From the IMG/VR virus record IMGVR_UViG_3300021185_003947: DNA of 64,000 nt. The stretch is one strand, 5' to 3'. Source of the stretch: a virus (lineage: Duplodnaviria; Caudoviricetes). The notes under the pieces are model-generated. The model saw nothing but the letters and a program-made list of their open reading frames with translations, did no database searches and had not been told where the DNA came from. Numbering within the stretch: the first letter of the stretch is position 1; each line of letters opens with the position of its first letter. The position numbers and the translations under genes are program-made. Positions 1-64,000 of this stretch are shown one piece after another.

Positions 1-152
1 TCGCCCATGACCATATATTTCATACCAGCTTCTTTGCTATTATGCACAGCCATAATGTCATGGTTAAGACCAACTGAAATGTGAACGTGATGCCCATCTT
101 TATTTTCATTAAGTGTGCGCAATAGCTTTGTGTATCTTTTATCCATTTTCAT
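1..152 (-). CDS. Hypothetical protein, runs off the window edge
   Basis: My translation from ATG at 152 (MKMDKRYTKLLRTLNENKDGHHVH...) is open to position 1. It overlaps the stop of the upstream ORF (ATGA). Confidence 0.6.
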   Translation of the reverse strand, partial: MKMDKRYTKLLRTLNENKDGHHVHISVGLNHDIMAVHNSKEAGMKYMVMG

Positions 153-1375
153 CTTCCTGGTTTATCCCATCCTTTTAAAATATCTGGCGAAAAGTTGTTG
201 TATGAAAATTCTAATCTGTCAACAATCTTTACCGCATCACCACCTAATTTGTCTATAGCAACATATCCTTCTTCGCCAGTGACCTTAAATCCATTAGGTG
301 TCTTAACGAAAGTATCAATGCTCTTTAGCTTATTAAGTATATTTATAAGTTTTAATTTTACAACAATTATTAACTTCTGAAGATCAAAAATCTTTTTAAG
401 ATTCTCTTTATTTTTTTGTGAAAAGAATTTTAAAAATTCATCACGTTTTATCATCTGGGCATTTTTACCTTTTTCAGTTTTACGCTTATCAATTTCTTTT
501 TGATAGCGGGCAGTGACCCATTTAATTAATGCATTTACATGCTTTGCTGTATCTTTAATTTGCTCACCTTTGCGAACAAATGTGTTATTAAATGTCTCAA
601 TTGTTTGAGCTAAATCTCTATTATTTTCAAGAGTTTTTAATGTAGATGCACCAATTTGATTAAACAAAAAGCCTATTTCAGATAATTTTTTATTTACATC
701 TTCTGTTTCTTTAGCTGACATAGTAACTCTTGTTAAATCTCTTAGCATAGCATCTTGTGACCATACATCTGCACTTTTTCTTAGTTTTGAAACATCTACT
801 CCATATGATGCTTTCATTGTTTCAAAAGAATTGCCAGTATATGTAGTATGCCATACAATACCCATTTTAGCTCTTTTTACTGCAGTTGCTGCAACAGTTC
901 CAGCTGGTATAGCATATGCAATAGTGTTTGGATGAAATACTACGTACTTCTGTCCACCAATTGATTGAGTAGTAAGTTCTGATTTTGAATATAAAAAGTC
1001 TCCTTGGATCACACCTTTAATTCCAAGGGCAGGCAGATACTTTAAAGCTTCTTTTAATTTAGTATTTAGATCGCCTTTAGTATCAGCATCAATATCAGCA
1101 TCGGTTTTATAAACCATAGGATTTTTATTAAAAATGCCTTTTTTAGCTACAAAAAACTTTCCATCATTTGGATCAATGCCAGCAAAAACGGCAGGAGCTC
1201 CATCCCACTTAACGCTTACTCTACCTTCTTTTTTACCGCCTAGCATATCCCTTAAATCTCTTAAAGCGAATATTGCCTGTCGAGTTCCATTCACACCACC
1301 ATAAAGAACACGATCCTCAATATGAGTCATGTGAGTGTTCTTTTGTTCTGTTAAATAATTTCCAAATCTAAGCAT
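149..1375 (-). CDS. Conserved T4-like phage protein (DUF6267-like) with RNA-ligase/nucleotidyltransferase motifs; putative internal head protein
   Basis: KWDG (motif I), QGD, EEGYV (motif IV) and VKIVDR (motif V). N-terminus MLRFGNYLTE resembles a capsid-targeting sequence. Confidence 0.6.
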   Translation of the reverse strand: MLRFGNYLTEQKNTHMTHIEDRVLYGGVNGTRQAIFALRDLRDMLGGKKEGRVSVKWDGAPAVFAGIDPNDGKFFVAKKGIFNKNPMVYKTDADIDADTKGDLNTKLKEALKYLPALGIKGVIQGDFLYSKSELTTQSIGGQKYVVFHPNTIAYAIPAGTVAATAVKRAKMGIVWHTTYTGNSFETMKASYGVDVSKLRKSADVWSQDAMLRDLTRVTMSAKETEDVNKKLSEIGFLFNQIGASTLKTLENNRDLAQTIETFNNTFVRKGEQIKDTAKHVNALIKWVTARYQKEIDKRKTEKGKNAQMIKRDEFLKFFSQKNKENLKKIFDLQKLIIVVKLKLINILNKLKSIDTFVKTPNGFKVTGEEGYVAIDKLGGDAVKIVDRLEFSYNNFSPDILKGWDKPGR

Positions 1376-1384
1376 AATAGTTTC

Positions 1385-1954
1385 CTAAACATTTTTCGGA
1401 ATGTATTCCTTAATTTTCTTTTCAATAGCCGAAATAATCTTGTTATGTGTTTGGCTTAAATAGCGATCTTTTCGTAATCTTTTAATAGCCAATACAGTTT
1501 GAGCTGCATATTTCTTTTGAAAGTCTGCTGGTCGAGTATCAATGTCTTGAACGTTTGCTAGTCTATCTGCTAACTTTACAACCAATGCCCAACTTGACAT
1601 TTTAGCCATCTTATTAGCAATGTATTCGCCTTTACCAATCGCATCAGATGCAGCTTTATCAGTTGTTAATTCCTGAACCATATCAGCAACAAGAGCACCA
1701 AACTGTTTAACTAAATCCTGATATGTAGTATCTGTATCTTCAAGTGTATCATGAAGATACGCTGCTTGAATCATAGCTGATAAGTTATTAGACTTTTTAA
1801 ATTGTTTTACGAATCGAGCAACTTCTTTTGGATGAGCAATATATTCTCCACCACTTTTTCTAAACTGACCTTTATGAGCTTTTGTTGCAACACGAAGAGC
1901 GGTCAAAGCACTTTCATTAAGAGGTTCATTCATATGTGATTTAAAATTAAGCAT
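1385..1954 (-). CDS. RelA/SpoT-type HD-domain (p)ppGpp hydrolase (small alarmone hydrolase/Mesh1-like)
   Basis: AHKGQFRKSGGEYIAHP, AAYLHDTLED and KLADRLAN motifs; no synthetase domain. Confidence 0.88.
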   Translation of the reverse strand: MLNFKSHMNEPLNESALTALRVATKAHKGQFRKSGGEYIAHPKEVARFVKQFKKSNNLSAMIQAAYLHDTLEDTDTTYQDLVKQFGALVADMVQELTTDKAASDAIGKGEYIANKMAKMSSWALVVKLADRLANVQDIDTRPADFQKKYAAQTVLAIKRLRKDRYLSQTHNKIISAIEKKIKEYIPKNV

Positions 1955-1963
1955 TGTATTTTC

Positions 1964-2806
1964 CTATATTACTTTACCGCCGCCGGCCGGAGCTTTAGCC
2001 AATCTAAAACTAGCCATAGCGTCTATTGATGCGTGTTTTTTCGGACTATTTAGTCCTCGAGGCTGAATACGAACTTCAAGCTTTGCTGATAAATTTTTTA
2101 AAGAATCTAATTTTGTTAATCCATGCTGTGCAGCAATTTCACTCAGATCACTTTTTGATAAAATGCCATTAGTATCTACTAGCCATATTTTATCTTTTAA
2201 CATCATAAATAATACACTTGCTGCCGATCCGGCTTTAAGATTTTTTACAAATTTAGTTTTGTAATGATCAATAATTTTTTGGCCAAGTACATCACCTGTA
2301 ATTTGAGCAATTTGATAATTATTTGTTTGATTAGCAAATTCTTGAGCTTTTGTTTTACGATTTTCTTTATCTTTTATAATAGTCATTGAACCAGAATATA
2401 ATTTTTTAACGTCTTTACTAAAGTAAGTTTTAAGATCTTTCAATAATCTTTTACCATTAGTAATAGCTTCAGGGGTATTATTCATTATATCAATTAGCTC
2501 TTTCTTAGATTCACTCTTTAAATCTGGCGTTGAAAACTTTCTGCCGTTAAAATGCCAGTCTCTCATTGATCCCATTTGCGCTTTATAATCAGCTTTATAT
2601 TCATAGTGTAAATCAATAGTCTTTCCATTTTTTAATTTAACTCTATAAGCAAAGTCTGGAAAACCAGCATCAAAGCCAGCTGGAGAAACTATAGCTTTCG
2701 ATCCAACTAATTTATTTCCAAGATCAGCAAAAGCCTTATTTTCTGCAGCTTGCGCTTTAGCGCTTACTCCTTTTGCTTCAGTTATATAACTCTTAAATGT
2801 AAGCAT
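1964..2806 (-). CDS. Putative PD-(D/E)xK nuclease-fold protein, putative internal head protein
   Basis: FPD...EYK signature; N-terminus MLTFKSYITE. Confidence 0.45.
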   Translation of the reverse strand: MLTFKSYITEAKGVSAKAQAAENKAFADLGNKLVGSKAIVSPAGFDAGFPDFAYRVKLKNGKTIDLHYEYKADYKAQMGSMRDWHFNGRKFSTPDLKSESKKELIDIMNNTPEAITNGKRLLKDLKTYFSKDVKKLYSGSMTIIKDKENRKTKAQEFANQTNNYQIAQITGDVLGQKIIDHYKTKFVKNLKAGSAASVLFMMLKDKIWLVDTNGILSKSDLSEIAAQHGLTKLDSLKNLSAKLEVRIQPRGLNSPKKHASIDAMASFRLAKAPAGGGKVI

Positions 2807-2836
2807 AAACTTTTCCTATAGTAGTTTAGTTTATAC

Positions 2837-2844
2837 TATTTATA
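2837..2844 (-). promoter_or_regulatory. T4-type late (gp55) promoter TATAAATA
   Basis: Exact TATAAATA about 30 nt upstream of the ATG at 2806. Confidence 0.8.
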
Positions 2845-2845
2845 C

Positions 2846-2884
2846 AAAAAAATAAGGGCAAACTTTCGCCGGCCCTTATTTTTA
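2846..2884. terminator. Intrinsic terminator hairpin
   Basis: AATAAGGGC (2851-59) / GCCCTTATT (2872-80) flanked by A and T runs. Confidence 0.7.
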
Positions 2885-2915
2885 TTAATTGGATATAATC
2901 GGATATAATTGGATA

Positions 2916-3215
2916 TTAATATGGATTTCTTTTATAGATGTATGCATCTGCATGAGCAGCATCTTCTAAACGAATACATTGCCAATGACCACAGTAGTTT
3001 CCACCATATATACTATTTTCACCAGCTTTATATTTCCAGGCGTTTGGATTATCTTTACCAAGACGTCCCTGAAGCTTAATATAATATTGATGATTAAGAC
3101 CTTCTTGCTTAAGCATCTTATTCATGTATTTTACAAATTTACGAAGGTCTTTGATTCGCGCAGAATCTTTTGAATCATTAGTAAATGTACCAATATATGC
3201 GTCAGTGCGTTTCAT
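2916..3215 (-). CDS. Hypothetical protein
   Basis: 99-aa ORF co-oriented with its neighbours; no motif recognised. Confidence 0.6.
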   Translation of the reverse strand: MKRTDAYIGTFTNDSKDSARIKDLRKFVKYMNKMLKQEGLNHQYYIKLQGRLGKDNPNAWKYKAGENSIYGGNYCGHWQCIRLEDAAHADAYIYKRNPY

Positions 3216-3364
3216 TTGTCATTCCTTATATCATTTATCATTGCTGCAACACTCCAACCAACACCAATAATAATAAATCCCAAACCCACTGCTGGAGCAC
3301 CAGTAGTAATTAAAACTAAGCCAGCAATAGCAACAACTGCTGAATATATAAACATTACTGGCAT
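3212..3364 (-). CDS. Small membrane protein (50 aa, not in ORF track)
   Basis: MPVMFIYSAVVAIAGLVLITTGAPAVGLGFIIIGVGWSVAAMINDIRNDK; two hydrophobic segments and an ATGA overlap with the next gene. Confidence 0.6.
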   Translation of the reverse strand: MPVMFIYSAVVAIAGLVLITTGAPAVGLGFIIIGVGWSVAAMINDIRNDK

Positions 3365-3573
3365 TCATCAAATCCTTTAAATTCTTGTGTTTTGATAAAG
3401 ATAACATTTTTAAGTGTTATTTCACCAGTTTCAACCATGCGGTTGAGTAAGCTATAGATGAAGTCAAGTGCTTGAAATTCAGTAACACCATGGCGAGATG
3501 TTTCAACAGTTTCAAAAAAACCATCAAGATTGCGAGTGTAACGAAGAGTTGCGATGTTCATATTTTTATCCAA
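3355..3573 (-). CDS. Hypothetical protein
   Basis: 72-aa ORF packed within the early operon. Confidence 0.5.
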   Translation of the reverse strand: MDKNMNIATLRYTRNLDGFFETVETSRHGVTEFQALDFIYSLLNRMVETGEITLKNVIFIKTQEFKGFDECQ

Positions 3574-3648
3574 AAATTAAGGTTAAGATTGAGAATACAA
3601 AAGCCACATTCAATATGGCTGATGTAAGATTTATAAAGAAGGATTTCA

Positions 3649-4002
3649 TTAGAAGATTTCTCCAGTGATAACATTTGCAATTGGTTGATTACCAAGTGCA
3701 TCCCGAGCCATCATTTGTTCTTCGGCAATTTGTTCTGGTGAACGATTAGCTTGAGCAATTCTATAGTCGTTAAGAAAGCTTGAAACTTGAGCTTTACGAT
3801 AACCATTTGAAGTATGAAGTACTTCATCAGAAATAAGACCGGCTTCAAAAAAATCAGTTAGCATATCTTCAAAAGGAACACGATCGTTTGAGCTCCAGAA
3901 AAATGTTTGGTTAAATGTATCAACATAACCTCTAGCAAAGGTTTCAACAATTTTTTCTGCAGTGTAACCGGTGAAAGTCTGGGTACGATTATCTCTTTTC
4001 AT
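3649..4002 (-). CDS. Hypothetical early protein (likely start MKRDNRTQ)
   Basis: AGGAG SD just upstream of this ATG; early promoter at 4027-4055. Confidence 0.6.
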   Translation of the reverse strand: MKRDNRTQTFTGYTAEKIVETFARGYVDTFNQTFFWSSNDRVPFEDMLTDFFEAGLISDEVLHTSNGYRKAQVSSFLNDYRIAQANRSPEQIAEEQMMARDALGNQPIANVITGEIF

Positions 4003-4026
4003 AGCATATCTCCTTTTGATATATTC

Positions 4027-4055
4027 TTTATAAACTAGTTTTGATGAATTGTAAA
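4027..4055 (-). promoter_or_regulatory. sigma70-type early promoter
   Basis: (G)TTTACA-N17-TATAAA. Confidence 0.7.
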
Positions 4056-4056
4056 C

Positions 4057-4086
4057 AAAAAAATGCACCCGAAGATGCATTTTTTA
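4057..4086 (-). terminator. Intrinsic terminator
   Basis: AAAAAATGCA-TCTTCGGG-TGCATTTTTTT on the minus strand, downstream of the aldolase gene. Confidence 0.7.
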
Positions 4087-4119
4087 AATATTAGATAAAA
4101 GTGTGATATAAATGTTACA

Positions 4120-4914
4120 CTATGATGAACTAGCTTCGTAAATCATTTTAATATTTTTTGAAATAGCTTTATTGAATTCTTCTTGACTCTGATTAAAAAA
4201 TAAATTTTCGCTTAGTCCTCGACTAAAACTTGCTCCCATATTCTTATTCTTTTTAAGCCTAGTACAGGCTTCATCAGTAGTGTATCCACCACTTAAACCT
4301 ACAACTTTATCTACTGACGGATGCTCAATTGAACTAGTATACAAATTAGCAGTTTCTGGTAATGTTAATTTAAGAATACATCTTCCTTTAAAATTTTGTA
4401 GACTGCGATATAATTCATCTTCAAGAATAACTTCTAGTTCTGCTTTTTGAGGATGATCAATTGGTACTTCAGGTTCAACAATAGGGACCAATCCTTCAGC
4501 GTATATTTTTTCTGCATATTCAAATTGCTGATCTAAAACAGTTTTTAATATTTGTTCTGTTTTAACAATACTTCTCATTTTTGTTCCGTAACAATTATGA
4601 GTTAATGCATACATAATCATTTCGCTTAAGTTAAAAACTTTAAGAGTACCATCATCTTCACATCCAGAATCAATTTTAAGAAATGCCTCAATTCCCTTTG
4701 CATTTAATTCTTTAACAGCTCCTCGATCCACAGAATCTTTATAAAGAATTGCTGCCCAAATATTTTCATGAATAAAATCAGGTGAGTTGATCATTCTCAG
4801 TCTCATATCATGAACTAGATCCATTTTATTGTCTTCAGTGTATTCTACATCATAGCGTTTTAATACGCCACCAGTGCTTCCTCCGCTATGATCCATTGCT
4901 GCAATAAACTTCAT
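4120..4914 (-). CDS. fda: Class I fructose-bisphosphate aldolase (bacterial Fda type)
   Basis: FIAAMDHSGGSTGGVL, FLKIDSG, GTKMRS, PIVEPEV and VGLSGGY...SFSRGL motifs. Start reassigned to MKFIAAM. Confidence 0.88.
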   Translation of the reverse strand: MKFIAAMDHSGGSTGGVLKRYDVEYTEDNKMDLVHDMRLRMINSPDFIHENIWAAILYKDSVDRGAVKELNAKGIEAFLKIDSGCEDDGTLKVFNLSEMIMYALTHNCYGTKMRSIVKTEQILKTVLDQQFEYAEKIYAEGLVPIVEPEVPIDHPQKAELEVILEDELYRSLQNFKGRCILKLTLPETANLYTSSIEHPSVDKVVGLSGGYTTDEACTRLKKNKNMGASFSRGLSENLFFNQSQEEFNKAISKNIKMIYEASSS

Positions 4915-4915
4915 C

Positions 4916-5158
4916 TCACTTCTCCCATTTTTTAAGTCTTTCTTCTTTTCCAAGTTCCCAAGCTTCTTCAAATCCATCAAATTGACTTGGATCACAATTA
5001 CACCATAATCGTTTAAGGTATCCTTGTAAAACACCATGAACATCTTTAGTCGAATATCCTATAGGTATTAACATTCCTTTAACACCCCACATGAAACGAT
5101 TAGCTTCTTTTATTTCTTCAAAAGTCATATCTTCTAAAGAAGCTTGATAATTTATCAT
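4916..5158 (-). CDS. Hypothetical protein
   Basis: 80-aa ORF overlapping its neighbours in operon fashion. Confidence 0.55.
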   Translation of the reverse strand: MINYQASLEDMTFEEIKEANRFMWGVKGMLIPIGYSTKDVHGVLQGYLKRLWCNCDPSQFDGFEEAWELGKEERLKKWEK

Positions 5159-5487
5159 TCATATGTCTCACCAGTTTCTCGAAAAAAGTTTTCAGACCAA
5201 AAGGCTTTATCATCAATCCAAATATCATAATGTTCTTTTTTACCAACACTTAATTCATGATATTTTGCACCCCACGCCATAAGTTGTCTTCTAGTAAGAG
5301 GTTCATAATCAACACCACTCACACAACCTCTTGCAGTCATATATTTTATAGTATGGCCAGCATCATATAATTTATTTACTCTTTCAATTCTGTTCATCAT
5401 AGGTTCATGCAATTCATAATTTTTTTTACCATCAGGTTCAAATACTTCATTACATATAGTGCCGTCAATATCAATCACATATTTCAT
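5155..5487 (-). CDS. Small HAD-superfamily phosphatase
   Basis: IDIDGTI, MTARG and WIDDK motifs. Confidence 0.8.
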   Translation of the reverse strand: MKYVIDIDGTICNEVFEPDGKKNYELHEPMMNRIERVNKLYDAGHTIKYMTARGCVSGVDYEPLTRRQLMAWGAKYHELSVGKKEHYDIWIDDKAFWSENFFRETGETYE

Positions 5488-6464
5488 CCTTTTTCTCCCT
5501 TAGCTATGCATAATTCAAATTCTCTCAATCTCTTCCAAACGCTTATAAGTTCTACAACTACCGCCCAAGATTTAACAACATATTGTAAACTACTTTCTAC
5601 TCGACCAAATGCTCTAATTGTCTGTTGTAATGCACCAAGTGTAATAGTACCGGCAAGAATAGTTGGTCCAAGTGCCAAATAAGGAACAAGAACCATGCCT
5701 TGAAAATAACTATATCTGGCTAAATTAAAATAAGCATAATGCATATACGATTTAAAGTGAATGTTTCTTACCCAATCAAATAGTTCAGCAAGAGTTTTTG
5801 GCTGACCAGCCTTTGGATCATCTTCAGCATGGACTAAAACTTTACGATATCCAGCTTCTCGTTTTTGAATATCATACTCAATGCCTGGCAATTTAATACC
5901 AACTGCGGCAAGTAACATTGTACCACCAAGAGCAGTTGCAAGTGCTACCCACATTAAAGAGTTTGATACTTCTCCAAGAATTGGAAGATGTGTAACGGCT
6001 GCTGATAGTCCTATTAGAATAGGAATAAAAGCAATAAGAGTCATAATAGAATCCATGAGTCCTACACCAAGATCTTCCATAATACGTGCAAACTTAATAG
6101 TATCTTCTTGAATTCGCTGAGATGCTCCTTCTAGTCCACGAGCATATTTAAATTTATCATGATAGAATTCTACCATACTTGTACGCCATCTAAATATCCA
6201 GTGAGATACAAAATATTTAGTTGCTACCATAATTATAATAAATTTAGCTGCAAGCCAGCCAAAACTTGCAAGGGATCCATAAAACTCTGCAGCTGAAAGT
6301 GAACCAGGTTCGGCAAGTGCTTTTTGAAGATTATCGTAAAAACCTCCGAACCATTCATTTATAGCAACATCAATTTGTACTTGATACCAAGTTGAAAATA
6401 GAATTATAAATGTCCCGAGTATTGACCAATGCATCCATTGCCGTTGAATAAAAAATTTAAACAT
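5484..6464 (-). CDS. sbmA: SbmA/BacA-family peptide transporter
   Basis: DVAINEWFGGFYDNLQKAL, FRWRT, EGASQRIQEDT and FGRVESSLQY; multi-TM, no ATPase domain. Confidence 0.85.
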   Translation of the reverse strand: MFKFFIQRQWMHWSILGTFIILFSTWYQVQIDVAINEWFGGFYDNLQKALAEPGSLSAAEFYGSLASFGWLAAKFIIIMVATKYFVSHWIFRWRTSMVEFYHDKFKYARGLEGASQRIQEDTIKFARIMEDLGVGLMDSIMTLIAFIPILIGLSAAVTHLPILGEVSNSLMWVALATALGGTMLLAAVGIKLPGIEYDIQKREAGYRKVLVHAEDDPKAGQPKTLAELFDWVRNIHFKSYMHYAYFNLARYSYFQGMVLVPYLALGPTILAGTITLGALQQTIRAFGRVESSLQYVVKSWAVVVELISVWKRLREFELCIAKGEKG

Positions 6465-7515
6465 GATATGGATCCATGTCTAAATATTTTCCCCATTCGC
6501 TATAGTAGTGACGCATACCAACTTCGTCATGTATTGTTGAGTTTTCATGTCTTCCATGTAAAATATGTCTGTCTTCTGTACCTTCTCTCATTGTTGTACC
6601 CTGTCCAGTTACACCTAATAGATCTTCATGTAAGTTGCGTCCAAATGGTCCCCAAATTGTATTGTGATGTTTGATGCGCGTTTGTCTTTCTTCTGGAGTG
6701 TCTTTGCGTAATCCATATCCTCTAAATTCTATTAGCACTTTATTAGGCCCTAGCGGAGTAACACTATCTGATCGATAAGCACTACCACGTAAGTTAAAGT
6801 TAAAGCCTGGAAATAAGTCTACCATGTACCATTGGTTTGGTGGCAAATTAGGAAAACTCAGTTCTCCTCTATCACCTTCTTTATCAAACTCAGTATAGTT
6901 AACTGTAAAGCTACTCACATTTACATGTCCATTATCAAATGCAATATTCTTTCTAGCAAAATATTCATCATTAAATCCTGTTACACGATTAAAGTAATGC
7001 ATGAAGTCATGATAGAATTCGCTATTAGTATCGTGCCATAGTTTATAGTTAGTAGGAATAACTGCTTTATGATAATGAAAAATTTCTAGTTCTTCTGTCT
7101 CAATAGCATCTGCAATACAATCAAATGCACCTGCTGTCCATTCTTCAACACTTTGAGTTGGATTTGGATCTAATGTTACCCATACCATTCCACCATGTTT
7201 AACTTCGCAATATAATAATCTTCCTTTATAAGGTGAAACATATTCTAATGTGCCACTTGGTCTTGTTTCACCTTTGTTTACATATGCTTTAACGCCATCC
7301 ACTTCATTAATTGCAATAACATTAATACCTGCTATTTGTGTTGTTCTAAAGTTACCTACGTTGTACATCTCTGAAATATGGCACATAGGAACCCAAACTT
7401 TTTTAAAAATTTGCTCTTGTTCTTGTTCGAATATTTCTGCATTATTATATGCTATGCTTGAAATTGATTCTACGTTTGGTTTCTTTAACCAATTTTTGTG
7501 ATTACGTGGTGGCAT
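6457..7515 (-). CDS. Ring-hydroxylating (Rieske-type) oxygenase alpha-subunit homologue lacking the [2Fe-2S] ligands
   Basis: IFKKVWVPMCHISE N-terminus and NYK...EFYHDFMH iron site present; CxH/CxxH absent (SPYKG in place of CPYHG). Confidence 0.8.
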   Translation of the reverse strand: MPPRNHKNWLKKPNVESISSIAYNNAEIFEQEQEQIFKKVWVPMCHISEMYNVGNFRTTQIAGINVIAINEVDGVKAYVNKGETRPSGTLEYVSPYKGRLLYCEVKHGGMVWVTLDPNPTQSVEEWTAGAFDCIADAIETEELEIFHYHKAVIPTNYKLWHDTNSEFYHDFMHYFNRVTGFNDEYFARKNIAFDNGHVNVSSFTVNYTEFDKEGDRGELSFPNLPPNQWYMVDLFPGFNFNLRGSAYRSDSVTPLGPNKVLIEFRGYGLRKDTPEERQTRIKHHNTIWGPFGRNLHEDLLGVTGQGTTMREGTEDRHILHGRHENSTIHDEVGMRHYYSEWGKYLDMDPYHV

Positions 7516-7529
7516 ACCGATGCTCTCCT

Positions 7530-7988
7530 TTATGGATCTATAGTTTTTATAAAAGCCTCTCCATCCAATTCACTTCTATCTGCAATGAATAGAGATGGAT
7601 AACTATTTGAATTACCTCCAGGTAAGAATTGACCAGATTGTGGTATTCCAGCTTGTGTTTTATTTTTTGCTTGTTGTAATTTTTTTGCTGTTTCTCTATC
7701 GTATTCTATTTTATATAATCTATTACCTTTTTCAGTATAGTTTGCCCAAATGTATATATTATCTCCACCATCCATTATTTCGTGATGGACATAATTCCAA
7801 TCATCTTTTGGAAATTGTTCTATAGGCGCACCTGCTTTTATAATCAATAAATAAATAAGTCCAACAAGAAAAATTGACATTCCGGGCAAACCAATTAATT
7901 TAAAAATAAATGAAGCATTCGAGTAATACATCAACACAGCTAAATATATGCATAGTAAAACAGCTAAAGCAATAACTAATTCAATCAT
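7530..7988 (-). CDS. Membrane protein, third gene of the MotA/MotB-like module
   Basis: Two N-terminal TM segments; overlaps the upstream gene. Confidence 0.65.
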   Translation of the reverse strand: MIELVIALAVLLCIYLAVLMYYSNASFIFKLIGLPGMSIFLVGLIYLLIIKAGAPIEQFPKDDWNYVHHEIMDGGDNIYIWANYTEKGNRLYKIEYDRETAKKLQQAKNKTQAGIPQSGQFLPGGNSNSYPSLFIADRSELDGEAFIKTIDP

Positions 7989-8665
7989 TCCTCACTCCCA
8001 CCATTGCTTGGCACTCTACGTAATGCCCTATTACCGTTTCCATCTATAAAATTAGACATTTCACCAGGTTTCTTTGGCCTAATTTTTACTTGTATCCTAT
8101 CATTAATATCACTAATCATTCCCTTTGAATCTACTACAAATGAAAATACTGATACTTCTTCTTTAAAATGTACAACTACTCTTTTAGACATCTTTATTCC
8201 ATATGGACGCATATCCATCAAATCGATAAAAACTGGTGTTGGATATTCTTCATTTTCATCTTCATAAGACGTATTGTAGTTATGAACTGAAACAAAATAC
8301 TCACCTGGAACAATTGCATTAATACTGAGACTTTCTAAATTTCGTTCAATAAGATATGATTCACCATTAAAAACATATCTATCATTATTATCACCTAGAT
8401 CGTCTCGTTCAAGAACCATATATCTACCATCTCTAGTTGGAAATCCAACAATAGTATCATCAGGTCCCTTTACCCAAAGATCCATATCAACACCAGAACT
8501 ATCATCCCAGTTCATTGTAATTAAAAATTCTACTTCGGGATCTATCTTACCTTCTTCTGCAATAGGATTAATAAGAAGAAATGCAATAAGAAGTAAGCTA
8601 GTAAAACCAATTAAAAGATTAAATAAAAGATCTGTAAAAGCTATATTTGAACTATATTTCCTCAT
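7985..8665 (-). CDS. MotB/ExbD-like single-TM protein with a periplasmic DUF2135/YfaP-like domain
   Basis: AFTDLLFNLLIGF (Asp-containing TM), DMDLWVKGPD and PGEYFVSVHNY. Confidence 0.6.
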   Translation of the reverse strand: MRKYSSNIAFTDLLFNLLIGFTSLLLIAFLLINPIAEEGKIDPEVEFLITMNWDDSSGVDMDLWVKGPDDTIVGFPTRDGRYMVLERDDLGDNNDRYVFNGESYLIERNLESLSINAIVPGEYFVSVHNYNTSYEDENEEYPTPVFIDLMDMRPYGIKMSKRVVVHFKEEVSVFSFVVDSKGMISDINDRIQVKIRPKKPGEMSNFIDGNGNRALRRVPSNGGSEE

Positions 8666-9125
8666 TTGAATTTTCCATCAGCACTAATTGCAATTTTAAA
8701 ATAATAGATGTTATAAGTCCCATCAATGAAGTCATAAGAGCAATTCCCATACCACTAGCAAGAGTACCAATTACTTCTTTCATTGCTGCAGCAGATGTTG
8801 TATCAATATCAGTAAATGTTGTTGTAAGAACTATAAGAAATCCAATAAGTGTTCCTACCATACCAATAGACATGACCACATCACTACTAAACCATAATAG
8901 ATCTTGTGGAGCTTTTTCAGCATAGATGTCAGGATCTCCAAATTGGCTTTTCCAACTTAAAAATCCAATACGTAATGTAGCTAATAAAAATATAGCTGCA
9001 ATAATCATAGTAATTTTTGTGGGATCATTTTCGTATACAAATCCCAATATATCAAGTTCATATTGTACATAGCCTAGTGATAAAATTAATACAACAATAC
9101 TTGTCCACCATTTCCAAAAAGGCAT
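8652..9125 (-). CDS. MotA/TolQ/ExbB proton-channel family protein
   Basis: IGMVGTLIGF...GMGIALMTSLMGL signature. Confidence 0.8.
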   Translation of the reverse strand: MPFWKWWTSIVVLILSLGYVQYELDILGFVYENDPTKITMIIAAIFLLATLRIGFLSWKSQFGDPDIYAEKAPQDLLWFSSDVVMSIGMVGTLIGFLIVLTTTFTDIDTTSAAAMKEVIGTLASGMGIALMTSLMGLITSIILKLQLVLMENSNEEI

Positions 9126-9159
9126 AAGATATTCTCCAATTTAACTAATTTTTATTATA

Positions 9160-9167
9160 TATAAATA
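9160..9167 (+). promoter_or_regulatory. Late promoter TATAAATA
   Basis: Exact motif 32 nt upstream of the + gene at 9199 (SD AGGAG). Confidence 0.75.
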
Positions 9168-9198
9168 ATCTTATGACAACTATAAAAGGAGTTATAAG

Positions 9199-9429
9199 AT
9201 GGAAGTTTTAGATAGAGTTCGTAATTGGTGTAAAGGTTTAGCTGAGCTTGGCGTAAGTGTTGCTGCTTTGTTAATTATTTTAGAAGTGCTGGGTGTTGGT
9301 ATGATACCATTTGTTCCAGCAACTAGTGTTGTTGCAAATGTTACAACTATCCTTGCCGGTCTTGGCTCTCAGGGATTGATTGGATTAGTGGCTATTTGGG
9401 TCCTATATGAGATCTGGTCAAAGAGATAA
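9199..9429 (+). CDS. Small late membrane protein (possible holin)
   Basis: 76 aa with two hydrophobic segments, late promoter and SD. The holin call is a guess. Confidence 0.55.
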   Translation: MEVLDRVRNWCKGLAELGVSVAALLIILEVLGVGMIPFVPATSVVANVTTILAGLGSQGLIGLVAIWVLYEIWSKR

Positions 9430-9438
9430 TAAAGAAAA

Positions 9439-9462
9439 GTAAGAGGGAGTATTTCCTCTTAC
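9439..9462. terminator. Hairpin between convergent genes
   Basis: GTAAGAGGGA / TTCCTCTTAC inverted repeat. Confidence 0.5.
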
Positions 9463-11993
9463 CCATCTAATTCTGCTGTTGGTGGTGTAAAGTTTGTGGT
9501 ATATCTTGCAAGACCTTTTGTGATTCGGAAGTCTTGGATGTAGCCGTTCCAATACCGATCTGTAGCAACTTGGTCTCTACCTATTTCAAAAGGCCAAGTG
9601 GCTGTGCTAACTGAAGAACTTTCTGTTCCTGACGCACTAGAATCAACAGTTCCATTAATATAAGTCGCCCAAGCACCTGATGAATGTGTGCGAGTAACTG
9701 CGATGTGATACCATGTATTAATCGAAAGGGTTGTTGAACTTGTAACATTAATTCGTTGAGTTCCACTAGAACTGCTAGTCAACCTTAGTGTATTTCCATC
9801 ACCACCCTCAAAAAATAGTCTTACATAATTATTATCATCGCTATAAAATTCCCATAAACATTGCTTGACGCTTGTCGAAGTCGTATAAAACCACCCCTCA
9901 ATGGTAATGTCAGACAAACTAACATCAAAGTCATTACTTGCGGAGATTCTAAGATAATCTTCTGTACCATCAAATGCAATTGATTTTGTTCCAGCAAATT
10001 TTACTTGAGTTGTAGATGTTGCAGCATCACCAAAACATTGTATTTCACTTTTCTGACTCAAATCTGAAATAGATAATGTTGGATTGAATAGGAATGTAGT
10101 ATTCGAATCTGAAACCGCCGGAGTAGTTGAAGGTGTAAATGCGGCAGTATAAACAGCAGTACTTTCAATTTTTAGATCACTCACATACGCATTACAGGTA
10201 CTTGAACCAGCTCTATTTGAACCTATAGTTATATCTGTAGATGTAAGGTCTTTACTTGTTCCAATAGCATCTGTTCCTTCTAGATTGCCATTGATATACA
10301 TTTTTAAGTTTCCAGAACTATCTCTAACTATTGCAAAATGATTCCATGCATTTTTTGGATAATTAGTAGTTCCTTGAATTGGTCCAAAATCATTACTTGC
10401 TGTCCCAATATAAAAATATCCAGCATTGTATTGTGCAAAGTAAAAACCAGTTGAGGCATCTGCTGCTATAGGTCTAGTGTCAAAAATAATATCTGGATTA
10501 TTACTTCCAGTTGTATATACCCAACCTGACACTGTAAAATCTCCAGTGCCCATTGCTGTTATTGGAGATGTTAGTCTATTCGAACCAGAACTTTCTATTT
10601 TAGCGCTTTTACCATGATCTGCTTCTGAATATGGAGCATTGTCACCAGTAGAAGTATTAAATGGTACTACTTTAACATCTCCTTGAAGGGTTAATGCCAC
10701 ACTATTTGAAGATAGATCACGGACTTGTAATTTACCGATTAGTAAATCAGTATTTGAATCAGTAGTAAGTGCATCAGCTGGGGTAAAGTTTGTTGTATAT
10801 CTTGCATTGTCACTAACCCGGATATCATGCATGTATCCAGTGAATTTTTCTGGATGTGATTGATTGCTACCACCTATTCCAGCTAATGATGTTCCTGCTT
10901 GCATACCATACCAAGTGCCAGTTGCTCCTAGAGTTCCATTAATGTATAATTTAATTTGTGCTCCAGTAACCACCATAGCCACATGTGTCCATGTTTTTAA
11001 TGCAACTGTTGCTGTAGTTTCTAGATTATGTTGTCCTGCTCCGCTATAGTGATGACCGTGTAAATGACCACTATCGTCTATGCCAAAATTAAAATACACC
11101 CATTTTGATATTATAGAAGCGGCATTACCATCGATTCCGTTATTTGATCCTCTAGCCTCTTGATATACCCAACTTTCAATTGTAAATGTAGATGTTGAAG
11201 CATTTGCTTCTGTATGACTGCCCAAAAATCCAGTTGAAATATCAATACGATCGTTTCCATCAAAATATGTTGCATATCCCCCATGACGATATGGACTAAA
11301 TGTATTTGCTATAACCGTTCCATTTTTAGTTATAGTATTATTTGAACTAGATGCATCATCAAATGCTATATTTGATCCAGTATTAGCAGCTTTAACAGAT
11401 AATGAAGTATATCTTGAATTTAGTACAGTAAAACTTAATTCGAATATACTATCTTTTATAACTGCGCCGTTAATTCCATCTGTTGCACTAAATCTAAGCG
11501 TAAAAGTTCCAGCGTGGGCGCTATTAGTTGAAGGTGTAATAGTAAATACGTTATCTGCTTGAGATACTGTAGCAGTACTACCTAATGATCCAGATTGCAC
11601 TACATAGGACCATGTCAAAGCAAGTCCTTCTGGGTCTGTTGATACAGCAGTAACTGTGGTTGCTGTACCGTCCGTTGCAAGTGCATATGATCCGTCAACC
11701 CCAGTAATAGCTGAAGGTGCGTCATTTACAACAGTAGCAATTATATACCAACCTGAACCATTCCAAAGATACAGTTTGTTATTACTGCTAACAAGTACCG
11801 TATCACCGCTGTTCATTCCTGAAAGAGCAATTAAGGCATTAATATTTGCAACCACTTGCTGTCCACTTGCGCCGGCCCCCATGGCATCAGAAGTTAATTT
11901 TCTATCAGACGCACTTAATGTTTTATCTGCAATAGGAGAGAAAGCTCCTCCTCCCCCAAATGCTTTTGCAATTAAACTTGCTTTTGATGCCAT
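9459..11993 (-). CDS. Virion structural protein with concanavalin A/LamG-like domains
   Basis: Repeated FTIExWxY, WxHxAxxR, LYINGT and ISDxARY..NFTPP LamG signatures; late promoter at 12027. Confidence 0.8.
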   Translation of the reverse strand: MASKASLIAKAFGGGGAFSPIADKTLSASDRKLTSDAMGAGASGQQVVANINALIALSGMNSGDTVLVSSNNKLYLWNGSGWYIIATVVNDAPSAITGVDGSYALATDGTATTVTAVSTDPEGLALTWSYVVQSGSLGSTATVSQADNVFTITPSTNSAHAGTFTLRFSATDGINGAVIKDSIFELSFTVLNSRYTSLSVKAANTGSNIAFDDASSSNNTITKNGTVIANTFSPYRHGGYATYFDGNDRIDISTGFLGSHTEANASTSTFTIESWVYQEARGSNNGIDGNAASIISKWVYFNFGIDDSGHLHGHHYSGAGQHNLETTATVALKTWTHVAMVVTGAQIKLYINGTLGATGTWYGMQAGTSLAGIGGSNQSHPEKFTGYMHDIRVSDNARYTTNFTPADALTTDSNTDLLIGKLQVRDLSSNSVALTLQGDVKVVPFNTSTGDNAPYSEADHGKSAKIESSGSNRLTSPITAMGTGDFTVSGWVYTTGSNNPDIIFDTRPIAADASTGFYFAQYNAGYFYIGTASNDFGPIQGTTNYPKNAWNHFAIVRDSSGNLKMYINGNLEGTDAIGTSKDLTSTDITIGSNRAGSSTCNAYVSDLKIESTAVYTAAFTPSTTPAVSDSNTTFLFNPTLSISDLSQKSEIQCFGDAATSTTQVKFAGTKSIAFDGTEDYLRISASNDFDVSLSDITIEGWFYTTSTSVKQCLWEFYSDDNNYVRLFFEGGDGNTLRLTSSSSGTQRINVTSSTTLSINTWYHIAVTRTHSSGAWATYINGTVDSSASGTESSSVSTATWPFEIGRDQVATDRYWNGYIQDFRITKGLARYTTNFTPPTAELDG

Positions 11994-12026
11994 AAGTAAA
12001 ACCTCTTTAAATAGTAGCTTTAACTG

Positions 12027-12034
12027 TATTTATA
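12027..12034 (-). promoter_or_regulatory. Late promoter TATAAATA
   Basis: Exact motif 34 nt upstream of 11993. Confidence 0.75.
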
Positions 12035-12511
12035 TCAAAATCTAGCTAGATATTTAGCAATATGTCCAACAAACGGTAATAACATAACAGCCATCAATAA
12101 ATTCATTCCAGTGTGCGCCATTGCTATTCGTAATGTATCACCTTTTGGCATGCCATCAGATACAAAGAAACCAGCTAGCCATATCGTTCCTGTCGTTCCG
12201 ATATTAGCTCCAAGTACACATGCGATAGCGGCCGGTAACGGTAGCGCTCCACTTGCAACTAATGCAATAATAGCCGTAGTGGATAATGACGATGATTGCC
12301 ACAATAAAGTCATAGCAATTCCACCAATAAACATATAGATTGGATTACCTAAGAAAAACTGTAGATGATCCATATTTCCCATGGATTTCATACCACCAGA
12401 AAATGTCTTAAGTCCTATATAAAATATAATAAGACCAACGAGAGTCGTAATTAAAGGGTTTCCGAGTTCCATTTTTGTGACTTTCTTTGTAAGTTTTTTG
12501 ATATTATCCAT
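12035..12511 (-). CDS. Na+/phosphate symporter (SLC34/NptA family), single-repeat half transporter
   Basis: LLWQSSSLSTT and GANIGTT motifs; 158 aa. Confidence 0.85.
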   Translation of the reverse strand: MDNIKKLTKKVTKMELGNPLITTLVGLIIFYIGLKTFSGGMKSMGNMDHLQFFLGNPIYMFIGGIAMTLLWQSSSLSTTAIIALVASGALPLPAAIACVLGANIGTTGTIWLAGFFVSDGMPKGDTLRIAMAHTGMNLLMAVMLLPFVGHIAKYLARF

Positions 12512-12610
12512 ACAATTATTCCATTGTAATTAAAAAAATAGCAAGCCATATAGACTTGCTATTATATATTAGGGTTTGTAGCTATAACTATGTAACAGAT
12601 TTATTATATT

Positions 12611-12847
12611 TTAAGGTCGAAAACCTGCTTTGAACTTACGTCGAACACTACGTCTTGTAGTTGTTGTTGACACCTGTTTACGCTTTGTATTTAGCTGAGG
12701 TTGAACTACGTCAGGAGTCAATCGCTCAACTTCTGATTGGACAATATCATCCATTTTTTTATCGAGTGAAATAGTTTCAGCCATTTCACCAATGATTTCA
12801 TTTACAGGAGCATCCATAATGTCCTGCACTACATTCTTAATATTCAT
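12611..12847 (-). CDS. Hypothetical protein with basic C-terminus
   Basis: 78-aa ORF with SD. Confidence 0.5.
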   Translation of the reverse strand: MNIKNVVQDIMDAPVNEIIGEMAETISLDKKMDDIVQSEVERLTPDVVQPQLNTKRKQVSTTTTRRSVRRKFKAGFRP

Positions 12848-12893
12848 TACATATTCCCTTTAAAGTTGGGGGAGCCAAAGCTCCCCTTTTTGA

Positions 12894-13895
12894 TTAAGCG
12901 GCATTTGCCAATTCAACTGCACGCTCTGCAGCTTTTACTTTACGAACCTGATTACCACCAAACCATTGGCTATGTAAACGATTTTCTGCATTACGACCTT
13001 GAACGTGATCAGTAATATAAGTTACTGAATTTAAAGCCTGCCACCAAGAACCTTCGGCATATTGAGCTCCAGGCTGAGTTTCTAATGCATCATAGCAAAG
13101 TTTAGCATTACGAGAAAGATCATCGTATGATGATACTGGAGAATCAATCTTATCTTCTTTGCGTGAAGTGTTTGGATAGACATCATTGTAGTACTGAATA
13201 AGAGACTCTGCAGTAACTTTCCGGCTACCAAGAAATTCAGCCATGTCTTTGTATTTAGCAAATTTCTGAGATGCAATACCCAGTGTAGTTTTAACTGCTT
13301 CTGGATCAAATACATTACGGTGACCAACGCTCACTGAACGTTCAGCTTTTGCACCAAGTGACCATTCTAATGTATTAGCGCAAACAACCCGAACAGGAGT
13401 AAAACGAATATTAATTCCTTTACCATATTGATGTGGATTTGAAAAAAGCATATATGCTTCTACAGTATCTTCGCCAAAGACATCAAATGACTCTTTGATT
13501 TTAGCAAGGGCCCAAACATTTTGACCACCGCGAAGAGATCCAGCAGTATGCATCTCCATATCACCAGCCATTACATATTCTGAAAAGAATTCAAATGCTG
13601 TTTCGTTTTGAACAGGGTTCCAATCTGGACCAACGTTAGTCAAGATTTTATTATCTGAAGAACGAACTAAAGCTGATTGACCAGTTTTAATAGTTTGAGT
13701 AGCGCCACTTGCGTGAGGTACATTAATTACTGCATCGTATTTTTCAACAGTCCAATCTAACCCAGCTTTTTGCATCATTTGCTGAGGAGTTAAGTCATTA
13801 GAAACTTCAGTTCCAAGACCATGCCAAGGAACGTCACCGGCATAAGCCATTTGAGCAATTCCATCGATCATTTCTACTTCATGTGCCATTTGCAA
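12894..13895 (-). CDS. DUF932 / phage-plasmid-like protein (TIGR03299)
   Basis: PWHGLG, AGLDWTV, TAGSLRGG and TPVRVVCANTL motifs. Confidence 0.85.
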   Translation of the reverse strand: MQMAHEVEMIDGIAQMAYAGDVPWHGLGTEVSNDLTPQQMMQKAGLDWTVEKYDAVINVPHASGATQTIKTGQSALVRSSDNKILTNVGPDWNPVQNETAFEFFSEYVMAGDMEMHTAGSLRGGQNVWALAKIKESFDVFGEDTVEAYMLFSNPHQYGKGINIRFTPVRVVCANTLEWSLGAKAERSVSVGHRNVFDPEAVKTTLGIASQKFAKYKDMAEFLGSRKVTAESLIQYYNDVYPNTSRKEDKIDSPVSSYDDLSRNAKLCYDALETQPGAQYAEGSWWQALNSVTYITDHVQGRNAENRLHSQWFGGNQVRKVKAAERAVELANAA

Positions 13896-13923
13896 ATTCC
13901 TTTGTTTTGCTTTTGATATGTAT

Positions 13924-13952
13924 ATTCTAACATAATACTAGTAAATTGTAAA
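13924..13952 (-). promoter_or_regulatory. sigma70-type early promoter
   Basis: GTTTACA-N17-TAGAAT. Confidence 0.7.
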
Positions 13953-13983
13953 CCCCTAAAATGCATTTAATTTGCATTTATTT

Positions 13984-14116
13984 AAACTTTTTTTCAGGAT
14001 CCAGGAGGAGTTGAACCTCTATCTTATACCTATTTGCAGATAGGAGAGCCTAAGCTGCAACTCAAGCTCGAAGATACACCGCAGTCGCCAAACCACTGGA
14101 ACCAGAAAAAAAGTTT
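13984..14116 (-). ncRNA. tRNA-like structured element (non-canonical)
   Basis: Acceptor-like stem GGTTCCAG/CTGGATCC, T-arm GAGG-TTCAACT-CCTC and stem CCTAT-CTGCAA-ATAGG; oversized D region; no CCA. Confidence 0.4.
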
Positions 14117-14117
14117 A

Positions 14118-14309
14118 TATACTTCTTAAGAAGATGTAACTCGCAACTTATGTTTCCAACATCTGAACAATACATATTATCCCATCTCTACAATCATCTT
14201 TCTGGTCCGTATCATCAAAAACCAGGGCTATGATTGAAGCGATTTGAGCAGGATAGCAGAGGCTCATTTCTCTGTTGTACAAACGATTTACATCTACTTA
14301 AGAAGTATA
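14118..14309 (-). ncRNA. Putative 192-nt structured ncRNA closed by a 26-bp stem
   Basis: Inverted repeat 14118-14143 / 14284-14309 (24 of 26 match) with internal stems; no ORF. Strand inferred from context. Confidence 0.45.
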
Positions 14310-14342
14310 GTTAGGACTTACAGGATTATTCCATGCCTTTTA

Positions 14343-14780
14343 TTATGCGGCCAGATCAAACCATTCTGGATTTGTTTCCAGCCAGCGATCTAGCGTTTTG
14401 CGGTCCACATTTAAGCCTGCGGCTAGATCGTTCATTTGCTGATCCTCAGCAGACTTGAAAGCGGCTTCAGCTTCAGCCTCGGCCTGAATTTGTTCACATG
14501 CATTTTTAATGCATGCTTCTAGTTCATCATCTGACATAGATGAGAAATCAAAGCTACGGCTATAGCTTTTGCTATAAGCTTCAGCTATCGTGTAGTAAGC
14601 ATCCTCTTCTAGTTGGATACGGCTGAACTCAGCCAAAGTGCCGGTTGGTACACGATCTGCCCAATAAGCAGTCTGCTCAGGACCTGGAAGGCGGCCCATC
14701 CAGTTACCAGGTGCTTCAGCCTCAAAGGCATCAGCTTCGGCATGTTGAGCCAGGATGTAATCTACCAGTTGCTTTTCCAT
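14343..14780 (-). CDS. Hypothetical early protein (acidic)
   Basis: SD GGAG; early promoter at 14804-14832. Confidence 0.7.
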   Translation of the reverse strand: MEKQLVDYILAQHAEADAFEAEAPGNWMGRLPGPEQTAYWADRVPTGTLAEFSRIQLEEDAYYTIAEAYSKSYSRSFDFSSMSDDELEACIKNACEQIQAEAEAEAAFKSAEDQQMNDLAAGLNVDRKTLDRWLETNPEWFDLAA

Positions 14781-14803
14781 AGTATTTCTCCTTTGTTTGT
14801 ATC

Positions 14804-14832
14804 ATTATAATACATTTTAGAGTGATTGTAAA
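14804..14832 (-). promoter_or_regulatory. sigma70-type early promoter
   Basis: GTTTACA-N17-TATAAT. Confidence 0.8.
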
Positions 14833-14840
14833 CAGTTAAT

Positions 14841-15083
14841 TTAAACGATATGTAAATTTTCCATATCTAATTCATGTTGGATACGATCTAGTACATCAGC
14901 GAAGTATTCCATTTTTTCTGCATAAACACCGCGGTGAGCAACACCGTCAATTGTGAGAGTGTATATGCCACCCCAGCCTTGCTCTTGGTTTTTGGTGTAC
15001 TGTGCAACAACTGGTTTAGAGAATTTGTCAGATACCATAACATCATGTACAGCTTCGGTGAAGAGAGACTCAAGAGTGTTCAT
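14841..15083 (-). CDS. Hypothetical early protein
   Basis: 80 aa, downstream of the promoter at 15118-15146. Confidence 0.6.
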   Translation of the reverse strand: MNTLESLFTEAVHDVMVSDKFSKPVVAQYTKNQEQGWGGIYTLTIDGVAHRGVYAEKMEYFADVLDRIQHELDMENLHIV

Positions 15084-15117
15084 TTTAAGATCCTTATCAA
15101 TTTTATTTCTTGATACC

Positions 15118-15146
15118 TTTATAATACATTTTAGAGCATATGTAAA
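15118..15146 (-). promoter_or_regulatory. sigma70-type early promoter
   Basis: TTTACA-N17-TATAAA; spacer nearly identical to that of the 14804 promoter (CTCTAAAATGTAT). Confidence 0.75.
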
Positions 15147-15220
15147 GGAGTATTTTCAATGTTTTTCATTTTATTTGTATATTCCACATAACTGTTACAT
15201 TTTTATTACAGCTATTTATG

Positions 15221-15228
15221 TATAAATA
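15221..15228 (+). promoter_or_regulatory. Late promoter TATAAATA
   Basis: Exact motif upstream of the + gene at 15293. Confidence 0.7.
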
Positions 15229-15292
15229 GATAGGTGAAATACATAACATTTTTGATTTTTAGTATGCTGATAATAATTAAGAAAGAAAAGTT

Positions 15293-15781
15293 ATGATCGA
15301 TCCAATCACTGCTATTGCCGCGGCGTCAGCCGCATACAAAGGATTAAATGCCATTGTAAGTGCAGGTCAGGAATTAGAAAACTGTACTAGTCAATTAGGT
15401 AAATGGTTTGGCGCTCTTAATGATATTAATAGAGCTGAAGAGCAAAGAAAAAGACCACCACTTCATGCAAAGTTAATGGGCTCTGGCTCTATCGAAGAAG
15501 AAGCATTTGCTATTCTTACTCATAAGAAGAAAATGAAAGAGCAAGAAAAAGAAATAGCTTTTATGTTGAACATGAGATTCGGTCCTAATACTTGGGATGA
15601 AATGTTAGAATTAAGAAGATCTATTAAAAAAGAACGTGAAGAAACAATTTATGCGGCTGAAGAATTTAAACATGCCATCATTGATGGAGCCATCATGGTA
15701 GCACTTTCGCTTGGAATATTGGGTTCAGTTTTTTTAGGTGTCTATCTTATCGGTTCTGTACAAACTCCTCCATGGTGGTAA
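15293..15781 (+). CDS. Hypothetical protein with C-terminal TM anchor
   Basis: MIDPITAIAAA... helical protein with a hydrophobic C-terminus. Confidence 0.7.
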   Translation: MIDPITAIAAASAAYKGLNAIVSAGQELENCTSQLGKWFGALNDINRAEEQRKRPPLHAKLMGSGSIEEEAFAILTHKKKMKEQEKEIAFMLNMRFGPNTWDEMLELRRSIKKEREETIYAAEEFKHAIIDGAIMVALSLGILGSVFLGVYLIGSVQTPPWW

Positions 15782-15782
15782 A

Positions 15783-16001
15783 ATGATACAAGTATTCATG
15801 TTAGTATTAATTATGGGAATAGGTGAAGATAGAAAACCTATTGAAGAAACATTATATTTTAAATCAATTATTACATGCAATTTGACTGCAAAAGAATTGT
15901 CAAAAAGATGGGGACACTGGTCACACATGGATCAAGTAACTGTGTATTGTGTGCCAGCGTCAGTTGATTCTAAAACTAAACTAATAGATGTTATCGACTA
16001 G
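15783..16001 (+). CDS. Small exported protein (likely start MIQVFMLVL)
   Basis: Hydrophobic N-terminus, Cys pair; starts 2 nt after the previous stop. Confidence 0.55.
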   Translation: MIQVFMLVLIMGIGEDRKPIEETLYFKSIITCNLTAKELSKRWGHWSHMDQVTVYCVPASVDSKTKLIDVID

Positions 16002-16590
16002 CAAGTGGATTATCTAAAGCCTTTGTAATCAGATTATTTAAATCAGTTTCAATACGATTAATTTCTTTATCTACACCAGATTCCATTGACGTAATTTTAG
16101 CTTCAACCTTACTTACCATTGCATCTACTTTATCATCAAATCTATCTGAAGCAGCATCTACTGATTTACGAGAGTCATCTTTACCCTTATCAATCATTCC
16201 CTCGACTTTATCAATAGTTCCATTGACTTTAATTTCAAGTCGAGTAATCATACTTTCAGTTCTCATGATTGAACTTCTAAGTGACCCAGTTGTTTGACTA
16301 ATATTTTCTTGAGTTTGAGTTACACTATCTCGAATTGTTTTAATTTGACTTTGAAATGATTCTACAATTGCTCTTGTAGATTCAAGCTCTTCACGAGTAA
16401 CCGCTAATTCTTCTGTAATAGCACTTAGATCAGGAGCAACATATTCTTGAATCTGTTCTTTCATATTACGGTAATCATTGTAAAATTCAAATCCGCCCCA
16501 TGCGGCTCCGCCTAATGTACTCAATGCTGTTAATAGCACAAACATCTTTCCACCTGTAAACTTTAATCCACCAAATTCTACCTCTGCCAT
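15991..16590 (-). CDS. N-terminally anchored coiled-coil membrane protein
   Basis: One TM (MFVLLTALSTLGGAAWGGF) followed by a long heptad-rich region. Confidence 0.65.
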   Translation of the reverse strand: MAEVEFGGLKFTGGKMFVLLTALSTLGGAAWGGFEFYNDYRNMKEQIQEYVAPDLSAITEELAVTREELESTRAIVESFQSQIKTIRDSVTQTQENISQTTGSLRSSIMRTESMITRLEIKVNGTIDKVEGMIDKGKDDSRKSVDAASDRFDDKVDAMVSKVEAKITSMESGVDKEINRIETDLNNLITKALDNPLASR

Positions 16591-16602
16591 TATTTTATTC
16601 CT

Positions 16603-16917
16603 TTAAAATTTAATTTCTTTTCCAACTACTATTCCTATTTTTTTATTTTCAATACTCGGCATTATAAAAAATGTTTTATATTTTAATCTTATGAGTGGTA
16701 ATATATCTTTATAGTATCCACTTACAATTCCAACCTCTGCACTTAAATTATCACTAAAATCAATATCAGAAGAAACAAAATAACTCATATGTTTTTCACT
16801 ATTATAAAATGCTCCAATATTATAGTCTTGATAACTAAATCTTCCATAAGGATGAAATTCATTATAGTCTTGATTCATATTTAAATGAAGAGTTAAAGCT
16901 AATCCTAATTCTAACAT
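16603..16917 (-). CDS. Small protein with outer-membrane beta-strand character
   Basis: Aromatic/Gly-rich alternating strands and C-terminal Phe (GIVVGKEIKF). Confidence 0.5.
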   Translation of the reverse strand: MLELGLALTLHLNMNQDYNEFHPYGRFSYQDYNIGAFYNSEKHMSYFVSSDIDFSDNLSAEVGIVSGYYKDILPLIRLKYKTFFIMPSIENKKIGIVVGKEIKF

Positions 16918-16921
16918 GCCA

Positions 16922-18952
16922 TTACCTTAAATTCGGATATTGCAAATCTTCCATTGCACCAAATGTTGGATCATTTACAAACCATCTTGAAAATTCATGA
17001 TCAACTGTTGGCTTAGGTGGATAGAAATATATGTCCGGTACTTCCATTTCACCGTAATCAAAATCAGGTACAAACGCAATCAATGCTAACAATTGTGCTT
17101 GAATTATCATTTGCTCCTCAATTGTATCTGCGTTGTCTATTTTCTTTCTCAATCCTTCAATTTTAGCTGCAACCAATGCCTTAATCTTTTCTGTTCTACT
17201 ATCCTTTTTTTCTTTTTCACTGGGCTCTGGCTTTTCTTCTTTTTTCACAGGTTGAGTAGCATCTTCTTCAGATTCAATGGTTTCGTCGGCATCTTTATCC
17301 TCATCTACTTCTTTATCATTTCCATCACCATCTTCAGAGCTAGTATCTTCCCCAGTGTCTTTTTCTTCTCCGTCATCACTCTCGGACTCGCTCGATTCAT
17401 CATCGGATGATTCCTTACTTTTTCCATCAGTATCGGATCCAGATCCGTCATTCTTTTCTGGCTCGGCTGGTTTTTCTTGCGACTCCGACTTTGGCTCGGA
17501 TCCAGACTCTCCTTTTCCTGAATCTCCTCCTCCATCTCCTTCGCTTGAGTCGGAGGTATTTGATTCAATAATTTCTGTTTCAGTTCGTCCATTTGATGAA
17601 TCCTCCACTTGTAATTCTATTTGAGCTATTTCTTGTTCTATAGATTCTGTACTAATATCACTTACAGCCGGAATTTCTTCTACAATTATTGGTTGAGGAA
17701 TTATAACTGGTTGAATAATAGGAATATCTGGCACTACAGTAACATTTAGTTCAGCAATAGGTTGAGATGTAATATTAGTTTCTGCTAATATTTCTTCTAT
17801 TGACTCTGGAGCTGTTACTGCTACATCACTTTCTGTGCTAGGAGCAATATAATTCGGACAACCCAGATCATATTGACTATCTAATTCACATTGTTGATTA
17901 TAATAAGCAACCTGATATAAAGGACAAGATGGTGAATATAATTGATCTATATTACATTGTTGATTAAGATATGCTGTATCATATCCTGGACAACCAGAAT
18001 CATATAAAGTATCAGCCTCACAGGCTTTATTATAAAGATATGCTACATATGCTTCTGCATAACCCGGACACGTAGGATTATATAAAGTGTCTAAATCGCA
18101 TGGATTATTTCTATATGTAAACCACATAGATCCATCTTTTACTACAGGACCATAATACCCGTTCCATTGTCCATTGTCTTGTGCAGTTGTAACAAATGTA
18201 ATATCACCTAATTGTGCTGGCGTATAAATTGTTCCAGATCCTGTAAGGTGATTAAATATTTCCATATAGTCTTGTTCTACTTGCCATACAGATCCACCTT
18301 CTACTTCTTCATTTGAACTATGAGCGTTTTCCTCATACCAACTATACCATGTATCATAATTATAGGTTTTAGTTTTTACCACATTTCCTGCAGCATCTGT
18401 TAAAGTAACAACAATATTTAATGTATCTAGCTGGTCAGCATATTCACCAGTAGCTTTCATATTCTCATCAAGTCGACTTGAAATATTAGTATCACAATAT
18501 ATTGTAGTACCATCTGATTTAGTTACGTTAAAACACCCATTAATATATTTCCAGCTATAGTGTATTTTATCTAAACTTATTCCAGTACCAGCATCTGAAA
18601 GAGCTTCATTTATAGCCATTCCTAATGCAAAACTATCGGCGCATGGTCCCCATTGTAAGGCATTTCCACCCCATGTATTACTAGTTGAAGGTATTAAATT
18701 TAAGTGTGTTGATCCACCTACACATGAACCCATTGTCATAGTGCCATCAGTAAGATCACCGATTTCTGGACTAGTTGTTATTGATCCATCATTATTTGTC
18801 ACGTACGTAGGTGCACCACCAGAAGAGGTCGGTGTACTTGCAGATTCTAAAACTAAATCTTGAGAGCTAGCCGGCCGCGGCAAGCAAAAGAAGCATAAGA
18901 AGAGCACCGCCAATAGCACTTTTGCCAGTATCCCATTGCCTTTTCTGAACAT
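16922..18952 (-). CDS. Exported protein with four Cys repeats (CxxDxxYxxxCPxY) and a long acidic linker
   Basis: Signal-like N-terminus; repeats such as CDLDTLYNPTCPGY and CEADTLYDSGCPGY; D/E/S/K-rich region. Confidence 0.7.
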   Translation of the reverse strand: MFRKGNGILAKVLLAVLFLCFFCLPRPASSQDLVLESASTPTSSGGAPTYVTNNDGSITTSPEIGDLTDGTMTMGSCVGGSTHLNLIPSTSNTWGGNALQWGPCADSFALGMAINEALSDAGTGISLDKIHYSWKYINGCFNVTKSDGTTIYCDTNISSRLDENMKATGEYADQLDTLNIVVTLTDAAGNVVKTKTYNYDTWYSWYEENAHSSNEEVEGGSVWQVEQDYMEIFNHLTGSGTIYTPAQLGDITFVTTAQDNGQWNGYYGPVVKDGSMWFTYRNNPCDLDTLYNPTCPGYAEAYVAYLYNKACEADTLYDSGCPGYDTAYLNQQCNIDQLYSPSCPLYQVAYYNQQCELDSQYDLGCPNYIAPSTESDVAVTAPESIEEILAETNITSQPIAELNVTVVPDIPIIQPVIIPQPIIVEEIPAVSDISTESIEQEIAQIELQVEDSSNGRTETEIIESNTSDSSEGDGGGDSGKGESGSEPKSESQEKPAEPEKNDGSGSDTDGKSKESSDDESSESESDDGEEKDTGEDTSSEDGDGNDKEVDEDKDADETIESEEDATQPVKKEEKPEPSEKEKKDSRTEKIKALVAAKIEGLRKKIDNADTIEEQMIIQAQLLALIAFVPDFDYGEMEVPDIYFYPPKPTVDHEFSRWFVNDPTFGAMEDLQYPNLR

Positions 18953-19448
18953 CTGCTTTTGTCTCCGGAATAATTATTGCAGGAATTTTCTTTTTGCCTG
19001 ATGGCTTTTTCCATTCAACCTTTGCGTCTTCACCAATTTTACCATAAATTGGACAAGGTGTTCCTGCCATTCCCATAGCATCGTATACTCTACGGTCTTG
19101 ACATAAGACCGATACTGCCGCAACTTTCATTCCAAAGTCATATAATGTTTTTGATATTTTAAGTCTTTCACAATTCTGATCGGTAACAGTTTCTCCGGTT
19201 GATATACCTAAAATTTGTGTCTGCACTGCTCCCGATATACCAACAGTACACAAGTCTTGAGAACTACCTCCAGCACTTGGAGAAATAGCACTTGGTGGTG
19301 GAGAAATTACAATTGTTCTACCTTTAGAGTCGGTTTTGCTTTTACTATCAGTTGTGGAGTCTATTACAGTTTGTGCATACAAAACAATAGGCTTTGATGC
19401 ACATGCTGCTAGTGTTAATAATATCAATATCAATAGTTGTTTACTCAT
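18867..19448 (-). CDS. Putative lipoprotein/membrane protein, Cys-rich
   Basis: Lipobox-like LAAC after a hydrophobic N-terminus; PPPSAISP; C-terminal hydrophobic tail. Confidence 0.65.
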   Translation of the reverse strand: MSKQLLILILLTLAACASKPIVLYAQTVIDSTTDSKSKTDSKGRTIVISPPPSAISPSAGGSSQDLCTVGISGAVQTQILGISTGETVTDQNCERLKISKTLYDFGMKVAAVSVLCQDRRVYDAMGMAGTPCPIYGKIGEDAKVEWKKPSGKKKIPAIIIPETKADVQKRQWDTGKSAIGGALLMLLLLAAAG

Positions 19449-19472
19449 AGTTAAACTCCTGTCTATCGATAC

Positions 19473-19480
19473 TATTTATA
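19473..19480 (-). promoter_or_regulatory. Late promoter TATAAATA
   Basis: Exact motif 25 nt upstream of 19448. Confidence 0.8.
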
Positions 19481-19481
19481 C

Positions 19482-19512
19482 AAAAAAAGAGAGCCGGAAG
19501 ACTCTCTTTTTT
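19482..19512. terminator. Bidirectional terminator downstream of tmRNA
   Basis: AAAAAAAGAGAG-CCGGAAGA-CTCTCTTTTTT. Confidence 0.75.
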
Positions 19513-19514
19513 AT

Positions 19515-19890
19515 CAAAAATAAGTACGACTTTTCTGTTGCTAGGTAAGTCGCCAACCCCCTGTGTTAGGCTGCTATTGCAACGTAACCAGATGGAGCAC
19601 AATTATTGTTTGCACTTGTAAAGTTCTTCGCGTTAACCCAGCTTAGATCGGGATAGTCTCCATGTTTCCGTCAACACCTGTCGATCCTATTTCAGCCCCA
19701 TCAAAAAGACACGAATAAGTAATGGTCCAATACGATAATTTTTATATGGATTACCGCTATTGTATCTAAAATCTCCCCATTGAAAAGGTTCTCCTTTAGT
19801 CCAACTTATCCAATGAAAGTCCATTCTTTAGTGTCCTTATGGTGGAGCTGCGCGGTACTGCCCCGCGGTCCAGTATGCATCTAGTTAATA
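19515..19890 (-). ncRNA. ssrA: Circularly permuted (two-piece) tmRNA; tag ANNNCAPSGYVAIAA
   Basis: Acceptor piece ends GCGGGGCAGTACCGCGCAGCTCCACCA at 19840. Coding piece starts GGGGCTGAAATAGGATCGAC at 19699. G3.U70 pair present; tag at 19566-19613. Outer ends are approximate. Confidence 0.92.
19687..19824 (-). CDS. 45-aa ORF in the tmRNA intervening segment
   Basis: MDFHWISWTKGEPFQWGDFRYNSGNPYKNYRIGPLLIRVFLMGLK; TAAGGA SD; the stop lies inside the tmRNA 5' end. Confidence 0.45.
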   Translation of the reverse strand: MDFHWISWTKGEPFQWGDFRYNSGNPYKNYRIGPLLIRVFLMGLK

Positions 19891-19918
19891 TCATCAACTA
19901 CATAGTATATATAATAGT

Positions 19919-21034
19919 TTAAACATATACAGAATTAAATTGTTGAGTACATCGAATAAATGTAGTACACTTACTTAATTGTTTAAGGTTAGAAGCGCCG
20001 GCATACGTGCAAGTACTACGTATTCCACCAAGAATATCTTGAATAGTATTTTTTATTTCGCCACGATACGGTATCAAAACAGTTCTACCTTCACTCGATC
20101 TGTAATTTTTAAGACCTCCAAAGTGTTTATTATTTGCAGTATCCGAACTCATTCCATAGAATTGTACGAATTGTTTCTCTTCAATCTTTGGCGCATTAGG
20201 TTCTTCAAATACTTCATTTGTAAAATAATGTTTGGTAATTACTTCACCGCCGCCTTCATCGTGTCCAGCTAACATCCCACCAAGCATAACGAAGTCGGCT
20301 CCTGCAGCGAATGCTTTAGCCACATCTCCAGGGCATGTACATCCACCATCAGCAATGATATGGCCTCCAAGACCATGCGCGGCATCAGCGCACTCAATAA
20401 CAGAAGACAACTGAGGATAACCAACACCCGTTTGAATCCGAGTAGTGCAAACACTCCCAGGACCAATGCCCACTTTAACAATATCGGCTCCATTTAAAAT
20501 TAACTCCTGTGTTTGATCTGCTGTAACTACGTTTCCAGCAATGATTACAATTCTGGGATAAAGACTTCTAAATTCTTTTATAAAATTACTAAATCTTACA
20601 GTATATCCATTAGCAACATCAATACATACATATTTTAATTGATCATCAACTTGCTCGTAAACTGTTCTAAACTTTTCATGATCTCGATCACTAATACCAA
20701 TACTCATTGCAGTATATTCAGTACGCAAATTATTATCACTATCAAAATAATCTACAAGATCATTAACGCTATAAGTTTTTACTAAACACGTGAAAGCAGA
20801 TTCAAGTGATAGTTTATCTGCCATTTCAAATGTACCAACACCATCCATGTTAGCTGCCATAATAGGAATACCCTCGTAATTATATGGTGCAGTACTATTT
20901 GGATAATCTGGACTATAATTTAAAAAAGTAAATTTACGTTCTAAATCAACTTCTTTTCTTGATTCAAGCGTGCTTCTTTTAGGACGAATAAGCACATCTT
21001 TATAGTCAAGCTTCATATCATCATCAATGCGCAT
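19919..21034 (-). CDS. guaC: GMP reductase
   Basis: LDYKDVLIRPKRS, CIDVANGY, KVGIGPGSVCTTR and FYGMSS. Confidence 0.95.
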   Translation of the reverse strand: MRIDDDMKLDYKDVLIRPKRSTLESRKEVDLERKFTFLNYSPDYPNSTAPYNYEGIPIMAANMDGVGTFEMADKLSLESAFTCLVKTYSVNDLVDYFDSDNNLRTEYTAMSIGISDRDHEKFRTVYEQVDDQLKYVCIDVANGYTVRFSNFIKEFRSLYPRIVIIAGNVVTADQTQELILNGADIVKVGIGPGSVCTTRIQTGVGYPQLSSVIECADAAHGLGGHIIADGGCTCPGDVAKAFAAGADFVMLGGMLAGHDEGGGEVITKHYFTNEVFEEPNAPKIEEKQFVQFYGMSSDTANNKHFGGLKNYRSSEGRTVLIPYRGEIKNTIQDILGGIRSTCTYAGASNLKQLSKCTTFIRCTQQFNSVYV

Positions 21035-21315
21035 TATAATTCCTCGTCATGTATATGCAATTGAATAAGAGCATAATGAAGAATTTTCATTAAGTCTTTA
21101 CGAGCATCATCTCGAGTACCTTTATTTCCATATCGATTAGCATACTTATCGACGTTACCCATACAGAATCCTGTGCCATGTCCTCGGTCAATAATTACTT
21201 CAGTTGATTGAAATTTATTAGTAGAATAATGAGCTCCATATGTACTATCAATATATTTTTGAAACTCTTCAATATATTGATTTTCGTTAAATTTATAATC
21301 AATAATGTTTTTCAT
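21034..21315 (-). CDS. DUF3310-like conserved phage protein
   Basis: HY...GFCMGNVDKYANRYGNK...DLMKILHY pattern. Confidence 0.6.
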   Translation of the reverse strand: MKNIIDYKFNENQYIEEFQKYIDSTYGAHYSTNKFQSTEVIIDRGHGTGFCMGNVDKYANRYGNKGTRDDARKDLMKILHYALIQLHIHDEEL

Positions 21316-21539
21316 TCAATTTCCTCTAATTCATAATATTCCATTACTTCATTTGTTTGAGATTTTGCTATTGCTTCTGCTTTATCCCAATCAGCTTTAT
21401 CTAATTCAAACTCTATTATTTTATCTATTCTAACATTTTCAACATCTGGCCAACCAAGACTTTTAAGTGCATATGTTACGGTTTGACCTGCATTATCCAA
21501 AATACCTCTACGAATACATATCATAGCTTTATATCTCAT
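21312..21539 (-). CDS. purS: Phosphoribosylformylglycinamidine synthase subunit PurS
   Basis: GILDNAGQTVTYALKSLG..VENVRIDK matches the PurS pattern; 75 aa. Confidence 0.7.
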   Translation of the reverse strand: MRYKAMICIRRGILDNAGQTVTYALKSLGWPDVENVRIDKIIEFELDKADWDKAEAIAKSQTNEVMEYYELEEIE

Positions 21540-21910
21540 GGCATTGTAAATAAGGCTCTTACACCACTGTCTTTATCTGTAGGTTGTCTAGCAAACACTA
21601 CCCATTTATATGCAAACATTGTTTCTTTTGTAGTACAAAATTCTTTGAAAGATGTGCCTGTTGTATATACATCATCAACTACTAGCCATGGATGTTTTGG
21701 TTCCCATTTAGAATATTTTTGAAGAGCATTTTGTAATTTAACACCACCTCTAGGAATACCAACAACCTTTGAAAATGGTTCCTTTTGATAGTCCATAATC
21801 ATTGATGCTAAACAATCCCATTCTTTATCAGATACAGCATCCATTTCTATTTTCCATTCCATAGGAATGCCTGCGTGGGAAGTAAATTTTTGTTTTTGAA
21901 ATAAATCCAT
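21536..21910 (-). CDS. Minimal type I phosphoribosyltransferase
   Basis: GIPRGG and PRPP-binding LVVDDVYTTGTS. Confidence 0.8.
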   Translation of the reverse strand: MDLFQKQKFTSHAGIPMEWKIEMDAVSDKEWDCLASMIMDYQKEPFSKVVGIPRGGVKLQNALQKYSKWEPKHPWLVVDDVYTTGTSFKEFCTTKETMFAYKWVVFARQPTDKDSGVRALFTMP

Positions 21911-21913
21911 TTT

Positions 21914-22153
21914 TTATCCACTTATATAAGGCGTGTCGCCTACTTTTGCTCTTCGCCATTCTTTTTGGTTAAACATTTTTCCTTGAAGTTCTGTTATGTG
22001 ACTTATCTCATTATCTATATTATCTTTACTACTTTGCTTTTTTACAGTAAGTCTTTTCATTGTCAATCTTTGTAACCTATATGCAAGAGCACTTTCAATC
22101 CAATGAATATCTTCTAAATTTAATTTCCAGCTATCGAGATTAGGCTTTACCAT
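21914..22153 (-). CDS. Hypothetical protein
   Basis: 79 aa in operon. Confidence 0.55.
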   Translation of the reverse strand: MVKPNLDSWKLNLEDIHWIESALAYRLQRLTMKRLTVKKQSSKDNIDNEISHITELQGKMFNQKEWRRAKVGDTPYISG

Positions 22154-22353
22154 TACTTGCTCATTCCTTGAGGATCATATTGTTCACCATTATATGCCGG
22201 ATACTGATCATCCTCAACTCCAGAATTACAGCCGACTACTACTATCGCTAAAAATATACAAGAGATAATAGTGCCTTTTTTCATCCAATACATAAAGCCA
22301 TCGAATGCTTGTTCAGCTTGTTGTTGTGCTGCATCTTTTATTTCTTTACTCAT
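22153..22353 (-). CDS. Small membrane protein
   Basis: One TM segment. Confidence 0.55.
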   Translation of the reverse strand: MSKEIKDAAQQQAEQAFDGFMYWMKKGTIISCIFLAIVVVGCNSGVEDDQYPAYNGEQYDPQGMSK

Positions 22354-22545
22354 TTAGTGACCACCTTCTGAGTATATTACAGGTATTGCAAGAAAAATCA
22401 TACCAAATATCATTGCAATCAACATAATGACCGGCATCTGCGATAACAAAGGTTTGTGAAAATCAAATAGCCTGATATATTCGTGAACTCTGTATGCTAT
22501 TACTTTATTTTTTAGTTTTTTCATATTGTATCTATCTCCTCCCAT
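22354..22545 (-). CDS. Small membrane protein
   Basis: C-terminal TM segment. Confidence 0.45.
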   Translation of the reverse strand: MGGDRYNMKKLKNKVIAYRVHEYIRLFDFHKPLLSQMPVIMLIAMIFGMIFLAIPVIYSEGGH

Positions 22546-22715
22546 GTTCTAATAAAAAAACTACTACCTAGTTTATCAATCTCCGTCTGAGGATAACCCT
22601 CAGAAACTAACCAACGTTTCATATCAAAATCATCTTTTAATAAATAATATTTTTCATGCACAGGCTTGGGAAATCCATACTTCCAACCGCTTGGCGGATC
22701 AACCATCAGTGTCAT
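22521..22715 (-). CDS. Hypothetical protein
   Basis: VDPPSGWKYGFPK motif, 64 aa. Confidence 0.55.
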   Translation of the reverse strand: MTLMVDPPSGWKYGFPKPVHEKYYLLKDDFDMKRWLVSEGYPQTEIDKLGSSFFIRTWEEIDTI

Positions 22716-22885
22716 TCTTTTAATCCAAAACAGGGTAATATATTCATATTACAATACATTGCGTAATCTTCAAGTCCTACCATTAACATCAGCATAATGA
22801 CAGGTAATCCTACTATCATAAAAGCAAGAATGAGAAATGCCCAGCCTAAACCCTTTGTAGTACAATAGTTATGTTCTTCACTCAT
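22712..22885 (-). CDS. Small membrane protein (57 aa, not in ORF track)
   Basis: MSEEHNYCTTKGLGWAFLILAFMIVGLPVIMLMLMVGLEDYAMYCNMNILPCFGLKE fills the gap exactly, with overlaps at both ends. Confidence 0.6.
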   Translation of the reverse strand: MSEEHNYCTTKGLGWAFLILAFMIVGLPVIMLMLMVGLEDYAMYCNMNILPCFGLKE

Positions 22886-23484
22886 TAATCTTCCTGTCTA
22901 TAAAAAATATGGGCTCCCATTTGAGCAATCTTTGTAAAAGCCTTTGCCCAGCTAGGATTTACATATGTTGCGTGATAATGAGTCGATCCTTCAGTAATAC
23001 CTCTCCATTGATTAGTCACATACATTGTAACAGCATGATTAATAGAGCGTTCCCATGCTTCAGCATTTTGTGGCTCATCTGCTTTACCGTCACAATACCA
23101 GCTAAATTGGCATTTATTTAGTAAAGGTTCACCCTTATCATTTAAATAAGATTGGTGCACAACTTCACATGGAGTGTCTGGATATTTTTTGTGTTTAACT
23201 CTATTTAATACAACATCAGTAACAGCCATGGCATCTATTAGAGATGACGCCATGGTTTCATAGTATATATTTGTGGCTAAGCATTGTACCTGCTTAGCTT
23301 CCTCTTCTTGTGCTACTCGAATAGCTTCTTGTTCAATAGCTAATTCATTAGCCATTTCTTCTGCAAGTAATTGTACTTCCTCTTTTTTCTCAGTAGCTAC
23401 TTTTGTACCTTCATAAGCAGCATAACCGACAGCACCGCAAACTACGGCATTACCTAACATTATTGCTATATGTTTAAGTTTCAT
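22885..23484 (-). CDS. SleB-like cell wall hydrolase (Hydrolase_2)
   Basis: CLATNIYYE, VVLNRV...YPDTPCEVV, CQFSWYCDG and THYHATYVNPSW. Confidence 0.9.
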   Translation of the reverse strand: MKLKHIAIMLGNAVVCGAVGYAAYEGTKVATEKKEEVQLLAEEMANELAIEQEAIRVAQEEEAKQVQCLATNIYYETMASSLIDAMAVTDVVLNRVKHKKYPDTPCEVVHQSYLNDKGEPLLNKCQFSWYCDGKADEPQNAEAWERSINHAVTMYVTNQWRGITEGSTHYHATYVNPSWAKAFTKIAQMGAHIFYRQED

Positions 23485-23513
23485 TTAGTTTCCTGATTTA
23501 TTGTTATATACGT

Positions 23514-23542
23514 ATTATACTATATTTTAAACAAAAAGTAAA
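23514..23542 (-). promoter_or_regulatory. sigma70-type early promoter
   Basis: GTTTACT-N17-TATAAT. Confidence 0.7.
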
Positions 23543-23545
23543 CCT

Positions 23546-23746
23546 TTATTTTACAAAAGGCCATTCTTTTTTACCATTAAGATTTTCAATCCTCTGTTTT
23601 AAAAAACTAATAGTAGTATGAATATGTCCGCAGTCATGTGGTTCAAGGAGAGTTTCATAATAATAAATTTCTTCTTGTAACATTTGTATTCGAACATTTT
23701 CAGAATTTTTCATATTTAATTCATCATAATACGATTCTAATCCCAT
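23546..23746 (-). CDS. Hypothetical protein
   Basis: 66 aa in operon. Confidence 0.55.
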   Translation of the reverse strand: MGLESYYDELNMKNSENVRIQMLQEEIYYYETLLEPHDCGHIHTTISFLKQRIENLNGKKEWPFVK

Positions 23747-23997
23747 TAGGATACCTCTTTAAATTTAAGAGTGTATTGTTGATTAGGTAATCCAGATATG
23801 TCTTTATGTCCAAGGGCCCAATTTTCTGCAGCGTCTTCTACGTAGCGAAGAGAATTATTGGGAAAACTTTCTTCAAAATATTTAATTCCATCATCTGTAA
23901 AATATTTAATGTAGGCATGTTCTTCTTTATAACTAAAATGTATTTCGCAATAGTCGTTTCCATTATCGGAATAATAAGTCGAAAGTTTTTTACCCAT
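23746..23997 (-). CDS. Hypothetical protein
   Basis: 83 aa in operon. Confidence 0.6.
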   Translation of the reverse strand: MGKKLSTYYSDNGNDYCEIHFSYKEEHAYIKYFTDDGIKYFEESFPNNSLRYVEDAAENWALGHKDISGLPNQQYTLKFKEVS

Positions 23998-23999
23998 TT

Positions 24000-24665
24000 T
24001 TATTCTCCCTGAATTAAATCCTCTGCAAGAGGAAAGATTTTACTAATAGCCTTACCACACTCTCGAGCAAGTTCCATATGCTCTTTTTGAGTACCATTAC
24101 CACTTCTCAATTCAATATAATGAATCCATGATCTAAGAGTTCCGTTAGCATATAAGCGAGATAAAGTTAAACCTTCGGGTAAAACCTTACGAGCCTGTTC
24201 TTTTGCAATGCCATTATCGATTGCCCAATCATAAGCCATCTTAGATGTTTCTATGACAGCCATTTGCTTATTCCACCATTCATTTTGCAGGCTATCATCT
24301 TCAGTCTCAATACTGTTTTGTCTATTTTTAGTGTCTTGAAGTCTTGCTTCAGACAATACAAAAGTTTCATCCATGTCACTTGGGTTAGCATACCGTTGAC
24401 TAAATTCTTGGAATGAAAATGATCTATGTCTCAAAAGCTGTCTAGCAATGTCTCGAGTAGTTTCAATTTCCATAGTGGCTGAAGCCATTTCAAGAGGAGA
24501 CCAATGTTTATGCTTAATCAGATATTTAATAAGCTTTTCACTGGTTGCACTATTAATTTGATTTGTAGGATTTGACACTCTTGCACAAAAAGCAATAAGA
24601 TCTTGAACATCACCAATTTCTGGCATATCATAAACTTGTGTGTATCCTATCAATTTGGCTTTCAT
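24000..24665 (-). CDS. thyX: Flavin-dependent thymidylate synthase
   Basis: HWSPLE, RHRSFSFQEFSQRY and AQ.E/QKEH motifs. Confidence 0.95.
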   Translation of the reverse strand: MKAKLIGYTQVYDMPEIGDVQDLIAFCARVSNPTNQINSATSEKLIKYLIKHKHWSPLEMASATMEIETTRDIARQLLRHRSFSFQEFSQRYANPSDMDETFVLSEARLQDTKNRQNSIETEDDSLQNEWWNKQMAVIETSKMAYDWAIDNGIAKEQARKVLPEGLTLSRLYANGTLRSWIHYIELRSGNGTQKEHMELARECGKAISKIFPLAEDLIQGE

Positions 24666-24862
24666 TACTTATATTCTCCAGTATCATATTCAACAAAATC
24701 TTCTTCGTACATTTCTTCCCAATCTGTTGGGATCATAATATTATGATTAATTCGTTTAATAGCTTTTGTTAGTTTTTTACTTTGAGGCATATCTTCTTCG
24801 ATTTGCATAAGAGTCCTATGAACTAGCGCAAATGCTTCGTCATCACTAATTTCAATTTTCAT
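24665..24862 (-). CDS. Hypothetical protein
   Basis: 65 aa in operon. Confidence 0.5.
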   Translation of the reverse strand: MKIEISDDEAFALVHRTLMQIEEDMPQSKKLTKAIKRINHNIMIPTDWEEMYEEDFVEYDTGEYK

Positions 24863-25119
24863 TATTGTGCGTCCTTCATTATAAAAGTTCCTTTTCGTGA
24901 ATTCAAGTAGTTTTTACCAGACACCTTTTGTCTAATAAAACGCTTATTTGTTTCTTCTTTATTTGGATTTTCAACTGTAAATACTACATCTTTACCTTGT
25001 GCTAAAGCTTTCATTTGATTCATAAACCTATCTCCTGAAGACATATAGTCTCTCCTCATGGCTTTACGAATTGATTTACTCACAGTACTGTGAATACCCT
25101 GTGATGTTTCTTTACCCAT
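24862..25119 (-). CDS. Hypothetical basic protein
   Basis: 85 aa in operon. Confidence 0.55.
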   Translation of the reverse strand: MGKETSQGIHSTVSKSIRKAMRRDYMSSGDRFMNQMKALAQGKDVVFTVENPNKEETNKRFIRQKVSGKNYLNSRKGTFIMKDAQ

Positions 25120-25376
25120 TATTTATCTCCAATTAAGTTGCTATATTTTTTTAGTTTTTCTCTTTTGGCTGTAGATGCTTCTAAAATGTTATCACTAGAA
25201 ATATTAAAATAATCACCTAATAAATCTAACATACATTGAACATCACCCATTTCATTTATAAGATTTTTTTTATGCTCGTCACTCATACCAAACCGTAAAA
25301 TTTTCATACATTCTTTAGTTAGTTCAGCGCATTCTTCACTTGCTACAACAAGACATTCTGCTTCTGTTTGTTTCAT
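25119..25376 (-). CDS. MazG-like nucleotide pyrophosphohydrolase
   Basis: EECAEL...EMGDV motif. Confidence 0.7.
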   Translation of the reverse strand: MKQTEAECLVVASEECAELTKECMKILRFGMSDEHKKNLINEMGDVQCMLDLLGDYFNISSDNILEASTAKREKLKKYSNLIGDK

Positions 25377-26755
25377 AATTTAAATCCAGCAAAATTAGTA
25401 TTGGCTAATCTTTCACCAGTTGCTGTTTTATCAAAGACTGGGGTATCATCAATTAAATTTTGCTGAGAGTCTTCAGCGTCATATAGTCTCATTTTAGATC
25501 GATCAACGCCAATAACAAACCGCTTTTTGTATGTTGGATCGTTGTATCTATTCTTTAATTGTTTCAAAGCAATTTGACCCATTTGCTCAAGTTCTTCAGT
25601 AGATATAAGAGCAAACATTAAATCTGCCGTAGCGGGTAATCCAAAAGACTCGGACGTATCTTCAAGCCCAACATCTGAGTTACCATAACCACTACGCGTC
25701 GTTTGCGTTGCAGATACGATCGGGACATTGAATTCAACTGCCAATCCACGAAACTCTTCTGCAATTGCTTTAATATAATTATATGAATTGATAGCACCAC
25801 CCATACCTTTCATTCTAGCTGAAGCACAAATATTTAAATAATCAATGTAGATAATATCTGGTATAAATGACTTTTTAAGTTTTAGTTCACTTAGCAGCGC
25901 CCTCATATGACCGACATTAGCTGAACCAGTTGGATATTCTTTTACAATTAGTTTACCATTAGTTTTTGTTGAAAGATTATAAACCTTTTCAGCAAACATA
26001 GATTTGCTTAAATCGGTTAATTGATCAATCTGAATGTTAAGAAGATTTGCATCAATACGTTCAGCAATTCTTTCTTCAGCCATTTCTGCAGTAATATATA
26101 AAACATTCCTACCATCAGTAAGATTAGCAGCAGCAAAGTGACACATTGCCAATGACTTACCAACACCAGTTCCAGCTAAAATAATATTTAGTGTTTTACG
26201 AGGTAAGCCACCCTTTGTAATATCATTAAGTAATTCAATATCAAAGGGAACACGTTCTTCATCACGATGATAAAACTCGTAACGTTCTTCAAATGCTTCA
26301 AGATAATCATGGCCCACATTAGTATCAAATGATACACCAAGTGCTTTAGTTAGAATATCAGGAAGAGCATTTTTAGATAGCGTTTGATGTTTACCATCAA
26401 TAATACTAATTGATTCCATGACAGCATTAAATAAGGCTCGATCTTGACACCATTTTTCAGTAGCATCAAGTAGCCATTCTTCATCACTTTGCTCTTTTGT
26501 AAATAGTTCAGGAATAATTTCTATTGCTTGGCGATAATTATCATCACTAAAATTATCGGCTGAATCAATCTCAATTTTAAATGATTCAGCAGAAGGCAAT
26601 TTATTATACTTAGCAACAAATTTTCCAGATTGTTTAAAAAGCTCTTTGTAAATGCCTTCAAAATATTCTGCCTTAATAAAAGGCAGAACTTTTCTCATAT
26701 ATATTTCATTAGTTAGAATATTTTTAAGAACAACTTGTTCTATATTTGTATTCAC
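25373..26755 (-). CDS. 41: Replicative DNA helicase (T4 gp41)
   Basis: AGTGVGKS, ITAEMAEE, IDYLNIC and SATQTTRSG. Confidence 0.96.
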   Translation of the reverse strand: MNTNIEQVVLKNILTNEIYMRKVLPFIKAEYFEGIYKELFKQSGKFVAKYNKLPSAESFKIEIDSADNFSDDNYRQAIEIIPELFTKEQSDEEWLLDATEKWCQDRALFNAVMESISIIDGKHQTLSKNALPDILTKALGVSFDTNVGHDYLEAFEERYEFYHRDEERVPFDIELLNDITKGGLPRKTLNIILAGTGVGKSLAMCHFAAANLTDGRNVLYITAEMAEERIAERIDANLLNIQIDQLTDLSKSMFAEKVYNLSTKTNGKLIVKEYPTGSANVGHMRALLSELKLKKSFIPDIIYIDYLNICASARMKGMGGAINSYNYIKAIAEEFRGLAVEFNVPIVSATQTTRSGYGNSDVGLEDTSESFGLPATADLMFALISTEELEQMGQIALKQLKNRYNDPTYKKRFVIGVDRSKMRLYDAEDSQQNLIDDTPVFDKTATGERLANTNFAGFKL

Positions 26756-27045
26756 TATTTTACCTCATTAATATGTAGATCGCTGGCTTTATTTTCTATA
26801 GCATCTTCAATAATAGAAATCAAAACATCGCCGGCATGTTTTTGTAATTCTTCATTTTCTGAATTTAATGTTTCATCTGGACTAGTTTCAACATGAAAGT
26901 CAAACGTCATTTGTTCACCATCTTCCATGCGAATAGTGCCATATTGTATAACACTTTCTATAAAATCTCCAGTTAAAAATCTAATTTGCCAATCATCGTT
27001 ATCTCCTGGAATAAATTCATAATCTTTATTTTCTATATATTGCAT
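26755..27045 (-). CDS. Conserved hypothetical protein at the T4 gp40 position
   Basis: Acidic 96 aa between uvsX and 41; synteny only. Confidence 0.5.
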   Translation of the reverse strand: MQYIENKDYEFIPGDNDDWQIRFLTGDFIESVIQYGTIRMEDGEQMTFDFHVETSPDETLNSENEELQKHAGDVLISIIEDAIENKASDLHINEVK

Positions 27046-28100
27046 TACGACTCCATTTCTAGAATTTCATCCATATCAATTTCTGATTTATATCCAATTG
27101 TAAATTGATTTTTTACAAATTCTTTAAAGTTAGTATTAGCAAAAATAGGATCCCAAAATTCTTTTTCAAGAGTACCAGATTGTCTAACCTTTTTATCAGA
27201 AATTTCGCCAGTATCCATATTAACCGATGCATACCAACCATTAGATGGTTTAACTACATAGCCACCCGCCATGGCAACATCCAATAGACCAGAATATGTT
27301 TCAACACCACCTTCCCATGATACTGAAATAGGAATTTTAGACTTTTCTTTTACAAATCTAGATTTTTCAACATTAATAACAAAATCATAACCCGTAACTT
27401 CAGTTCCAGTTTTATTTTGCCTACGACCAAGAATCCAAATATTATTAGCACTATAATAGATACCAGTACCACCAGAAACTATTGCTTTTGGAAACAATCC
27501 GATTTCTTGATATGTGTGATTGACCGCTAACATGATAATATTTTTCATAGCTAGATATGGAGTAGTCATACGAAATAACGATTTAAGTTGTTTGGCTCTT
27601 GACATATCTGCTACAGACTTTTCGTTTTGAGCATCTTCAAGTTCTTTCTTTGATGCAAGGTTACCAATTGAATCAATAACAACAATAACATCATCTTTAG
27701 CATCAAGGCCTTCAAGTTGATTGACAAGATCAAATTTAAGTTCTTCTACATTTGTAATTGGTGTATGAAGAACACGTGATGGATCAATGCCAAATTGTTC
27801 AAAGTATGCTTGAGGTGAACCAAACTCACTGTCATAAAATAGCATGACAGCATCTTTCTTTTCTCGCAAATATGCACCGGCCATCAAAAGCGCAAAAGAA
27901 GTTTTAAAATGTTTAGATGGGCCAGCTAATACAGTAAGGCCAGGTGACATACCGCCATCAACTGAACCAGATAAAGCAACATTAACCATTGGTACATCAG
28001 TAGCAATAAGTTCTTTTGTATTAAAAAATTTAGACTCAGAAAGAACTTCTGTTGCTTTAAGTTTAGAATTCTTTTTAAGTTTATCCATAATGGACGCCAT
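27045..28100 (-). CDS. uvsX: RecA-like recombinase UvsX
   Basis: AGPSKHFKT, YDSEFG and DSIGNLAS. Confidence 0.96.
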   Translation of the reverse strand: MASIMDKLKKNSKLKATEVLSESKFFNTKELIATDVPMVNVALSGSVDGGMSPGLTVLAGPSKHFKTSFALLMAGAYLREKKDAVMLFYDSEFGSPQAYFEQFGIDPSRVLHTPITNVEELKFDLVNQLEGLDAKDDVIVVIDSIGNLASKKELEDAQNEKSVADMSRAKQLKSLFRMTTPYLAMKNIIMLAVNHTYQEIGLFPKAIVSGGTGIYYSANNIWILGRRQNKTGTEVTGYDFVINVEKSRFVKEKSKIPISVSWEGGVETYSGLLDVAMAGGYVVKPSNGWYASVNMDTGEISDKKVRQSGTLEKEFWDPIFANTNFKEFVKNQFTIGYKSEIDMDEILEMES

Positions 28101-28125
28101 GTATATCTCCTTTGATTATTAGATT

Positions 28126-28154
28126 ATTATATCATATAATGTTGATAAAGTAAA
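28126..28154 (-). promoter_or_regulatory. sigma70-type early promoter
   Basis: TTTACT-N17-TATAAT. Confidence 0.7.
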
Positions 28155-28158
28155 TAAG

Positions 28159-28977
28159 TTATTTGTTAAATGAGATATTTTGTTCAAGCTCCCTTTTATC
28201 TTTTGTATATTCAGATCTAATTTTATTATTTGATTTAATTACTTCATCTAATAAAGAAAACGATATTGCATAATCTAAAAACGCTGAAGTGTCTTTTGGA
28301 AAACAAGCTCCACCAAAACCCATTTTGCCATCAAATCCTGGAACACTCGTATGAGAGTTACCAATCCTTGGATCTGATCTCATTGCATAAGTAATCTCAT
28401 CAAAATTACAATCATGTTTTTGTATTATATCATAGAATTGATTGAACCATAATACCTTTGTAGCAAGAAAACAATTAATTCCATATTTAATAAAACTTGC
28501 TTCTTTTAATGTCACATGGTGGCATGGGCAAGGTTTACATTTACTATATTTTTTATATATTTTCTCAATATTATTTGTATCTTTAATATGCCCTCCAAAT
28601 ATATGCATTGGTGGATTAATAAAATCTTTATCTGCAGATTTTTCATTTAAAAATTCAGGATTATAAACTACTCTATCACCAGAAAGTTTATCTATAATGT
28701 CAGGTGTAACTGTTGATTTTATTACAATATGTCCAGCTCTATTAAGCTTTAACCATTTGACAGTTTCAATTACTAGTTCAGCATTAATTGATCCGTCATT
28801 ATTCATAGGTGTTGGTAAACATATAAAAAAGATATCATCAAATGGATTAGTATCTTCTACTGTAGTATTATATTTAATATCGATTGGTGTAATATCACAC
28901 AGTTTTTTATTAAAACCATTAATAATAGCTTTGCCTACAAATCCACATCCAATAACAGATATTTTTAATTTTAGCAT
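28159..28977 (-). CDS. ugd: UDP-glucose/GDP-mannose dehydrogenase family (short form)
   Basis: IGCGFVG, CLPTP, KST, NPEFL and GFGGACFPKD. Confidence 0.88.
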   Translation of the reverse strand: MLKLKISVIGCGFVGKAIINGFNKKLCDITPIDIKYNTTVEDTNPFDDIFFICLPTPMNNDGSINAELVIETVKWLKLNRAGHIVIKSTVTPDIIDKLSGDRVVYNPEFLNEKSADKDFINPPMHIFGGHIKDTNNIEKIYKKYSKCKPCPCHHVTLKEASFIKYGINCFLATKVLWFNQFYDIIQKHDCNFDEITYAMRSDPRIGNSHTSVPGFDGKMGFGGACFPKDTSAFLDYAISFSLLDEVIKSNNKIRSEYTKDKRELEQNISFNK

Positions 28978-30176
28978 ATAAATTCCTCTAATGTGTTACT
29001 CACCTTATCATAATTTATAGTTTGTTTTTTATTACATTGAATAGCAAATTTTGCATCAATCATTTGGTTATCAAGTCTGCCGTGTACAAAAGATTGAACT
29101 TGTTCAGCCATATCCTGTGCAGTAGTCACAGGAACATTTTGACAAATCATATTAAGATTTTTTATTCCACCTTGTAACATAAAATCACCTGGAAGTTTCA
29201 TAATAGAAAGACATTCTCGAATAGTCAAATAACGATCTTCATCTGGATGAGTAAGTGATCCTGGCATATGACCTACAAACGCTCCAATATAATCTTTAGG
29301 TATTTCAGTAGTCTTACGCATAATATTACCGCCACTTTTTAGCTTATGATACATACGATTACATTTACCAGCTTCGTTTTCAAATCCTTTTTCTTTCATC
29401 CACTCACCTACTTGATCATATTTAATTCCAGATTTTTCAATTTCATCAAGTGGATTAGTACTCTTTATAATTATATCTTGAAATTTAGAATGACAAATGC
29501 CATTATTAAGTTCTTCAAGTACATATTTATAAAACGGATTTTTACTTGGTATATTTTTATTAACAATTATATTCATAGGATCATCTTCATGTAGATCTAC
29601 ATTACGAATAGTATCTTCAATTTTTTCATGTTTGCGTTCAATATAACTTAACATTGGTATCTTATCACCTTGCCAGAAAAAATAAAAAGTACGATCACGT
29701 ACTTGGCTTAGTCCATGAAGTATAGATTTTGTTTTATAGATACTAAATGTATATCCATTTTGACTAGCAATTCGTTTTAACTGTTCAACAACAGGTTCGC
29801 CCATTTTGCTAGCCAGTCTTGGAGCATTTTCACCCCAAAATACTTTAGGTTTTAGTGTGCCTAAAACATGCCGAGCAGTACTTAACATCCAATCATTATT
29901 AGCATTAGTCGACGATGCAGATGGGCTAAGACTTGATAATCCAGCACATGGGCAAACAGTATTAATAACATCAACACTTGGTATGTTATAAGGAGTATCA
30001 CCATCTAAATGATGATAGGGTACTTTGTTTTTATAGTATTCAACTAACTGTCTATCATTAGCTTCAAACGCAGAATAGCTTAAAATATATTCAGGTTTTG
30101 TACCAAAAACATTTTCTTGGGCGATTGTTTCACCACCAATAAGTGGCACAATAGATGCGTGTTTATATGTCATCAA
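28971..30176 (-). CDS. C5-cytosine methyltransferase-like protein with atypical motif I
   Basis: PCAG (IV), ENAP (VI), QVRDR (VIII), RYLTIRE (IX) and QNVP (X); FxGxG replaced by PLIGG. Confidence 0.7.
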   Translation of the reverse strand: MMTYKHASIVPLIGGETIAQENVFGTKPEYILSYSAFEANDRQLVEYYKNKVPYHHLDGDTPYNIPSVDVINTVCPCAGLSSLSPSASSTNANNDWMLSTARHVLGTLKPKVFWGENAPRLASKMGEPVVEQLKRIASQNGYTFSIYKTKSILHGLSQVRDRTFYFFWQGDKIPMLSYIERKHEKIEDTIRNVDLHEDDPMNIIVNKNIPSKNPFYKYVLEELNNGICHSKFQDIIIKSTNPLDEIEKSGIKYDQVGEWMKEKGFENEAGKCNRMYHKLKSGGNIMRKTTEIPKDYIGAFVGHMPGSLTHPDEDRYLTIRECLSIMKLPGDFMLQGGIKNLNMICQNVPVTTAQDMAEQVQSFVHGRLDNQMIDAKFAIQCNKKQTINYDKVSNTLEEFIC

Positions 30177-31201
30177 AAAAAGTCCTCTAGTGTATTACTA
30201 ATTTCTTCACCAGTCCAATGTGGATAATATTGTCTTGATAAATGTATTGATTGAGGCTTTTCCATATAATCAAAATCTAACTCTCCTTCTCTATTTGTGA
30301 GTTTATTGACCCATCGAATTATTTTAGCTCTTTTAGCTTTTGTTTCTAAAATTTCTCTAAATTTTAATCTGGCCTCATTGCGCTGTTCCCAAGTACCCCA
30401 GAAGGGTTGGTCTTTATAATAACCAGACTTTGGTAATTTGCGACTAGTATGCTCAATAGGCAAAAGTTCATATATAGAAACATTTTCAATAGGTAATGCC
30501 TCAACTGCAGTTATATATCTTTCTGCTAAGTTAATAGTATTTTCTAAAAAATCTCCATCAAGCCGACAAACGTGATGGCGAATGTCAATATTACCAAAAT
30601 AACATTCAAGCTCTTTGATATTTTCAAAATCACTTATATATGTTTGAAGACCATCATTTAATGCGCCATTTAGTGTTTTAAATGGTACACTATTTACGGT
30701 CCAGCTTGGACGATACATACAAATAGAATGACTATCACCAATTACAAGCTTATTAGTTATTAAAGGATACTTAATAGTTTGAGCAGTTTCATACATTCTT
30801 TTAAGATTATCAATATCAACTTCAAGCCATTCAGATTGAATATCATTACCCTTTGCTTTTGCTTTATCAATTCTTTCTTGAATCATTTCATGATAAGGTG
30901 GAAAGTCAATTGCTAATGAATATACTTTACCTTTGAATTTTGAAAAGTTACGAGTGTTAGCAGCATAGGGAAATCCCTTTACACCACCAAACACATTCAT
31001 TGATCCAGACCAATCATTGCCATGATAAACATACATTTCGTCGTAGTCATTATGATCTTCAATTTTACCAGAATAGTTGATAGTAATATCAACTCCGGTT
31101 TGTTTGATCATATCAGCATAGATTGCACCTTGAGCACCTCTATGAGATGCCATACGAGTAGCAACTGGAATAAATGGAGCATTTAATATAGCTTTTATCA
31201 T
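30173..31201 (-). CDS. Putative DNA-modifying protein: beta-glucosyltransferase-like N-domain fused to an SGNH-like domain
   Basis: N-half KAILN / NDYDEMYV / MNVFGG / KFKGKVYSL resembles T4 BGT as I recall it. C-half has IGDSH, GNID and SIHLS. Confidence 0.45.
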   Translation of the reverse strand: MIKAILNAPFIPVATRMASHRGAQGAIYADMIKQTGVDITINYSGKIEDHNDYDEMYVYHGNDWSGSMNVFGGVKGFPYAANTRNFSKFKGKVYSLAIDFPPYHEMIQERIDKAKAKGNDIQSEWLEVDIDNLKRMYETAQTIKYPLITNKLVIGDSHSICMYRPSWTVNSVPFKTLNGALNDGLQTYISDFENIKELECYFGNIDIRHHVCRLDGDFLENTINLAERYITAVEALPIENVSIYELLPIEHTSRKLPKSGYYKDQPFWGTWEQRNEARLKFREILETKAKRAKIIRWVNKLTNREGELDFDYMEKPQSIHLSRQYYPHWTGEEISNTLEDFF

Positions 31202-31207
31202 TATAGT

Positions 31208-31236
31208 AATATATCACACTTTCTTATAAATGTAAA
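31208..31236 (-). promoter_or_regulatory. sigma70-type early promoter
   Basis: TTTACA-N17-TATATT. Confidence 0.6.
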
Positions 31237-31239
31237 GGT

Positions 31240-32337
31240 CTAAACCATAAAAGATTCTAATGGTGATGGTTCAAGTTTTTTCTTTAAATTTTCAGCAATA
31301 TCAACAAACGAATCAAACGTTAATGGTAACATTCTTTTAGTTTGAGCCTTTGAATTATCTTTGATTCCAAGAAAACAATTAAATTGACAAAAAGTAATTT
31401 CAGTACCAAAGGTTGTGAGATTACCATTTCGTTCAAGATTTTCTTTATAGAACATTGCAGAAGTGTTATCCATTTCAAAAAACTCATGTTGATGATCTCT
31501 AACTGCTATTATATATGCTTCCATAATTTCATTATTTTTAAATTTAACTTCTGGAAATACATACTCAAGACCACGTTTAGCACCAGGGCCAACTAAACAA
31601 TAATTATCATCCTCATCAATATTAGGTAAATCATTACATCTAGAAAAATTGCAGGGTGGGTGATATGAAAAATATGGTCCAATACCACGATGAGTAGAGA
31701 ACCAATCACAAACATCACCTAGTTTATTATTTTTATCTTGTACAACCTTACTCATACCAAGATCATCTAAATGAGCCATCCATCTAATCATGTGAGATAA
31801 AGCAAACTTTTCGTTTGGATCTTCATCTTCTTCTCTACAAAAATTACGAGCAGATGTTTGAAGACTAGTTTGAAGTTGAGTTGCACCCCAAACTTTCATT
31901 TTGTTTTTATTAGTATTTAGATTGTTATTAATCCAATGATAATAATCTTTTTTTAGTTTATATTCATCAAAATCAATAATTTTACTATAGTCAGTAGAGT
32001 CTGAAGCAACCAAAGTAAGTGTTGGCATACCTACAAACTTTACTGCCATAGCATTGAGAATTTTATTTCTCATTGAAGTATCTTGGTTAAATACAAAATT
32101 CTCTAACCAATATACCTCGGCATGTTTAGAACGATTTGGGTTCCAATATGAAACTTCTTGTCTCATTGCAGGGCCAAAATCTTCAGAGTATTCGTATTCG
32201 TTAATTTGACCCCTTTCTCTTAAAGTTTCTCTTTTAAAAAAATCAAGAACCCACTTATTAAAATAATTAAAATTATTTGGATCACGGGTCTGTTTTAACG
32301 TTTTAAGCGAAATCATGCCGCACATTTTCCTTTTCAA
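31240..32337 (-). CDS. aGPT-Pplase / amino-acid:DNA transferase-like protein (HhH-glycosylase fold)
   Basis: RGIGPYFSY...D...VGPGAKRGL..VFP...EITFCQF pattern. True start may be internal. Confidence 0.6.
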   Translation of the reverse strand: MKRKMCGMISLKTLKQTRDPNNFNYFNKWVLDFFKRETLRERGQINEYEYSEDFGPAMRQEVSYWNPNRSKHAEVYWLENFVFNQDTSMRNKILNAMAVKFVGMPTLTLVASDSTDYSKIIDFDEYKLKKDYYHWINNNLNTNKNKMKVWGATQLQTSLQTSARNFCREEDEDPNEKFALSHMIRWMAHLDDLGMSKVVQDKNNKLGDVCDWFSTHRGIGPYFSYHPPCNFSRCNDLPNIDEDDNYCLVGPGAKRGLEYVFPEVKFKNNEIMEAYIIAVRDHQHEFFEMDNTSAMFYKENLERNGNLTTFGTEITFCQFNCFLGIKDNSKAQTKRMLPLTFDSFVDIAENLKKKLEPSPLESFMV

Positions 32338-32737
32338 CTAAATCGTGTTGTAGCAATACCACATTAATGTGGGGCATCATTTTTCTAATGATTTCTGCTT
32401 GAATTGGATCATCTTCATAATGTATTCCAAATCTATATCCAAGTGTTTCAAGATGAAAAAGTGTCCGGCCTTTATGGCGGCCGGAGTCTTCTCTTGATTT
32501 TGATTCAAATGGTGTTGGATTTAAATACAATTCATTGGTTATATTTTTAGATTTAAGCATTGCTTCAGTTTCAGATCTTTCTTCATTAGATCGACCTGTA
32601 ATGATAACATCTCTATCACCTGGATAAACACCATCATATTTATCCATAAAAATAACACCATCAATATCAAAAGAATTAATTATTTTATCTGGAACAGCAT
32701 TTTGCTCTACATAATTATTCATAATCAGTTTTTCCAT
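32303..32737 (-). CDS. HAD-superfamily phosphatase
   Basis: FDIDGV, ITGRS, K and YEDD; directly downstream of the MIPS gene. Confidence 0.8.
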   Translation of the reverse strand: MEKLIMNNYVEQNAVPDKIINSFDIDGVIFMDKYDGVYPGDRDVIITGRSNEERSETEAMLKSKNITNELYLNPTPFESKSREDSGRHKGRTLFHLETLGYRFGIHYEDDPIQAEIIRKMMPHINVVLLQHDLVEKENVRHDFA

Positions 32738-34010
32738 CTTGGTATGTATATGGCAAATCTTTAGCTTTAGGATTAGATTTAGCTAATTGTGGCCGAGTCA
32801 TATTAGTAAGCTCTCGACGAGCAAGGGCATCACATTCAAACTTTGCATCAGATGTTGTAAGCTGAACAGGTGGAGTTTTTTGTGTATAAGCACTTGGCCC
32901 ACGAAGAATGCCAACAATTCCCATTTCAGCAGCTACTCGACAGAAACGAATTGCTGATATAACAACACCACCTGAGTTTGGTGAGTCTTGACATGATAGT
33001 CTAGCTTGAAGAGTATAACGAGCTCCACCAAATCCAAATGCTACAATATCAAGATCTGCAATCTTATTATCAGATCCAACATAATCACCACCTGGTTTTT
33101 GCATAACAGTTAGAGATGGGCCGGCATATAGTGTATCACCGGCATAGTCAACACCACGGACAGTATTCTGTCCTTTTAAAACATTTTCTTTTGAGATATG
33201 TTTATTATGTAAACGCTCTTTTTCAGCCATATTAATAAAGTCAGTGTTTGATGTAACACCATTACGAATATGTTCACGGCCTTGGGTTGCTCCACCAATT
33301 CGATTGGTTTGAGTATGATATGTAACATGTAAACCACCATCAATCATTGCACCCTGCAATACCTCAGATAAACGAGATGCTCCCCAAGCTGAACGCATAT
33401 CAGATCCAACAAAAGTAAGACCTGCATTAATAAATTTTTGTTCGATTTCTTGAGTTTCTTTTGTTTCAATCAATGTTGGAATACAATTAACAAAATGTAC
33501 TTCAGCAGCAAGAGCAACGTCTAAATAAAAGCGAGTAGCTTTTTCAGATCCAACTGGCAGATAATTAATAAGAACTTCGACACCAGATGATTTGATAAGA
33601 CTAACAATATCATCAAATGACTTAGCTGATTCAGCACCAACTCTAAATGATACTTCTTCAGGGTAATATTCCATCCATTCTGCAACACCATCAAGTGTTG
33701 GGCTTGAATACACTTGAGCGCCTTTGGCTACAGCTCCAGGTGAATTGTTTCCAGATTCTAATATTTCTTGAACATGATTCATTGCGCAATTTGGTTTTGC
33801 TCGTAAAGCTTCAATAAGAGGACGATTAACTTTACGACGGTCTACGTCAAAGCCAATTACAAATTCAACAGAGCTTGTATCGTATCCACCAATATCTGGA
33901 TACATAAGACCTACAGTATCATTTGGATTTTCATTATAATATTGCATGCCTTCAACAAGCGACTGTGCGCAGTTTCCTACACCAATAATACCAACTTTAA
34001 TTTTCTTCAT
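32715..34010 (-). CDS. ino1: myo-inositol-1-phosphate synthase homologue (Ino1 type)
   Basis: IGVGNCAQSLVEG, FDVDRRKV, YLPVGSE, VNCIP, TDFINM, ISK and DSPNS. Confidence 0.88.
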   Translation of the reverse strand: MKKIKVGIIGVGNCAQSLVEGMQYYNENPNDTVGLMYPDIGGYDTSSVEFVIGFDVDRRKVNRPLIEALRAKPNCAMNHVQEILESGNNSPGAVAKGAQVYSSPTLDGVAEWMEYYPEEVSFRVGAESAKSFDDIVSLIKSSGVEVLINYLPVGSEKATRFYLDVALAAEVHFVNCIPTLIETKETQEIEQKFINAGLTFVGSDMRSAWGASRLSEVLQGAMIDGGLHVTYHTQTNRIGGATQGREHIRNGVTSNTDFINMAEKERLHNKHISKENVLKGQNTVRGVDYAGDTLYAGPSLTVMQKPGGDYVGSDNKIADLDIVAFGFGGARYTLQARLSCQDSPNSGGVVISAIRFCRVAAEMGIVGILRGPSAYTQKTPPVQLTTSDAKFECDALARRELTNMTRPQLAKSNPKAKDLPYTYQDGKTDYE

Positions 34011-34137
34011 TTTTACTTCCTTTATTTCAGTTTTTTAAAGTGAGATTGGCTGCATAAGCAGAGTAGCTCACGTTATAGTTATAATAGTTTTAGTGATTAT
34101 ATTATATTACATTTTTAATAAAATGTAAACTAAAAGT

Positions 34138-34671
34138 TTACAAATTAACCCATCTATATTTAAGACCAGCTTCTTTGTAATATGACTTAGATCTTTGCCA
34201 TGAGTCATGCCATTTTTCATCAATCTTTTGCCGTGGCATGACTAGTTCAGCAACTCCTACTTGAATAAGTCCTTTTGCGCAATCAGAACAAGTAGGAAGA
34301 CCTGATACGTAAACAGTTGATTTATTTAAACACACACCATTAAAAGATGCATTATAAATCATGTTCATTTCAGCATGAACAATTCTAACATATTTCTCTT
34401 TTCGATTACTATATAGGTTAGGACTATCAAGCATTCCTCGAGGAAATCCATTATATCCTTGAGCTAAGACTTGCCCTTTTGAACCTACAGCAATGGCTCC
34501 AATTTGGCTTGAAGGATCTTTAGACCATCCAGCAATAGTTTTAGCTAGCTCTAAATATCTTAGATCCCACTTATGTTGTCGGGCAAGAAAAGCTTTATCA
34601 TTTTTTTTATGAGCATTCTCTCTATCTTTCATATCATTATAATTATTTGACAAGATTAAAATGCCTTTCAT
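34138..34671 (-). CDS. cd: dCMP deaminase
   Basis: SKDPSSQIGA, GYNGFPRG, HAEMN and PTCSDC. Confidence 0.93.
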   Translation of the reverse strand: MKGILILSNNYNDMKDRENAHKKNDKAFLARQHKWDLRYLELAKTIAGWSKDPSSQIGAIAVGSKGQVLAQGYNGFPRGMLDSPNLYSNRKEKYVRIVHAEMNMIYNASFNGVCLNKSTVYVSGLPTCSDCAKGLIQVGVAELVMPRQKIDEKWHDSWQRSKSYYKEAGLKYRWVNL

Positions 34672-35332
34672 ATACGTGAAGATTTTGTACCTGCCAGATC
34701 ATCATACCAGCGCTAACTGGATCTTTAACTATACAGATATTATTTAAATCATCTACTAATTTATTTTGTACATGTCGTTGCCAAGCATAATCGTTCTTAT
34801 AACCAAACACCACATCATTAGACCGCATTTGGACTACACAATGAAGTAAATTATCACGAATATAGTAAGTGACAGCGTTAGTACAAATGAAATCAGATTT
34901 TCCATTTTCGTTAAACTCCACCCAAATAGAAGGCCGATTGTAGATCATAGAAGCACGTCTACCATCGGGATTTTTGTCTAGTTCAGCCAATACGTTTTGA
35001 TATTGATCATAGTATTTATTCGAATAAATTAGATGACCATAGTTTGAATTAATTTCACCATGTGTATTAGCAGCATATTTCCAAGCAGCTGGAGCATCTT
35101 CGCCAGACTCTTTATTAATATCAAAGATATTAGTTGATTGGCTATCATACCAATCCAATTCTTTTTGAATATATGAAAGAGACGGTTTACCAAATATAGA
35201 TGGCTCATCAGCAATAAATGATGCACCAATCATTTCAATAGTGCGTGCGCCAGTTTTATCAATAGTAAATGCTTCATCATTTAATTCATCAATAAAGAAT
35301 TGACGAACATCTTTTACAGAATTCATTTTCAT
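34643..35332 (-). CDS. 42: dCMP hydroxymethyltransferase (T4 gp42-like)
   Basis: DKTGARTIEMIGASFIADEP, GEINSNYG, DFICT and MRSNDVVFGYKNDYAWQ, with the cytosine-specifying Asp as in T4 gp42. Confidence 0.88.
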   Translation of the reverse strand: MKMNSVKDVRQFFIDELNDEAFTIDKTGARTIEMIGASFIADEPSIFGKPSLSYIQKELDWYDSQSTNIFDINKESGEDAPAAWKYAANTHGEINSNYGHLIYSNKYYDQYQNVLAELDKNPDGRRASMIYNRPSIWVEFNENGKSDFICTNAVTYYIRDNLLHCVVQMRSNDVVFGYKNDYAWQRHVQNKLVDDLNNICIVKDPVSAGMMIWQVQNLHVYERHFNLVK

Positions 35333-35736
35333 TGCTCACATACTCTCTTTCTTAGATCGCTTGTTGAAAAGCGATGATCACGTTTATTAAAATAAAGATC
35401 TATACCACGTTGTCGACATTCATCTTTACCAGTAAAATCTTTACTCCTATATTCTTCACCAAGTATCCTAACATCAATTGGATACATGTTTATTATATCA
35501 CATAAATCGCTTTCTGTACAATAAATAATCACTTCATCTACATATTTTATTGCATTGAGCTGTACCTGTCTTTCCACAATATTTTGAATTGGAGCATTCT
35601 TTTCTTTACGATCGATGGTAGGATCTACTTGCAGACCGCAGATCAAATAGTCACACTGTGACTTTGCTTCTCTGAGCATAGATACATGTCCAGCATGAAG
35701 TAAATCAAAAGTACTACAAGTAAATCCCACTTTCAT
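35329..35736 (-). CDS. Cytidylyltransferase (TagD/HIGH family)
   Basis: TFDLLHAGH, GLQVDPT and RDHRFSTS. Confidence 0.88.
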   Translation of the reverse strand: MKVGFTCSTFDLLHAGHVSMLREAKSQCDYLICGLQVDPTIDRKEKNAPIQNIVERQVQLNAIKYVDEVIIYCTESDLCDIINMYPIDVRILGEEYRSKDFTGKDECRQRGIDLYFNKRDHRFSTSDLRKRVCEQ

Positions 35737-36041
35737 TAGTCGTGTTCTCCATTATTTCTACGACCGTTATATCCATCAATTCTATCAAAAAGCTTAGGAT
35801 TGCGCTTTGCAGTATCAAATGTGCCGACTGTAATCACAATTGCTGCTAATAGCAATGTATGAACGATTGCGTTAATACCCCAAAACATAATGCTTCCTAA
35901 ATACATAGAGCATACAGATACCCACATCCAAGCAAGTATCTGCATAATCAAATGTCTAACTTGAAGATTTGGTATATTTCTTAAAGGATTAATATCTGCA
36001 TCCATGACACTATTCCAAGCATCATTAATAAATTCTCTCAT
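35736..36041 (-). CDS. Small membrane protein
   Basis: Two TM segments; NPLRNIP. Confidence 0.65.
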   Translation of the reverse strand: MREFINDAWNSVMDADINPLRNIPNLQVRHLIMQILAWMWVSVCSMYLGSIMFWGINAIVHTLLLAAIVITVGTFDTAKRNPKLFDRIDGYNGRRNNGEHD

Positions 36042-36384
36042 TGTCCGATCTCCCTACAGTTTCTCTTATGATATCGTTGTGGTTAAACTCAGCCCAGTAT
36101 AACTCAAAAGCTACACCAGGTTCAATACATTCAAATTGATGATAAACTCCTGGTTTCACTTTAGTATATTCACCAGCTTGTAAAATAGTTTCATCGATTA
36201 AATCGTAATCATTTTGCCATACGCGTACAAGCATTATTCCTGACTCGATATAGAAACCATTCCATTTGTACTCATGCAGATGTTTTGAGCATACTCCTGT
36301 AGCTTCCATTTCAATACGATGAAATTCTAAAGTGCCATTAGCTTCAATGAGTTCAGTCATTCCCCAGACTTTACCAGCTTTCAA
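36025..36384 (-). CDS. Cupin-domain protein (sugar isomerase-like)
   Basis: GKVWG, SKHLHE.K.NGF and PGVYHQF. Confidence 0.75.
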   Translation of the reverse strand: MKAGKVWGMTELIEANGTLEFHRIEMEATGVCSKHLHEYKWNGFYIESGIMLVRVWQNDYDLIDETILQAGEYTKVKPGVYHQFECIEPGVAFELYWAEFNHNDIIRETVGRSDNERIY

Positions 36385-36860
36385 TTATTTACTCCTTCAT
36401 AGTTAGCAAGAAATTCTCTATCAATTTCTAAAGACCAATCTTTAGTAACATATGTTTTACCATTCCATTTGTATGTACCAGCAAAAACATAATCACGAGT
36501 TTTTTTATCATTTAAATATATGATAACCCAATCAGGCTGATATAAGTTAGGATACTTTTTACGCTTTTCTTTCAAACGATATAATACATTAGGAATGTAA
36601 TTAAAAACTTTTGTTACTTTTACTTCAACATCAATACCTTCTGGAGATATTACATCCTGATATGGTAAAGGATTATCAGTAAAATTACATTTTTCAATAA
36701 GAAACTGTTCAGCCGCCAGACCGTACATACTAGTAACAGTAATATCATCAAGAGTTCTACCCTTTCGAGTAGACTCTTTATCAAAAATAAGTTGACTCTC
36801 AGCCTTTGCCTTGGCCAAGAGTTCTATCAAATTTATATCTTTAAGACTGAACGTTCTCAT
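36381..36860 (-). CDS. Hypothetical protein, possible PD-(D/E)xK fold
   Basis: AAE...QDVI....VEVK. Confidence 0.5.
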   Translation of the reverse strand: MRTFSLKDINLIELLAKAKAESQLIFDKESTRKGRTLDDITVTSMYGLAAEQFLIEKCNFTDNPLPYQDVISPEGIDVEVKVTKVFNYIPNVLYRLKEKRKKYPNLYQPDWVIIYLNDKKTRDYVFAGTYKWNGKTYVTKDWSLEIDREFLANYEGVNN

Positions 36861-37212
36861 TTGGTTTTCCTTTAGGCACTATAGGACGATTTAGAAAATC
36901 ACGATCATCTGTCTGGCCATCAATGGCACCATTCATATAAGCAGCAAAGAATGACGCATAATTAGTAAGATCAACACATGAGTCTTCAAGGGACTCGAAA
37001 TTTGGTTCATAGTTTGGATCTAGTTCCATAGCCTCAAGAACAGATTGTAACCGCAAAACTTTTGCAGCCATAGTATCAAGAAGACTAGCGCAGCCTCGAG
37101 GATAATAATGAGCTTGTTTTACTCGAGAATTTGGATTTTGATAATCATTACTTTTTTTGATTTGTACTTCTGCACATTTTTGCAGAAATCTAATTGAATA
37201 TTTGTCTTTCAT
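36841..37212 (-). CDS. Nucleotide-modification-associated domain 1 (DUF1599-like)
   Basis: KKSNDY...K..RL...ESLEDSCVDLTNY; start reassigned to MKDKY. Confidence 0.65.
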   Translation of the reverse strand: MKDKYSIRFLQKCAEVQIKKSNDYQNPNSRVKQAHYYPRGCASLLDTMAAKVLRLQSVLEAMELDPNYEPNFESLEDSCVDLTNYASFFAAYMNGAIDGQTDDRDFLNRPIVPKGKPNENVQS

Positions 37213-37213
37213 T

Positions 37214-37402
37214 TTATAATCCTTTTTCTGTTGAAACATAGGCATTGTTTGCCTTTGCTTTTGATAAAGATCTTCTATTAAGATAATAATTTGGTTTCTC
37301 CAAATTAGTATGTTTTTTGATCCTGGATGTTGGAATTTTTTGAATTCTACCACCATTATCAAGATAAGCTTTTACTAAATTATTAATTTCAGCTTTATGC
37401 AT
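37214..37402 (-). CDS. Hypothetical protein
   Basis: YLDNGGRIQKIP motif, 62 aa. Confidence 0.55.
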   Translation of the reverse strand: MHKAEINNLVKAYLDNGGRIQKIPTSRIKKHTNLEKPNYYLNRRSLSKAKANNAYVSTEKGL

Positions 37403-37583
37403 CTGGCAATTCCTTTCTGTCTCGTTGAAAGATGATTTCTTCGATTTCTTCTAGAGTCTCTCTGCATGTAGCTAGAAGAGGAGAGTCTGATGCAAGGATA
37501 AGTCTCTTAGCAGCGAAGATTTGATCGTAACGATCTAGACCTGTAGGGATTTGATTAGCGATTGTTTGAGTAAATAGGTTCAT
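37395..37583 (-). CDS. Hypothetical early protein
   Basis: SD AGGAG; promoter at 37607-37635. Confidence 0.6.
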   Translation of the reverse strand: MNLFTQTIANQIPTGLDRYDQIFAAKRLILASDSPLLATCRETLEEIEEIIFQRDRKELPDA

Positions 37584-37606
37584 TGGTAACTCCTTTTGTT
37601 ATATTC

Positions 37607-37635
37607 TTTATATAACACTTTTAAGCAAATGTAAA
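37607..37635 (-). promoter_or_regulatory. sigma70-type early promoter
   Basis: TTTACA-N17-TATA(A/T)A-type -10. Confidence 0.6.
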
Positions 37636-37650
37636 GGATTATTTTCAATA

Positions 37651-38586
37651 TTATGCATTTTTATATGCATATTCTATAGCTCTATCAGCTTCAATATTTA
37701 ATGGTCGTTTTTCATATCTACGGCTTGTTTCATTATCCAATTCTCTTACTAATTGTTCAATTTCATATGACGATATTGGATATTCTTTTTTAATAGCACT
37801 TATTGCTGTTGATACCATGATCTTATATATCATAGCGTATCTACCAGAATTATCAATACCAGATATAGCAAACCATTCTTTAATATGATTCTTATTAATA
37901 AATGGACAGTCTCTATATCCAGACCAATTAAAATTAGTATTTTCCATTTTATTTTTACGATGTTCTATAACCTGAGCTTGCATTTCAGGTGTAAGCCTAT
38001 CCATAAATGATGACCCTCGTTTTTCAGTATATGGATGTTTGGATATTAACTGCTCAGGATCAATATACACACCACTATTACTGAATATAAAATTGTTAGC
38101 GCCAGCATACGTTGCAGGGATGTAATACATTCGAGATAAATCTTTAGTTTGTCCATCTCCAATTTCGCCGAGTTCTTTATTGAGGGCGAACCAAAAATGT
38201 CTAATTTTATCAGATTTAATCTTTGCTTTAATTGGAAAGACAAGTCTAAACTTTGGATGATTATCGGAACTACTAGCAGTACTATAGCAAACATAATGAA
38301 AACTGCCGAAACGATTATATAATTCATCCTTTAGGTTTCCTTTAAACTCATGATCATCAACATCAACAGCAGTCCAACCTGACCAATCCAAAACATTTTT
38401 GTTTGCCCGAGTCGTATCATCAACATAACTAGCTGGTGATATAAGTTCAGCATCTTTTTTTCCTTTCCGAGGTATCTCAGACAATTTATACAACAGCTTC
38501 TCAAATTGAGAGAAGCTTTTAAATTTCATGTTACGATTAGTTTTGTTATCGTATATAGATTTAAAGAATGTCGCTGAGACTTCCAT
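37651..38586 (-). CDS. Archaeo-eukaryotic-type (AEP) primase
   Basis: AVDVDD, YSTASS, KFRLVFP and DLSRMYYIP; start reassigned to MEVSATF. Confidence 0.7.
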   Translation of the reverse strand: MEVSATFFKSIYDNKTNRNMKFKSFSQFEKLLYKLSEIPRKGKKDAELISPASYVDDTTRANKNVLDWSGWTAVDVDDHEFKGNLKDELYNRFGSFHYVCYSTASSSDNHPKFRLVFPIKAKIKSDKIRHFWFALNKELGEIGDGQTKDLSRMYYIPATYAGANNFIFSNSGVYIDPEQLISKHPYTEKRGSSFMDRLTPEMQAQVIEHRKNKMENTNFNWSGYRDCPFINKNHIKEWFAISGIDNSGRYAMIYKIMVSTAISAIKKEYPISSYEIEQLVRELDNETSRRYEKRPLNIEADRAIEYAYKNA

Positions 38587-38974
38587 GATTACCTCTATGA
38601 GTTGGTGCAGTCCATCCTTCAGGCTTAAGCAAATCAGGCAATCCAAATGGATTAGGACGACCAGGCTTTACGCCAGGAGATTTAGTCATATTAGCATCAA
38701 ATACTTTTGTCCAAGCCTCATTACCATTTACACCTAAAACTTCAAGTGTACCAATAGCAAATACACACATATCAATTAAACCATCAACTACTTCTTCAGC
38801 ATCTTTTGCTTCAATAGCATCCATAGTCTCGTCATATTCTTCTTTAATCATTGACATACGAAATGCAAGATATTTTGCCATCAATTCCTTATTATCTTTA
38901 TTAGCTTCAAACCAATCATTTACTCCGAATTTTTTATGCATTTGCTCGATGTCATTAAACCATACTTTAGTCAT
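38561..38974 (-). CDS. All-alpha NTP pyrophosphohydrolase (MazG/PRA-PH-like; possible dCTPase/dUTPase)
   Basis: EEYDE...EEVVDGLID...ANMTK...KPEGW. Confidence 0.75.
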   Translation of the reverse strand: MTKVWFNDIEQMHKKFGVNDWFEANKDNKELMAKYLAFRMSMIKEEYDETMDAIEAKDAEEVVDGLIDMCVFAIGTLEVLGVNGNEAWTKVFDANMTKSPGVKPGRPNPFGLPDLLKPEGWTAPTHRGNHGSLSDIL

Positions 38975-39000
38975 TTAGTTCTCCATTATTATATAAAGTA

Positions 39001-39717
39001 TTATAACATATTTTTAACAGCTTGTAAATAAGAAAATGTATCTTCCCAACTATTCACTTGATATGTACTATTTTCTCCTCCACGATCATGTACAGCTAAT
39101 GCGATTTCATGATCATTTCCACCTTTATCACATTTGTCTCCAAAGAAATAGATAACATCTGAAGAATCAAAATCATCAAGAATTTGTGATTTATTATTTC
39201 CTTTAGCAGTAATATCTATACCGGTTTCGCCAGCGACTTGAAATTCAAACAATGGAAATCGCTCTCGTAGCTTAGCAGCAATATTATTTCTTTCATTAGT
39301 ATAATTGTCATATGCTACGTATTGAATTCGAGTACGATTACCTATATTTCTTCCTGGAATAGACAAGTTATATAGACCCGGACGTTCCTCAATATGCTGT
39401 CCGTTTTTAACTGGAAATGAACTGTCAGTAATTGCTTTGTTTAAATAGCCCCACATTTCATCTGGTAACTTTAAAGTAGAAGTACGAACATTCTTACCGC
39501 GTTCCCACACGTCATTTCCACAACATTGATAATTGCGCTTAGTCATTCCCCAAATAACTTCTCCAACTTGCTCTCGTGTTTTTTGAATATCGCTACCTGT
39601 TACTAAATACACTTTATTTAAAGTACAAAAATCAAAGAAAAACTTTGAAAACTCTTCATCCATTTTACCTCTGCTTGGAGTAAGAGTTCCATCAACATCA
39701 AAAATAAAATTAATCAT
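39001..39717 (-). CDS. HAD IIB phosphomannomutase (eukaryotic PMM type)
   Basis: FDVDGTLTPSR, VTGSD, IEER and FFGDK...GGNDHEI. Confidence 0.85.
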   Translation of the reverse strand: MINFIFDVDGTLTPSRGKMDEEFSKFFFDFCTLNKVYLVTGSDIQKTREQVGEVIWGMTKRNYQCCGNDVWERGKNVRTSTLKLPDEMWGYLNKAITDSSFPVKNGQHIEERPGLYNLSIPGRNIGNRTRIQYVAYDNYTNERNNIAAKLRERFPLFEFQVAGETGIDITAKGNNKSQILDDFDSSDVIYFFGDKCDKGGNDHEIALAVHDRGGENSTYQVNSWEDTFSYLQAVKNML

Positions 39718-40942
39718 TTATTAAGCTTTCTAGAATGTTTAACACACTTTCACTATCGTCATGAGTACCACGTCTAATAGCTCCCTTGACACAATTTCTA
39801 GTAAAGTCCAATGGATATCGCTTGCCTTCTTTATCCATTCCCGTATTGATTAAATATACATTGCATTTATTATCATTAATTTTACTCATTAGTAAATCAC
39901 TATAAACATGTATCGGTCTTGGCATAAAAGGTGAGCCATAGCATGGACTAAAGAGTGGCTTGATTTCTGTTGCTCCCTGCTCAGTTCCGGGCATTTGGCT
40001 TGTGTATCCAGTTTCAAAGAAACGTCGTACAGTCTCATCAGAAATTTTAGATACCGGAGGAAACACGCCTTTCGCATCCATAGTAAGAAAAAAGATATTA
40101 GTTGGATGATTAAATTGTTGAGGTTTATGATATGCGTTTTCAACACAAGTAATTGGATAACTTAATCTTGCATTTGGTACACCTGGATTTTCTACAACTA
40201 AGCAATCTTCTGATCTTGCTTTTTCTACTGCATCAAATATAGTCTTATGTGTCTCTGGTGTTAATCCTTCACTTTTTGCGTAACAACCAGTTTCTATCAT
40301 TTCAATTCCATCGTGATTCCAAGATACTTCGTCATCACTAATTAATCTATAATCCGGATCGCTACTAAGAGTAGTTTTACCAGTACCACTTAATCCAAAC
40401 ATTAAATTAGTTGTATCATTATATGTAAAGGCACTACAATGCATTGGTAAAATATCATATCTTGGTAGTTCAAAACTAACTATACCAAATATACCTTTTT
40501 TGATTTCACCTAAAAATGTTGTTCCAGCAATTAACATAGTTTTAGTATCAAGATTTACATAGATTTTTGGTTCATCGACCTTTAATTCTGTGTTATGCCA
40601 AATCGTCCAATCAGAATCATGTGCGCTATGTGGATAAACTTGAGGATCAAACCCATCAGGCAATACATCAAACATATTCTTAACAAATTGCTCATGTCTC
40701 GCATCATTAGTAATTATTTTAAATCTGATATTACATGTCTCAAGGCATAAAGGTTCTTTATAAATCAATTGAGATATTAACCTAGGCATCATCAAATCTG
40801 CAAGTTGAAGAAAGTCTTCCATCTCTCCAACTTTATAATACTTTGGTCGAGTCTTATCTAAACACTTTGTTTTTTCTCCAAAAAAGTATTTATTTTCTGG
40901 GCTTCGGCCAGTTGGATTTGTTGTAATATTAATATTTGTCAT
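39710..40942 (-). CDS. pckA: Phosphoenolpyruvate carboxykinase (ATP), compact form
   Basis: [42 protein letters not shown] and NTG. Confidence 0.9.
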
Positions 40943-43530
40943 CCAAAGAAATCCTCTAATGTTGCTCTATCTTCAACTGACCAGCCAACAGCATCAAGAA
41001 TTGGCGTGAGCGGTTCAATAAAAGTTTTATTAAATTGTATATCATAGTTTATATATTTATGAAGATTAAGCTCAGGTGGTAAGTATTCAGGAAAGGATAT
41101 GACATTTTCTTTAATAGGATTAGGCATCTTAAGATAAGTAAATTTAATCTTTTCACCATTTTGTATCATATCATATTTCTTATTAAGAGCTTTGTCTTTA
41201 ATTTCATGATTATATAAAAGAGAACCACGAACATGAATTGGTGTACCCTTTTTATAAATTAAATTTCTATCTTGCCATTTGGATACTTCTGAAACGCCAC
41301 GAGGAAATGATACTTTTTCAGGAGGTAATGATTTAAATTCTTGTCTAAAGTTATCTATAAACTTACGAGTTGCAAGTTCAGATCCAGTAACGATTATTTT
41401 AAAAGCTTCTTTAAATTTATCACGAACTACTTCGGGAGTACTTGATTTAATAGCTTCAATCCCCATGATTTTAAGTTTTGGTTCAGCGTATTGTACACCT
41501 TCATTATTATGTACATTGAGAATATATCTTTTCTTTGCTGTCCATATGCCACGATCAGCTATAACTTCTCTACCCATTTCCATACGAGGAGTATAAGCAT
41601 TTAATCTATGAAATAATTTATCATATGACTTAGCAATTATGGGTTCGAAGTGTGTCTTACAAATTTTGTCCAATGCTTTAACAGAGTCCTTTGGCGCCAG
41701 TTGAGCAATAAGAGGACCAAAATTAATGTAGACTGAGTCAGTGTCAATAGCAATAACATAATCTTTTCCTTTAGTTTTAAGTATTTTATTCATTTCAACA
41801 TTGATAGCTCTTTCAGCCCACTTTATTGAAAGTTGACCAGTAAGAGTTACACTTTCGGCAAGAGCATTATCAAAATATTTAAAATACTTATTTGCCATTG
41901 CGCCATACAAAGAATTAAGTAGAATCTTAATAGCCATTTGATTATTTTCTAGCTGATTAATTTCTGACTCAAGAGCTGTATTTTTTGTTTGCTCATACTC
42001 TTGTTTTACTTTAAGCATTTTTTGTTTAATTACACTACGTTCAGCATAGTATTCAACAATTAATTCAGGAATAATACCTTGCTTATTTTTACTAAATGGA
42101 ACACCACTTGCACATATAGAATACTCATCAGAAGCAGCCTGACCATCAATAAAATAGTGATCAACACCTTGGGTATATTCACCAAATGATTTATCTTTTA
42201 CAAGAGTTTCAGGAGATATATTAGATTGAACAATTATGTTTGGATATAGAGAATTTAAATCAAATGATACGACCCAATCATGTGAACCAACATGTGGATC
42301 TTTAACATAACCTCCAGCAATTGCGTGAGATTTTTGTGGTTCACGGGTACGATCTAAATTACCAGCTGGGTTTTTCTTTGAAGTTTCAGTAGCTCCATGA
42401 ACAGCATACATACATGGTTTAATCTGTTCAATTGGTGATATTACATTATTTTTAAGAAGTCTTCGATAAATGATTGATTCCCATATTGAAGTTGTACCCA
42501 TTGTATCACCAAGATTAACACCACCTTTATATGCCATAGTCAATCCAAGATTAATAAGACCCATCTTTTGATCAATACGGTCTACAAGTTGAACATCTTT
42601 AATATTATAGTCAATAAACTTTTGATGGTCAGCTTTATATAAACTGTGAAGATTACCATGTTCTTCATAAGATAATTTTTTTTCATTGAGGACTGTATAA
42701 GCAATATGGTCAAGCTTATAAGATTCTTGAGCGCCATATGAATAACCAAACTTTTTGAATAATTCAATATAGTCTGCGGTTTGAATACCAACTAATTCAT
42801 AACTATACTGAGTACGACCCATCTTAGTTATTTGTCTATCATTAACTAGCTTCCATGGAGAAAGTTTATTGGCTGCTTCTTCAGTACCAATATTTTTGAT
42901 ACGATTTACAAGATAAGGAATATCAAAGAAACGAATATGCCAACCTGTAATAACATCTGGATAATTGTTTACCCAATAGTGTAAAAAGGAAGCTAACATA
43001 GCTTTTTCAGTATCAAATTTATGATACTTGATTAGATCACCATTCATTTCTAATTCTGTTTTATTTGTATCGTATTCACCTAAACCCCACACTTCGTAAA
43101 TAGAAGATTTACTAGATTTAAGAGCAATTGATATAATAGGATATGCTGCTTCTTCTGGAATAGGAAAACCATCATCAGATGCTACTTCAATATCAAAATT
43201 AACAACGTTAATGTGATTTTGATTAAAATTTATATTATCTGGAAATTTATCTGTAATAAATTGTTGGATATAGTTTCGAGTGCCATAGACTTTAACGCCT
43301 TCCATTTCTTTATAAGTTTCAAGAAAATCTTTTGACTCACTCATTTTTTGAAATTTAATAGCATTTAGATATCCACCATCGAAAGAACGAAATTTTGTGG
43401 GTTCTTTCGATGGCAAATATTGTGTTGGACCGAATTTAATACGATCTTCTATTCGAGTACCATTTTCAGTATAGCCTCTATATAAAATAGTATTACCATA
43501 CCGATTAACTGATGTGTAAAAATTATTCAA
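40939..43530 (-). CDS. 43: Family B DNA polymerase (T4 gp43)
   Basis: [23 protein letters not shown] and DTDS; single uninterrupted ORF. Confidence 0.97.
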
Positions 43531-43553
43531 AACATTCCTCCGTCATTGGAGTA

Positions 43554-43582
43554 ATTATAACATAATATAGAAGTAATGTAAA
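43554..43582 (-). promoter_or_regulatory. sigma70-type early promoter for gene 43
   Basis: GTTTACA-N17-TATAAT. Confidence 0.8.
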
Positions 43583-43585
43583 CCT

Positions 43586-43807
43586 TTAATCTTTCTTCGA
43601 GACAAAAGAATACATTTCTTTGGCCTTTGCCATCATGTCTTCAACTGAATACATTTTGTAAGCATCCTGCAATTCTACCATATTTTTTTGACCTTGATCA
43701 TACATATCAGTTGCAAGTTGAATATTCATTTTATATTGCTGATCCATATAGTCTTTAGCCATTTGAAGCATTTCAGCTCTAATTTCAAAGGGGTTTTTCT
43801 GTGTCAT
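43586..43807 (-). CDS. Conserved hypothetical protein
   Basis: NPFEIRAEMLQMAKDY motif. Confidence 0.65.
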   Translation of the reverse strand: MTQKNPFEIRAEMLQMAKDYMDQQYKMNIQLATDMYDQGQKNMVELQDAYKMYSVEDMMAKAKEMYSFVSKKD

Positions 43808-43841
43808 GTGTGTGTTCCTTTTATATTTGTGTTAAAAAGTT

Positions 43842-43866
43842 AAAAAGGGCATTTCTGCCCTTTTTT
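43842..43866. terminator. Intrinsic terminator
   Basis: AAAAAGGGC-ATTTCT-GCCCTTTTTT. Confidence 0.7.
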
Positions 43867-43867
43867 G

Positions 43868-44050
43868 TTAGCTACGCAATTTTTGTATTTCCATCATACA
43901 TTTTCTCGATTCCTCGTAATATCCCATTCGTGCGAGTTCCGCCGCTGCCTTGGAATATCCCATTGTCAAGTTGAAGCGTTCTAATGCAGACCAAAATCCC
44001 GACAATGGCGAAAATATAGTAGATGCTATACTTGTTGCCATTAGCTCCAT
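43868..44050 (-). CDS. Hypothetical protein
   Basis: 60 aa overlapping the DUF1127 gene. Confidence 0.55.
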   Translation of the reverse strand: MELMATSIASTIFSPLSGFWSALERFNLTMGYSKAAAELARMGYYEESRKCMMEIQKLRS

Positions 44051-44319
44051 CCTTTTAAATTAGGATTGGATGATGGTTCGGAATAACGATGGTTTGCTCT
44101 TCGAACAAATTCCCAGTCACCTCGTGCAATTGCTTCAATATCACCTCTTGTGATACCAATATCACGCAATTCTTTATCATTTAATGATTTAAGTTCATTA
44201 CGTGTTTCTCTAACACCGTTTCTAAATTTTAGATGCTTCCAAAATGAAGATAGTGATTCAATAATTAGTTCAATTGCTTTCGTTGAGTAGTTGTGTGCTA
44301 TTAATATTACTTGTGTCAT
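44041..44319 (-). CDS. DUF1127 (YjiS-like) small protein
   Basis: ELKSLNDKELRDIGITRGDI; start reassigned to MTQVIL. Confidence 0.85.
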   Translation of the reverse strand: MTQVILIAHNYSTKAIELIIESLSSFWKHLKFRNGVRETRNELKSLNDKELRDIGITRGDIEAIARGDWEFVRRANHRYSEPSSNPNLKGWS

Positions 44320-44740
44320 TTGTTTTCCTCGTTTGACCAATATTGATTTTACGAGGACGCATTTCTTCTGGTATTTCATACTTCAATTCTACTGCAAGTA
44401 TGCCATCCTGAATATCTGCTCCGTTTACTTGAACGTGTTCAGACAATCGAAAAGTACGTTTAAACTTCTTGGTACTAATACCACGATGAATAAAGTCTCT
44501 TCCTTTGCTTACGTGTTCTCCTGTTATCATTAAAGTTCTATCTTTAACTTCAATTGATAATTCATCTTTTGAAAAACCAGCAACTGCAAGTTCAATAAGA
44601 TACTCGTGTTCAGATGCTCTAATAATATTATGGGGTGGATAATGATCAGCTGCGTGACGAACGGTATGTTCCATTTCATTAAACAGATGATCGAATCCTA
44701 CAAAAGATGATCGCGGAAATAGTGTTTGTATGCCTGTCAT
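44270..44740 (-). CDS. hsp20: Small heat-shock protein Hsp20 (IbpA-like)
   Basis: VGFDHLF, YPPHNI, LAVAGF, HRGISTKKFKRTF and DGIL; start reassigned to MTGIQ. Confidence 0.93.
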   Translation of the reverse strand: MTGIQTLFPRSSFVGFDHLFNEMEHTVRHAADHYPPHNIIRASEHEYLIELAVAGFSKDELSIEVKDRTLMITGEHVSKGRDFIHRGISTKKFKRTFRLSEHVQVNGADIQDGILAVELKYEIPEEMRPRKINIGQTRKTNDTSNINSTQLLNESN

Positions 44741-44805
44741 TTTGGTGTTCTCCTCTTCCAAGCAAGAATGTTCTGGGACCAGATTATTCTGCATCCCTCC
44801 GTCTT
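44741..44805 (-). promoter_or_regulatory. ROSE-like RNA thermometer in the hsp20 5' UTR
   Basis: UCUUGCUU-GG-AAGAGGAG pairs the SD with a bulged G; upstream hairpin GGGA..CAGA-AUAA-UCUG..UCCC. Confidence 0.65.
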
Positions 44806-44886
44806 TGGACAATTCCTACGAATTGCCTCTATAGTATATATAGTACTTTATTTAAAAAAGTAAATAGGTTATATCAAAAAAAAATA

Positions 44887-45300
44887 TTATTTTCGACCAA
44901 TATTATACTTTGGACATAATTCCCATTGGCCTTTATCTTTAAAAGAAATTATTTTAATTTGTCTTAAAGGTGCAACTGGTAAAGCTTTTTGAGGATTATC
45001 TATCGTAATCAACCCCCAGTCGGAAATTAATGTAGCAATTGTATTTCTTCTAGATATATCACTTTCTTCAAGAGTCGATTTTTTACCATCAAGTAAAAAC
45101 AATTCTTTAAAATGGACAACAAAATATCTACCTTGTTTATGTAATATATGACAAGATTGAAATAATTTTTTTTCTTTTCGAGATGCAACGCCAATGCGTG
45201 TAAGAGTTTCTCTAACTTTTAGAAAATCATCTGGATCGTTAAGAGTAATCTCCAACATAGATTCAGGAGACCAGTCTACTAAAGTAGCTTCTTCATTCAT
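44887..45300 (-). CDS. regA: Translational repressor RegA
   Basis: DDFLKVRETLTRIGVAS and CHILHKQGRYFVVHFKELF. Confidence 0.96.
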   Translation of the reverse strand: MNEEATLVDWSPESMLEITLNDPDDFLKVRETLTRIGVASRKEKKLFQSCHILHKQGRYFVVHFKELFLLDGKKSTLEESDISRRNTIATLISDWGLITIDNPQKALPVAPLRQIKIISFKDKGQWELCPKYNIGRK

Positions 45301-45355
45301 TTTTTCAACTCACTTTTAATATATTCTATTCACGATAATGTACTCATGATAGATA

Positions 45356-45363
45356 TATTTATA
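45356..45363 (-). promoter_or_regulatory. Late promoter TATAAATA upstream of regA
   Basis: Exact motif. Confidence 0.6.
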
Positions 45364-45375
45364 CTAATTAAATTT

Positions 45376-45756
45376 TTAGCGGGTTTTACCACCTTTACTA
45401 ATTAATGAATGAATTTTTTCTAGGTGATCCTTCGTCATCAATGGAAGAACTTGATACGCTTTTGCTTTTGAATATCCATAATATTCTTTAATAGCATCAA
45501 TATCTTTTGACTTATCTTCTTTAGTCCATTTAGAAAACCTTTTTCTTTTACGAACAATTTCAAGATAAAAGTCATACTGTAATCTACTATCAATATGAGC
45601 ATTTAAATTCATCTCATTTGCCATTAACACAGTATCATTAAAATAAGATAAACTACGATTTATCATAAAAGCTGGATAATTTTTTTCATCTAAATCATCA
45701 TTCATAATATCTTGTTTAGTTGTATTAATACTATTAAGATAATCAAAAGGACTCAT
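45376..45756 (-). CDS. 62: Clamp loader small subunit (gp62)
   Basis: PFDYLNSIN, INRSLS, ANEMN and RKRFSKW. Confidence 0.93.
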   Translation of the reverse strand: MSPFDYLNSINTTKQDIMNDDLDEKNYPAFMINRSLSYFNDTVLMANEMNLNAHIDSRLQYDFYLEIVRKRKRFSKWTKEDKSKDIDAIKEYYGYSKAKAYQVLPLMTKDHLEKIHSLISKGGKTR

Positions 45757-46337
45757 AATGCTTGCGCCAATGCTTGAATTCTCATGACATCTACAGAAAT
45801 ATCATGTTTTGGATCATGATGAATAAATTTATCTGCTACATCAGCTGGCATAAATTTATTATTTAAATTAGATCCCCATGCCATGCCATCAATAAGAGAC
45901 CGTGTATCTCTTATGGTCCACCAAGGATATGGTGTAACTTGATCAGTGTCTTTCATTAAAAAATCAAAAAAGATTGGATCAAATGTATTACCTCGAGTAT
46001 AAACTTTTTTAAGTTCATCTGGTCTATTTTCAACAAAGAAATCATATAGTTCAGTAATAGATACATCTTCAGTAGATGGTTTTAACTGATATTGAGCTTC
46101 TTTCGGTTGGTTTTTCCACCAATCAATAGTGCTTTGCTGAACAGATCGACCATATTCTTTAACCTGTTCATCAACATTAAATTTAATCATGTGACAATTC
46201 TTTAACAGTTCTTCATACAAATATGGTTTACTAATAAATCGAGATTCATCAAATGAAAGCATAGCAAATGAAATTACTACACCTTTAACTGGATCTTGTG
46301 ATAAGGTTTCAAAATCGTATACAACTGCATTATCCAT
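45753..46337 (-). CDS. dexA: 3'-5' exonuclease (DexA-like, DEDDh)
   Basis: YDFETL, RGNTFD, RDTRS and HDPKHD. Confidence 0.8.
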   Translation of the reverse strand: MDNAVVYDFETLSQDPVKGVVISFAMLSFDESRFISKPYLYEELLKNCHMIKFNVDEQVKEYGRSVQQSTIDWWKNQPKEAQYQLKPSTEDVSITELYDFFVENRPDELKKVYTRGNTFDPIFFDFLMKDTDQVTPYPWWTIRDTRSLIDGMAWGSNLNNKFMPADVADKFIHHDPKHDISVDVMRIQALAQAL

Positions 46338-47281
46338 TATTGGAACTCCACATTAGCCATTAGCTCTGTCATACATGCTACCACATTTAATTCATGGTCA
46401 GCAACAAAAGCATGTTTGTATTGATAGTCTGCAAGAATAAGAACAACCTGTGGTACAGAAGCTGGTTTCATATGGTTATTCATACGATCGTAAATTCCAC
46501 GAAAAATAGCTGAAGCATCGGTGTCAATATTATTAACAACCCAGCTTCTCATTTTCTTAAAATCTTTTTCTTTAATATATTTTAAGAGTAAGTCAATTTC
46601 AGTAACAGAAGAACTAGAAGAACCACTACTACTAAAACTACCACCCACTGATCGTCTTTGAAGTTCATTTAAAACTCTCCTCCAATCTGGAGCATGTTTC
46701 ATAATAATATTAACAAGATCTTTTTGGTCATATGTAATATTTTCTTGTTCAAGAATATTACGAGCATGTTTAAAAAAATCTTTAGCTAATTCGCTTAGAT
46801 CTTTCTTTGAAGTATTAAATTCATATACACCACATCGAGAATGAAGTGGTTCAATGATACGATTCTTAAAATTACAGGTTAAGATAAACCGACAATTGTT
46901 AGAAAACTCTTCAATAAAAGCTCTTAAAGCCGGTTGAGTTGATTGAGCGTTTAAGTAATCAGCTTCATCAAGGATGACTACTTTGTAGCCACCCTGTAAA
47001 GATAATGATGAAGCAAATTGTTTTATTTTACCACGAAGGGTATCAATGTTACCTTCTTCAGAACCATTCACTAAAATGTAATCTAAGTCAAGAGAATTAC
47101 ATAACGCTTTTGCAACAGTAGTTTTGCCAAGACCAGCACTTCCTGTAAATAACATGTTTGGAAGTTCACCGGTCTTAACAATTTCTAAAAATGTTGATTT
47201 TAGTTCAGAAGGTAGGATAGTTCGTTCAATAGTTTGTGGGCGATATTTTTCGACCCACAGAAATTCATTATCAAGATTCAT
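46337..47281 (-). CDS. 44: Clamp loader large subunit (gp44)
   Basis: LWVEKYRP, GSAGLGKTT and DEAD. Confidence 0.96.
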   Translation of the reverse strand: MNLDNEFLWVEKYRPQTIERTILPSELKSTFLEIVKTGELPNMLFTGSAGLGKTTVAKALCNSLDLDYILVNGSEEGNIDTLRGKIKQFASSLSLQGGYKVVILDEADYLNAQSTQPALRAFIEEFSNNCRFILTCNFKNRIIEPLHSRCGVYEFNTSKKDLSELAKDFFKHARNILEQENITYDQKDLVNIIMKHAPDWRRVLNELQRRSVGGSFSSSGSSSSSVTEIDLLLKYIKEKDFKKMRSWVVNNIDTDASAIFRGIYDRMNNHMKPASVPQVVLILADYQYKHAFVADHELNVVACMTELMANVEFQ

Positions 47282-47305
47282 TATATAGTCTATCCTTATT
47301 GGAGT

Positions 47306-47500
47306 TTACTCTTCTTCAGCTTCTTCTTGTTTAAACGATTCGACTACTTGTACTGCTTGAGCACATTGATCACGTAGTTGACCAATTGTGGAAAGCTCTT
47401 CGCCTCGAAATCCACCACGCTGAGTAATAGTATCAATAATAGCAATAGAAGATCGAGAGATCTGATTCATTAGATCATAAGATTTTTTGTGGTCGGCCAT
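47306..47500 (-). CDS. Conserved hypothetical protein
   Basis: IDTITQRGGFRGEELSTIGQLRD; lies between genes 45 and 44. Confidence 0.65.
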   Translation of the reverse strand: MADHKKSYDLMNQISRSSIAIIDTITQRGGFRGEELSTIGQLRDQCAQAVQVVESFKQEEAEEE

Positions 47501-47503
47501 AGT

Positions 47504-48187
47504 TTATTGTTCTCCATAAGTTGATGTTTTTTCAAGTGCAATCCAATAATTCATTGAATTTGCTGAGTTAGTAAATTTAGAAATTAGTTTTGATGAAATT
47601 TCAACGTCGTAATCTCCGGCTAAAACTTTAATATTAGATATATTAAATACAAGTTTATATATACTCTCGTTAGACTCAACTGGTACTGAAATAGAATAAG
47701 TATTTGCTGTTTTATTTTCTACAGTAGTTACAGTTAAACTTGCTAGACCATCGCCATCTGGCTCAATAACTAGTTCATTATGGCCGAGTGCAGCTGCAGC
47801 TCGTTTAATTCTACCTAGTGTAGTATTATCAAGTGTGAAGCTAATATCATGAGCTGGCATTTTGACATCTTTGGTAACAGTAGTAAGCATATCGACATCG
47901 GCATATCTATATTTAATTTTAGATCTACCACTTGAATCAGCAATCGATACATATTCTTCATGAAATTCTAGTTGAGGTGAATCAACTAAGTTGAGTACGC
48001 CAAGGAATTCACTTAAGTCGTAAATGCCAAAGCCTTTTGGAAAGTTTTCTACAACTTCAGCTTTTGCTAAAAGATTTTTAGCTTCTGCAATTGTCTGTAA
48101 AGTATAACCTTCGTTGATAACAATATTCGAATTAATTGCTGAAAAATTCTTAAGAATTTGTAGAGTATTTTCAGTTAGTTCCATCAT
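47504..48187 (-). CDS. 45: Sliding clamp (gp45)
   Basis: LKNFSAINSNI, FGIYDLSEFL and YWIALE. Confidence 0.95.
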   Translation of the reverse strand: MMELTENTLQILKNFSAINSNIVINEGYTLQTIAEAKNLLAKAEVVENFPKGFGIYDLSEFLGVLNLVDSPQLEFHEEYVSIADSSGRSKIKYRYADVDMLTTVTKDVKMPAHDISFTLDNTTLGRIKRAAAALGHNELVIEPDGDGLASLTVTTVENKTANTYSISVPVESNESIYKLVFNISNIKVLAGDYDVEISSKLISKFTNSANSMNYWIALEKTSTYGEQ

Positions 48188-48212
48188 ATATTCTCCATTT
48201 TGATATTAGACT

Positions 48213-48241
48213 ATTATATCATATTTTAGTAATAATGTAAA
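48213..48241 (-). promoter_or_regulatory. sigma70-type early promoter for gene 45
   Basis: GTTTACA-N17-TATAAT. Confidence 0.8.
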
Positions 48242-48245
48242 CAAT

Positions 48246-49961
48246 TTATTTGACTTTACTAAAATTTTTATCTTTATAAAATTCAAGTTTTTCTTTAAAC
48301 TTGCCGTCAAGAATTTCTCCTTTATGTGATATTACAAAAACATTAGTATCATCATCAAGTGTATGAAGTATTTTCATTAGATTGTCTACACCATCATGAT
48401 CAAGAGAGCTATCGAATGTTTCATCAAGTATTAGAAGATTTGTTGCAACTGAGTTTTTCATCTTAGCAATTTGACGCCAAGTAAAGAGAAGTGCCAAATC
48501 AATTCGTTGTTTTTCTCCTTCTGAAAATGAATCATATGAGAAGGCATCACGATGACGAGAGCGAATTGTTTCTTGGAAACTTTCATCTAGATTAAAATGA
48601 ACAAAGAAATCTAGAACCTGAAGATACTGATTAACCAGTTTGTTGATAACAGGAATATATTGTTTGATGACCTTCGTCTTAATTCCAGTATCTTTAAGCA
48701 TTTCACTCATAACACTATTGTAAGAATGTTGCTCATTTAATTCAAATCTTGATTCCATATATCCTTCCATTTTAGTTCGCATATCAAGTAGATCAGAATT
48801 AGCAGTAGAAAGATCACCTTCTCTTGATGTCAGTCTAGAAATATCATTATTATATTCACTAATTTGGTTTTGGTATATTTCTATATTTTGATTATTAGAA
48901 TGTAATGTTGATTGTTTTTCTCTTATTTCTTCGTGTACTTTTGTCCATTTATCTAAATTTTCTGTTATCTCTTCGGCATGTACCTGTAATTGATCCATCT
49001 TCTTTTTAATGTCAACCGCTTCGGTTTTGAGGCTATCAATTTTCCCTTGCTTAAAATTCGGTTCAATCGCCTGTGTACAGGTAGGACAGTTGTCATTCTC
49101 TTTGTAAAATTTTGAATTGATAACGATGTTCTTAATGGAAGATGATGCTGTAGCCTTATCTGACAAAATGATCTGTTTTTTATCATTTGCTGTTTTGAGG
49201 GCCGTGGAACATTTTTCGGCATACTCTTGAATAAAAGATGAAAGTTCGGAATTAGATAATTGTAGGTCTTTGATGATCTCTTGTACTTCTTTAATTTTTT
49301 CTTCTTTATCATTGATCTCATCCGTGTTAATTTGAGTTATATCTCTAATATATTTTTTTTGAGATTCTATTTTATTTTTTACAATGTCCAATTTATAATT
49401 TAATTCTTTAAGATTTTCTTTTAATATAGCATTTTTTTCTTTAATAAGAATATTCATTTTTGAAAATATATTAATATCAAGTAAATCTTCAATCACATCT
49501 CTTCGATGTTGAGCTGGCAACTGCATGAATGGAATAAATGAACTGCTACCAAGAACAACAATTTGATGAAATGATTTATGATTTAATTTAAGAAGATTTT
49601 GTTCAAGTATTTTTTGATATTCTTTAGCATGTGATGATTGATTTAATAATTGATCATTACGCCAAATTTCAAATATTCCAGGTTTAATTCCTCGTACAAC
49701 TTTATATTCGTATTTACCAATTGTAAAGTTAACTTCAACAATACAATCTTTATTATTAATAGAGTTTACCAATTGAGGTTTATTAATATTACGATGAGGT
49801 TTTCCAAACAACGCAAAGGACAAAGCATCTAGCATAGTTGATTTGCCAGACCCATTATGACCAACAATTAATGTTGAAGATATTTTATTTAAGTTTATTT
49901 CTGTCCACTTATTACCAGTTGATAAAAAGTTTTTCCATCTAAGATTTTTAAATACTATCAT
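48246..49961 (-). CDS. 46: Recombination endonuclease ATPase subunit (gp46, Rad50/SbcC-like)
   Basis: KNFLSTGN, GHNGSGKST, CPTC, FSEGEK and LDETFD. Confidence 0.96.
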   Translation of the reverse strand: MIVFKNLRWKNFLSTGNKWTEINLNKISSTLIVGHNGSGKSTMLDALSFALFGKPHRNINKPQLVNSINNKDCIVEVNFTIGKYEYKVVRGIKPGIFEIWRNDQLLNQSSHAKEYQKILEQNLLKLNHKSFHQIVVLGSSSFIPFMQLPAQHRRDVIEDLLDINIFSKMNILIKEKNAILKENLKELNYKLDIVKNKIESQKKYIRDITQINTDEINDKEEKIKEVQEIIKDLQLSNSELSSFIQEYAEKCSTALKTANDKKQIILSDKATASSSIKNIVINSKFYKENDNCPTCTQAIEPNFKQGKIDSLKTEAVDIKKKMDQLQVHAEEITENLDKWTKVHEEIREKQSTLHSNNQNIEIYQNQISEYNNDISRLTSREGDLSTANSDLLDMRTKMEGYMESRFELNEQHSYNSVMSEMLKDTGIKTKVIKQYIPVINKLVNQYLQVLDFFVHFNLDESFQETIRSRHRDAFSYDSFSEGEKQRIDLALLFTWRQIAKMKNSVATNLLILDETFDSSLDHDGVDNLMKILHTLDDDTNVFVISHKGEILDGKFKEKLEFYKDKNFSKVK

Positions 49962-51034
49962 ACTACTTCAAGCGCCTGTGCTTCTGTTAAAAGTTTTCTC
50001 ATATCAATCTTAATTCTGTCTTTATCTAATTCAGTGTCAACTGATTCAACATAACTATCTAACAATGTTGAAGTATCTTCAAGTGATATACCTTCATCTT
50101 CAACATTTTCTCCAATAAACTCTTCAAAGTTTTCGGCAATTTTTAGTTCATGTATCTTCCTATTCTGTATTCTATCAACAAATCGATCAAATGTAAATAG
50201 GTCTTGTTTATTTTTTACAACTATTTTTACAAATTTATAATCTAAATGATCTAGTTTCATATCTAAATAATTATAATTCGAATCATCATATATAATTCGC
50301 TCATACAAAGTATGAGGATTACGAATGGCTTCAATGTTTCGAGTTTCAGTATCAATGACATGAAAGTACTTGTTATCATGAGCATCATTCCAAAAAAATT
50401 CCATTTGCGAACCAAGATACATTACGTTGTCTCGTTGTGATTTTGTATGAAAATGACCAGATAATACTTTTTCAAATCTATTAAAAATATTATGATCCAT
50501 GCCATGTTGGTTAACAATACCAGCCATCAGATTAAAACCAGATAATTCTAAATGACCGCCTAGCCAATCAGCTTTACAGTTTTTAATAAAGTTCATAGAC
50601 TCATCATGATTTTCTGGAGTAATCCATGGCAACATTGCAAACTTAAATGAATCATATTCCATTACTGTTGGTTTCATCACAATGTGAATTTCATTCATAA
50701 AGTGACCAAGTAGTTCTTTAAGAGAATTCAGATCATTTGTATTTTTATAATAAGTATCATGATTACCTGGCATAATGTCCATAGCAATACCAAGATCTCT
50801 TAATCGATTAAGAAAATGTTTTCTATTTGAATTAAGAGCTTTAAAATTAACAAACTTACGATGATCATAGTAATCACCAAGGTGAATTATTTGTTTAATA
50901 TTATGTTCTTTACAATATGGAAAAAATATTTTGTCATAAAAAGTATTTGCATTATCTAAGAATATGTCTGAGCTATTTCTAATACCACAATGAGTATCAT
51001 TCAGTACGGCTATTTTCATGCTTTTACGTCCCAA
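49958..51034 (-). CDS. 47: Recombination nuclease subunit (gp47, Mre11/SbcD-like)
   Basis: DTHCG, LGDYYD, GNHD and SGHFH; likely start MKIAVL at 51019. Confidence 0.95.
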   Translation of the reverse strand: MGRKSMKIAVLNDTHCGIRNSSDIFLDNANTFYDKIFFPYCKEHNIKQIIHLGDYYDHRKFVNFKALNSNRKHFLNRLRDLGIAMDIMPGNHDTYYKNTNDLNSLKELLGHFMNEIHIVMKPTVMEYDSFKFAMLPWITPENHDESMNFIKNCKADWLGGHLELSGFNLMAGIVNQHGMDHNIFNRFEKVLSGHFHTKSQRDNVMYLGSQMEFFWNDAHDNKYFHVIDTETRNIEAIRNPHTLYERIIYDDSNYNYLDMKLDHLDYKFVKIVVKNKQDLFTFDRFVDRIQNRKIHELKIAENFEEFIGENVEDEGISLEDTSTLLDSYVESVDTELDKDRIKIDMRKLLTEAQALEVV

Positions 51035-51237
51035 TCTGCTTTTTCTTCAAGAGTCCATTGTACTGCTTGATAATAGTCTTTGTCTTCGTCGTTCATATGT
51101 GCAGCAAATAAACTAACTTTCGCCATTTGATTTAGTAGGTCAGTTTTACCTTCTATTAAATGATCCTGTCCAGGTGATTCCATAATAGCTTGAATAGCAT
51201 CCATATGAAGCTTAATTCTTTCTTGTATTTTACTCAC
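51016..51237 (-). CDS. Conserved hypothetical protein
   Basis: 73 aa between genes 55 and 47. Confidence 0.6.
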   Translation of the reverse strand: MSKIQERIKLHMDAIQAIMESPGQDHLIEGKTDLLNQMAKVSLFAAHMNDEDKDYYQAVQWTLEEKADWDVKA

Positions 51238-51824
51238 TCTAAGAAATCCTGTAAGTCTGAGTCAACTGTACGAGCTCTTTTCTTTGGTGTCTTATTAGCT
51301 TTAGCAAAAGTTTTAAGCTCGGTATCATATTCTTTTACTTTACTAATTCTATCTTTTAAAGTATCAACAAAGTGCGTAGCTACCTGAGTCGATTCTTCAC
51401 TACTAGAAGAAGTGATAAACGCTTCAACTCCAGATTGCAACATATACTTTTCTTTAATCTCTTGCTGTTTCTTTTCCTTTGTAATTCTACGAAGAAAAGC
51501 AAACCAAATAATTTGAGTAAAATAAGCAAATGCGTTTGGTTTGCCTGAACGAGTTTTAGCATCAATATTATAGTTTTCAACAGCTTTTAGACAATTTTCA
51601 ACTGCATCCATAACCATTTCTTCACGATAAGTATATCGTATAAAATTAGACTTATGTGAAAGATTTTCAGCAATTTTTAAAAAAGATATAGCAATATCAT
51701 CAGGAACAATTGGTAAAACATCGTTATTTTCTTTAGCTTCAGAAACAGTTTTTACATAGTTGACTACTGATAATGAGAATTCAGCATTATTTACATAATG
51801 TACATTTTTAGTTTTTTTGGGCAT
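51234..51824 (-). CDS. 55: Late sigma factor (gp55)
   Basis: HYVNNAEF, YTYREEMVMDAVENCL and NAFAYFTQI. Confidence 0.95.
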   Translation of the reverse strand: MPKKTKNVHYVNNAEFSLSVVNYVKTVSEAKENNDVLPIVPDDIAISFLKIAENLSHKSNFIRYTYREEMVMDAVENCLKAVENYNIDAKTRSGKPNAFAYFTQIIWFAFLRRITKEKKQQEIKEKYMLQSGVEAFITSSSSEESTQVATHFVDTLKDRISKVKEYDTELKTFAKANKTPKKRARTVDSDLQDFLE

Positions 51825-51855
51825 AATGTTTATATCTCCACATAATATATTAGTA

Positions 51856-51884
51856 ATTATAAACTATTTTTTGTTGTTTGTAAA
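51856..51884 (-). promoter_or_regulatory. sigma70-type promoter for gene 55
   Basis: TTTACA-N17-TATAAT. Confidence 0.8.
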
Positions 51885-51916
51885 TAAATTTATTTTTAAA
51901 ATATTGAAAATAACTG

Positions 51917-51945
51917 TTTACATACCGCAAAAAATGTGGTATAAT
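51917..51945 (+). promoter_or_regulatory. Consensus sigma70-type promoter pointing antisense into the uvsW operon
   Basis: GTTTACA-N17-TATAAT with an extended -10 TG. Confidence 0.65.
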
Positions 51946-51975
51946 AAAGAGTATTCTTTAAAGGGAAGGTAGTAT

Positions 51976-52404
51976 CTAATGAAGTTTATTCTTCGAAATC
52001 TTATTAAATGATAAGGTTACTACGTTTTTATTCTGATGATCAGATTCTCCGATAAGATCTAATTGAACTAAATCTTTTTCTCTAATTTCTTCATTTGCCA
52101 TATCTACTATTCTAGATAGAGCTAATTCATATTGTTTAAGTAATTCAGTATGCGGATTAGACAACGCCATACAATGATACGCATTAATAGTAATTACTTC
52201 ATCTTTATGTTCAACATATGTCATCCAAGGTTTAAGAACATATAAAGTTGTAGTGTATTGTTCTGTATCATTACTTTGAGCTCTAAACTTATCAATTAAT
52301 AAACAGTATCTTACAACTAAATCATCTTCAAGTTCTTCTAAAATTTCACAAATAATTTCGTCGCCGTTTACCATTTTGATTTGTTTAACGTTATCTACAA
52401 TCAT
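51976..52404 (-). CDS. Conserved T4-like hypothetical protein
   Basis: KQIKMVNGDEII...LKPWM; typical position between uvsW and 55. Confidence 0.7.
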   Translation of the reverse strand: MIVDNVKQIKMVNGDEIICEILEELEDDLVVRYCLLIDKFRAQSNDTEQYTTTLYVLKPWMTYVEHKDEVITINAYHCMALSNPHTELLKQYELALSRIVDMANEEIREKDLVQLDLIGESDHQNKNVVTLSFNKISKNKLH

Positions 52405-52408
52405 TACT

Positions 52409-53911
52409 CTAAACCTTTATTTTATATATTTTGAAATTAAATTGCTCTCTTTTATATATTTTGATTCTTTCTTCGGAATGTAACAGCGTATAATTTTTCT
52501 TCGATTTATGTTGTATATCGTCTGATATATCATATAGTTTAGTAGTTACTCCATTGTCGCTTTTTCTGAGTCCTCGTCCAATGCTTTGGAGGACTTTGAT
52601 TTGTGATTTTGATGGGCTCGCAAAAATGATATTATGAAGATTACGTATGTTAATCCCTGTACTAAAAGTCCCGAGACTAGCCACGATAATCGCATCTTTT
52701 TGTTTCTCCGTTATTTTTCTTATAGCTTCTCTATCAGTAGCTTCAGTTGCACCACTAACAAAGAACACCTTTCTATTTATATCAGCTTTAGATTGTATTA
52801 ATTCATATAAAATTTTACCATGTTTTTCCACAAATTGAAATAATACTAATGAATTACCTTTTTGATCAAGAGCAAGATTTCTTATAAAATGATTTCGTTT
52901 TTCATTTCCAATTATAAAGTTTATTTCTTGTTGGTAAGTACTTCCACTAATTAATTGTCTTACATCATCAGCATGTTCTAATCTTAAAATAAAAATATCA
53001 AGAGCAGCTAATGTCTCTTTATCCTGTAATGCTTTAGTTGTAGTAACTTTCATTACCTTTCCAAACAATCCTTCAAGTACTAATTTATGTGTTTGTGTAC
53101 CATCAAGTGTTCCAGTTGTACCAAATCTATAAACTGTTGTTTTAGCTTTGTTCATAATATTAGATAACGATTTTGATTTGAATCCATGAACCTCATCACC
53201 AAATATAACGCCAAATTGACTAAACCATGTCATAGGTAATTTATATATTGATTGCCATGTACTAATAAAAACGTTTTCAGATATATTCATTTTAGCTTGA
53301 CCAGAAAAAATTGCATGACAATCATCTTTAGAAAAGCTATCATCATGAGATGAATAATCATCAAAGTCTGATAACATTTGTTGAACAAGCGAAGTTGTTG
53401 GTACGATTACTAAAACCTTTTCATCGTGATTGGCCATGTACCATCTCATCAAAACATAAATTATTAATGATTTTCCAGATCCAGTTGGTGATAGTAAAAT
53501 TGCTCGTTTTTTTCTAATGCTTTCACAAATAGCATTAAACTGATAATCTCTTACTTCAATTTGATTACCTTTACTATGAATATTAAGAGATTTAATAAAA
53601 TCCATTATATCTTTAACATCAATTTTATTAAATGATTCTGGAGGACCAAATGGACCGTCTTCATATTCAACAGCATAATCACGTTTTTCAGCAAACTCTT
53701 TTACATATGGCAATAAACCAACTGGCAATTCATAATTTGCGGGATTAAATAATCTTACCTTACCATCCCAGACTTTATTACGATATAAAGGCATGTACTT
53801 ATAACCTGGAACAAAAAACGAAAAGTACTCACTTAATTCCATTGCAATACCATTATCACAACCAATAAGTAACATAGCTTCATTTTTCTTTTGTAGTAAA
53901 ATTCTATCCAC
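52409..53911 (-). CDS. uvsW: DNA helicase UvsW
   Basis: RDYQ, SPTGSGKS, DEVH, GTTGT and QSIGRGLR. Confidence 0.96.
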   Translation of the reverse strand: MDRILLQKKNEAMLLIGCDNGIAMELSEYFSFFVPGYKYMPLYRNKVWDGKVRLFNPANYELPVGLLPYVKEFAEKRDYAVEYEDGPFGPPESFNKIDVKDIMDFIKSLNIHSKGNQIEVRDYQFNAICESIRKKRAILLSPTGSGKSLIIYVLMRWYMANHDEKVLVIVPTTSLVQQMLSDFDDYSSHDDSFSKDDCHAIFSGQAKMNISENVFISTWQSIYKLPMTWFSQFGVIFGDEVHGFKSKSLSNIMNKAKTTVYRFGTTGTLDGTQTHKLVLEGLFGKVMKVTTTKALQDKETLAALDIFILRLEHADDVRQLISGSTYQQEINFIIGNEKRNHFIRNLALDQKGNSLVLFQFVEKHGKILYELIQSKADINRKVFFVSGATEATDREAIRKITEKQKDAIIVASLGTFSTGINIRNLHNIIFASPSKSQIKVLQSIGRGLRKSDNGVTTKLYDISDDIQHKSKKNYTLLHSEERIKIYKREQFNFKIYKIKV

Positions 53912-54350
53912 CGGCTTGAAACATCTTCCATTTTATAATATTGCTAATTGTTTGGTGCTTCCAACGTAATGTATCTACTATTTCTGTAAGTGTTTCCACT
54001 GTTGTTTTAAAATAAATTACTTTTTCTTCACTCTGTTGTATATCTATATCTGAATCATAATAGCGATTCATATCACCTTTCATGATTTTCATTCCACGAA
54101 ATGGATCAAATTCCCATCCTTTTTCGATAAGTTCATCTTCAGTCATCTTTCCATTATAATAAAGCCATTTTTCTTTAAGCAATATTTTTTGGTTAAGTTC
54201 TGTCTTTTTTAGCTTGAGTTTTGTAATAGATAACATTTCAAGATATTTTGCGTGCAACTTAGCTATTTCAATTGAACTTTTATCTAAATTGTTTTCATCT
54301 ATTTCGCAGTCGGTCTGCCATTCTTCAAGTATATTTTCAAGTGTTAACAA
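53904..54350 (-). CDS. uvsY: Recombination mediator UvsY (TTG start)
   Basis: LHAKYL...KWLYYNGK...MNRYYDSD; synteny with uvsW; GGAGA SD. Confidence 0.85.
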   Translation of the reverse strand: MLTLENILEEWQTDCEIDENNLDKSSIEIAKLHAKYLEMLSITKLKLKKTELNQKILLKEKWLYYNGKMTEDELIEKGWEFDPFRGMKIMKGDMNRYYDSDIDIQQSEEKVIYFKTTVETLTEIVDTLRWKHQTISNIIKWKMFQAGG

Positions 54351-54383
54351 ATCATTTCTCCATAATATAAAAATATATATACA

Positions 54384-54902
54384 TCAAGTTATAGTAAAAT
54401 ACTCATTTCTAAATGAGGCTTGAAATGTAACCTGTGATGGTTCACCTACTGTTGCAGCAAAATTTAATGAGCTTAGTGACGTTGGAACACAATCAATATA
54501 TTTTATTGTTTTAACAACTTTGTTCGAATTTGTTAATAGTAAAACAGTGATGTCTGCTTCATGTGTGTCTGTTGGAGATGGTATGTCACGATATAAAGGA
54601 TTATCACCAAGAATTCCTCTTCTATCTTCTGTTTGAGATTTTGCCCAATTATACATCTCGATGTAAGAATTCATATTTTCATCTACTATTACTTCAAAAC
54701 CTAATTCATCAATGGTTAAAGTGTCACCAGGCAAACCAACTGTAGAAATTCTTTTATACGCCATTGGAGCAGAAGTAACCGTAACACCAGGATGCTGAAA
54801 TGATTGAGCAAAAAATTCTAAATTGCCGAATTTTTTTCTATCAATTATTACTTTAAACTGCGTACTTTGTAGAAAATTAATGTTAGTTGTTAATTCTGCC
54901 AT
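54384..54902 (-). CDS. 3: Tail tube terminator / tail completion protein (gp3-like)
   Basis: NFLQSTQFK, PGDTLTIDEL..VDENMNSYIEMYNW; synteny and late promoter. Confidence 0.75.
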   Translation of the reverse strand: MAELTTNINFLQSTQFKVIIDRKKFGNLEFFAQSFQHPGVTVTSAPMAYKRISTVGLPGDTLTIDELGFEVIVDENMNSYIEMYNWAKSQTEDRRGILGDNPLYRDIPSPTDTHEADITVLLLTNSNKVVKTIKYIDCVPTSLSSLNFAATVGEPSQVTFQASFRNEYFTIT

Positions 54903-54924
54903 ATTAAACTCCTTTAACTACTAC

Positions 54925-54950
54925 TATTTATATTTTTCTACATATAAATA
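54925..54950. promoter_or_regulatory. Back-to-back late promoters (minus 54925-54932, plus 54943-54950)
   Basis: Two exact TATAAATA motifs in divergent orientation. Confidence 0.8.
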
Positions 54951-54988
54951 CACATATAATATAAAATTTAAGTAATGGTATAATTTTA

Positions 54989-56638
54989 ATGGCTAGACGC
55001 ATAACTGTAAACTTAAGTGACACTATCAACACTTGGAGAATAAAGACAAATGCTCTCAGTCTTTTGATAGGTGATTTAGATGATTTATCTTCTGAATTTA
55101 CTGGTCATGATTCTGATTTTGTAGAAGCTATGAATTTTGCATTTGATAAAAAAGGCCTCTACTCAGCAGGTCTTGGAATAACCAAATCAACTAGTGGAGA
55201 TTCTTCAGGTGTATTTAATGTTTTAGCTGGAACTGGATTAACACAGGATTCAAATGGTTTAAGTATAGGCCCTGCTCCGGGAAATACAATTAAAGTTAGA
55301 GATGCAAATTCTGCCGGAGCTTTGTCTGATAAAGAAATAATTAATGAACAAATTTTAATTGGTAATGGCAATGGTTTTACATCTGCTGCTTTATCTCAAG
55401 ATGTTCTTATGACAAATGCTGGTGTTGTTACAATTCAACCTGATGTTGTTACGTATTCTAAAATGCAAAATGTTGTAGGCGCAAACAAAGTTCTTGGAAG
55501 TTCAACCGCAAATGGAATTATAACAGAGACTCAAGTGCAAACTGGAATGATTGCAGATGACGCTGTTACTACTGTTAAAATTCTAGATGATAATGTTACA
55601 TATGCTAAAATTCAAGATGCAGGCGCCAATTCAATTCTAGTTAGAGACGGAGCTGCAGCTGGAGATATATCAGCAAAAACTTTAACAGATACTCAAATCT
55701 TAATTAATAATGGAGCAGGATTTACTGCTGCAGCATTATCTGGTGATATTACAATGAATAATGCTGGAGTAGTAACAGTTGATCCGTCAGTAATCGGGAG
55801 TGTAGGCATTACTATCGGTGGAAACGCCCCAACTTCACCTGCAAATGGAACAGCCTGGTTTGACGATGTAACAGCCGGCGAAATGTTTGTATATAGCGAT
55901 AGCGCATCAAATTGGATACAGGTCACAGGGTCTATCACTTCTTTTTCAGCTATAAGTGGAACACCACCGGCGGCACCTTTAGATGGTACTTTTTGGTTTG
56001 ATGATGTAACAGACGGAGAACTGTTCATTTATAGTGATAGTGCATCAAATTGGATACAGGTTACTGGATCAATCACTTCTTTTTCAACAATAGGCGCATC
56101 GCCTCCAGCTGCACCTTTAAATGGTACTTTTTGGTTTGATGACAGCGCAACTGGAGAACTGTTTATTTATAGTAATGATGCATCAAATTGGATACAGGTT
56201 ACTGGCGTAGTCGCTAATGTAGCATTCTCCGATTTAACAAGTACTCCAACTACTTTAGCTGGCTACGGAATTACAGATGCACCGTCGGTATTAACTGACC
56301 TAAGTATTACTGATGGAACAAGCGGACAAGTACTAACAACAGACGGTAGTGCTGGATTTACATTTACATCTGCATCAAGTAGTACAACCTTTAATGCCAT
56401 TGGAACTTATTGTTTGGGGTTCTATACTGGTCTTGGCATTCACAATGGAGGTGCTACTTTCTCAGGAAGTTCAATTGCTACTGCTAATACTTATGCCGGT
56501 ACTAGTGGCTGGAGTGGATCTAGTACTTCTACTTTATCAGGAACTTGGCGCCTTATGGGAAACATAGGCTATTATAATCAAGGTACCACTGCAAGTAACG
56601 CAAACGTATCCGGCAGTTTATTTGTGAGGATTTCATAA
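54989..56638 (+). CDS. Tail fibre / baseplate-associated fibre protein
   Basis: DTINTWRIKTN N-terminus, internal repeats, C-terminal GTWRLMG...FVRIS module; late promoter. Confidence 0.75.
   Translation: MARRITVNLSDTINTWRIKTNALSLLIGDLDDLSSEFTGHDSDFVEAMNFAFDKKGLYSAGLGITKSTSGDSSGVFNVLAGTGLTQDSNGLSIGPAPGNTIKVRDANSAGALSDKEIINEQILIGNGNGFTSAALSQDVLMTNAGVVTIQPDVVTYSKMQNVVGANKVLGSSTANGIITETQVQTGMIADDAVTTVKILDDNVTYAKIQDAGANSILVRDGAAAGDISAKTLTDTQILINNGAGFTAAALSGDITMNNAGVVTVDPSVIGSVGITIGGNAPTSPANGTAWFDDVTAGEMFVYSDSASNWIQVTGSITSFSAISGTPPAAPLDGTFWFDDVTDGELFIYSDSASNWIQVTGSITSFSTIGASPPAAPLNGTFWFDDSATGELFIYSNDASNWIQVTGVVANVAFSDLTSTPTTLAGYGITDAPSVLTDLSITDGTSGQVLTTDGSAGFTFTSASSSTTFNAIGTYCLGFYTGLGIHNGGATFSGSSIATANTYAGTSGWSGSSTSTLSGTWRLMGNIGYYNQGTTASNANVSGSLFVRIS
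55820..56210 (+). repeat. Three tandem ~44-aa repeats (P.AP..GT.WFDD...GE.F.YS..ASNWIQVTG)
   Basis: Visible at both protein and DNA level. Confidence 0.85.
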
Positions 56639-56744
56639 TGACTATTGGAGTAGTTCTGAAGCAAATAGCGGTTCAAAGGGGTATACTGGTGGTACAGAAA
56701 CCCGGCCAAGAAACATTGCATTTCTAGCTTGTATTAAATATTAA
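56638..56744 (+). pseudogene. Orphan 3' end of a tail-collar fibre gene
   Basis: Reads ...GGTETRPRNIAFLACIKY* out of frame with the ATG at 56638. Confidence 0.7.
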
Positions 56745-56756
56745 GGAGACATTGGT

Positions 56757-57152
56757 ATGAACGTATATCAGACAGATTTAAATGGTGTTTATGTAGGCAC
56801 TACAACAGCAGATCAAGACCCTTTAGATGACACTAACTGGCTTATTCCAGCGGGTTGCGTACAGACTGCACCACCAACAATAACTGACAGCCAACTTGCT
56901 AAGTGGGATGGTTCAGGATGGGTTGTAGAGAATATACCCATTGTAGAACCTGATCCAGAACCTGAGTCTATTGCACCAGAAGTTTTAGCCCGTGGAAAGC
57001 GTGACGGACTATTGATAACTTCAGATTGGACACAGGTTGATGACTCTCCTGTAGATAAGTCTGCTTGGGCAACATACAGACAACTTTTACGGGACGTACC
57101 AACTCAAGCAGGATTTCCAAACACAATAACATGGCCCACTTCACCCGAATAG
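56757..57152 (+). CDS. Tail fibre assembly chaperone
   Basis: KRDGLLITSDWTQ...WATYRQLLRDVP...FP...WPTSP. Confidence 0.85.
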   Translation: MNVYQTDLNGVYVGTTTADQDPLDDTNWLIPAGCVQTAPPTITDSQLAKWDGSGWVVENIPIVEPDPEPESIAPEVLARGKRDGLLITSDWTQVDDSPVDKSAWATYRQLLRDVPTQAGFPNTITWPTSPE

Positions 57153-57178
57153 AGTATGCATAATTAGGAGAAAAAGGA

Positions 57179-57847
57179 ATGCCATATCCATTAAACCCGA
57201 CAACAGGTGATGAATATATTTTAGGATCAAAAACTTGGAAATACAATGGTTCGCGCTGGGTAAAATTAGGACTTTCACAAACTGTATCTGCAGATGTAGC
57301 ATTCTCAGATTTAACAAGTACTCCAACTACATTATCAGGCTATGGAATTACTGATGCTGCAAGTTCATCAAGTGCATCAGTTCCTGCCGGTACATTAATT
57401 TATCATGCAGCTAATACAGCCCCTACAGGCTTTATTAAGGCTAATGGTGCTGCTATATCAAGAACAACTTATGCTGATTTGTTTGCAGCAATAGGCACTA
57501 CGTATGGCGCTGGTGATGGATCTTCTACTTTTAATGTCCCCGACCTTCGTGGTGAGTTTATGCGTGGATGGGATGACGCGCGCGGAATTGATACCAGTCG
57601 TTCTTTTGGTTCTGCACAGGCTGATGAATTTAAGCTACACGGTCACCCTTCAAGGCGGGGCACTGAATTTAATGTTACCAACGATACTGGCGGCGGCGGT
57701 ATACTCATGGACAGTAATGGAGGTCAAGCAAACAGGTCAGCGTTTACAGGAACACCATCAAATACTGATGGGCAACATATTGGCGGCTCTGGAGGTTCAG
57801 AAACACGTCCAAGAAACATTGCATTTCTAGCTTGTATTAAATATTAA
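57179..57847 (+). CDS. Short tail fibre protein with phage tail collar domain
   Basis: APTGFIKANGAAISRTTYADLF...FNVPDLRGEFMRGWD...ETRPRNIA. Confidence 0.9.
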   Translation: MPYPLNPTTGDEYILGSKTWKYNGSRWVKLGLSQTVSADVAFSDLTSTPTTLSGYGITDAASSSSASVPAGTLIYHAANTAPTGFIKANGAAISRTTYADLFAAIGTTYGAGDGSSTFNVPDLRGEFMRGWDDARGIDTSRSFGSAQADEFKLHGHPSRRGTEFNVTNDTGGGGILMDSNGGQANRSAFTGTPSNTDGQHIGGSGGSETRPRNIAFLACIKY

Positions 57848-57859
57848 GGAGAAACAATA

Positions 57860-58276
57860 ATGTCTGTTACAATTACACAAGTGCGTAATGCACAATCACT
57901 TAACGTAGAGAATACTGCATATGATGTAGAAATTAATCATCCCGATTACGGTTGGATACCTTACACTTTGGACCCTAGCGACACTGATATGACTATCGAT
58001 AACAATGCTGTAATGTCTTTGATAAGCACAAACTTTACATCTTATGTAGCACCTACTCAGGCAGAGTTAGATGCAGAACTTGAAGCAAATCTAAGAAGTC
58101 AACGTGACCAGAAGTTAGTAGAAGAATTGGACCCTATAGTAACTAACCCTTTACGTTGGGCAGAACTTACATCTGATAAGCAAACAGAGTGGACACAATA
58201 TAGAACTGACTTATTAAATGTACCACAACAGTCAGGGTTTCCTACAAATGTAACTTGGCCAGATAAACCTGTATAA
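57860..58276 (+). CDS. Tail fibre assembly chaperone
   Basis: HPDYGWIPYT; RSQRD...WTQYRTDLLNVPQQSGFP..VTWP. Confidence 0.8.
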   Translation: MSVTITQVRNAQSLNVENTAYDVEINHPDYGWIPYTLDPSDTDMTIDNNAVMSLISTNFTSYVAPTQAELDAELEANLRSQRDQKLVEELDPIVTNPLRWAELTSDKQTEWTQYRTDLLNVPQQSGFPTNVTWPDKPV

Positions 58277-58279
58277 ATA
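58272..58279 (+). promoter_or_regulatory. Late promoter TATAAATA
   Basis: Exact motif 21 nt upstream of 58300. Confidence 0.75.
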
Positions 58280-58299
58280 TATAATCAGGAGAAACAGAA

Positions 58300-60072
58300 A
58301 TGGCATATCCAACAAATCCAACGACCGGTGACACCTATGTTTTAGGATCAAAAACTTGGACCTACAATGGCACGAACTGGGTAAATCAAGCAACGTTTGC
58401 ATCAGGTAGTAGTGCTAGTGTAGCATTCTCCGATTTAACAAGTACTCCAACTACATTAGCTGGCTACGGAATTACAGATGGTGGCAGTGGTAGCGGTGGC
58501 GGAGCAATGGAATTCATTGCTTCATCAGGGGCTTTAAGTAATGTGGCTGATGTTAGCTTTACACAGTTTGATGCAACTAAGTATGATCATTATGTCTTTG
58601 CGCTTCAAAATGTCATACCTGATACAAATGGTGCAAACTTATTTGCACGCTTAAGGCCAACTGGAAGTTCGACTTATTCTGCCACTAGTGGAAATTATGA
58701 AACGGCTGGTAGTGCTAGAACAGCGTTTGTATTAGCTGATAGTGTGGGGACTAATACACATGGCTATGGTGTAGGTGGTTTATTTAATTTATATGCGCTA
58801 CATTTAACTGATGAATACACGTTCGCAGATACCGTTAATTTGATATATACACGAAATAATGGAGTAACGACACAAACAATATCGTATGCTGGGGCTGGTA
58901 ATATTTACAAGCAAGCAACAGCGGTCGATGCGATTCGATTCTTTTTTTCGTCAGGGAACATCTTCTCGGGCGAAATAGTAATGTACGGAATTAGGAATTC
59001 AGCATCGGGTGGAGGAGGAGCCGGAGGCGGTAGTGTAGCATTCTCCGATTTAACAAGTACTCCAACTACCTTAGCCGGCTACGGAATTACAGATGGTGCA
59101 AGTGAATCAGCTGCAGTTGGTACAGTAATTTATCATTCAGCTAATACAGCCCCTACAGGCTTTATTAAGGCTAACGGCGCTGCTATATCAAGAACAACTT
59201 ACTCTGATTTGTTTACGGCAATTGGTACAACTTTTGGTAGTGGCGATGGATCTTCTACTTTTAATGTCCCCGACCTTCGCGGCGAGTTTCCTAGAGGTTG
59301 GGATGACGGCCGTGGAATTGATGCCAGCCGTTCTTTTGGTTCTGCACAGGCTGACCAAATGGAATCCCACAATCACAGCGTACCTTCTGCCGCTAACTTT
59401 GGTGGTAATCATGACCGAATAGTAGTTGGTACCGGAGTGTTTTCAAGCAACAATGCGTCTACAGATTTCACCGGTGGAACGTCTAATTCTTCTGAAAACC
59501 GCCCAAGAAACATAGCCCTACTTGCTTGTATTAAATATCAATCAACCTCTTCTGGTGGTGGTGGCGGTTCTCTCAGCAACATAGTTGAAGATACCACACC
59601 ACAGCTTGGTGGCAATCTGGACGCCCAAACATTTGATATCACTACCACAGGAAAGATACTATACGCGAATATGTATGCTACAGAAGGTGATTTGCCAAGT
59701 GCAACCACCTATCACGGTATGTTTGCACATGTTCACGGTACAGGAGCAGGTTACTTTGCTCATGGCGGTAATTGGATTAAACTAGCAAATCATGCAGACC
59801 TGAGTAGTGCATCAGGTAGTACAACAGCTGGAGGTGTTGGTACTTACTCACTACTTGGTAAAGCTGATGGTAGCACTACATCTCTTGGCACAGATGTATC
59901 GGGCAGTTCACTTCGGTATAGTAGCACTTATTCTTACAGTCCAAGTTACTATGGCATGTCAGGGTCTGCGCCTAGCGGCACATGGCGCTGCATGTCTGTC
60001 GGCGGGGCTTATAATTTATCAACAACTGCTGCGAATTCAACAACAGTTACTATATTTCTAAGGATTTCATAA
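58300..60072 (+). CDS. Modular tail fibre protein (collar domain, TYHGMFAHVH module, GTWRCMS C-terminal module)
   Basis: Shares modules with flanking fibre genes. Confidence 0.85.
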   Translation: MAYPTNPTTGDTYVLGSKTWTYNGTNWVNQATFASGSSASVAFSDLTSTPTTLAGYGITDGGSGSGGGAMEFIASSGALSNVADVSFTQFDATKYDHYVFALQNVIPDTNGANLFARLRPTGSSTYSATSGNYETAGSARTAFVLADSVGTNTHGYGVGGLFNLYALHLTDEYTFADTVNLIYTRNNGVTTQTISYAGAGNIYKQATAVDAIRFFFSSGNIFSGEIVMYGIRNSASGGGGAGGGSVAFSDLTSTPTTLAGYGITDGASESAAVGTVIYHSANTAPTGFIKANGAAISRTTYSDLFTAIGTTFGSGDGSSTFNVPDLRGEFPRGWDDGRGIDASRSFGSAQADQMESHNHSVPSAANFGGNHDRIVVGTGVFSSNNASTDFTGGTSNSSENRPRNIALLACIKYQSTSSGGGGGSLSNIVEDTTPQLGGNLDAQTFDITTTGKILYANMYATEGDLPSATTYHGMFAHVHGTGAGYFAHGGNWIKLANHADLSSASGSTTAGGVGTYSLLGKADGSTTSLGTDVSGSSLRYSSTYSYSPSYYGMSGSAPSGTWRCMSVGGAYNLSTTAANSTTVTIFLRIS

Positions 60073-62384
60073 TGTCATATCCAACAAATCCAACTACGGG
60101 CGATACGTATATTTTAAGTGGAAAAACTTGGAAATATGATGGTGCGAACTGGTTAAAATTAGGACTTTCACAAGCTGTATCTACTAATGTAGCATTTTCA
60201 GATTTAACAAGTACTCCAACTACTTTAGCTGGCTATGGAATTACAGATGGTGCAACAGGAACAGGTGAATCAGTTCCAGTTGGTACGGTAATTTATCATT
60301 CAGCCAACACACCCCCTACGAATTTCATAAAAGCCAATGGTGATGCTGTATCGAGGACAACTTACTCTGATTTGTTTACAGTTATTGGAACTACGTATGG
60401 CGCTGGTGATGGGTCCACTACATTTAACGTGCCTGACCTTCGTGGTGAGTTTATGCGTGGCTGGGATGATAGTCGTGGAATTGATAACGGTCGTTCCTTT
60501 GGCTCGGCTCAAGCGGATGAGCTAAAAGCACACACTCACAACTACACAGACGGGACAAACGGAACAAACCCAACAGGCACCGGGGCCGGAACAAATAATT
60601 CGTTTCCTGTGGTGAATGGACGAGCAACCAGCGAGACAGGCGGTACAGAAACCCGTCCAAGAAACATAGCCCTACTTGCTTGCATTAAATATCAATCAAC
60701 GTCTGGATCAGGTAGTAGTGCTGGTGTAGCATTCTCCGATTTAACAAGTACTCCAACTACCTTAGCCGGCTACGGAATTACAGATGGTGGCGGTGGTGGT
60801 TCATATGCAAATAGTGATGTTGATACACACTTGAACCAAGGTACTGCGACATCTAATCAAGTGTTAAGTTGGAATGGTACAGATTATGCATGGGTATCAA
60901 ATAGCATTGCAAATTCATCAGTTTCTGCCGGTACAGTAATTTATCATGCAGCTAATACTCCCCCTACAAATTTCATAAAAGCTAATGGTGCTGCTATATC
61001 GAGGACAACTTACTCTGATTTGTTTGCAGCAATTGGTACAACTTTTGGTAGTGGTGACGGCTCTTCCACGTTCAATGTTCCTGACCTTCGTGGTGAGTTT
61101 CCCAGAGGTTGGGATGACGGCCGTGGAATTGATACTAGTCGAGCTTTTGGTTCTGCACAGGCTGATGAGTTAAAAAGTCACACACACACTGTTTACAACG
61201 GTACAGCGGTTGATGACAACCGTGCCTACTCAGCGGCGGATTCTACACAACGATTATATTCAGGCTCTCCGAATAGGGAAACGGCAGCTACAGGTGGTAC
61301 AGAAACCCGCCCACGCAACATAGCCCTACTTGCTTGCATTAAATATCAATCAACCTCTTCTGGTGGTGGTGCTGGTGTAGCATTCTCAGATTTAACAAGT
61401 ACTCCAACTACATTATCAGGCTATGGAATTACAGGTGATATTGATGCCGGAGGCAACAAAGTATTATTTGCAAACATGTATGCTACAGAAGGTGATTTGC
61501 CAAGCGCGACCACCTATCATGGTATGTTTGCTCATGTTCATTCTACAGGCGCAGGCTACTTTGCTCACGCTGGTAACTGGGTTAAACTAGCAAATCATAC
61601 AGACCTAAGTAGTATATTAGCTTCTGATTACCCAGTAGAACCTAATTGGAATTCACACACAGAAGAAATTACTACATCAAGCACTTGGACTAAACCAGCC
61701 GCTTTAAGTGATGACGCTTGGGTCATTGCTTATGGTGTTGGTGGTGGAGGTGCCGGTGGACATACGTTTGCGAATAAGACTGGTTTTTCATCTATCCAAA
61801 AGGCGAGGGCTGGGGCAGGTGGTGGTGCTATGATCATTGCTTTGAAGGCTAGCACACTTAACGGCGCTTCATTTACAATTGGCAGTGGTGGTATTGGTTC
61901 TACTTCCAGTCAAGGACCGGCCGGTGGCAATACTACTATTACAACCATAGGAACTGGTAGTACAATATATACAGCTGCTGGCGGCGAAGGCGGAATAGCG
62001 GCTAACTCAGGTGCTTCTACTGGCGGCGGTGGACAGATAATTTGGTGGACAAGGCCAGGTGAAAATGATATATCCGCTAGTTGGGATGTAACTGGTGGTG
62101 GTTCAGGAGCTGGCGCAGATACAAGCTTTACTCCTGCTACTGAACAATTTGCAGGTGGTGCATCACAAGGCATGACAGGAAATGCCGGCGGTGGTGCCTT
62201 TGGTGTCTCAACTTACGCAGGTGATGGTGTAGCTGCATCTACTACAAATGTAGATGGTGTAAACGGTGGATTTCCAGGTGGTGGCGGCGGTGCTACACAC
62301 GTTAATTTCGGCGGTAGTACTACAACAACCGTAGTGACTGGTGATGGTGCAAACGGTTCAATTAGACTATACTATACAATATAA
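60072..62384 (+). CDS. Modular tail fibre protein with two collar domains and a glycine-rich C-terminal domain
   Basis: Two PDLRGEF.RGWD modules; GGGGAGG-rich tail. Confidence 0.85.
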   Translation: MSYPTNPTTGDTYILSGKTWKYDGANWLKLGLSQAVSTNVAFSDLTSTPTTLAGYGITDGATGTGESVPVGTVIYHSANTPPTNFIKANGDAVSRTTYSDLFTVIGTTYGAGDGSTTFNVPDLRGEFMRGWDDSRGIDNGRSFGSAQADELKAHTHNYTDGTNGTNPTGTGAGTNNSFPVVNGRATSETGGTETRPRNIALLACIKYQSTSGSGSSAGVAFSDLTSTPTTLAGYGITDGGGGGSYANSDVDTHLNQGTATSNQVLSWNGTDYAWVSNSIANSSVSAGTVIYHAANTPPTNFIKANGAAISRTTYSDLFAAIGTTFGSGDGSSTFNVPDLRGEFPRGWDDGRGIDTSRAFGSAQADELKSHTHTVYNGTAVDDNRAYSAADSTQRLYSGSPNRETAATGGTETRPRNIALLACIKYQSTSSGGGAGVAFSDLTSTPTTLSGYGITGDIDAGGNKVLFANMYATEGDLPSATTYHGMFAHVHSTGAGYFAHAGNWVKLANHTDLSSILASDYPVEPNWNSHTEEITTSSTWTKPAALSDDAWVIAYGVGGGGAGGHTFANKTGFSSIQKARAGAGGGAMIIALKASTLNGASFTIGSGGIGSTSSQGPAGGNTTITTIGTGSTIYTAAGGEGGIAANSGASTGGGGQIIWWTRPGENDISASWDVTGGGSGAGADTSFTPATEQFAGGASQGMTGNAGGGAFGVSTYAGDGVAASTTNVDGVNGGFPGGGGGATHVNFGGSTTTTVVTGDGANGSIRLYYTI

Positions 62385-62405
62385 TATACTAGTAAGGATA
62401 AACTA

Positions 62406-62681
62406 ATGTCTAAAATATTTTATAACAAAGAAACAGGTCTTGGTGCAGTATTTGATAATTCTGCAAACATAAGTGATTGGCCTGACTTTCAGGAAAGTGC
62501 TGTGGTAGCAAACGCAATACAAGTACGAGCGGATCGGGATGCATTACTAGTGGCAGCTGACTACATGGCTTTAGCTGACCGCATAACAGATGAGTGGCGC
62601 ACTTATCGACAAGCATTGAGAGACTTGCCTGCCCAAGAAGGGTTTCCCACAAATGTAACTTGGCCAGATAAACCTGAATAA
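62406..62681 (+). CDS. Tail fibre assembly chaperone
   Basis: RADRDALL..ADY...WRTYRQALRDLP..EGFP..VTWP. Confidence 0.8.
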   Translation: MSKIFYNKETGLGAVFDNSANISDWPDFQESAVVANAIQVRADRDALLVAADYMALADRITDEWRTYRQALRDLPAQEGFPTNVTWPDKPE

Positions 62682-62706
62682 TTAATTATGTAAATAAAGG
62701 TGATCA

Positions 62707-63402
62707 ATGACACATAATGATAAAGTATTTTATTCTCAAATACAAAATATTTCTGTTGCAAATACTGTTCTTGGAAGTTCAACTGCAAATGGAATTATAA
62801 CAGAGACTCAAGTTTTTAATGAAATGATTGCAGATGATGCAATAACAGCAGTCAAAATTCCAGATGATGAAATCACATATGCTAAAATTCAAGATATGGA
62901 TGCTAATTCAGTTTTAGTTAGAGATGACGCTGCAGATGGTGATGCATCATCTAAAATGCTATTAGATACTCAAATTTTAATTAATAACGGCGCAGGGTTT
63001 ACTGCAGCTTCTTTGTCTGGTGACGTTACAATGACTAATACAGGAGTAGTAACTGTATTAAAATTAAATAAAGCAATAATTAATATCGATAATAATAAAA
63101 AAAATATTGCTATTAATAAAAAAAATATTGCTACTAATACAGATAACATCAATAGCAATACTAAAGCAATTGAAAATATTAATCTTCCATCAGGAAGTAT
63201 TATGACTTTCTCAGTTGGAATAGAACCCAAAGGTTGGCTAGAATGCGATGGTTCAGGTATTGATAGAAAATTATATTCAAATCTATTTTCTGCAATTGAT
63301 ATTAAATATGGAATAGGTGATGGCACTAACTCCTTCAATGTTCCAGATTTTAGAGGTACTTATATAAATGATATTGAAGTAATGTACTGCATTAAAATAT
63401 AA
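62707..63402 (+). CDS. Chimeric/degenerate fibre-collar protein
   Basis: First half copies about 55450-55800; ends in a shortened collar (PKGWLECDG...PDFRG..YCIKI). Confidence 0.65.
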   Translation: MTHNDKVFYSQIQNISVANTVLGSSTANGIITETQVFNEMIADDAITAVKIPDDEITYAKIQDMDANSVLVRDDAADGDASSKMLLDTQILINNGAGFTAASLSGDVTMTNTGVVTVLKLNKAIINIDNNKKNIAINKKNIATNTDNINSNTKAIENINLPSGSIMTFSVGIEPKGWLECDGSGIDRKLYSNLFSAIDIKYGIGDGTNSFNVPDFRGTYINDIEVMYCIKI

Positions 63403-63412
63403 GGAATTAATT

Positions 63413-63826
63413 ATGACGTTAATATATAATTATGATAAAAAAACTAAAGTGTATACCAATACAACTACTGCAAAACCATGCCCTTTAGGAGGTAATGATC
63501 GCGTTCCAGCCCACGCAACTACAATTGCTATTCCAGATCTATCAGATAAGGAATGTGCGGTTTGGGATGGATCTGCTTGGACTATAGGACCTGATTTTAG
63601 AGGAACCGTATATTGGATAAATCATTATGAATCTAAAACTATAACAGAAGCTAATATTGACATTCCTTTTGACGCATACCTTACTCAGCCATTTGCACCA
63701 CCAGAAGAAGAATCGACTAAAGAAAAACTTGCTGCTTATGAATTGGCAATAGAAAAATCAATAGATGCAATAGATGATAGAAACGAACGAATTCGTTTAC
63801 ATTTACAATCTATATCTAATTCGTAG
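63413..63826 (+). CDS. Tail fibre assembly protein (Tfa/Caudo_TAP-like)
   Basis: IYNYD...PAHATTIAIP...WDGSAWTIGPDFRG..YW. Confidence 0.8.
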   Translation: MTLIYNYDKKTKVYTNTTTAKPCPLGGNDRVPAHATTIAIPDLSDKECAVWDGSAWTIGPDFRGTVYWINHYESKTITEANIDIPFDAYLTQPFAPPEEESTKEKLAAYELAIEKSIDAIDDRNERIRLHLQSISNS

Positions 63827-64000
63827 TTAATTAAATGCTACTTTAACAACATTACCATTTGGATCAAACATTGTACTAACTCTATTGACTTTACAATTAG
63901 TACTAGTTCTACATTTCCACCATTCTTCAGCTTCTTCTTGAGTTTTAACTGTTATTGCAGTCCACTCAAGAGGACCTTCAGTTCTAGGTTTTCCTGTAGT
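63827..64000 (-). CDS. 3' part of a hypothetical gene entering from beyond the window
   Basis: Open frame ...GPLEWTAITVKTQEEAEEWWKCR...VKVAFN*. Confidence 0.5.
   Translation of the reverse strand, partial: TTGKPRTEGPLEWTAITVKTQEEAEEWWKCRTSTNCKVNRVSTMFDPNGNVVKVAFN

Follow-up and report, generated by a model that had tools for sequence, protein, structure and literature searches.

The closest described system to the locus reported here is the capsid targeting sequence (CTS) of bacteriophage T4, carried by the internal proteins IPI, IPII and IPIII and cleaved by the gp21 prohead protease. Genetic work in T4 assigned targeting to residues 4 and 7 of this leader and processing to residues 8 and 10 (review PMC9026906). 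The natural cargo of T4 is small and basic. In engineered T4 fusions, the 10-residue CTS was enough for the head loading and delivery of enzymes, nucleases included (PMC9026906); the proteins fused were GFP, staphylococcal nuclease, EcoRI and beta-galactosidase (Mullaney and Black 1996, via review PMC9026906). Those fusions are artificial, whereas the same type of fusion is apparently natural in the phage described here.

The T4-like cyanophages belong to the same lineage as this phage and carry the same leader on virion enzymes, among them the cytidylyltransferases of S-SM1 (T4-GC190), S-CREM2 and S-SZBM1. The proteome papers for these three phages reported virion enzymes without naming a targeting signal, and the authors of the S-CREM2 study cautioned that abundant late proteins may accompany virions in CsCl purification. 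Our search of the literature outside subscription journals found no report linking a capsid targeting sequence to the virion enzymes of cyanophages or marine T4-like phages.

In this study, we analyzed a 64-kb stretch of DNA (the window) from an uncultured marine T4-like phage, in which three consecutive genes encode enzyme-like proteins with similar N-termini. The features of the locus are as follows.

2857 to 2870, minus strand: terminator-like hairpin and T-run, ending the upstream unit immediately before the late promoter
2837 to 2844, minus strand: late promoter box TATAAATA, T4-type; first ATG 31 nt downstream
1964 to 2806, minus strand: 280-aa nuclease-fold protein; leader MLTFKSYITE at nt 2806 to 2777
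1385 to 1954, minus strand: 189-aa small alarmone hydrolase (HD); leader MLNFKSHMNE at nt 1954 to 1925
149 to 1375, minus strand: 408-aa DUF6267 protein; leader MLRFGNYLTE at nt 1375 to 1346
3 to 152, minus strand: 5' part of the next gene in the same unit, without a leader, overlapping the DUF6267 stop codon

The three consecutive genes, their N-termini and the TATAAATA box at 2837-2844 are all present as given in the preliminary description, with the hairpin (2870 to 2857) just upstream; the order is hairpin, box, nuclease, HD and DUF6267 genes, all on the minus strand. One correction to the preliminary description is that TATAAATA as a word is not above chance in this AT-rich window (13 copies seen, 12.9 expected). 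Nevertheless, eight of these copies are located 20-70 nt ahead of a gene start. The tagged genes of S-CREM2, Melnitz and C48C1 are also preceded by a TATAAATA box, and the region upstream of S-CREM2 gp154 has the identical arrangement of terminator and box. Late transcription, as expected for CTS genes, is thus predicted from sequence for the three tagged genes and for the tagged genes of relatives.

The unit had been described as ending at 149. It extends about 8 kb more, however, on contigs that have these genes in common with the window, and this extension contains at least four additional tagged genes, among them a cytidylyltransferase-like gene and genes for proteins of 239, 146 and 95 aa. 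A tagged gene for a HIGH-motif nucleotidyltransferase lies just outside the window, and the gene after DUF6267 (3 to 152 in the window) encodes 535-537 aa on full contigs. The same tagged late cluster occurs in C48C1, Methylophilales phage Melnitz and Stenotrophomonas phage DLP6, of which Melnitz and DLP6 (AAY80_066) have a tagged DUF6267. In the cyanophages S-SM1, S-CREM2 and S-SZBM1, DUF6267 adjoins the cytidylyltransferase as a conserved block, as it does here. The 64-kb window holds no head genes, prohead protease and scaffold included; the relatives have both a gp21-type prohead protease and a gp22-type scaffold. A near-identity DNA search of a phage collection with the window returned no match. 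In comparison with T4, the phage represents a distant Kyanoviridae-like branch, its tagged genes are located in one long late operon adjoining replication genes, and the packaging of its tagged proteins is predicted from sequence.

The leader is specific to these genes within the window. When the 64 kb were scanned for leader-type starts, as had been proposed, a loose regular expression applied at true ORF starts matched only the three tagged genes. With a position matrix trained solely on the leaders of DUF6267 homologues, the three genes scored 23.1, 11.4 and 21.3 and took ranks 1-3 of the 1177 starts evaluated as candidates across the window, where the next-best start scored 1.7 and the background had a mean of -24.8 (sd 8.0). 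The three families are unrelated, and their homologues keep M1, F4, [FYH]7, [ILV]8 and E10 while the intervening positions vary; the information content is 3.1-4.2 bits at position 4 and 1.9-2.6 bits at position 7. All three genes of the locus have F4, and position 7 is Y, H and Y. The leader ends in ITE before A and in LTE before Q in two of them, and in MNE before P in the HD protein, which has Met at position 8 and belongs to a family in which E10 is weak and absent from many homologues. Since its E10 is followed by Pro, the cleavage site of the HD protein is uncertain; a second possible site is LNE14|S, besides MNE10|P. Each family includes homologues with and without the leader, many of the untagged ones beginning exactly at the domain start, and in the AF2 models of the 280-aa and DUF6267 proteins residues 1-10 are disordered (pLDDT <50). 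By these sequences and models, the leader is a separable module that has been joined to proteins of unrelated families.

Like those at this locus, the leaders of T4 IPII, IPIII and IPI comprise 10 residues from Met1, with aromatic residues at 4 and 7 and, typically, I/L at 8 and E10; in both cases unrelated proteins stand behind the leader, and the late expression known from T4 is predicted here. MKTYQEFIAE had been cited as the leader of the T4 internal proteins; this is correct for IPII and IPIII but not for IPI, which begins MKTFKEFTST. The conserved marine positions 4, 7, 8 and 10 coincide with the positions assigned genetically in T4, in agreement with the earlier proposal of a T4-style CTS. 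Applied to T4, the matrix, which had no T4 sequence in its training, placed 61.1, ipII, ipIII and ipI ahead of all other authentic gene starts, and a DNA pattern search in T4 matched ipII, ipIII and 61.1. The major capsid proteins of Kyanoviridae show [IL]-L-T-E|A where T4 gp23 shows F-L-T-E|A. The likeness to the T4 internal proteins is confined to the leader: the mature parts (HD_4, DUF6267 and a nuclease fold) are not similar to them, and the cargo here differs in consisting of enzymes of 21-46 kDa whose catalytic motifs are intact. A search for the leader as a repeat inside scaffold proteins gave one weak match each in T4 gp22 and the S-SZBM1 core protein, and this idea was dropped. Together, we consider it likely that the 10-residue N-termini are T4-type capsid targeting sequences. 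Its shortness and its probable amphipathic helix would also fit another sorting or stability signal (a degron, a membrane or a chaperone tag) that merely resembles the T4 CTS. We regard this as the least probable explanation, because all four genetically defined T4 positions agree and the leader terminus [IL]-x-E is the same as the maturation site of the capsid protein.

The published virion proteomes of related cyanophages, obtained by mass spectrometry on purified particles, bear on this interpretation. In S-CREM2, the whole-genome pattern matched three annotated starts, those of ORF6 (SAM hydrolase), ORF136 and ORF154 (cytidylyltransferase; leader MKNFSSFLTE), and all three products are in the virion proteome; the tagged APH-like kinase gp14 and gp13 are also among the virion proteins. 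SSM1_190 of S-SM1, which begins MKKFSAFLNE, was found in virions, as was S-SZBM1_140, whose leader is shorter by one residue. On the other hand, S-SZBM1_191 and S-SZBM1_192 have perfect leaders, yet they are absent from the 30 proteins detected in the S-SZBM1 virion. The DUF6267 homologues of S-SM1, S-SZBM1 and S-CREM2 are untagged and absent from the respective virion proteomes, whereas DUF6267 is tagged here. DUF6267 corresponds to T4-GC71, which carries no proteomic mark (Sullivan 2010). The virion protein T4-GC15 (Sullivan 2010) was considered as a DUF6267 homologue and rejected, as it is a baseplate-region gene.

The shared N-terminus could also be a 5' cassette, consisting of a ribosome-binding site and AT-rich codons, that serves translation or gene-swap recombination and carries no protein signal. 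TAGGAAA and ATGCTTAnATTT are common to all three genes, the leader residues have AT-rich codons, and C48C1, Melnitz and DLP6 differ in the gene that occupies the slot upstream of DUF6267. However, the codons vary while the amino acids are conserved, and these only at positions 4, 7, 8 and 10. Moreover, the leader is missing from other genes of the window that are well expressed, and the motif goes together with presence in virion proteomes. A cassette of this kind is therefore very unlikely to account for the leader.

The 280-aa protein matched neither Pfam nor PHROG, had no match among 50,697 phage records and none in a PDB sequence search, but has 287 homologues in metagenomes. The invariant residues of the family are P50, D51, D65, E69 and K71; P50-D51 precede a strand (52-57), and E69-x-K71 lie inside another (63-71). 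The AF2 model has a pLDDT of 92.9, with residues 1-10 at 49. The best hits of Foldseek against the PDB were HinP1I, MspI and HhaI, none at E <=0.001, and the structural matches for this model and that of DUF6267 required VIA-align beyond Foldseek. With VIA-align, R.HhaI matched at Z 9.4 (rmsd 3.5, 167 residues), followed by Hjc resolvases and other restriction enzymes. The earlier nuclease-fold assignment is upheld by this match and the invariant motif, which place the protein in the PD-(D/E)xK superfamily, and we predict a PD-(D/E)xK nuclease similar to type II restriction endonucleases. It has the fold in common with R.HhaI, HinP1I and MspI, for none of which a capsid leader has been reported.

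The 189-aa protein matched PF13328 (HD_4) at 3.5e-16 (59.8 bits; Pfam threshold, 27.2) and, in the PDB, MESH1 (5e-16), Rel/SpoT hydrolase domains, small alarmone hydrolases and a ppApp hydrolase. Its LHDTLEDTDTT block is conserved and aligns with MESH1. The RelA/SpoT-type HD domain and this alignment bear out the proposed alarmone hydrolase, and the sequence predicts a small alarmone hydrolase of the RelA/SpoT-homologue group with the HD and ED block intact. The phage small alarmone hydrolases belong to the same domain family, but none has been reported with a capsid leader; the phage homologues align to the HD protein only from residue 17-19 on.

The 408-aa protein belongs to PF19782 (DUF6267; 5e-102), a family with 2519 representative matches. 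Across 96 diverse homologues with 33-61% identity to the query, K56, D58, G59, G125, D126, E369, G370 and K383 are invariant, which gives motif I (KxDG) followed in order by motifs III, IV (EG) and V (K). The AF2 model (pLDDT 94.5) has a large helical insert of roughly 130 residues (about residues 221-348). A PDB sequence search matched no solved ligase, and the Foldseek matches against the PDB were weak, none at E <=0.001. The best seven structural matches, NgrRnl, TbREL1, Trl1 (twice), T4 Rnl2 (twice) and T4 Rnl1, are all RNA ligases, at moderate Z scores of 7.3-8.2 over 176-205 aligned residues. With this fold and the invariant KxDG, the RNA-ligase-like assignment stands, and both sequence and model predict a covalent nucleotidyltransferase of RNA-ligase-like fold. 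The fold is common to T4 Rnl1 and Rnl2, which have no counterpart of the helical insert and no reported capsid leader.

The presence of three T4-type leaders indicates that these enzymes are probably packed in virions and enter the host together with the DNA. Tagged enzymes have been observed in virions of relatives only; for the three proteins themselves we infer packaging, cleavage, injection and a possible counter-defence role. One TATAAATA promoter would drive the late synthesis of the three enzymes, and leader residues 4 and 7 would dock them on the prohead scaffolding core. In most of the proteins, a gp21-type prohead protease would then cut behind the [ILM]-x-E site. The enzymes would stay in the DNA-filled head, go into the next host along with the DNA and may act there ahead of any phage gene transcription. 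The hydrolase would clear (p)ppGpp or (p)ppApp. Repair or modification of nucleic acid or a cofactor may be the task of the ligase-like enzyme, probably in partnership with the tagged HIGH-motif nucleotidyltransferase, and the restriction-like nuclease may cut unmodified host or competitor DNA while modified phage DNA is spared. Keeping a nuclease next to the packaged genome calls for a means of protection, for which we suggest the base-modification genes in the window as the basis. Since untagged homologues exist, packaging is not required for the usefulness of any of the three enzymes.

It is also conceivable that the leader loads the prohead but that the enzymes serve inside the head or in assembly, for example in DNA processing, sealing or trimming or as core parts, rather than in the next host. 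The nuclease-fold and ligase-fold proteins, adjacent at the locus, could act on packaged DNA, and T4 core proteins are likewise cut by gp21 (PMC9026906). However, the capsid offers no obvious substrate to an alarmone hydrolase, the tagged SAM hydrolase, kinase and cytidylyltransferase of the relatives target small cellular molecules, and the CTS cargo of T4 reaches the host (PMC9026906). We therefore judge a role confined to the head unlikely and favor delivery to the next host.

Taken together, a broader reading can be offered tentatively, and we hold it to be somewhat less probable than not: the CTS may be an ancient, sequence-readable label of Straboviridae and marine Kyanoviridae-like phages, which here would load a first-strike kit, acting before transcription, of a restriction-like nuclease, an alarmone hydrolase and an RNA-ligase-like enzyme with an NMNAT-like transferase. 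Several cyanophage papers have reported virion enzymes and left undecided whether these are contaminants or true cargo, a question to which a conserved T4-type leader brings both a mechanism and a sequence test. For DUF6267 and the nuclease-like family of the 280-aa protein, both of them large and of unknown function, the analysis also provides working hypotheses. If the interpretation is true, natural CTS cargo would comprise full enzymes as well as small inhibitor proteins and would include an alarmone hydrolase that could shut off the stringent response on arrival, and it would become possible to predict from genomes and metagenomes which proteins the very abundant phages of the sea inject.

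The preliminary description had placed three genes with T4-like leader peptides behind the T4-type late promoter box TATAAATA at 2837-2844, and this arrangement is present on the minus strand:

2870..2857, minus strand: terminator-like hairpin, upstream of TATAAATA
2844..2837, minus strand: late promoter box TATAAATA, between the hairpin and the first of the three genes
2806..1964, minus strand: gene for a 280-aa protein, N-terminus MLTFKSYITE
1954..1385, minus strand: gene for a 189-aa protein, N-terminus MLNFKSHMNE
1375..149, minus strand: gene for a 408-aa DUF6267 protein, N-terminus MLRFGNYLTE

The genes are tightly spaced and each is preceded by a TAGGAAA ribosome-binding site. The window is AT-rich (G+C 34%), and TATAAATA occurs in it at chance frequency (13 copies versus 12.9 expected); 8 of the 13 copies sit 20-70 nt upstream of gene starts. 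The window encodes a T4-like replication module (DNA polymerase, gp41-type helicase and gp46) and tail-fibre genes; no head genes were found within the 64 kb. Its nearest deposited relatives are Kyanoviridae or allied phages: C48C1, Stenotrophomonas phage DLP6, Methylophilales phage Melnitz, pelagiphage HTVC008M and many cyanophages.

The leader is highly specific within the window. Across the 64 kb, a loose leader pattern matched no real ORF starts other than those of these three genes. We trained a 10-position matrix on leaders from metagenomic homologues of DUF6267 (42 distinct sequences), picked via an anchor in the DUF6267 domain and thus independently of the motif. Run on the 1177 candidate starts of the window, the matrix sets the three genes (23.1, 21.3 and 11.4) far above the next-best start (1.7) and the background (mean -24.8, sd 8.0).

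The first 10 residues of IPIII are sufficient for head targeting in T4 (Mullaney and Black 1996, summarised in PMC9026906); residues 4 and 7 of this capsid targeting sequence (CTS) act in targeting and residues 8 and 10 in processing (PMC9026906). These are the four positions conserved in the window's leaders. When the marine-trained matrix was applied to 1580 ATG-initiated ORFs of T4 (background mean -24.5), the top authentic gene start was gene 61.1 (MKTFKEFIKE, 15.7), followed by ipII and ipIII (MKTYQEFIAE, 1.2) and then ipI (MKTFKEFTST, 0.8). Searching T4 with a degenerate DNA version of the motif likewise recovered 61.1, ipII and ipIII. The product of gene 61.1 (NC_000866 18966-19130), which outscores the T4 internal proteins, is an uncharacterised protein of 54 aa. 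In Kyanoviridae major capsid proteins, [IL]-L-T-E|A aligns with the T4 gp23 maturation site F-L-T-E|A (capsid genes at L014:4003-5361 in S-SZBM1 and L012:482-1852 in S-CREM2), so, by alignment, the protease appears to have kept the specificity to which the leaders point. In sequence terms, the window's leader is a T4 capsid targeting sequence, as had been proposed from the N-termini, given the shared positions and the recovery of the T4 internal protein genes.

The leader is also a conserved, detachable module. Homologues of the 280-aa protein either begin with M-x-x-F-K-x-[FY]-[IL]-x-E and a short linker or start directly at the conserved GVSAKAQAAE block. Homologues of the HD protein (189 aa) likewise occur with or without a leader, and in those of isolated phages the alignment begins only at residue 17-19. 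Among the best 150 DUF6267 representatives (50% identity), the leader directly precedes the KN-H--H-ED domain start in about one third, and many others start exactly at this block. Information content peaks at positions 1, 4, 7, 8 and 10 in the three unrelated families. AlphaFold2 models both the 280-aa and the 408-aa protein with high overall confidence (pLDDT 92.9 and 94.5), but residues 1-10 fall below 50. Such tags can be hidden by automatic annotation: on two contigs (L005:10874 and L007:6663) the HD leader was lost because gene callers began at Met8 (MNEPLNE...).

Virion proteomes of relatives bear on packaging. The published virion proteome of S-CREM2 comprises 52 of 221 ORFs (PMC10665884). 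Across the whole record, the pattern matched three annotated gene starts, those of ORF6 (SAM hydrolase), ORF136 and ORF154 (cytidylyltransferase); each of the three is in the virion proteome (chance ~1.2%). Two further virion proteins, gp14 (APH-like kinase, VKRFDAFLTE) and gp13 (MKDLHSFLTE), are likewise tagged, and their neighbours undetected in the virion have no leader. TATAAATA lies upstream of gp154, gp6 and the gp15-gp12 operon. The S-SM1 "cytidyltransferase" T4-GC190, detected in virions, starts MKKFSAFLNE, and the virion-detected cytidylyltransferase of S-SZBM1 has a leader shorter by one residue. The DUF6267 homologues of these three phages lack the leader and are missing from the virion proteomes. 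None of the papers covered by the analysis mentions a targeting signal. Two observations count against packaging. The S-CREM2 authors caution that co-purification with virions is possible. Also, the small proteins SSZBM1_191 and _192 (OL473597 122311-123125), with perfect leaders (MKSFKSFLSE, MKTFKQYITE), adjoin virion proteins _190 and _195; neither is in the S-SZBM1 virion list, a shallow proteome of 30 proteins. The S-CREM2 virion protein gp12 (L013:7704-10313, annotated as Cas9-like) has a leader-like LRFASFMAE at residues 17-25, which might reflect a wrongly annotated start codon or an internal tag.

Contigs encoding proteins identical to those of the window show that the late unit runs ~8 kb past position 149 (L006:9277-17196), with the next TATAAATA only past the following genes:

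beyond 149: 535-aa protein, no leader
beyond 149: 564-aa cytidylyltransferase-like protein, HIGH-type motif, leader MINSFKQYIVE
beyond 149: 600-aa DUF5824 protein, no leader
beyond 149: two paralogues, no leader
beyond 149: 239-aa protein, leader MKPFRKFITE
beyond 149: 146-aa protein, leader MKTFRELLEN
beyond 149: 95-aa DUF6321 protein, leader MDTFKQYISE

The same block with tagged genes is found in C48C1, Melnitz and DLP6, and all four strict leader matches of C48C1 lie inside it. Directly upstream of DUF6267, different phages carry unrelated genes, the window's occupants being the nuclease-like and HD genes:

L001:4700-6001, C48C1: 433 aa
L003:3923-5008, Melnitz: 361 aa, tagged MQGFKTFLSE
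L002:4079-4996, DLP6: 305 aa

This position looks like a variable cargo slot and resembles the variable internal protein loci of T-even phages.

The three enzymes had been described as a nuclease-fold protein, an alarmone hydrolase and an RNA-ligase-like protein, and each assignment is borne out at the level of prediction. Sequence searches with the 280-aa protein found nothing in Pfam, PHROG or PDB, and 50,697 phage records contain no homologue of it. Its model matches R.HhaI (Z 9.4, rmsd 3.5 over 167 residues), then Holliday-junction resolvases and other restriction enzymes; since P50-D51 and E69-x-K71, on adjacent strands, are also invariant in the family, it is a predicted PD-(D/E)xK nuclease fold. 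The 189-aa protein (HD_4 3.5e-16; MESH1 5e-16; HD/ED block intact) is a predicted small alarmone hydrolase of RelA/SpoT type. DUF6267 is a predicted covalent nucleotidyltransferase with a large helical insert: K56-x-D58-G59, G125-D126, E369-G370 and K383 are invariant, and the best seven structural matches of the model are all RNA ligases (Z 7.3-8.2: NgrRnl, TbREL1, Trl1 and T4 Rnl2 with two entries each, and T4 Rnl1). In two DUF6267 representatives (P0427 and P0479) a HIGH-motif nucleotidyltransferase (FGR-NPPT-GH) is fused to the N-terminus, which links DUF6267 functionally to its tagged cytidylyltransferase-like neighbour; as a Rosetta-stone type of clue, the fusions hint at cooperation between the two enzymes.

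The three tagged proteins are probably head cargo. Synthesized late, they would dock on the scaffold core through leader positions 4 and 7, be clipped after [ILM]-x-E and be retained in the head, the mechanism known for the T4 CTS. The further proposal that they are injected as a first-strike kit is more tentative, somewhat short of even odds. Delivered with the DNA, the enzymes could work ahead of transcription. The alarmone hydrolase could lift a stringent-response block; a 2026 paper reports stringent-response restriction of phages. For the pair of ligase-like enzyme and HIGH-motif transferase, a role in repairing or modifying RNA or a cofactor is conceivable. Unmodified DNA could be the target of the nuclease, the phage DNA being protected by modified bases. 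The latter are suggested by a gene set at 28971-35736 (minus strand) resembling a base hypermodification pathway, which encodes a thymidylate-synthase-family enzyme, dCMP deaminase, a small cytidylyltransferase, and myo-inositol-1-phosphate-synthase-like, HMUDK-like and C5-methylase-like proteins. What appears to be new is a CTS in a distant marine, Kyanoviridae-like branch, its presence on full-size enzymes, and that it would account for published, unexplained virion enzymes.

Follow-up and report, generated by a model that had tools for sequence, protein, structure and literature searches.

The 64,000-nt stretch of viral DNA analysed here (the window) belongs to a marine T4-like myovirus with a GC content of ~33%, and it holds one RNA gene, a circularly permuted tmRNA on the minus strand that ARAGORN placed at 19475–19933 with the tag ANNNCAPSGYVAIAA. 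Rfam searches returned the same gene: RF01849 (alpha_tmRNA) matched 19523–19943 on the minus strand with 100.4 bits (cut-off 50, E 3e-26), and RF04321 (tmRNA_permuted) matched 19566–19901 on the same strand with 107.8 bits (cut-off 47). Both scores are about twice the respective gathering scores. The original prediction of a phage-borne, circularly permuted two-piece tmRNA of the alpha type was confirmed by ARAGORN and both Rfam models, including the two checks it had itself proposed (ARAGORN or the Rfam alpha_tmRNA model), and by the T4-like context. Its span, 19515–19890, lies within the gene but cuts off the 5′ arm and the terminator; the features that it quoted are all present, but on the minus strand, the letters having been given in RNA sense without a strand. 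The features of the locus are as follows.

19919–21034, minus strand: GMP reductase/IMPDH-family gene, upstream neighbour (PF00478, 229 bits)
19475–19943, minus strand: whole permuted tmRNA gene, from 5′ arm to terminator (ARAGORN and Rfam)
19840–19901, minus strand: acceptor piece, 5′ bound predicted (Rfam alignment, sequence)
19863–19867 with 19851–19855, minus strand: T stem (T arm 19851–19867)
19856–19862, minus strand: T loop GGCAGUA (sequence)
19844–19850, minus strand: acceptor 3′ strand CAGCUCC (sequence)
19840–19843, minus strand: encoded ACCA (sequence)
19700–19839, minus strand: intervening segment (spacer) of 140 nt, predicted to be removed on maturation (sequence)
19687–19824, minus strand: 45-codon ORF encoding a mini-protein, ATG at 19822–19824 and stop UAG at 19687–19689 (translation)
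19523–19699, minus strand: coding piece, 3′ bound predicted (Rfam alignments)
19693–19699, minus strand: acceptor 5′ strand GGGGCUG, G1 at 19699 (sequence)
19566–19613, minus strand: tag frame ANNNCAPSGYVAIAA plus UAA, resume codon GCA (ARAGORN, direct translation)
19483–19512, minus strand: intrinsic terminator, hairpin and U run (fold −18.8 kcal/mol, z −4.9)
19473–19480, minus strand: TATAAATA, a T4-type late-promoter motif for the next gene (motif scan)
18867–19448, minus strand: 193-aa predicted lipoprotein (lipobox LAAC), downstream neighbour (translation)

The gene runs from a 5′ arm through the T arm, the acceptor 3′ strand with CCA, the 140-nt spacer, GGGGCUG and the tag frame to the terminator, such that, as predicted originally, the acceptor piece (..ACCA, with CCA at 19840–19842) is encoded 5′ of the coding piece, which starts with GGGGCUG at G1 (19699). 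In the Rfam alignment the 5′ arm of the acceptor piece pairs with the coding piece. GGGGCUG and CAGCUCC form an acceptor stem of seven pairs that contains the alanine identity pair G3:U70, likewise recognized beforehand. The coding piece comprises the acceptor 5′ strand, the P2 region, a hairpin before the tag (CCCG...UGGG, ~19637–19652, modelled by RF04321 and seen in the Rfam alignment), the tag frame and a 3′ tail. The terminator that had been read after the gene is present as a hairpin with its U run; it was not called by the consensus scan and was recovered by folding instead, with none of 200 shuffles being equally stable. The same kind of scan gave no promoter upstream of the tmRNA. Downstream, TATAAATA lies 25 nt upstream of the lipoprotein ATG at 19448 and appears to mark the end of the tmRNA transcription unit. 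This motif is not enriched across the window (13 copies versus 12.9 expected); ~8 of the 13 copies lie just upstream of gene starts in the ORF table, and promoter use is suggested from these positions only.

The T4-like character of the window is seen in genes for a gp43-type family B polymerase, a gp41-like helicase, a gp46/47-like nuclease, UvsX and a clamp loader, as well as for a baseplate or structural protein and tail-collar fibres. The polymerase is ~45–53% identical to those of phages in the collection, with Phage C48C1 the best match and cyanomyophages following at ~47%. No integrase was seen among the ~40 largest ORFs scanned. The GMP reductase-family stop lies 17 nt before the tmRNA 5′ arm, and the gene is missing at this position in three other loci (L016, L124 and L030). 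At the DNA level, the downstream lipoprotein gene and genes found in eight Pelagibacter phages are ~74% identical, a similarity that hints at, and does not prove, a SAR11 host. The permuted layout had been taken to point to the host class; this proved unsafe, because the OM43 phage Melnitz carries an alpha-type tmRNA and infects a host that is not an alphaproteobacterium. A tblastn search of the 64-kb window with three alphaproteobacterial SmpB proteins found no smpB, and function of the tmRNA therefore depends on a host factor, presumably the host's own copy of SmpB.

The tag read by the original prediction is the same in ARAGORN and in direct translation of 19566–19613 on the minus strand, its codons (GCA ... 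GCA AUA GCA GCC UAA) giving an alanine resume codon and an AIAA end. At least seven other contigs contain exactly this tag and four contain ANNNCAPSGYALAA; close relatives carry ANNNCAPSGYALAA or ANNNFAPSGYALAA, and the variants group around a single pattern (ANNNFAPSGYALAA, ANDNFAPQEFAQAA, ANANRAPEMALAA and others). The tag had been described as longer than alphaproteobacterial tags and as containing Cys. Both the Cys and the extra residue are real, but they amount to a one-base and a one-residue variant: the Cys codon UGU stands where relatives have UUU or UUC for the common Phe, and close relatives have tags shorter by one residue. Its 15 residues are not exceptional, because the bacterial alpha tags sampled span 9 to 32 residues.

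To place the RNA among its relatives, we used a 20-mer from the 5′ end of the coding piece, which is present in more than 120 IMG/VR contigs; ARAGORN called a permuted tmRNA in 64 of these, and the 64 phage genes together with the window formed a comparison set of 65. CAGCUCC stands opposite GGGGCUG, and thus U70 and the G3:U70 pair are kept, in 65/65 genes, and the tag frame is intact, with an Ala start and an AA end, in the 64 phage genes. Among the 65, at least 10 versions of the 5-bp T stem were counted, all of them Watson–Crick paired save one with a single G:U. Between the window and three relatives (L002, L043 and L016), three T-stem pairs have changed in a compensatory manner with the spacer ORF unchanged. 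Taken together, the invariant G3:U70 and the T-stem covariation indicate, from sequence comparison, that the tmRNA is under selection.

Searches in other collections were less productive. A blastn search of the tmRNA against 50,697 phage records gave no match, which does not show absence because the conserved stretches lack the length to pass the E-value limit; no tmRNA is present in G001, the nearest viral record. A BLAST search for a bacterial donor, with the coding piece against 401 alphaproteobacterial genomes, gave only matches of 20–26 nt. These short matches lie in small genomes (1.1–1.9 Mb). A combined pattern of the 20-mer and an AN[ND]N tag start matched one alphaproteobacterial metagenome-assembled genome (MAG).

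The spacer of the window, which the original prediction left without mention of a gene, is occupied by the 45-codon ORF. Its ATG follows AAGGA at a distance of 9 nt, and it runs into the mature coding piece, whose 5′ end takes in the last four sense codons and the stop; all spacer copies of the ORF end at a UAG 13 nt inside the mature coding piece. Closest relatives differ by 11 substitutions in the ORF, eight of which are synonymous third-position changes. Across 31 distinct versions of a 36-codon core, drawn from 63 loci, 9 first, 12 second and 27 third codon positions are variable, and synonymous to non-synonymous codon differences stand at 206:167 in frame versus 88:328 and 76:328 in the other frames. 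As judged from these substitution patterns, the spacer ORF is under purifying selection. The phage L092, whose flanking proteins are 98–100% identical to those of the window, carries the same ORF outside its tmRNA, directly after the GMP reductase stop and with its own stop codon, and the L092 tmRNA has an unrelated spacer of 115 nt without a long ORF. Frame-specific selection, the existence of homologues (below) and the L092 placement together argue that the ORF is an independent, selected gene. Outside spacers, ORF tails diverge after a conserved ..IRVF, and the borrowed tail is incidental because these tails differ.

An AlphaFold2 model built with the family alignment is four-stranded, of beta type and confident (pLDDT 91.3), and the ORF product is accordingly predicted to be a beta-rich mini-protein. 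Foldseek comparison of this model with the PDB gave a best match at E 1.8 and none that was significant, and the fold therefore yields no functional hint. Neither Pfam nor PHROGs matched the window ORF or any of six further spacer ORFs, save for sub-threshold matches in L012 and L060, and no endonuclease domain was found in the spacer ORF with either resource.

Spacer length ranges from 8 to 183 nt across the 65 phage genes and from 6 to 44 nt in six bacterial examples. In the minimum-energy fold the ends of the window's spacer are closed by an 8-bp helix between AAGGACAC (19831–19838), the first 8 nt after CCA-U, and GUGUCUUU (19705–19712), which lies 5 nt before G1. All eight pairs are standard in 37/37 spacer copies captured, in four stem variants, and a compensatory G-C to C-G exchange that is synonymous on the coding side separates two subfamilies. 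In the window AAGGACAC contains the Shine–Dalgarno sequence of the ORF, which the helix buries. The spacer overall is not unusually structured (z −1.07). Every distinct spacer of at least 140 nt in the sample holds a long ORF starting 12–24 nt after CCA, and these ORFs fall into seven unrelated peptide families of 41–59 codons, each ORF being individually rarer than 94–99.8% of shuffles. Sample spacers of 90–134 nt hold no long ORF, and many phage tmRNAs have a short spacer without an ORF. Two loci (L005 and L017) have one spacer ORF in common; the two versions differ at eight amino acids and the frame is unbroken.

An exhaustive phmmer search extended the family of the window's mini-protein to 26 homologous clusters (E up to 1e-3, identity down to ~40%) with the core SWFKG.PFQWG.FRFNSG.PY.SYR.GPLLIRV. 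In the family alignment N22, G24 and Y27 are invariant and G11, Y30, R31 and G33 nearly so, and the window ORF fits this pattern; by these comparisons the family appears to be an uncharacterised one without a Pfam or PHROG model. The closest sister subfamily comprises 50 IMG/VR loci, of which 30 lie within a permuted tmRNA by ARAGORN and ~13 more do so by inspection (an acceptor end upstream and GGGG..UAGGAUCGAC downstream); ~43/50 copies are therefore in tmRNA spacers, ARAGORN having missed ~13 of these 43 ORF-bearing tmRNA genes. At least 12 distinct tags and several T stems were counted among the tmRNAs that host sister-subfamily ORFs. The ORFs of L166 and L200/L201 stand behind a second or degenerate acceptor-like piece, end on a stop codon of their own and are followed by a full tmRNA gene (543 nt away in L166 and 12 nt in L200), and four further loci of the subfamily are in other places.

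Among more distant members, clusters P0016, P0020 and P0021 (also locus L215) are found in phage tRNA arrays; in the three clusters the ORF starts 10–13 nt after the CCA of tRNA-Ala(UGC) in the order Ala-ORF-Lys, and we count them as one lineage, not three events, because this order is shared. Between cluster P0011 and a permuted tmRNA downstream of it are 14 nt, and this tmRNA has its own promoter (TTGACA-17-TATAAA). Elsewhere, distant members belong to ordinary operons of small genes and have neither a tRNA nor a tmRNA in their vicinity. The apparent link of the family to alanine-type tRNA-like 3′ ends is striking, its basis being two or three independent arrangements only.

With this evidence, it is highly probable that the phage locus encodes a working two-piece tmRNA of the alpha type and also carries a small protein gene. 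The processing, charging and rescue steps outlined here follow established tmRNA biology (the Caulobacter two-piece tmRNA and trans-translation). Briefly, a single precursor would be transcribed, in which the 8-bp closing helix would hold the CCA end and G1 together; host RNase P would cut at G1 (19699) and host nucleases would trim the acceptor piece to CCA (19840). The two pieces would remain base-paired and would be charged with alanine by host AlaRS, after which host SmpB and EF-Tu would deliver the tmRNA to ribosomes stalled on broken mRNAs; the stalled peptide would receive ANNNCAPSGYVAIAA and be degraded, and the ribosome would be freed. The phage may thereby gain extra ribosome rescue at a time when host transcription is off and mRNA decay yields non-stop messages. 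For the nested gene, a complete ORF message would exist only on the uncut precursor, because the UAG lies 13 nt inside the mature coding piece, and the RNase P cut at G1 would leave the ORF without a stop. Since the stop lies beyond G1, translation of the ORF and the RNase P cut would exclude each other on any one transcript.

A further, tentative reading, which we hold to be on balance unlikely, is that the mini-protein is tied to alanine-accepting tRNA-like 3′ ends and that the precursor is a dual-use RNA switch. It draws on the gene travelling with tRNA-Ala and with the tmRNA acceptor piece, its start at most ~15 nt from CCA. If true, translation of the ORF would block tmRNA maturation and the cut would turn the ORF into a non-stop message to be tagged by the mature tmRNA itself, a self-referential switch between protein and rescue RNA; the protein could act on the processing or charging of the tmRNA or tRNA-Ala, or on trans-translation.

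Other readings assign the RNA a different role. The tRNA-like parts could serve mainly as processing 'punctuation' that releases and regulates the message of the small protein, in the way of tRNAs within polycistronic precursors, with ribosome rescue secondary or lost. The three distant clusters that start 10–13 nt after the tRNA-Ala(UGC) CCA (one Ala-ORF-Lys order) speak for such a role, as do L166 and L200/L201, where the ORF stands behind an acceptor-like piece separate from the downstream full tmRNA gene. We nevertheless find it improbable, given a tag frame that stays intact from Ala start to AA end in the 64 phage genes, a G3:U70 pair that is invariant and would not be needed by a mere cleavage signal, and the many phage tmRNAs whose short spacers hold no ORF. 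Rather unlikely, too, is that the phage tmRNA redirects trans-translation instead of boosting it, an idea raised by the authors of PMC9004378 and compatible with the variation of tags among phage lineages at positions 3 to 10. That variation looks like drift around a single pattern, nearly all variants keep a degron-like C-terminal A-[LI]-A-A end, and no sequence feature confers selectivity for host messages.

Two readings deny function to either the RNA or the ORF. Since integration commonly takes place at tmRNA genes, and prophages contain tmRNA gene fragments (PMC9004378), the gene might be a non-functional passenger, either an ssrA copy acquired accidentally from a host or what is left of an integration site. 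Yet no part of it is missing, and the stems show covariation across more than 60 phage copies; the search of 401 alphaproteobacterial genomes yielded no close donor, with one bacterial match to the combined pattern; and the window has the genes of a lytic T4-like phage, with no integrase among the ~40 largest ORFs, all of which makes a passenger scarcely credible. It is also very improbable that the spacer ORF is a chance open frame whose conservation is due to RNA structure. The conserved 8-bp helix at the spacer ends and the shortness of the ORF, which has no stop of its own, would be in keeping with this; against it stand the unremarkable structure of the spacer overall (z −1.07), a third-position bias of substitutions in this frame only, homologues down to ~40% identity in settings without a tmRNA, the ORF outside the spacer and with its own stop in the near-identical phage L092, and a confidently predicted fold. 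A working tmRNA gene that carries an independent protein gene thus remains the preferred reading.

The tmRNA itself joins a group that is already in the literature. Buchholz et al. 2022 (PMC9004378) described a two-piece alpha-type tmRNA in the OM43 phage Melnitz, and such RNAs have been published also for pelagimyophages; in the same study two-piece tmRNAs numbered 53 among 18,146 phage genomes, 50 of them aquatic. Phage tmRNAs had been called uncommon in the original prediction, which holds overall (tmRNAs in 2.3% of phage genomes) but not in the present setting, with permuted tmRNAs in 17/47 Melnitz-like contigs (PMC9004378) and the 20-mer in the contigs counted above. Among isolated SAR11 myophages we found permuted tmRNAs in Mosig (93.6 bits) and HTVC008M (90.6 bits); none was found in C48C1. 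The window shares with Melnitz, HTVC008M and Mosig the affiliation to a Kyanoviridae-like, low-GC, marine phage group and the alpha-type permuted tmRNA. It differs from Melnitz in that the glutamine riboswitch adjoining the Melnitz tmRNA (PMC9004378) is absent here: no Rfam match other than the tmRNA reached the gathering score in the window, which excludes a glnA-type riboswitch at that score, and at E up to 1 the only further match in 19300–20100 was rpsL_pseudo (21.1 bits against a cut-off of 70). The tag of HTVC008M is ANFNEYALAA as opposed to ANNNCAPSGYVAIAA, and the HTVC008M and Mosig genes, at ~340 nt, have room for a short spacer only, whereas the gene in the window has 459 nt and the ORF.

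Compared with Caulobacter ssrA and the alphaproteobacterial two-piece tmRNAs, the gene order, the G3:U70 pair, the encoded CCA, the alpha-type T loop GGCAGUA and the AN..AA tag are the same; the differences are that this gene is encoded by a lytic-type T4-like phage and that its spacer is protein-coding and 140 nt long, versus 6–44 nt. Small ORFs in the tRNA arrays of T4-like phages offer a parallel, their message likewise being carried on a stable-RNA precursor, and relatives of the spacer protein do occur between tRNA genes, 10–13 nt after tRNA-Ala. Unlike these, the window ORF lies within one RNA gene, between halves that later pair, and borrows its stop from the mature RNA. In bacterial 23S rRNA, intervening sequences carry the S23p ORF and are excised via RNase III; there too a small ORF sits on the excised piece of a stable-RNA precursor, but the RNA, the protein family and the excision route are different.

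Other inserts in tmRNA genes have been catalogued in the 2025 tmRNA database paper (PMC11915505), namely T-loop group I introns that carry homing-endonuclease genes and, within intervening sequences, a tRNA-Ala gene or a repetitive element. As in the window, the extra genetic material occupies a portion of the tmRNA gene that the mature RNA lacks, but the window insert is not a self-splicing intron and has no endonuclease domain. We found no description of a protein gene in a tmRNA intervening sequence in the searchable literature, and PMC11915505 mentions none; on these comparisons the nested, conserved mini-protein gene appears to be a new element of an otherwise published kind of tmRNA.

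Thirteen studies have marine metagenomes with this stretch, and six RNA libraries contain it too, in each case as contigs only. One RNA-library contig of 166 nt matches 19536–19699 without a mismatch, the match ending at G1 and the last two letters not fitting, and a second, matching 19536–19778, runs through G1 into the ORF. The end at G1 is at most a weak hint of processing, as DNA carry-over is possible and contigs cannot reveal transcript ends, strand or abundance. We set aside high-depth contigs in which 19701 and 19838 are joined by a 20-nt spacer, since they belong to another tmRNA, probably a bacterial one.

The window adds a member to, and so confirms, the set of abundant marine T4-like phages that carry their own ribosome-rescue RNA, and it points to the "throw-away" spacer of a permuted stable-RNA gene being used as coding space. 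Sister-subfamily ORFs sit in the spacers of at least a dozen tmRNA variants and the family recurs behind tRNA-Ala genes, which makes testable whether one precursor serves as both messenger and stable-RNA precursor and whether translation competes with RNase P. The nested gene matters for annotation as well, because gene callers and tmRNA finders mask each other's finds. Gene callers sometimes extend the ORF into tmRNA sequence.

The arrangement of the tmRNA and mini-protein genes varies among related viral contigs. When one such locus, L092 (3900-4300, minus strand), was compared with window positions 19652-19940, the flanking proteins were found to be 98-100% identical, and the mini-protein ORF lay upstream of the tmRNA gene and not within it, unlike in the window. 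The 5′ arm of the L092 tmRNA also differs from that of the window, the T4-type late-promoter motif TATAAATA immediately precedes its acceptor piece, and the beginning of its 115-nt spacer is similar to the window leader. Judged by sequence, the tmRNA 5′ module of L092 looks recombinant, and it is similar to that of loci L200 and L025. These two loci belong to one contig (IMGVR_UViG_3300047383_000745), which has two consecutive slots: a degenerate acceptor-like piece comes first, followed by a mini-protein family member that has a stop codon of its own, and after a TTGACA..TATAAATA promoter there is a full permuted tmRNA gene. The spacer of this full tmRNA holds a different ORF of 41 codons, preceded by the same TAAGGATACTAA leader.

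In one relative the usual UAG is absent, and the ORF called for P0004, a protein homologous to the mini-protein, continues beyond the mini-protein across the tmRNA 5′ region and reaches the tag (...ANDNFAPEMRLAA) in the same frame; this long ORF could be either a genuine read-through product or an error of the gene caller. RNA-library runs X17 and X20 yielded contigs (depth 436-490) that share the tRNA-like parts with the window tmRNA but carry a 20-nt spacer, across which they are continuous in the RNA libraries; their probable source is a tmRNA gene from some abundant bacterium of marine waters.

Of the permuted tmRNA genes with an ORF that visual inspection reveals, ARAGORN misses roughly one quarter to one third (missed loci: L162, L165, L171, L178, L180, L185-L187, L190-L192 and L207), and it reported no permuted tmRNA in 56 of the 120 contigs examined with the conserved 20-mer. 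Phage tmRNA counts obtained with ARAGORN are therefore too low.

Neighbouring and other genes of the window:
19919-21034, minus strand: GMP reductase gene
18867-19448, minus strand: lipoprotein-signal protein of 193 aa (LAAC and a hydrophobic C-terminus), behind a TATAAATA motif
39710-40942, minus strand: phosphoenolpyruvate carboxykinase-family gene (PF01293, 308 bits), adjoining the DNA polymerase gene
5484-6464, minus strand: SbmA/BacA-like inner-membrane transporter gene (PF05992, 432 bits)
6457-7515: ring-hydroxylating oxygenase-like gene, beside the transporter gene
4120-5043: aldolase-like gene, near the transporter gene
24000-24665 and 28159-32337, minus strand: candidate DNA-modification cluster

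Because the GMP reductase gene is absent at the same position in relatives L016, L124 and L030, where the tmRNA is adjoined by a DUF3310 gene or other genes, it represents a lineage-specific insertion. The DNA of the lipoprotein-signal gene is ~74% identical to genes of eight Pelagibacter podo- and myophages, a likeness that hints at a SAR11 host for the window phage.

The phosphoenolpyruvate carboxykinase-family gene is an unusual auxiliary metabolic gene in a phage. The candidate modification cluster, which contains ThyX, a UDP-glucose dehydrogenase-like gene, a C5 cytosine methylase and a 5-hmdU DNA kinase-like helical domain, suggests from its gene content that the phage DNA could carry hypermodified bases. 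Nearly all genes before 54.9 kb lie on the minus strand; two tail-collar fibre genes lie on the plus strand at 56000-62000, where GC content is 0.42-0.44 versus ~0.33 elsewhere, and may be recently exchanged host-recognition genes.

Follow-up and report, generated by a model that had tools for sequence, protein, structure and literature searches.

A small gene under selection in the excised spacer of a permuted phage tmRNA

The DNA analysed here is a 64,000-nt stretch (the window) of IMG/VR record IMGVR_UViG_3300021185_003947, which comes from an uncultured marine T4-like phage related to the pelagimyophages and Melnitz. It carries a two-piece tmRNA gene, and the spacer that is removed between the two pieces is filled by a 45-codon reading frame. 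From the substitutions among its homologues, we conclude that this frame is a real protein-coding gene under selection. We consider it probable that a permissive loop of the tmRNA precursor, clamped by a helix, accommodates the gene and that the gene is expressed from the tmRNA transcript, with the loop serving as a niche and without an obligatory switch. The evidence comes from selection on the gene, a conserved spacer slot and its closing helix, exchange of spacer cassettes between tmRNAs, and the occurrence of the gene next to tRNA-like 3' ends.

Layout of the tmRNA gene, its spacer and the closing helix

ARAGORN called a permuted (two-piece) alpha-type tmRNA on the minus strand at 19475-19933. 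Two Rfam models matched above their gathering thresholds, RF04321 (tmRNA_permuted) with 107.8 bits (threshold 47, model positions 1-213 matched) and RF01849 (alpha_tmRNA) with 100.4 bits (threshold 50, model positions 1-355 matched). Read along the minus strand, the gene consists of an acceptor piece with an encoded CCA, the spacer and a coding piece. The acceptor stem forms across the two pieces, where GGGGCUG (19699-19693) pairs with the CAGCUCC that precedes ACCA (19850-19840), and it contains the alanine identity pair, G3 opposite U. The features of the locus are as follows.

19840-19901, minus strand: acceptor piece (T arm, acceptor 3' strand, CCA at 19842-19840), from the RF04321 match to 19901-19566; ARAGORN and RF01849 place its 5' end at 19933-19943
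19700-19839, minus strand: spacer of 140 nt, excised in maturation; both Rfam alignments leave it unaligned, as an insertion that separates CCA from GGGGCUG
19834-19838, minus strand: Shine-Dalgarno (SD) sequence AAGGA, 9 nt 5' of the ATG and within the closing helix; read from the sequence and paired in the minimum free energy (MFE) fold
19831-19838, minus strand: 5' strand of the closing helix, AAGGACAC, spacer positions 2-9; from covariation in 73 phage spacers
19687-19824, minus strand: 45-codon ORF, ATG at 19824-19822 and TAG at 19689-19687; from the ORF listing, homologues, dN/dS and an AlphaFold2 model
19705-19712, minus strand: 3' strand of the closing helix, GTGTCTTT, which doubles as bases of the R-V-F codons; from the fold, covariation and sequence
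19523-19699, minus strand: tmRNA coding piece, 5' GGGGCUG, whose first 13 nt overlap the end and stop of the ORF; from the Rfam alignments and sequence
19566-19613, minus strand: tmRNA tag frame ANNNCAPSGYVAIAA, with a hydrophobic C-terminal end, and stop (19613-19566); from ARAGORN and sequence
19482-19512, minus strand: hairpin followed by a T run, 3' of the tmRNA, terminator-like by eye; from sequence

A preliminary description, made from the letters of the window alone, had claimed that the 140-nt spacer is fully occupied by a TAAGGA-N9-ATG...TAG frame, that its SD begins right after the CCA, and that the first bases of the tmRNA serve as its last codons. All of these details held. The spacer runs from 19839 to 19700 and the ORF, which encodes 45 aa from an ATG start, from 19824 to 19687. 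TAAGGA lies at 19839-19834 with the ATG 9 nt on, AAGGA begins one base past the CCA (whose A is 19840), and the last four codons together with the TAG account for 13 nt of the mature 5' end. Use of the first tmRNA bases as codons is dictated by the reading frame, and all three frames occur across the spacer ORFs described below.

A consensus promoter/terminator scan detected no sigma-70-like promoter immediately upstream of the tmRNA, nor did it call the terminator-like hairpin. Upstream lies a gene of the GMP reductase/IMPDH family (PF00478, E = 8e-68; 19919-21034, minus strand), which may be co-transcribed with the tmRNA, because the gap of ~20 nt contains no promoter-like site. A T4-type late-promoter motif, TATAAATA (19473-19480, minus strand), stands directly 3' of the hairpin and is followed by a gene for a 193-aa protein (18867-19448, minus strand) that has no Pfam match and, by eye, a start resembling a lipoprotein signal. 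The nearest virus record available (G001), a fragment of 11 kb, lacks a tmRNA. Among Logan contigs, two oligo-dT marine RNA libraries from a single study cover the entire 4.5-kb stretch with even depth, and an identical contig extends over 19531-20675, a pattern that DNA carry-over would also give; no RNA ends are visible in these contigs. Joints over the spacer (run X9) were considered as processing products and rejected; their letters differ, and they represent related tmRNAs with short spacers.

In 97-100% of 73 unique phage spacers, base pairs join positions 2-9 of the spacer to positions -6 to -13. Many compensatory types occur among these pairs, slid controls score far lower, and the helix is kept in all ORF-bearing spacers. 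The predicted fold continues the acceptor stem into a hairpin, whose apical loop holds the gene. The SD of the window (AAGGA) forms helix positions 2-6, opposite the R-V-F codons. Since it is base-paired in the MFE fold of the precursor, initiation would be hindered once the helix forms. The larger subfamily of homologues has its SD at the helix edge, in positions 10-14. The region of the window folds better than its shuffles (z = -3.2).

Selection on the spacer gene and its predicted product

An alignment-based scan found 52 IMG/VR loci that encode the peptide, and in the protein collection 26 clusters, all without names, carry it. The preliminary description had named stops or frameshifts in homologous spacers as the observation that would speak against a gene, and a conserved frame with dN/dS below 1 as support. 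Such disruptions were sought, and the frame was open in 51 of the 51 loci that show the ORF whole; the remaining locus is cut by a contig end. The ORF starts 15 or 18 nt past the CCA in 45/45 loci that show the CCA. Over the 36 central codons of 25 distinct nucleotide sequences, the variable columns at codon positions 1, 2 and 3 numbered 5, 9 and 24, and mean dN (0.078) and mean dS (0.58) gave a ratio of 0.13. Two peptide subfamilies are separated by an in-frame 6-nt indel; AAGGA stands 9 nt from the ATG in the window and GAGGA 4 nt from it in the other subfamily. The conserved core of the peptide ends at RVF. The tail encoded by the tmRNA is variable and sometimes absent, and the stop falls at +13, at +7 or within the spacer (L148 type). 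Linkage to a tmRNA spacer, which the preliminary description also proposed to check, is not universal: free-standing copies exist.

A profile search against 1.84 billion representatives returned 43 clusters at E below 0.001, of which 41 (at 50% identity) were credible; hits to a giant RTX protein and a yeast mating-factor precursor were discarded as repeat artefacts. The credible clusters encode peptides of 41-112 aa, mostly 41-59 aa, and share an aromatic and glycine-rich motif that ends in Y-R-x-G-P-L-L-I-R-V. In the isolate phage collection, neither the region nor the peptide had a match by DNA or tblastn search.

With 45 sequences, AlphaFold2 predicted a four-strand beta-meander (pLDDT 92.3, pTM 0.69), in which only the last five residues, the tmRNA-encoded tail, are weak. 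Alignment depth matters for this result, as 17 close sequences gave an unusable model (pLDDT 52). On this model, we predict with confidence that the product of the spacer gene is a four-strand beta-sheet protein of ~40 residues. The 45-aa peptide had no Pfam or PHROG hit, and its best PDB sequence match had an E-value of 0.78. For the model, the best Foldseek E-value was 1.7, the best VIA match (Z = 4.1) was a generic one to single WD40 blades, and ESM Atlas matches were to parts of larger proteins only.

Phage tmRNA spacers as an exchangeable slot for small genes

A scan of IMG/VR for the conserved alpha-type 5' end gave 120 phage loci, and the same scan of bacterial genomes gave another 120. 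The 107 unique bacterial spacers had a median length of 30 nt (range 3-83 nt), all 107 being shorter than 90 nt, and the 107 unique phage spacers had a median of 84 nt (range 8-294 nt). A sense ATG ORF covered at least 75% of the spacer in 32 of the 50 unique phage spacers of at least 90 nt. By contrast, an antisense ORF of the same kind was present in 4 of these 50, and dinucleotide shuffles of the long spacers contained a mean of 2.7 ORF-filled spacers (maximum of 8 in 200 rounds). Thus, spacer-filling ORFs are more frequent than expected by chance. ARAGORN or Infernal confirmed complete tmRNAs around the spacers tested.

Most of the 32 ORFs begin 12-23 nt past the CCA, usually with an SD in front. 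They form 22 sequence clusters, whose peptides include some that are membrane-like, some very basic and some Cys-rich. In families B, C and D of these ORFs, dN/dS was 0.05-0.29; family E is a single pair with saturated synonymous sites. The stop was TAG at +13 in 12 ORFs, TGA at -1 in 11, earlier within the spacer in 7 and at +30 in 2, so that 14/32 stop past the RNase P site and 18/32 within the spacer. A second IMG/VR scan with a cyano/beta-type 5' end pattern recovered mostly one-piece host tmRNAs and 15 permuted candidates, one of which had a spacer-filling ORF that by eye resembles the peptide of locus L004.

Melnitz, a cultured phage of OM43, likewise has a long tmRNA spacer with an SD and a 54-codon ORF (MZ577097; L299:597-761, ~46096-46260 of the record), and this ORF extends 30 nt or more into the mature tmRNA. 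Four Melnitz GenBank records annotate solely SsrA over the spacer, and the locus tags skip from 86 to 89. The C-terminal part of the Melnitz spacer ORF resembles the spacer peptide of L083.

Other long spacers (74-157 nt, mean GC 0.41) form a second class, which lacks an ORF and looks structured; it comprises L014, L018, L041, L048, L053, L066, L098, L106 and L293:409-505 of roseophage DSS3_MAL1. T-arm-like motifs (GGTTCAATTCC or GGTTGAAGTCC) occur in some of these ORF-less spacers, which matched no Rfam family. The DSS3_MAL1 spacer is GC-rich and 97 nt long, and Mosig has a short spacer. At L106:3125-3352, a manA RNA motif (RF01745, 65 bits) and a tRNA directly adjoin the phage tmRNA.

In some pairs of loci, the spacers are 98-99% identical and the acceptor and coding pieces just 66-75% identical. 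Synonymous sites are identical too, which implies recombination and not selection on the peptide, and this pattern indicates that spacer cassettes are swapped between diverged tmRNAs. By sequence comparison, the crossovers fall in the conserved tRNA-like segments. L148-type loci and L154 have a second, resident spacer after the cassette. A further copy, with both helix strands and GGGG, lies before another gene and outside any tmRNA (L160:2955-3145). The 14-bp direct repeat that flanks it, ATGATGGAAACCTA, suggests insertion by something other than homologous exchange.

The gene also occurs outside the spacer. L133, closely related and syntenic, has it free-standing between the GMP-reductase stop and the tmRNA, whose own spacer is a different, non-coding one. 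Ten distant members of the family were examined for their context. One (L418) lies 14 nt upstream of a tmRNA, and two (L420 and L424) are one or two small genes upstream of a tmRNA. Two more (L416 and L422) are in phage tRNA clusters, where they start 9-10 nt past the CCA of a tRNA-Ala and the SD immediately follows that CCA. Another lies ~950 nt from a tRNA, and the remaining four belong to replication or integrase modules; around these, the stretch read contains no stable RNA. Starts right after the CCA of both tRNA-Ala and tmRNA hint at a general "tRNA-end" niche for phage micro-genes. ARAGORN also called a 101-nt tRNA with a four-base anticodon (tacc) in the tRNA cluster beside the peptide homologue (L416:1130-1230 and L417:1144-1244); this tRNA could be of an intron-containing or frameshift type.

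Proposed expression from the tmRNA precursor and relation to known systems

We propose that the closing helix, of at least 8 bp, would keep the tRNA-like domain foldable, so that the loop would tolerate any insert and act as an exchangeable slot for small genes, with the conserved tRNA-like sequences on either side as recombination arms. The gene would borrow the tmRNA transcript for its expression. A selected gene nested in an excised spacer implies that the precursor must act both as mRNA and as stable-RNA precursor, and one transcript is probably both; this supports the dual-function RNA envisaged in the preliminary description. Productive translation must use the unprocessed, unfolded precursor, because the ORF of the window ends past the RNase P site and has its SD and 3' codons in helices. 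Translation would most likely take place on that precursor and probably during transcription, as the SD would emerge ~120 nt ahead of its pairing partner; initiation before the 3' helix strand is made would be the simplest route. After termination, the closing helix and acceptor stem would refold, and RNase P and 3' trimming would then free the two tmRNA pieces. We infer that the position of the gene reflects a niche beside tRNA and tmRNA ends rather than an obligatory regulatory switch.

A ribosome on the ORF and a folded processing substrate cannot coexist, because the SD is in the closing helix and the stop in a strand of the acceptor stem. The mutual exclusion of translation and maturation claimed in the preliminary description therefore stands for each molecule in the window, but it does not extend to a conserved design, given the stops, SD positions and free-standing copies of relatives. 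A sharper form of this idea is a coupling switch, in which translation of the ORF and maturation of the tmRNA would compete on each precursor and the peptide would accumulate only at low processing or trans-translation capacity. In support of such a switch, the mature 5' end includes the TAG of the window (19689-19687), the closing helix and acceptor stem take up its SD and last sense codons, and the stop is past the RNase P site in 14 of the 32 spacer ORFs. Where the stop codon is 3' of that site, the processed spacer would be a non-stop mRNA. E. coli arfA offers a precedent: as described in PMC10107115, its non-stop mRNA arises by cleavage of a 3' hairpin and its product is controlled by trans-translation. 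The stop codon of the window would similarly be lost by processing at the tmRNA 5' end. However, loss of the stop is a property of the window sequence and not of its relatives, in which stops at +13, +7 or within the spacer accompany variable tails after RVF. Moreover, 18 of the 32 spacer ORFs stop within the spacer and all three frames are used, and the gene has its own stop where it is free-standing (L133, L418 and the tRNA clusters). In contrast to arfA, the peptide has no rescue-factor features. We consider a coupling switch quite unlikely, and tagging and destruction of a non-stop product by trans-translation, by analogy with arfA, just as doubtful; an obligatory switch is unsupported.

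The finding that six of the ten distant relatives lie within ~1 kb of a tmRNA or tRNA raises the possibility of a functional tie to these RNAs, which would count against a mere niche. The peptide might act in tRNA or tmRNA biology (processing, charging, protection from tRNA-targeting defences or trans-translation) and be kept adjacent for that reason. Three distant members abut such a gene within 14 nt, two of them after tRNA-Ala, whose identity the tmRNA mimics, and for scale, the window has a single tRNA-like gene, with ~4% of the window length within 1 kb of it. Against this reading, the other four of the ten are in replication or integrase modules without a nearby stable RNA, the linked cases amount to about four independent arrangements, and the fold and family searches gave no hint. 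In addition, 21 other peptide clusters, membrane-like, very basic or Cys-rich, occupy the same tmRNA slot, which implies that the site rather than a function is shared. We regard a role in tRNA or tmRNA biology as unlikely. A further version, which we hold to be unlikely, is that phage tRNA-like genes, the tmRNA precursor foremost, are punctuated messengers, with an SD right behind the CCA that is usable only before the helix forms and about one round of synthesis per precursor until it is locked and processed, and that the peptide acts on tRNA-Ala or tmRNA biology, for example on trans-translation in infection. If so, these genes would form a new class whose dose is set by stable-RNA biogenesis. 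It is extremely improbable that no protein is made and that the conserved spacer is a structured RNA, with the ORF a by-product of base composition or RNA constraints. In its favour, both ends of the ORF are under constraint, from the closing helix and from the 5' end of the tmRNA, and the region folds better than shuffles. This reading is nevertheless disfavoured by the three-base periodicity of substitutions and the dN/dS of 0.13 in the 36 central codons, the in-frame indel between subfamilies, and the excess of sense over antisense ORFs (32 vs 4). It is the peptide, moreover, and not the nucleotides, that is kept, to 35-50% identity, in contexts without a tmRNA, and coevolution among the sequences suffices for a model with a pLDDT of 92.

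Small ORFs stand between the tRNA genes of T4 tRNA clusters, and mitochondrial transcripts are punctuated by tRNAs. As in these systems, the spacer gene is a coding segment bounded by tRNA-like structures whose processing could free it; unlike in them, the flanks of the tmRNA spacer are halves of one RNA and pair across the gene. The two-piece permuted tmRNAs of aquatic T4-like phages (Melnitz and the pelagimyophages) have been published (PMC9004378). The window resembles them in its alpha-lineage RNA, its phage group and the position of the gene among early or metabolic genes; that paper covers the tmRNA and a glutamine riboswitch and does not mention a spacer ORF. Intervening sequences in the 23S rRNA of Coxiella burnetii contain the S23p ORF, whose expression is questioned by the authors (PMC4990558). 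Both systems place an ORF in a stem-closed segment excised from a stable-RNA precursor. The 23S element is an rRNA element with a single ORF family, in contrast to the tmRNA spacer, with its many families and clear purifying selection. Group I introns with homing-endonuclease genes interrupt the tmRNA T-loop (PMC11915505) and likewise nest a foreign gene in a tmRNA gene that is absent from the mature RNA. However, such introns are self-splicing and their protein explains their own mobility, whereas the spacer gene depends on tRNA-type processing and its 45-aa beta-meander has no nuclease features. Within permuted intervening sequences, the same 2025 tmRNA database paper records a repeat element as well as a gene for tRNA-Ala, and no protein-coding spacer (PMC11915505). 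In agreement with the preliminary description, which knew of no such arrangement, the searchable literature, where earlier tmRNA papers are only partly covered, yielded no description of protein-coding tmRNA spacers.

The spacers of permuted tmRNAs have been treated as disposable. Because annotation pipelines put no genes inside stable-RNA features, small spacer proteins are systematically missed, even in Melnitz, which with its OM43 host provides a laboratory system for testing spacer ORFs. With its covarying helix and conserved tRNA-like arms, the slot lends itself naturally to the exchange of small phage genes. If the spacer gene is translated, a single transcript would serve as messenger as well as precursor of a ribosome-rescue RNA, which would raise the question of how ribosomes and RNase P share one molecule.

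Follow-up and report, generated by a model that had tools for sequence, protein, structure and literature searches.

A possible cyclitol decoration of 5-hydroxymethylcytosine DNA and its mobile donor cassette in a marine T4-like phage

What does a T4-like phage put on its DNA bases if the slot between its recombinase and polymerase genes holds a dCMP hydroxymethylase together with a homologue of myo-inositol-phosphate synthase (MIPS)? The original prediction had answered with a single pathway of twelve genes placing inositol on 5-hydroxymethylcytosine (5hmC). Its gene inventory is real: in the window (the whole stretch of 64,000 nucleotides that was analysed) all listed genes lie on the minus strand, as do all other features given below, between uvsX (27045-28100; PF21134 T4_UVSX_C 4.4e-16 and RecA) and the DNA polymerase gene gp43 (40939-43530; PF00136 and PF03104), whose product is 29% identical to T4 gp43 over the full length. 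The order is that of the T4 genes 43, 42, b-gt and uvsX, with the position of b-gt taken by a gene called p342 here. Likewise, no canonical alpha- or beta-glucosyltransferase was detected in the window, as tblastn with T4 alpha-gt gave no match and with T4 beta-gt matched p342 only. The claimed early promoters stood in part: sigma-70-like sites with 11 of 12 matches precede gp43, MazG and MIPS in the intergenic gaps (for MIPS TTTACA-17-TATAAT at 34101-34129, a consensus match only), but their total count is not above that of shuffled sequence.

The base itself appears to be made as in T4. The gp42-type hydroxymethylase (34643-35332) matches T4 dCMP hydroxymethylase 1b49 with E 1.3e-70, is 52% identical to T4 gp42 and has, in the motif SDFICTN, both the catalytic Cys and the Asp equivalent to L143. 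In its segment MRSNDVVFGYKND the D169 equivalent is retained and an Asp stands at the N177 position. By the criteria that separate the signature residues for 5-hydroxymethyl-dCMP from those for 5-hydroxy-dCMP (PMC13326640), the Asp kept at the D169 position makes it the 5-hydroxymethyl type, so the predicted cytosine-type enzyme was recognised correctly and its signature supports a T4-type 5hmC pathway in this phage, as far as sequence can tell. The dCMP deaminase (34138-34671; PF00383 3.2e-15) and the MazG/PRA-PH-type NTP pyrophosphatase, a candidate dCTPase (38561-38974; PF01503 3.1e-8), are also as predicted. A constant neighbour of gp42 is the Nmad1/DUF1599 protein (36841-37362; 39 of 83 loci), an assignment that holds through its homologues, 14 of 16 matching PF07659 (best E 4.6e-8), but not through the window's own copy, which gave no match. 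Between it and MazG lies the primase-polymerase-like protein p331 (37651-38646; phrog_9765 DNA primase 1.5e-54).

About 150 related viral contigs share a core in the order C5MT (a C5-cytosine-methyltransferase-like protein), p342, p365, HAD, MIPS, dCMP deaminase, gp42, Nmad1, p331, MazG and gp43; the loci were gathered by similarity to the window's own proteins, and counts among them do not describe an unbiased sample. T4-like genomes are known to gather inserted genes in this region, so that being neighbours counts for less here than in a bacterial operon.

A feature other than adjacency connects three of the core proteins to the polymerase. The C-terminal tail [ST]LE[DES]F[FIM] is common to gp43 (ATLEDFFG), p342 (NTLEDFF), p365 (SPLESFMV) and C5MT (NTLEEFIC) and is kept in their homologues; it is absent from the small-molecule enzymes of the region. 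T4 gp43 ends in ASLDFLFG. The tails of p342, p365 and C5MT thus look like the clamp-binding type found on the polymerase itself, and the presumed docking site is the gp45 sliding clamp (47504-48187; PF09116 1.9e-9; 27% identical to T4 gp45). The C5MT protein (28971-30176) was rightly predicted as C5-methyltransferase-like (PF00145 1.1e-18, with M.HaeIII and M.HhaI as distant matches). Its catalytic motifs are retained, with PC, ENA, QxRxR, RE and QNV invariant; those for SAM are degenerate, motif I reading PLIGG and the Glu of motif II not being conserved.

Both fold comparisons and a profile match bear out p342 (30173-31201) as the predicted BGT-N/SGNH fusion. According to its AlphaFold2 (AF2) model (pLDDT 92.7) p342 has an N-domain like that of T4 beta-glucosyltransferase (residues 1-146) and, fused to it, an SGNH Ser-His domain (148-330). 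In this model the N-domain has 1c3j as top match (Z 7.4, rmsd 2.7, 107 residues) and is paired by Foldseek with 1qkj (prob 0.99), hhalign of p342 against T4 b-gt gives prob 79% and E 1.5e-5, and the SGNH domain superimposes on 2hsj (Z 13.9, rmsd 2.6, 160 residues). GDSH, GNID and S318/H320 are invariant among the homologues.

For p365 (31240-32325; translation probably begins with the ATG at 32325) the predicted aGPT-Pplase-type transferase could be refined: the family match is PF18723 HMUDK_hel (1.3e-9, 38.3 bits, cut-off 25), which places it in the 5-hmdU-DNA-kinase helical/amino-acid:DNA-transferase (AADT) superfamily common to ADDT and aGPT-Pplase, and its Atlas neighbours are HMUDK_hel, ADDT and aGPT-Pplase3. 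Invariant residues are E309, C313 and Q314, and an active-site thiolate has been reported for AADTs (PMC8989533). In the Aeromonas phages 31 and 44RR2.8t, which also have gp42, the p342 and p365 halves form one protein of 795 aa; in 44RR2.8t the gene is ORF233c, with p365 joined to a p342-like half. Known AADTs require a phosphorylated hydroxymethyl group. In the 64-kb window we found neither a P-loop DNA kinase candidate nor a kinase of a known type to activate 5hmC.

The predicted MIPS homologue (32715-34010, 431 aa) is a divergent cyclase of the myo-inositol-phosphate-synthase family that matches M. tuberculosis Ino1 (1gr0, E 4.7e-48) as well as the five-membered-cyclitol-phosphate synthase 6k96 (E 7.7e-28). 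Its Lys and Asp residues of catalysis do not vary among the homologues. As it reaches only 197 bits on the Ino1 equivalog TIGR03450 (cut-off 638) and shows a clade-specific insertion of about 14 residues in addition to the match to 6k96, its product may be something other than myo-inositol phosphate. The coupled phosphatase also proved to be present: a capless HAD-type protein of 144 aa (32303-32737; phrog_415 1.3e-7), with all four motifs (DxDGV, TGR, K, DD) invariant in 21 homologues, five of which weakly match Acid_phosphat_B. Both genes occur together in 80 of 82 loci.

Of 130 MIPS loci, 118 have an AADT-family gene no more than 1.5 kb from MIPS; of the others five are beside QueC, six are cut by the contig end and one is Ralstonia phage RP13, with an ADDT-like gene 5 kb away and a 5-hmdU DNA kinase 2. 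The closeness holds in gp42, TET/JBP and 5-hmdU-kinase contexts. The pairing is seen again on other backbones, where a TET/JBP gene is combined with FkbM, ADDT, MIPS, HAD and P-loop nucleotide kinase 3, and in the cultured Caulobacter phage Cr30, whose ADDT (1.3e-52) is located upstream of MIPS at a distance of two genes. Phages with gp43 proteins of only 26-41% identity have MIPS proteins that are about 70% identical, so the cassette is mobile. This recurrence beside AADT-family transferases in several unrelated backbones supports, at the level of gene neighbourhoods, a functional tie of MIPS and HAD to DNA-base-modifying enzymes. The five loci beside QueC, however, have MIPS and HAD in 7-deazaguanine clusters that contain no AADT, so a role other than hydroxymethyl-pyrimidine donor is possible.

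These observations on protein families and folds, conserved residues and tails, gene order and co-occurrence lead us to infer a donor, a way of activation, a sequence of steps and an end product for a two-layer DNA modification system, which would place a cyclitol or cyclitol phosphate on 5hmC in DNA, a proposal on which we are evenly divided. In the first layer gp42, dCMP deaminase, the MazG-like pyrophosphatase and Nmad1 would lead to DNA with 5hmC in place of cytosine. In the second, p342, p365 and the C5MT-like protein would act after replication, docked on the sliding clamp by their polymerase-like tails, p342 contributing an acceptor domain of the T4 beta-glucosyltransferase type and an SGNH Ser-His domain for acyl transfer or ester cleavage, and C5MT its covalent-catalysis residues, with the SAM motifs lost. 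The mobile donor cassette of cyclase and HAD, with a promoter-like site of its own, would use hexose phosphate to make a cyclitol or its phosphate. The SGNH domain might activate 5hmC by O-acylation, or a Cys might add at C6, and p365 would then exchange the leaving group for a cyclitol hydroxyl to give an ether-linked cyclitol, the HAD stripping the phosphate before or after transfer. Of the predicted inositol on 5hmC, the 5hmC pathway and the place of MIPS and HAD beside base modifiers are thus retained, the CDP-inositol and sugar-acid steps are not, and the adduct is inferred. In the literature no paper describing cyclitol decoration of 5hmC DNA was found.

MIPS and HAD could instead be an auxiliary metabolic module that makes inositol for the host (as osmolyte, for a phospholipid or envelope glycan, or as signal), with the neighbourhood resulting only from the hyperplastic early region and the clamp-tailed enzymes adding another, host-supplied group. 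This would fit the several phages that have the pair in the absence of gp42, p342 or p365, which means that it is not hmC-specific, and the p342-p365 fusion of Aeromonas phages that have no MIPS. Accessory genes of plainly metabolic character are also present in the window (PEPCK, PMM, short UGDH and an rfaE-like gene, all treated below), and UGDH and rfaE-type genes have been described in pelagimyophages as LPS-related auxiliary metabolic genes (PMC7029224). We nevertheless consider such a module unlikely, as every evaluable locus has a base-modifying enzyme a few genes at most from MIPS and HAD, and AADT-family genes accompany the pair on backbones whose polymerases differ greatly. Moreover, MIPS-less gp42/p342 relatives have another cassette (a PLP enzyme and unknown proteins) at exactly the same slot, and FkbM-type methyltransferases are inserted inside the MIPS cassette in both gp42 and TET/JBP contexts.

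It is decidedly improbable that p342, alone or with the C5MT-like protein, adds an ester or another small group (e.g. O-acyl-5hmC) and that the cyclitol is a cofactor, carrier or regulator and not found on the base. Such an ester would agree with p342 being the most constant partner of gp42, in some contigs even without p365, MIPS or C5MT, with its invariant SGNH triad motifs, and with the O-acetyltransferases PatB and OatA among the structural matches of its SGNH domain. However, in those contigs p342 regularly has, without exception, an unrelated neighbour of about 330-400 aa and therefore rarely stands alone, and the recurrent pairing of MIPS with AADT genes would be left unexplained.

The proposed cyclitol system leaves aside several of the predicted pathway genes. 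The nucleotidyltransferase, cupin, short UGDH, PMM and PEPCK are, by their distribution, lineage-specific accessory sugar genes outside the conserved module. The UDP-glucose dehydrogenase is a short UGDH-like NDP-sugar dehydrogenase of 272 aa (28159-28977) with the N-terminal and central domains (PF00984 and PF03721) but without the C-terminal UDP-binding domain, scoring 136 bits on TIGR03026 (cut-off 189.8) and occurring in two of 83 loci. A nucleotidyltransferase gene does exist where a cytidylyltransferase was predicted (35329-35736; PF01467 1.3e-12), but rfaE domain II (TIGR02199, 75 bits vs 181.5) and TagD (TIGR01518, 70 vs 165) fit about equally and far below their cut-offs. It is followed by a small membrane protein (35736-36041; a hydrophobic stretch in the translation) and the predicted cupin, WbuC-like (36025-36384; TIGR04366 1.5e-4), whose Cupin_2 score of 26.5 bits is just under the Pfam threshold of 27.2. 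The predicted phosphomannomutase is of the eukaryote type (39001-39717; PF03332 2.8e-24) and stands beside a compact ATP-PEPCK (39710-40942; PF01293 1e-91). All of these except UGDH are confined to this phage and near-identical contigs, the nucleotidyltransferase and PMM recurring only in the near-identical L017 and PEPCK in none of the loci compared; the claim of one twelve-gene pathway is thus not supported, and comparison with relatives lends nothing to its CDP-inositol and sugar-acid steps. The full route from Glc-6-P over inositol-1-P and CDP-inositol (by the 135-aa cytidylyltransferase) to 5hmC, decorated via UGDH, cupin, PMM and the methylase-like protein, has its genes all present and co-oriented but is very hard to believe, given this narrow distribution next to a conserved core, a nucleotidyltransferase that matches heptose-1-P adenylyltransferase and glycerol-3-P cytidylyltransferase and not the sugar-nucleotidyltransferase family of the known inositol-1-P cytidylyltransferases, the missing UDP-binding domain of UGDH, and no glycosyltransferase-type enzyme found for a CDP or UDP donor.

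The gene set of this widespread marine T4-like phage thus points to a putative DNA base decoration, and the cyclitol system proposed for it shares parts with several known ones. Thymidine hypermodification in phages ViI, M6, PaMx11, SP10 and PhiW-14, with a TS-family hydroxymethylase, a 5-hmdU DNA kinase and an aGPT-Pplase/amino-acid:DNA transferase, also forms the hydroxymethyl-pyrimidine at the nucleotide level and substitutes it later on the polymer; p365, from that helical superfamily, has an invariant Cys as proposed for AADTs, relatives have variable tailoring genes (PLP enzyme, methyltransferase), and ViI already forms a serine ether, an O-linked intermediate (PMC8989533). In contrast, the base in the window is cytosine and not uracil, the place of a P-loop DNA kinase is taken by a BGT-N/SGNH protein, fused or adjacent, the donor genes lead to a cyclitol and not an amino acid, and the enzymes have clamp-type tails. 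With the glucosyl-5hmC system of T4 the window shares gp42, the order 43, 42, transferase, uvsX and the homology of the p342 N-domain to the beta-glucosyltransferase acceptor domain, whereas p342 has the SGNH domain in place of the UDP-glucose-binding domain, alpha-gt is missing, and the window adds AADT-like and methylase-like enzymes as well as a cassette for donor synthesis. The 5-hydroxycytosine arabinosylation of RB69 and DLP3 is likewise found in T4-like phages, starts with a TS homologue and has genes for donor synthesis clustered with one for a small HAD phosphatase, but the TS homologue of the window is of the 5hm type and GT-B arabinosyltransferases are not present (PMC13326640). In the phage system of TET/JBP, methyltransferase and glycosyltransferase 5hmC is also modified in DNA after replication, and relatives of the MIPS cassette adjoin a TET/JBP oxygenase; in the window, however, 5hmC would come from the nucleotide pool via gp42, and the SAM motifs of the methylase-like protein are degenerate (bioRxiv 10.1101/2023.12.21.572611). 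Finally, the phage MIPS shares with Ino1 (1gr0) and 6k96 the fold family, an NAD-binding N-terminus and the conserved catalytic motifs SK..SK, DSPNS and KxPP, but differs in having GSDMRSA for GDDIKSQ, its insertion before NTDF, about 40 additional conserved residues at the C-terminus and a score far below the Ino1 equivalog cut-off.

The window belongs to a marine T4-like phage genome; its DNA polymerase gp43 is 53% identical to that of Phage C48C1 and about 46% identical to those of cyanomyoviruses. Every gene from 25.3 to 54.9 kb lies on the minus strand, and the cluster is bounded by uvsX (27045-28100, minus) on one side and gp43 (40939-43530, minus) on the other. Using Pfam, PHROGs and NCBIfam we assigned the order from uvsX as a 272-aa NDP-sugar dehydrogenase without C-terminal domain, a C5-methyltransferase-like protein (C5MT), the BGT-N/SGNH fusion p342, for which Pfam gives no match, p365, a member of the HMUDK_hel/amino-acid:DNA-transferase (AADT) superfamily, a 144-aa HAD-like protein, a homologue of myo-inositol-phosphate synthase (MIPS), a dCMP deaminase and a gp42 homologue. 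Toward gp43 follow a small rfaE-II/TagD-like nucleotidyltransferase, a small membrane protein, a cupin, a protein without assigned family, Nmad1/DUF1599, a primase-like protein (p331), MazG, a phosphomannomutase (PMM) and a PEP carboxykinase (PEPCK). With refinements, this is the inventory that the original prediction had listed between uvsX and gp43. Megablast with the 12.8-kb cluster as query found no match among 50,697 phage records, and the closest record is an 11-kb fragment without MIPS. Outside the cluster, an Hsp20 gene, a DUF1127 protein and an Rv2179c-like 3'-5' exoribonuclease lie among the RegA and clamp-loader genes (44041-46337), and at 56000-62000 the genes change to the plus strand and the G+C content is 0.42-0.44, up from about 0.33.

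The gp42-like protein matches 1b49 (E 1.3e-70) and shares 52% identity with T4 gp42, the dCMP hydroxymethylase. In the alignment the catalytic Cys is kept (DFICTN vs T4 DFMCTN), an acidic residue occupies the L143 position (SDF, as in T4) and an Asp is found at the position of E. coli ThyA N177, again as in T4 (YKND vs FRND), which is the signature of dCMP specificity. TS homologues of T4-like phages produce either 5hm-dCMP or 5-hydroxy-dCMP according to a 2026 paper, in which the 5-hydroxy-dCMP synthases of the RB69/DLP3 type are recognised by Asn in place of ThyA D169 (PMC13326640). The homologue in the window reads MRSND and keeps the Asp of T4 at this position. Because Asp is present at the D169, N177 and L143 positions as in T4, it is classed as a 5hm-dCMP synthase, and the originally proposed gp42-like dCMP hydroxymethylase with cytosine-type Asp holds.

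Searches with MIPS and p342 yielded 147 related viral contigs, onto which all 20 window proteins were mapped. The recurring order is gp43, MazG, p331, Nmad1, gp42, dCMP deaminase and MIPS, followed by HAD, p365, p342, C5MT and uvsX. Among the contigs mapped, only near-identical ones carry the nucleotidyltransferase, membrane protein, cupin and PMM; the short UGDH-like dehydrogenase occurs in two contigs and PEPCK in none. The UGDH-like protein (272 aa) comprises the N-terminal and central domains of the three-domain enzyme, lacks the C-terminal UDP-binding domain and retains the catalytic motif GGACFPKD. Sugar genes of comparable kind have been called LPS-related in pelagimyophages (PMC7029224). 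These six genes are accessory sugar genes, for which the mapping gives no comparative reason to propose a role in the DNA pathway, and the nucleotidyltransferase, cupin, PMM and UGDH had to be withdrawn from the pathway as first drawn. The PEPCK itself (39710-40942) is a compact 410-aa ATP-dependent enzyme whose gene overlaps the gp43 stop and is found in none of the fetched relatives.

The MIPS homologue matches Ino1 (1gr0, E 4.7e-48) and its catalytic lysines and aspartates K270, K274, K316, K378, D204 and D342 are invariant. It scores 197 bits against TIGR03450, for which the equivalog cut-off is 638, and it also matches the five-membered cyclitol synthase 6k96. The phage MIPS clade (32715-34010 in the window) carries a conserved C-terminal extension ending in LPYTFQxGxTDYE. 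In the capless phosphatase HAD, motifs I to IV are invariant (D24-x-D26-x-V28, T47, K89 and D109-D110); its profile matches are weak (phrog_415 at 1.3e-7, and Acid_phosphat_B in 5 of 21 members with a best E of 0.0013), and against PDB sequences its profile gave no usable match. MIPS adjoins HAD in 80 of 82 loci and an AADT-family gene lies within 1.5 kb of MIPS in 118 of 130. MIPS retains about 70% identity in phages whose polymerases share only 26-41%, so the pair moves horizontally, and it always sits among base-modifying genes. Besides the gp42/p342/p365 context of the window, we found it with a TET/JBP oxygenase, an FkbM methyltransferase, an ADDT and P-loop nucleotide kinase 3, in Ralstonia phage RP13 with 5-hmdU DNA kinase 2 and an ADDT-like gene a few kb off, and in Caulobacter phage Cr30 with an ADDT (1.3e-52) two genes upstream of MIPS. 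In five further loci, including that of Stenotrophomonas phage IME-SM1, the pair lies between FolE, QueC-like and QueE genes (contigs L002 9320-14620, L019 8204-14058 and L031 7275-12435), next to a protein that is DpdA/TGT-like as an Atlas lead only. The carriers of these 7-deazaguanine clusters are Stenotrophomonas Menderaviruses and marine contigs. This context shows that hydroxymethyl-pyrimidines are not the only setting of the cassette.

The slot of the pair is itself exchangeable. In gp42/p342 contigs without MIPS it is filled by a PLP enzyme (phrog_7093, threonine-dehydratase-like) together with proteins of 401-459 aa and 329-353 aa of no known family (L110 5691-9981, L099 5964-9965 and L136 5038-6243), which is probably a different, likewise undescribed hmC hypermodification. 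Some gp42-type relatives carry an FkbM-type methyltransferase inside the MIPS-p365-p342 cassette (L026 5392-5964, L083 3930-4646 and L148 8090-8815), as it is also present in the TET/JBP context (L062 7990-8721); there is no copy in the window. Slot replacement and FkbM insertion show the cluster to behave as a modular biosynthetic unit whose donor can be exchanged.

The candidate transferase p365 matches PF18723, the helical domain of 5-hmdU DNA kinases, with 38.3 bits at a cut-off of 25, and the Atlas clusters closest to it are HMUDK_hel, ADDT and aGPT-Pplase3. Residues E309, C313 and Q314 are invariant (C313 across 18 sequences), and an active-site thiolate has been proposed for AADT transferases (Lee et al., PMC8989533), to which C313 may correspond. 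The p365 profile gave no usable match against PDB sequences, and hhalign detected no similarity to the genes adjoining p342 in MIPS-less contigs (probability at most 1%) or to DpdA-like and ADDT proteins, results that say little because a Pfam-confirmed ADDT was missed too. The TTG-started ORF (31240-32337) is probably over-long, with translation likely to begin at the ATG at 32325, since close relatives are interrupted by a stop codon before the corresponding Met. Two metatranscriptome runs contain contigs that share 95-99% identity with the window and then diverge into unrelated sequence at 31545 inside p365 and at 34735 inside gp42, a sign that strains may differ in what they carry between the two positions. 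One 795-aa protein combines p342 and p365 in Aeromonas phages 31 and 44RR2.8t, and gp42 is also present in 44RR2.8t, the one of the two that was searched. The fused ORF233c of 44RR2.8t (L003 4408-8388) comes directly after ORF234c, a sodium:solute symporter whose annotation notes similarity to sodium/glucose cotransporters; in this phage the donor might be imported instead of synthesised.

For p342 a model with pLDDT 92.7 was obtained, in which the C-terminal part (residues 148-330) is predicted to be a flavodoxin-like SGNH fold. Its match to 2hsj has Z 13.9 and an rmsd of 2.6 A over 160 residues, and SGNH chains by the dozen follow at Z 10-13.7. GDSH 155-158, GNID 203-206 and S318/H320 are invariant; block V reads S318-x-H320 without the Asp at -3 of the SGNH pattern DxxH, and an invariant E314 is close by. 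Residues 1-146, modelled alone with pLDDT 93.8, are structurally closest to the DNA-binding N-terminal part of T4 beta-glucosyltransferase (BGT, 1c3j residues 1-137), the top hit by VIA (Z 7.4), to which Foldseek gives a probability of 0.99. In the search with the whole p342 model BGT lay outside the top 50 by Z. An hhalign comparison of the p342 family profile with T4 b-gt gave 30% identity over 63 columns (probability 79%, E 1.5e-5). With moderate confidence the modelled N-terminal domain thus corresponds to the BGT acceptor domain, and in place of the C-terminal UDP-glucose-binding Rossmann domain of BGT stands the SGNH domain. Since the T4 order is 43, 42, b-gt, uvsX, p342 occupies the beta-gt position.

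C5MT matches PF00145 (1.1e-18) and keeps motifs IV, VI, VIII, IX and X invariant (P76-C77, E116-N117, Q158/R160/R162, R320-E321 and Q346-N347). Its motif I is V-P-L-I-G-G instead of the SAM-binding FxGxG and the motif II position varies between E, Q, K and A in its homologues, making it a putative SAM-less methylase fold. C5MT, p342 and p365 end in a short acidic-hydrophobic peptide of the type [ST]LE[DES]F[FIM], as does the gp43 of the window (ATLEDFFG); the tails read TLEDFF(G), PLESFMV and TLEEFIC (28971-32325 and 40939-43530), are kept in the homologues of all three proteins and are absent from the small-molecule enzymes of the window. T4 gp43 ends in ASLDFLFG and T4 gp55 contains SLDFLY, both of them clamp-binding peptides in established T4 biology, and the gene of the sliding clamp gp45 is located at 47504-48187. 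The polymerase of IME-SM1 ends in SSLEDLFGW and its DpdA/TGT-like protein shares this tail (NSLDDLFG, L002 12479-13693), and a TET/JBP protein (L062 6689-7990) ends in SLADFF. The tail may be a general marker of clamp-tethered DNA modification enzymes in T4-like phages. A 196-aa ORF at 51234-51824 without Pfam match has a clamp-like end as well, SDLQDFLE. An apparent tail on HAD of two relatives was rejected as read-through in the frame overlapping the p365 start. Complex prediction of three gp45 chains with the last 42 residues of p342 gave 0.59 against 0.38 for the best control, weak support that we do not use as evidence: the mark is passed by 51 of 78 solved complexes and 2 of 108 mismatched pairs, and the passes at or below 0.60 are 5 of the 78 solved complexes and all 4 passing mismatches of 180 (harder ones counted). 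The contacts agree by at least 48% between runs at a partner pLDDT of about 38-40. A reported interaction of T4 alpha-GT with gp45 is disputed (2025 preprint) and is therefore an unsafe precedent for clamp tethering.

The most economical reading, with putative chemistry, has three parts. A cyclitol or cyclitol phosphate from MIPS and HAD would be moved by p365 onto activated 5hmC in DNA; activation would come from p342, with its BGT acceptor domain and Ser-His acyl chemistry, from the SAM-less methylase fold or from the two together; and p342, p365 and C5MT would all ride on the sliding clamp. Three points weigh against a cyclitol on 5hmC, as the 64-kb window holds no kinase of known type, the MIPS homologue stays well under the Ino1 equivalog score and also resembles a five-membered cyclitol synthase, and the cassette is also present in the deazaguanine context. 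We consider the odds of a cyclitol on DNA to be evenly balanced. More tentatively, and with the chances somewhat against it, the portable MIPS-like and capless HAD cassette could be a general donor for three or more base chemistries, namely gp42-derived 5hmC, TET/JBP- or kinase-activated hydroxymethyl-pyrimidines and 7-deazaguanine. For the phage of the window the product would then be a cyclitol ether of 5hmC, reached by a kinase-independent route in which the BGT-derived SGNH enzyme, the AADT-like enzyme and the SAM-less C5-methylase fold, all tethered to the clamp, activate and substitute the hydroxymethyl group.

The phage is common, with near-identical sequence in marine metagenomes of at least 10 studies, and the cassette was found in more than 100 viral contigs. 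RNA-library contigs (four runs, two studies) cover the whole cluster at 95-100% identity; we do not infer transcription from them because carried-over DNA cannot be excluded. The literature on inositol and phage DNA hypermodification, as far as our incomplete coverage goes, contains no inositol- or cyclitol-bearing DNA base, and to our knowledge all known phage pyrimidine hypermodifications add a sugar, an amino acid or a polyamine. If our reading is true, cyclitol bases would represent a chemical class new to natural DNA and common in the sea; they would alter the encounters of these phages with restriction, CRISPR and type IV systems and may bias their recovery in sequencing libraries. The BGT-N/SGNH fusion, the AADT relative in hmC context and the SAM-less C5-methylase fold would be of interest as DNA-labelling tools and for the study of kinase-free activation of hydroxymethyl-pyrimidines. 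New here are the BGT-N/SGNH fold and synteny of p342, the tails of clamp type that the DNA enzymes have in common, the different cassette that fills the MIPS slot in relatives, the distinction between core genes and accessory sugar genes, and the naming of cultured phages for tests, with Caulobacter phage Cr30, Ralstonia phage RP13 and the Stenotrophomonas Menderaviruses as carriers of the MIPS cassette.

Compared with known systems, the window differs from the AADT superfamily in its lack of the partner P-loop 5-hm-pyrimidine DNA kinase: a Walker-A pattern search and tblastn with HMUD2 and Ploopntkinase3 found none within the 64 kb and returned only the clamp loader, a helicase, gp46 and PEPCK. 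Activation by p342 or C5MT would stand in for the P-loop kinase of the thymidine pathways. The phage MIPS is set apart from Ino1 of M. tuberculosis by about 40 additional residues at the C-terminus and about 14 residues inserted before NTDF. With T4 b-gt, p342 has the N-terminal acceptor domain in common, and the UDP-glucose-binding domain of the T4 enzyme is replaced by SGNH.
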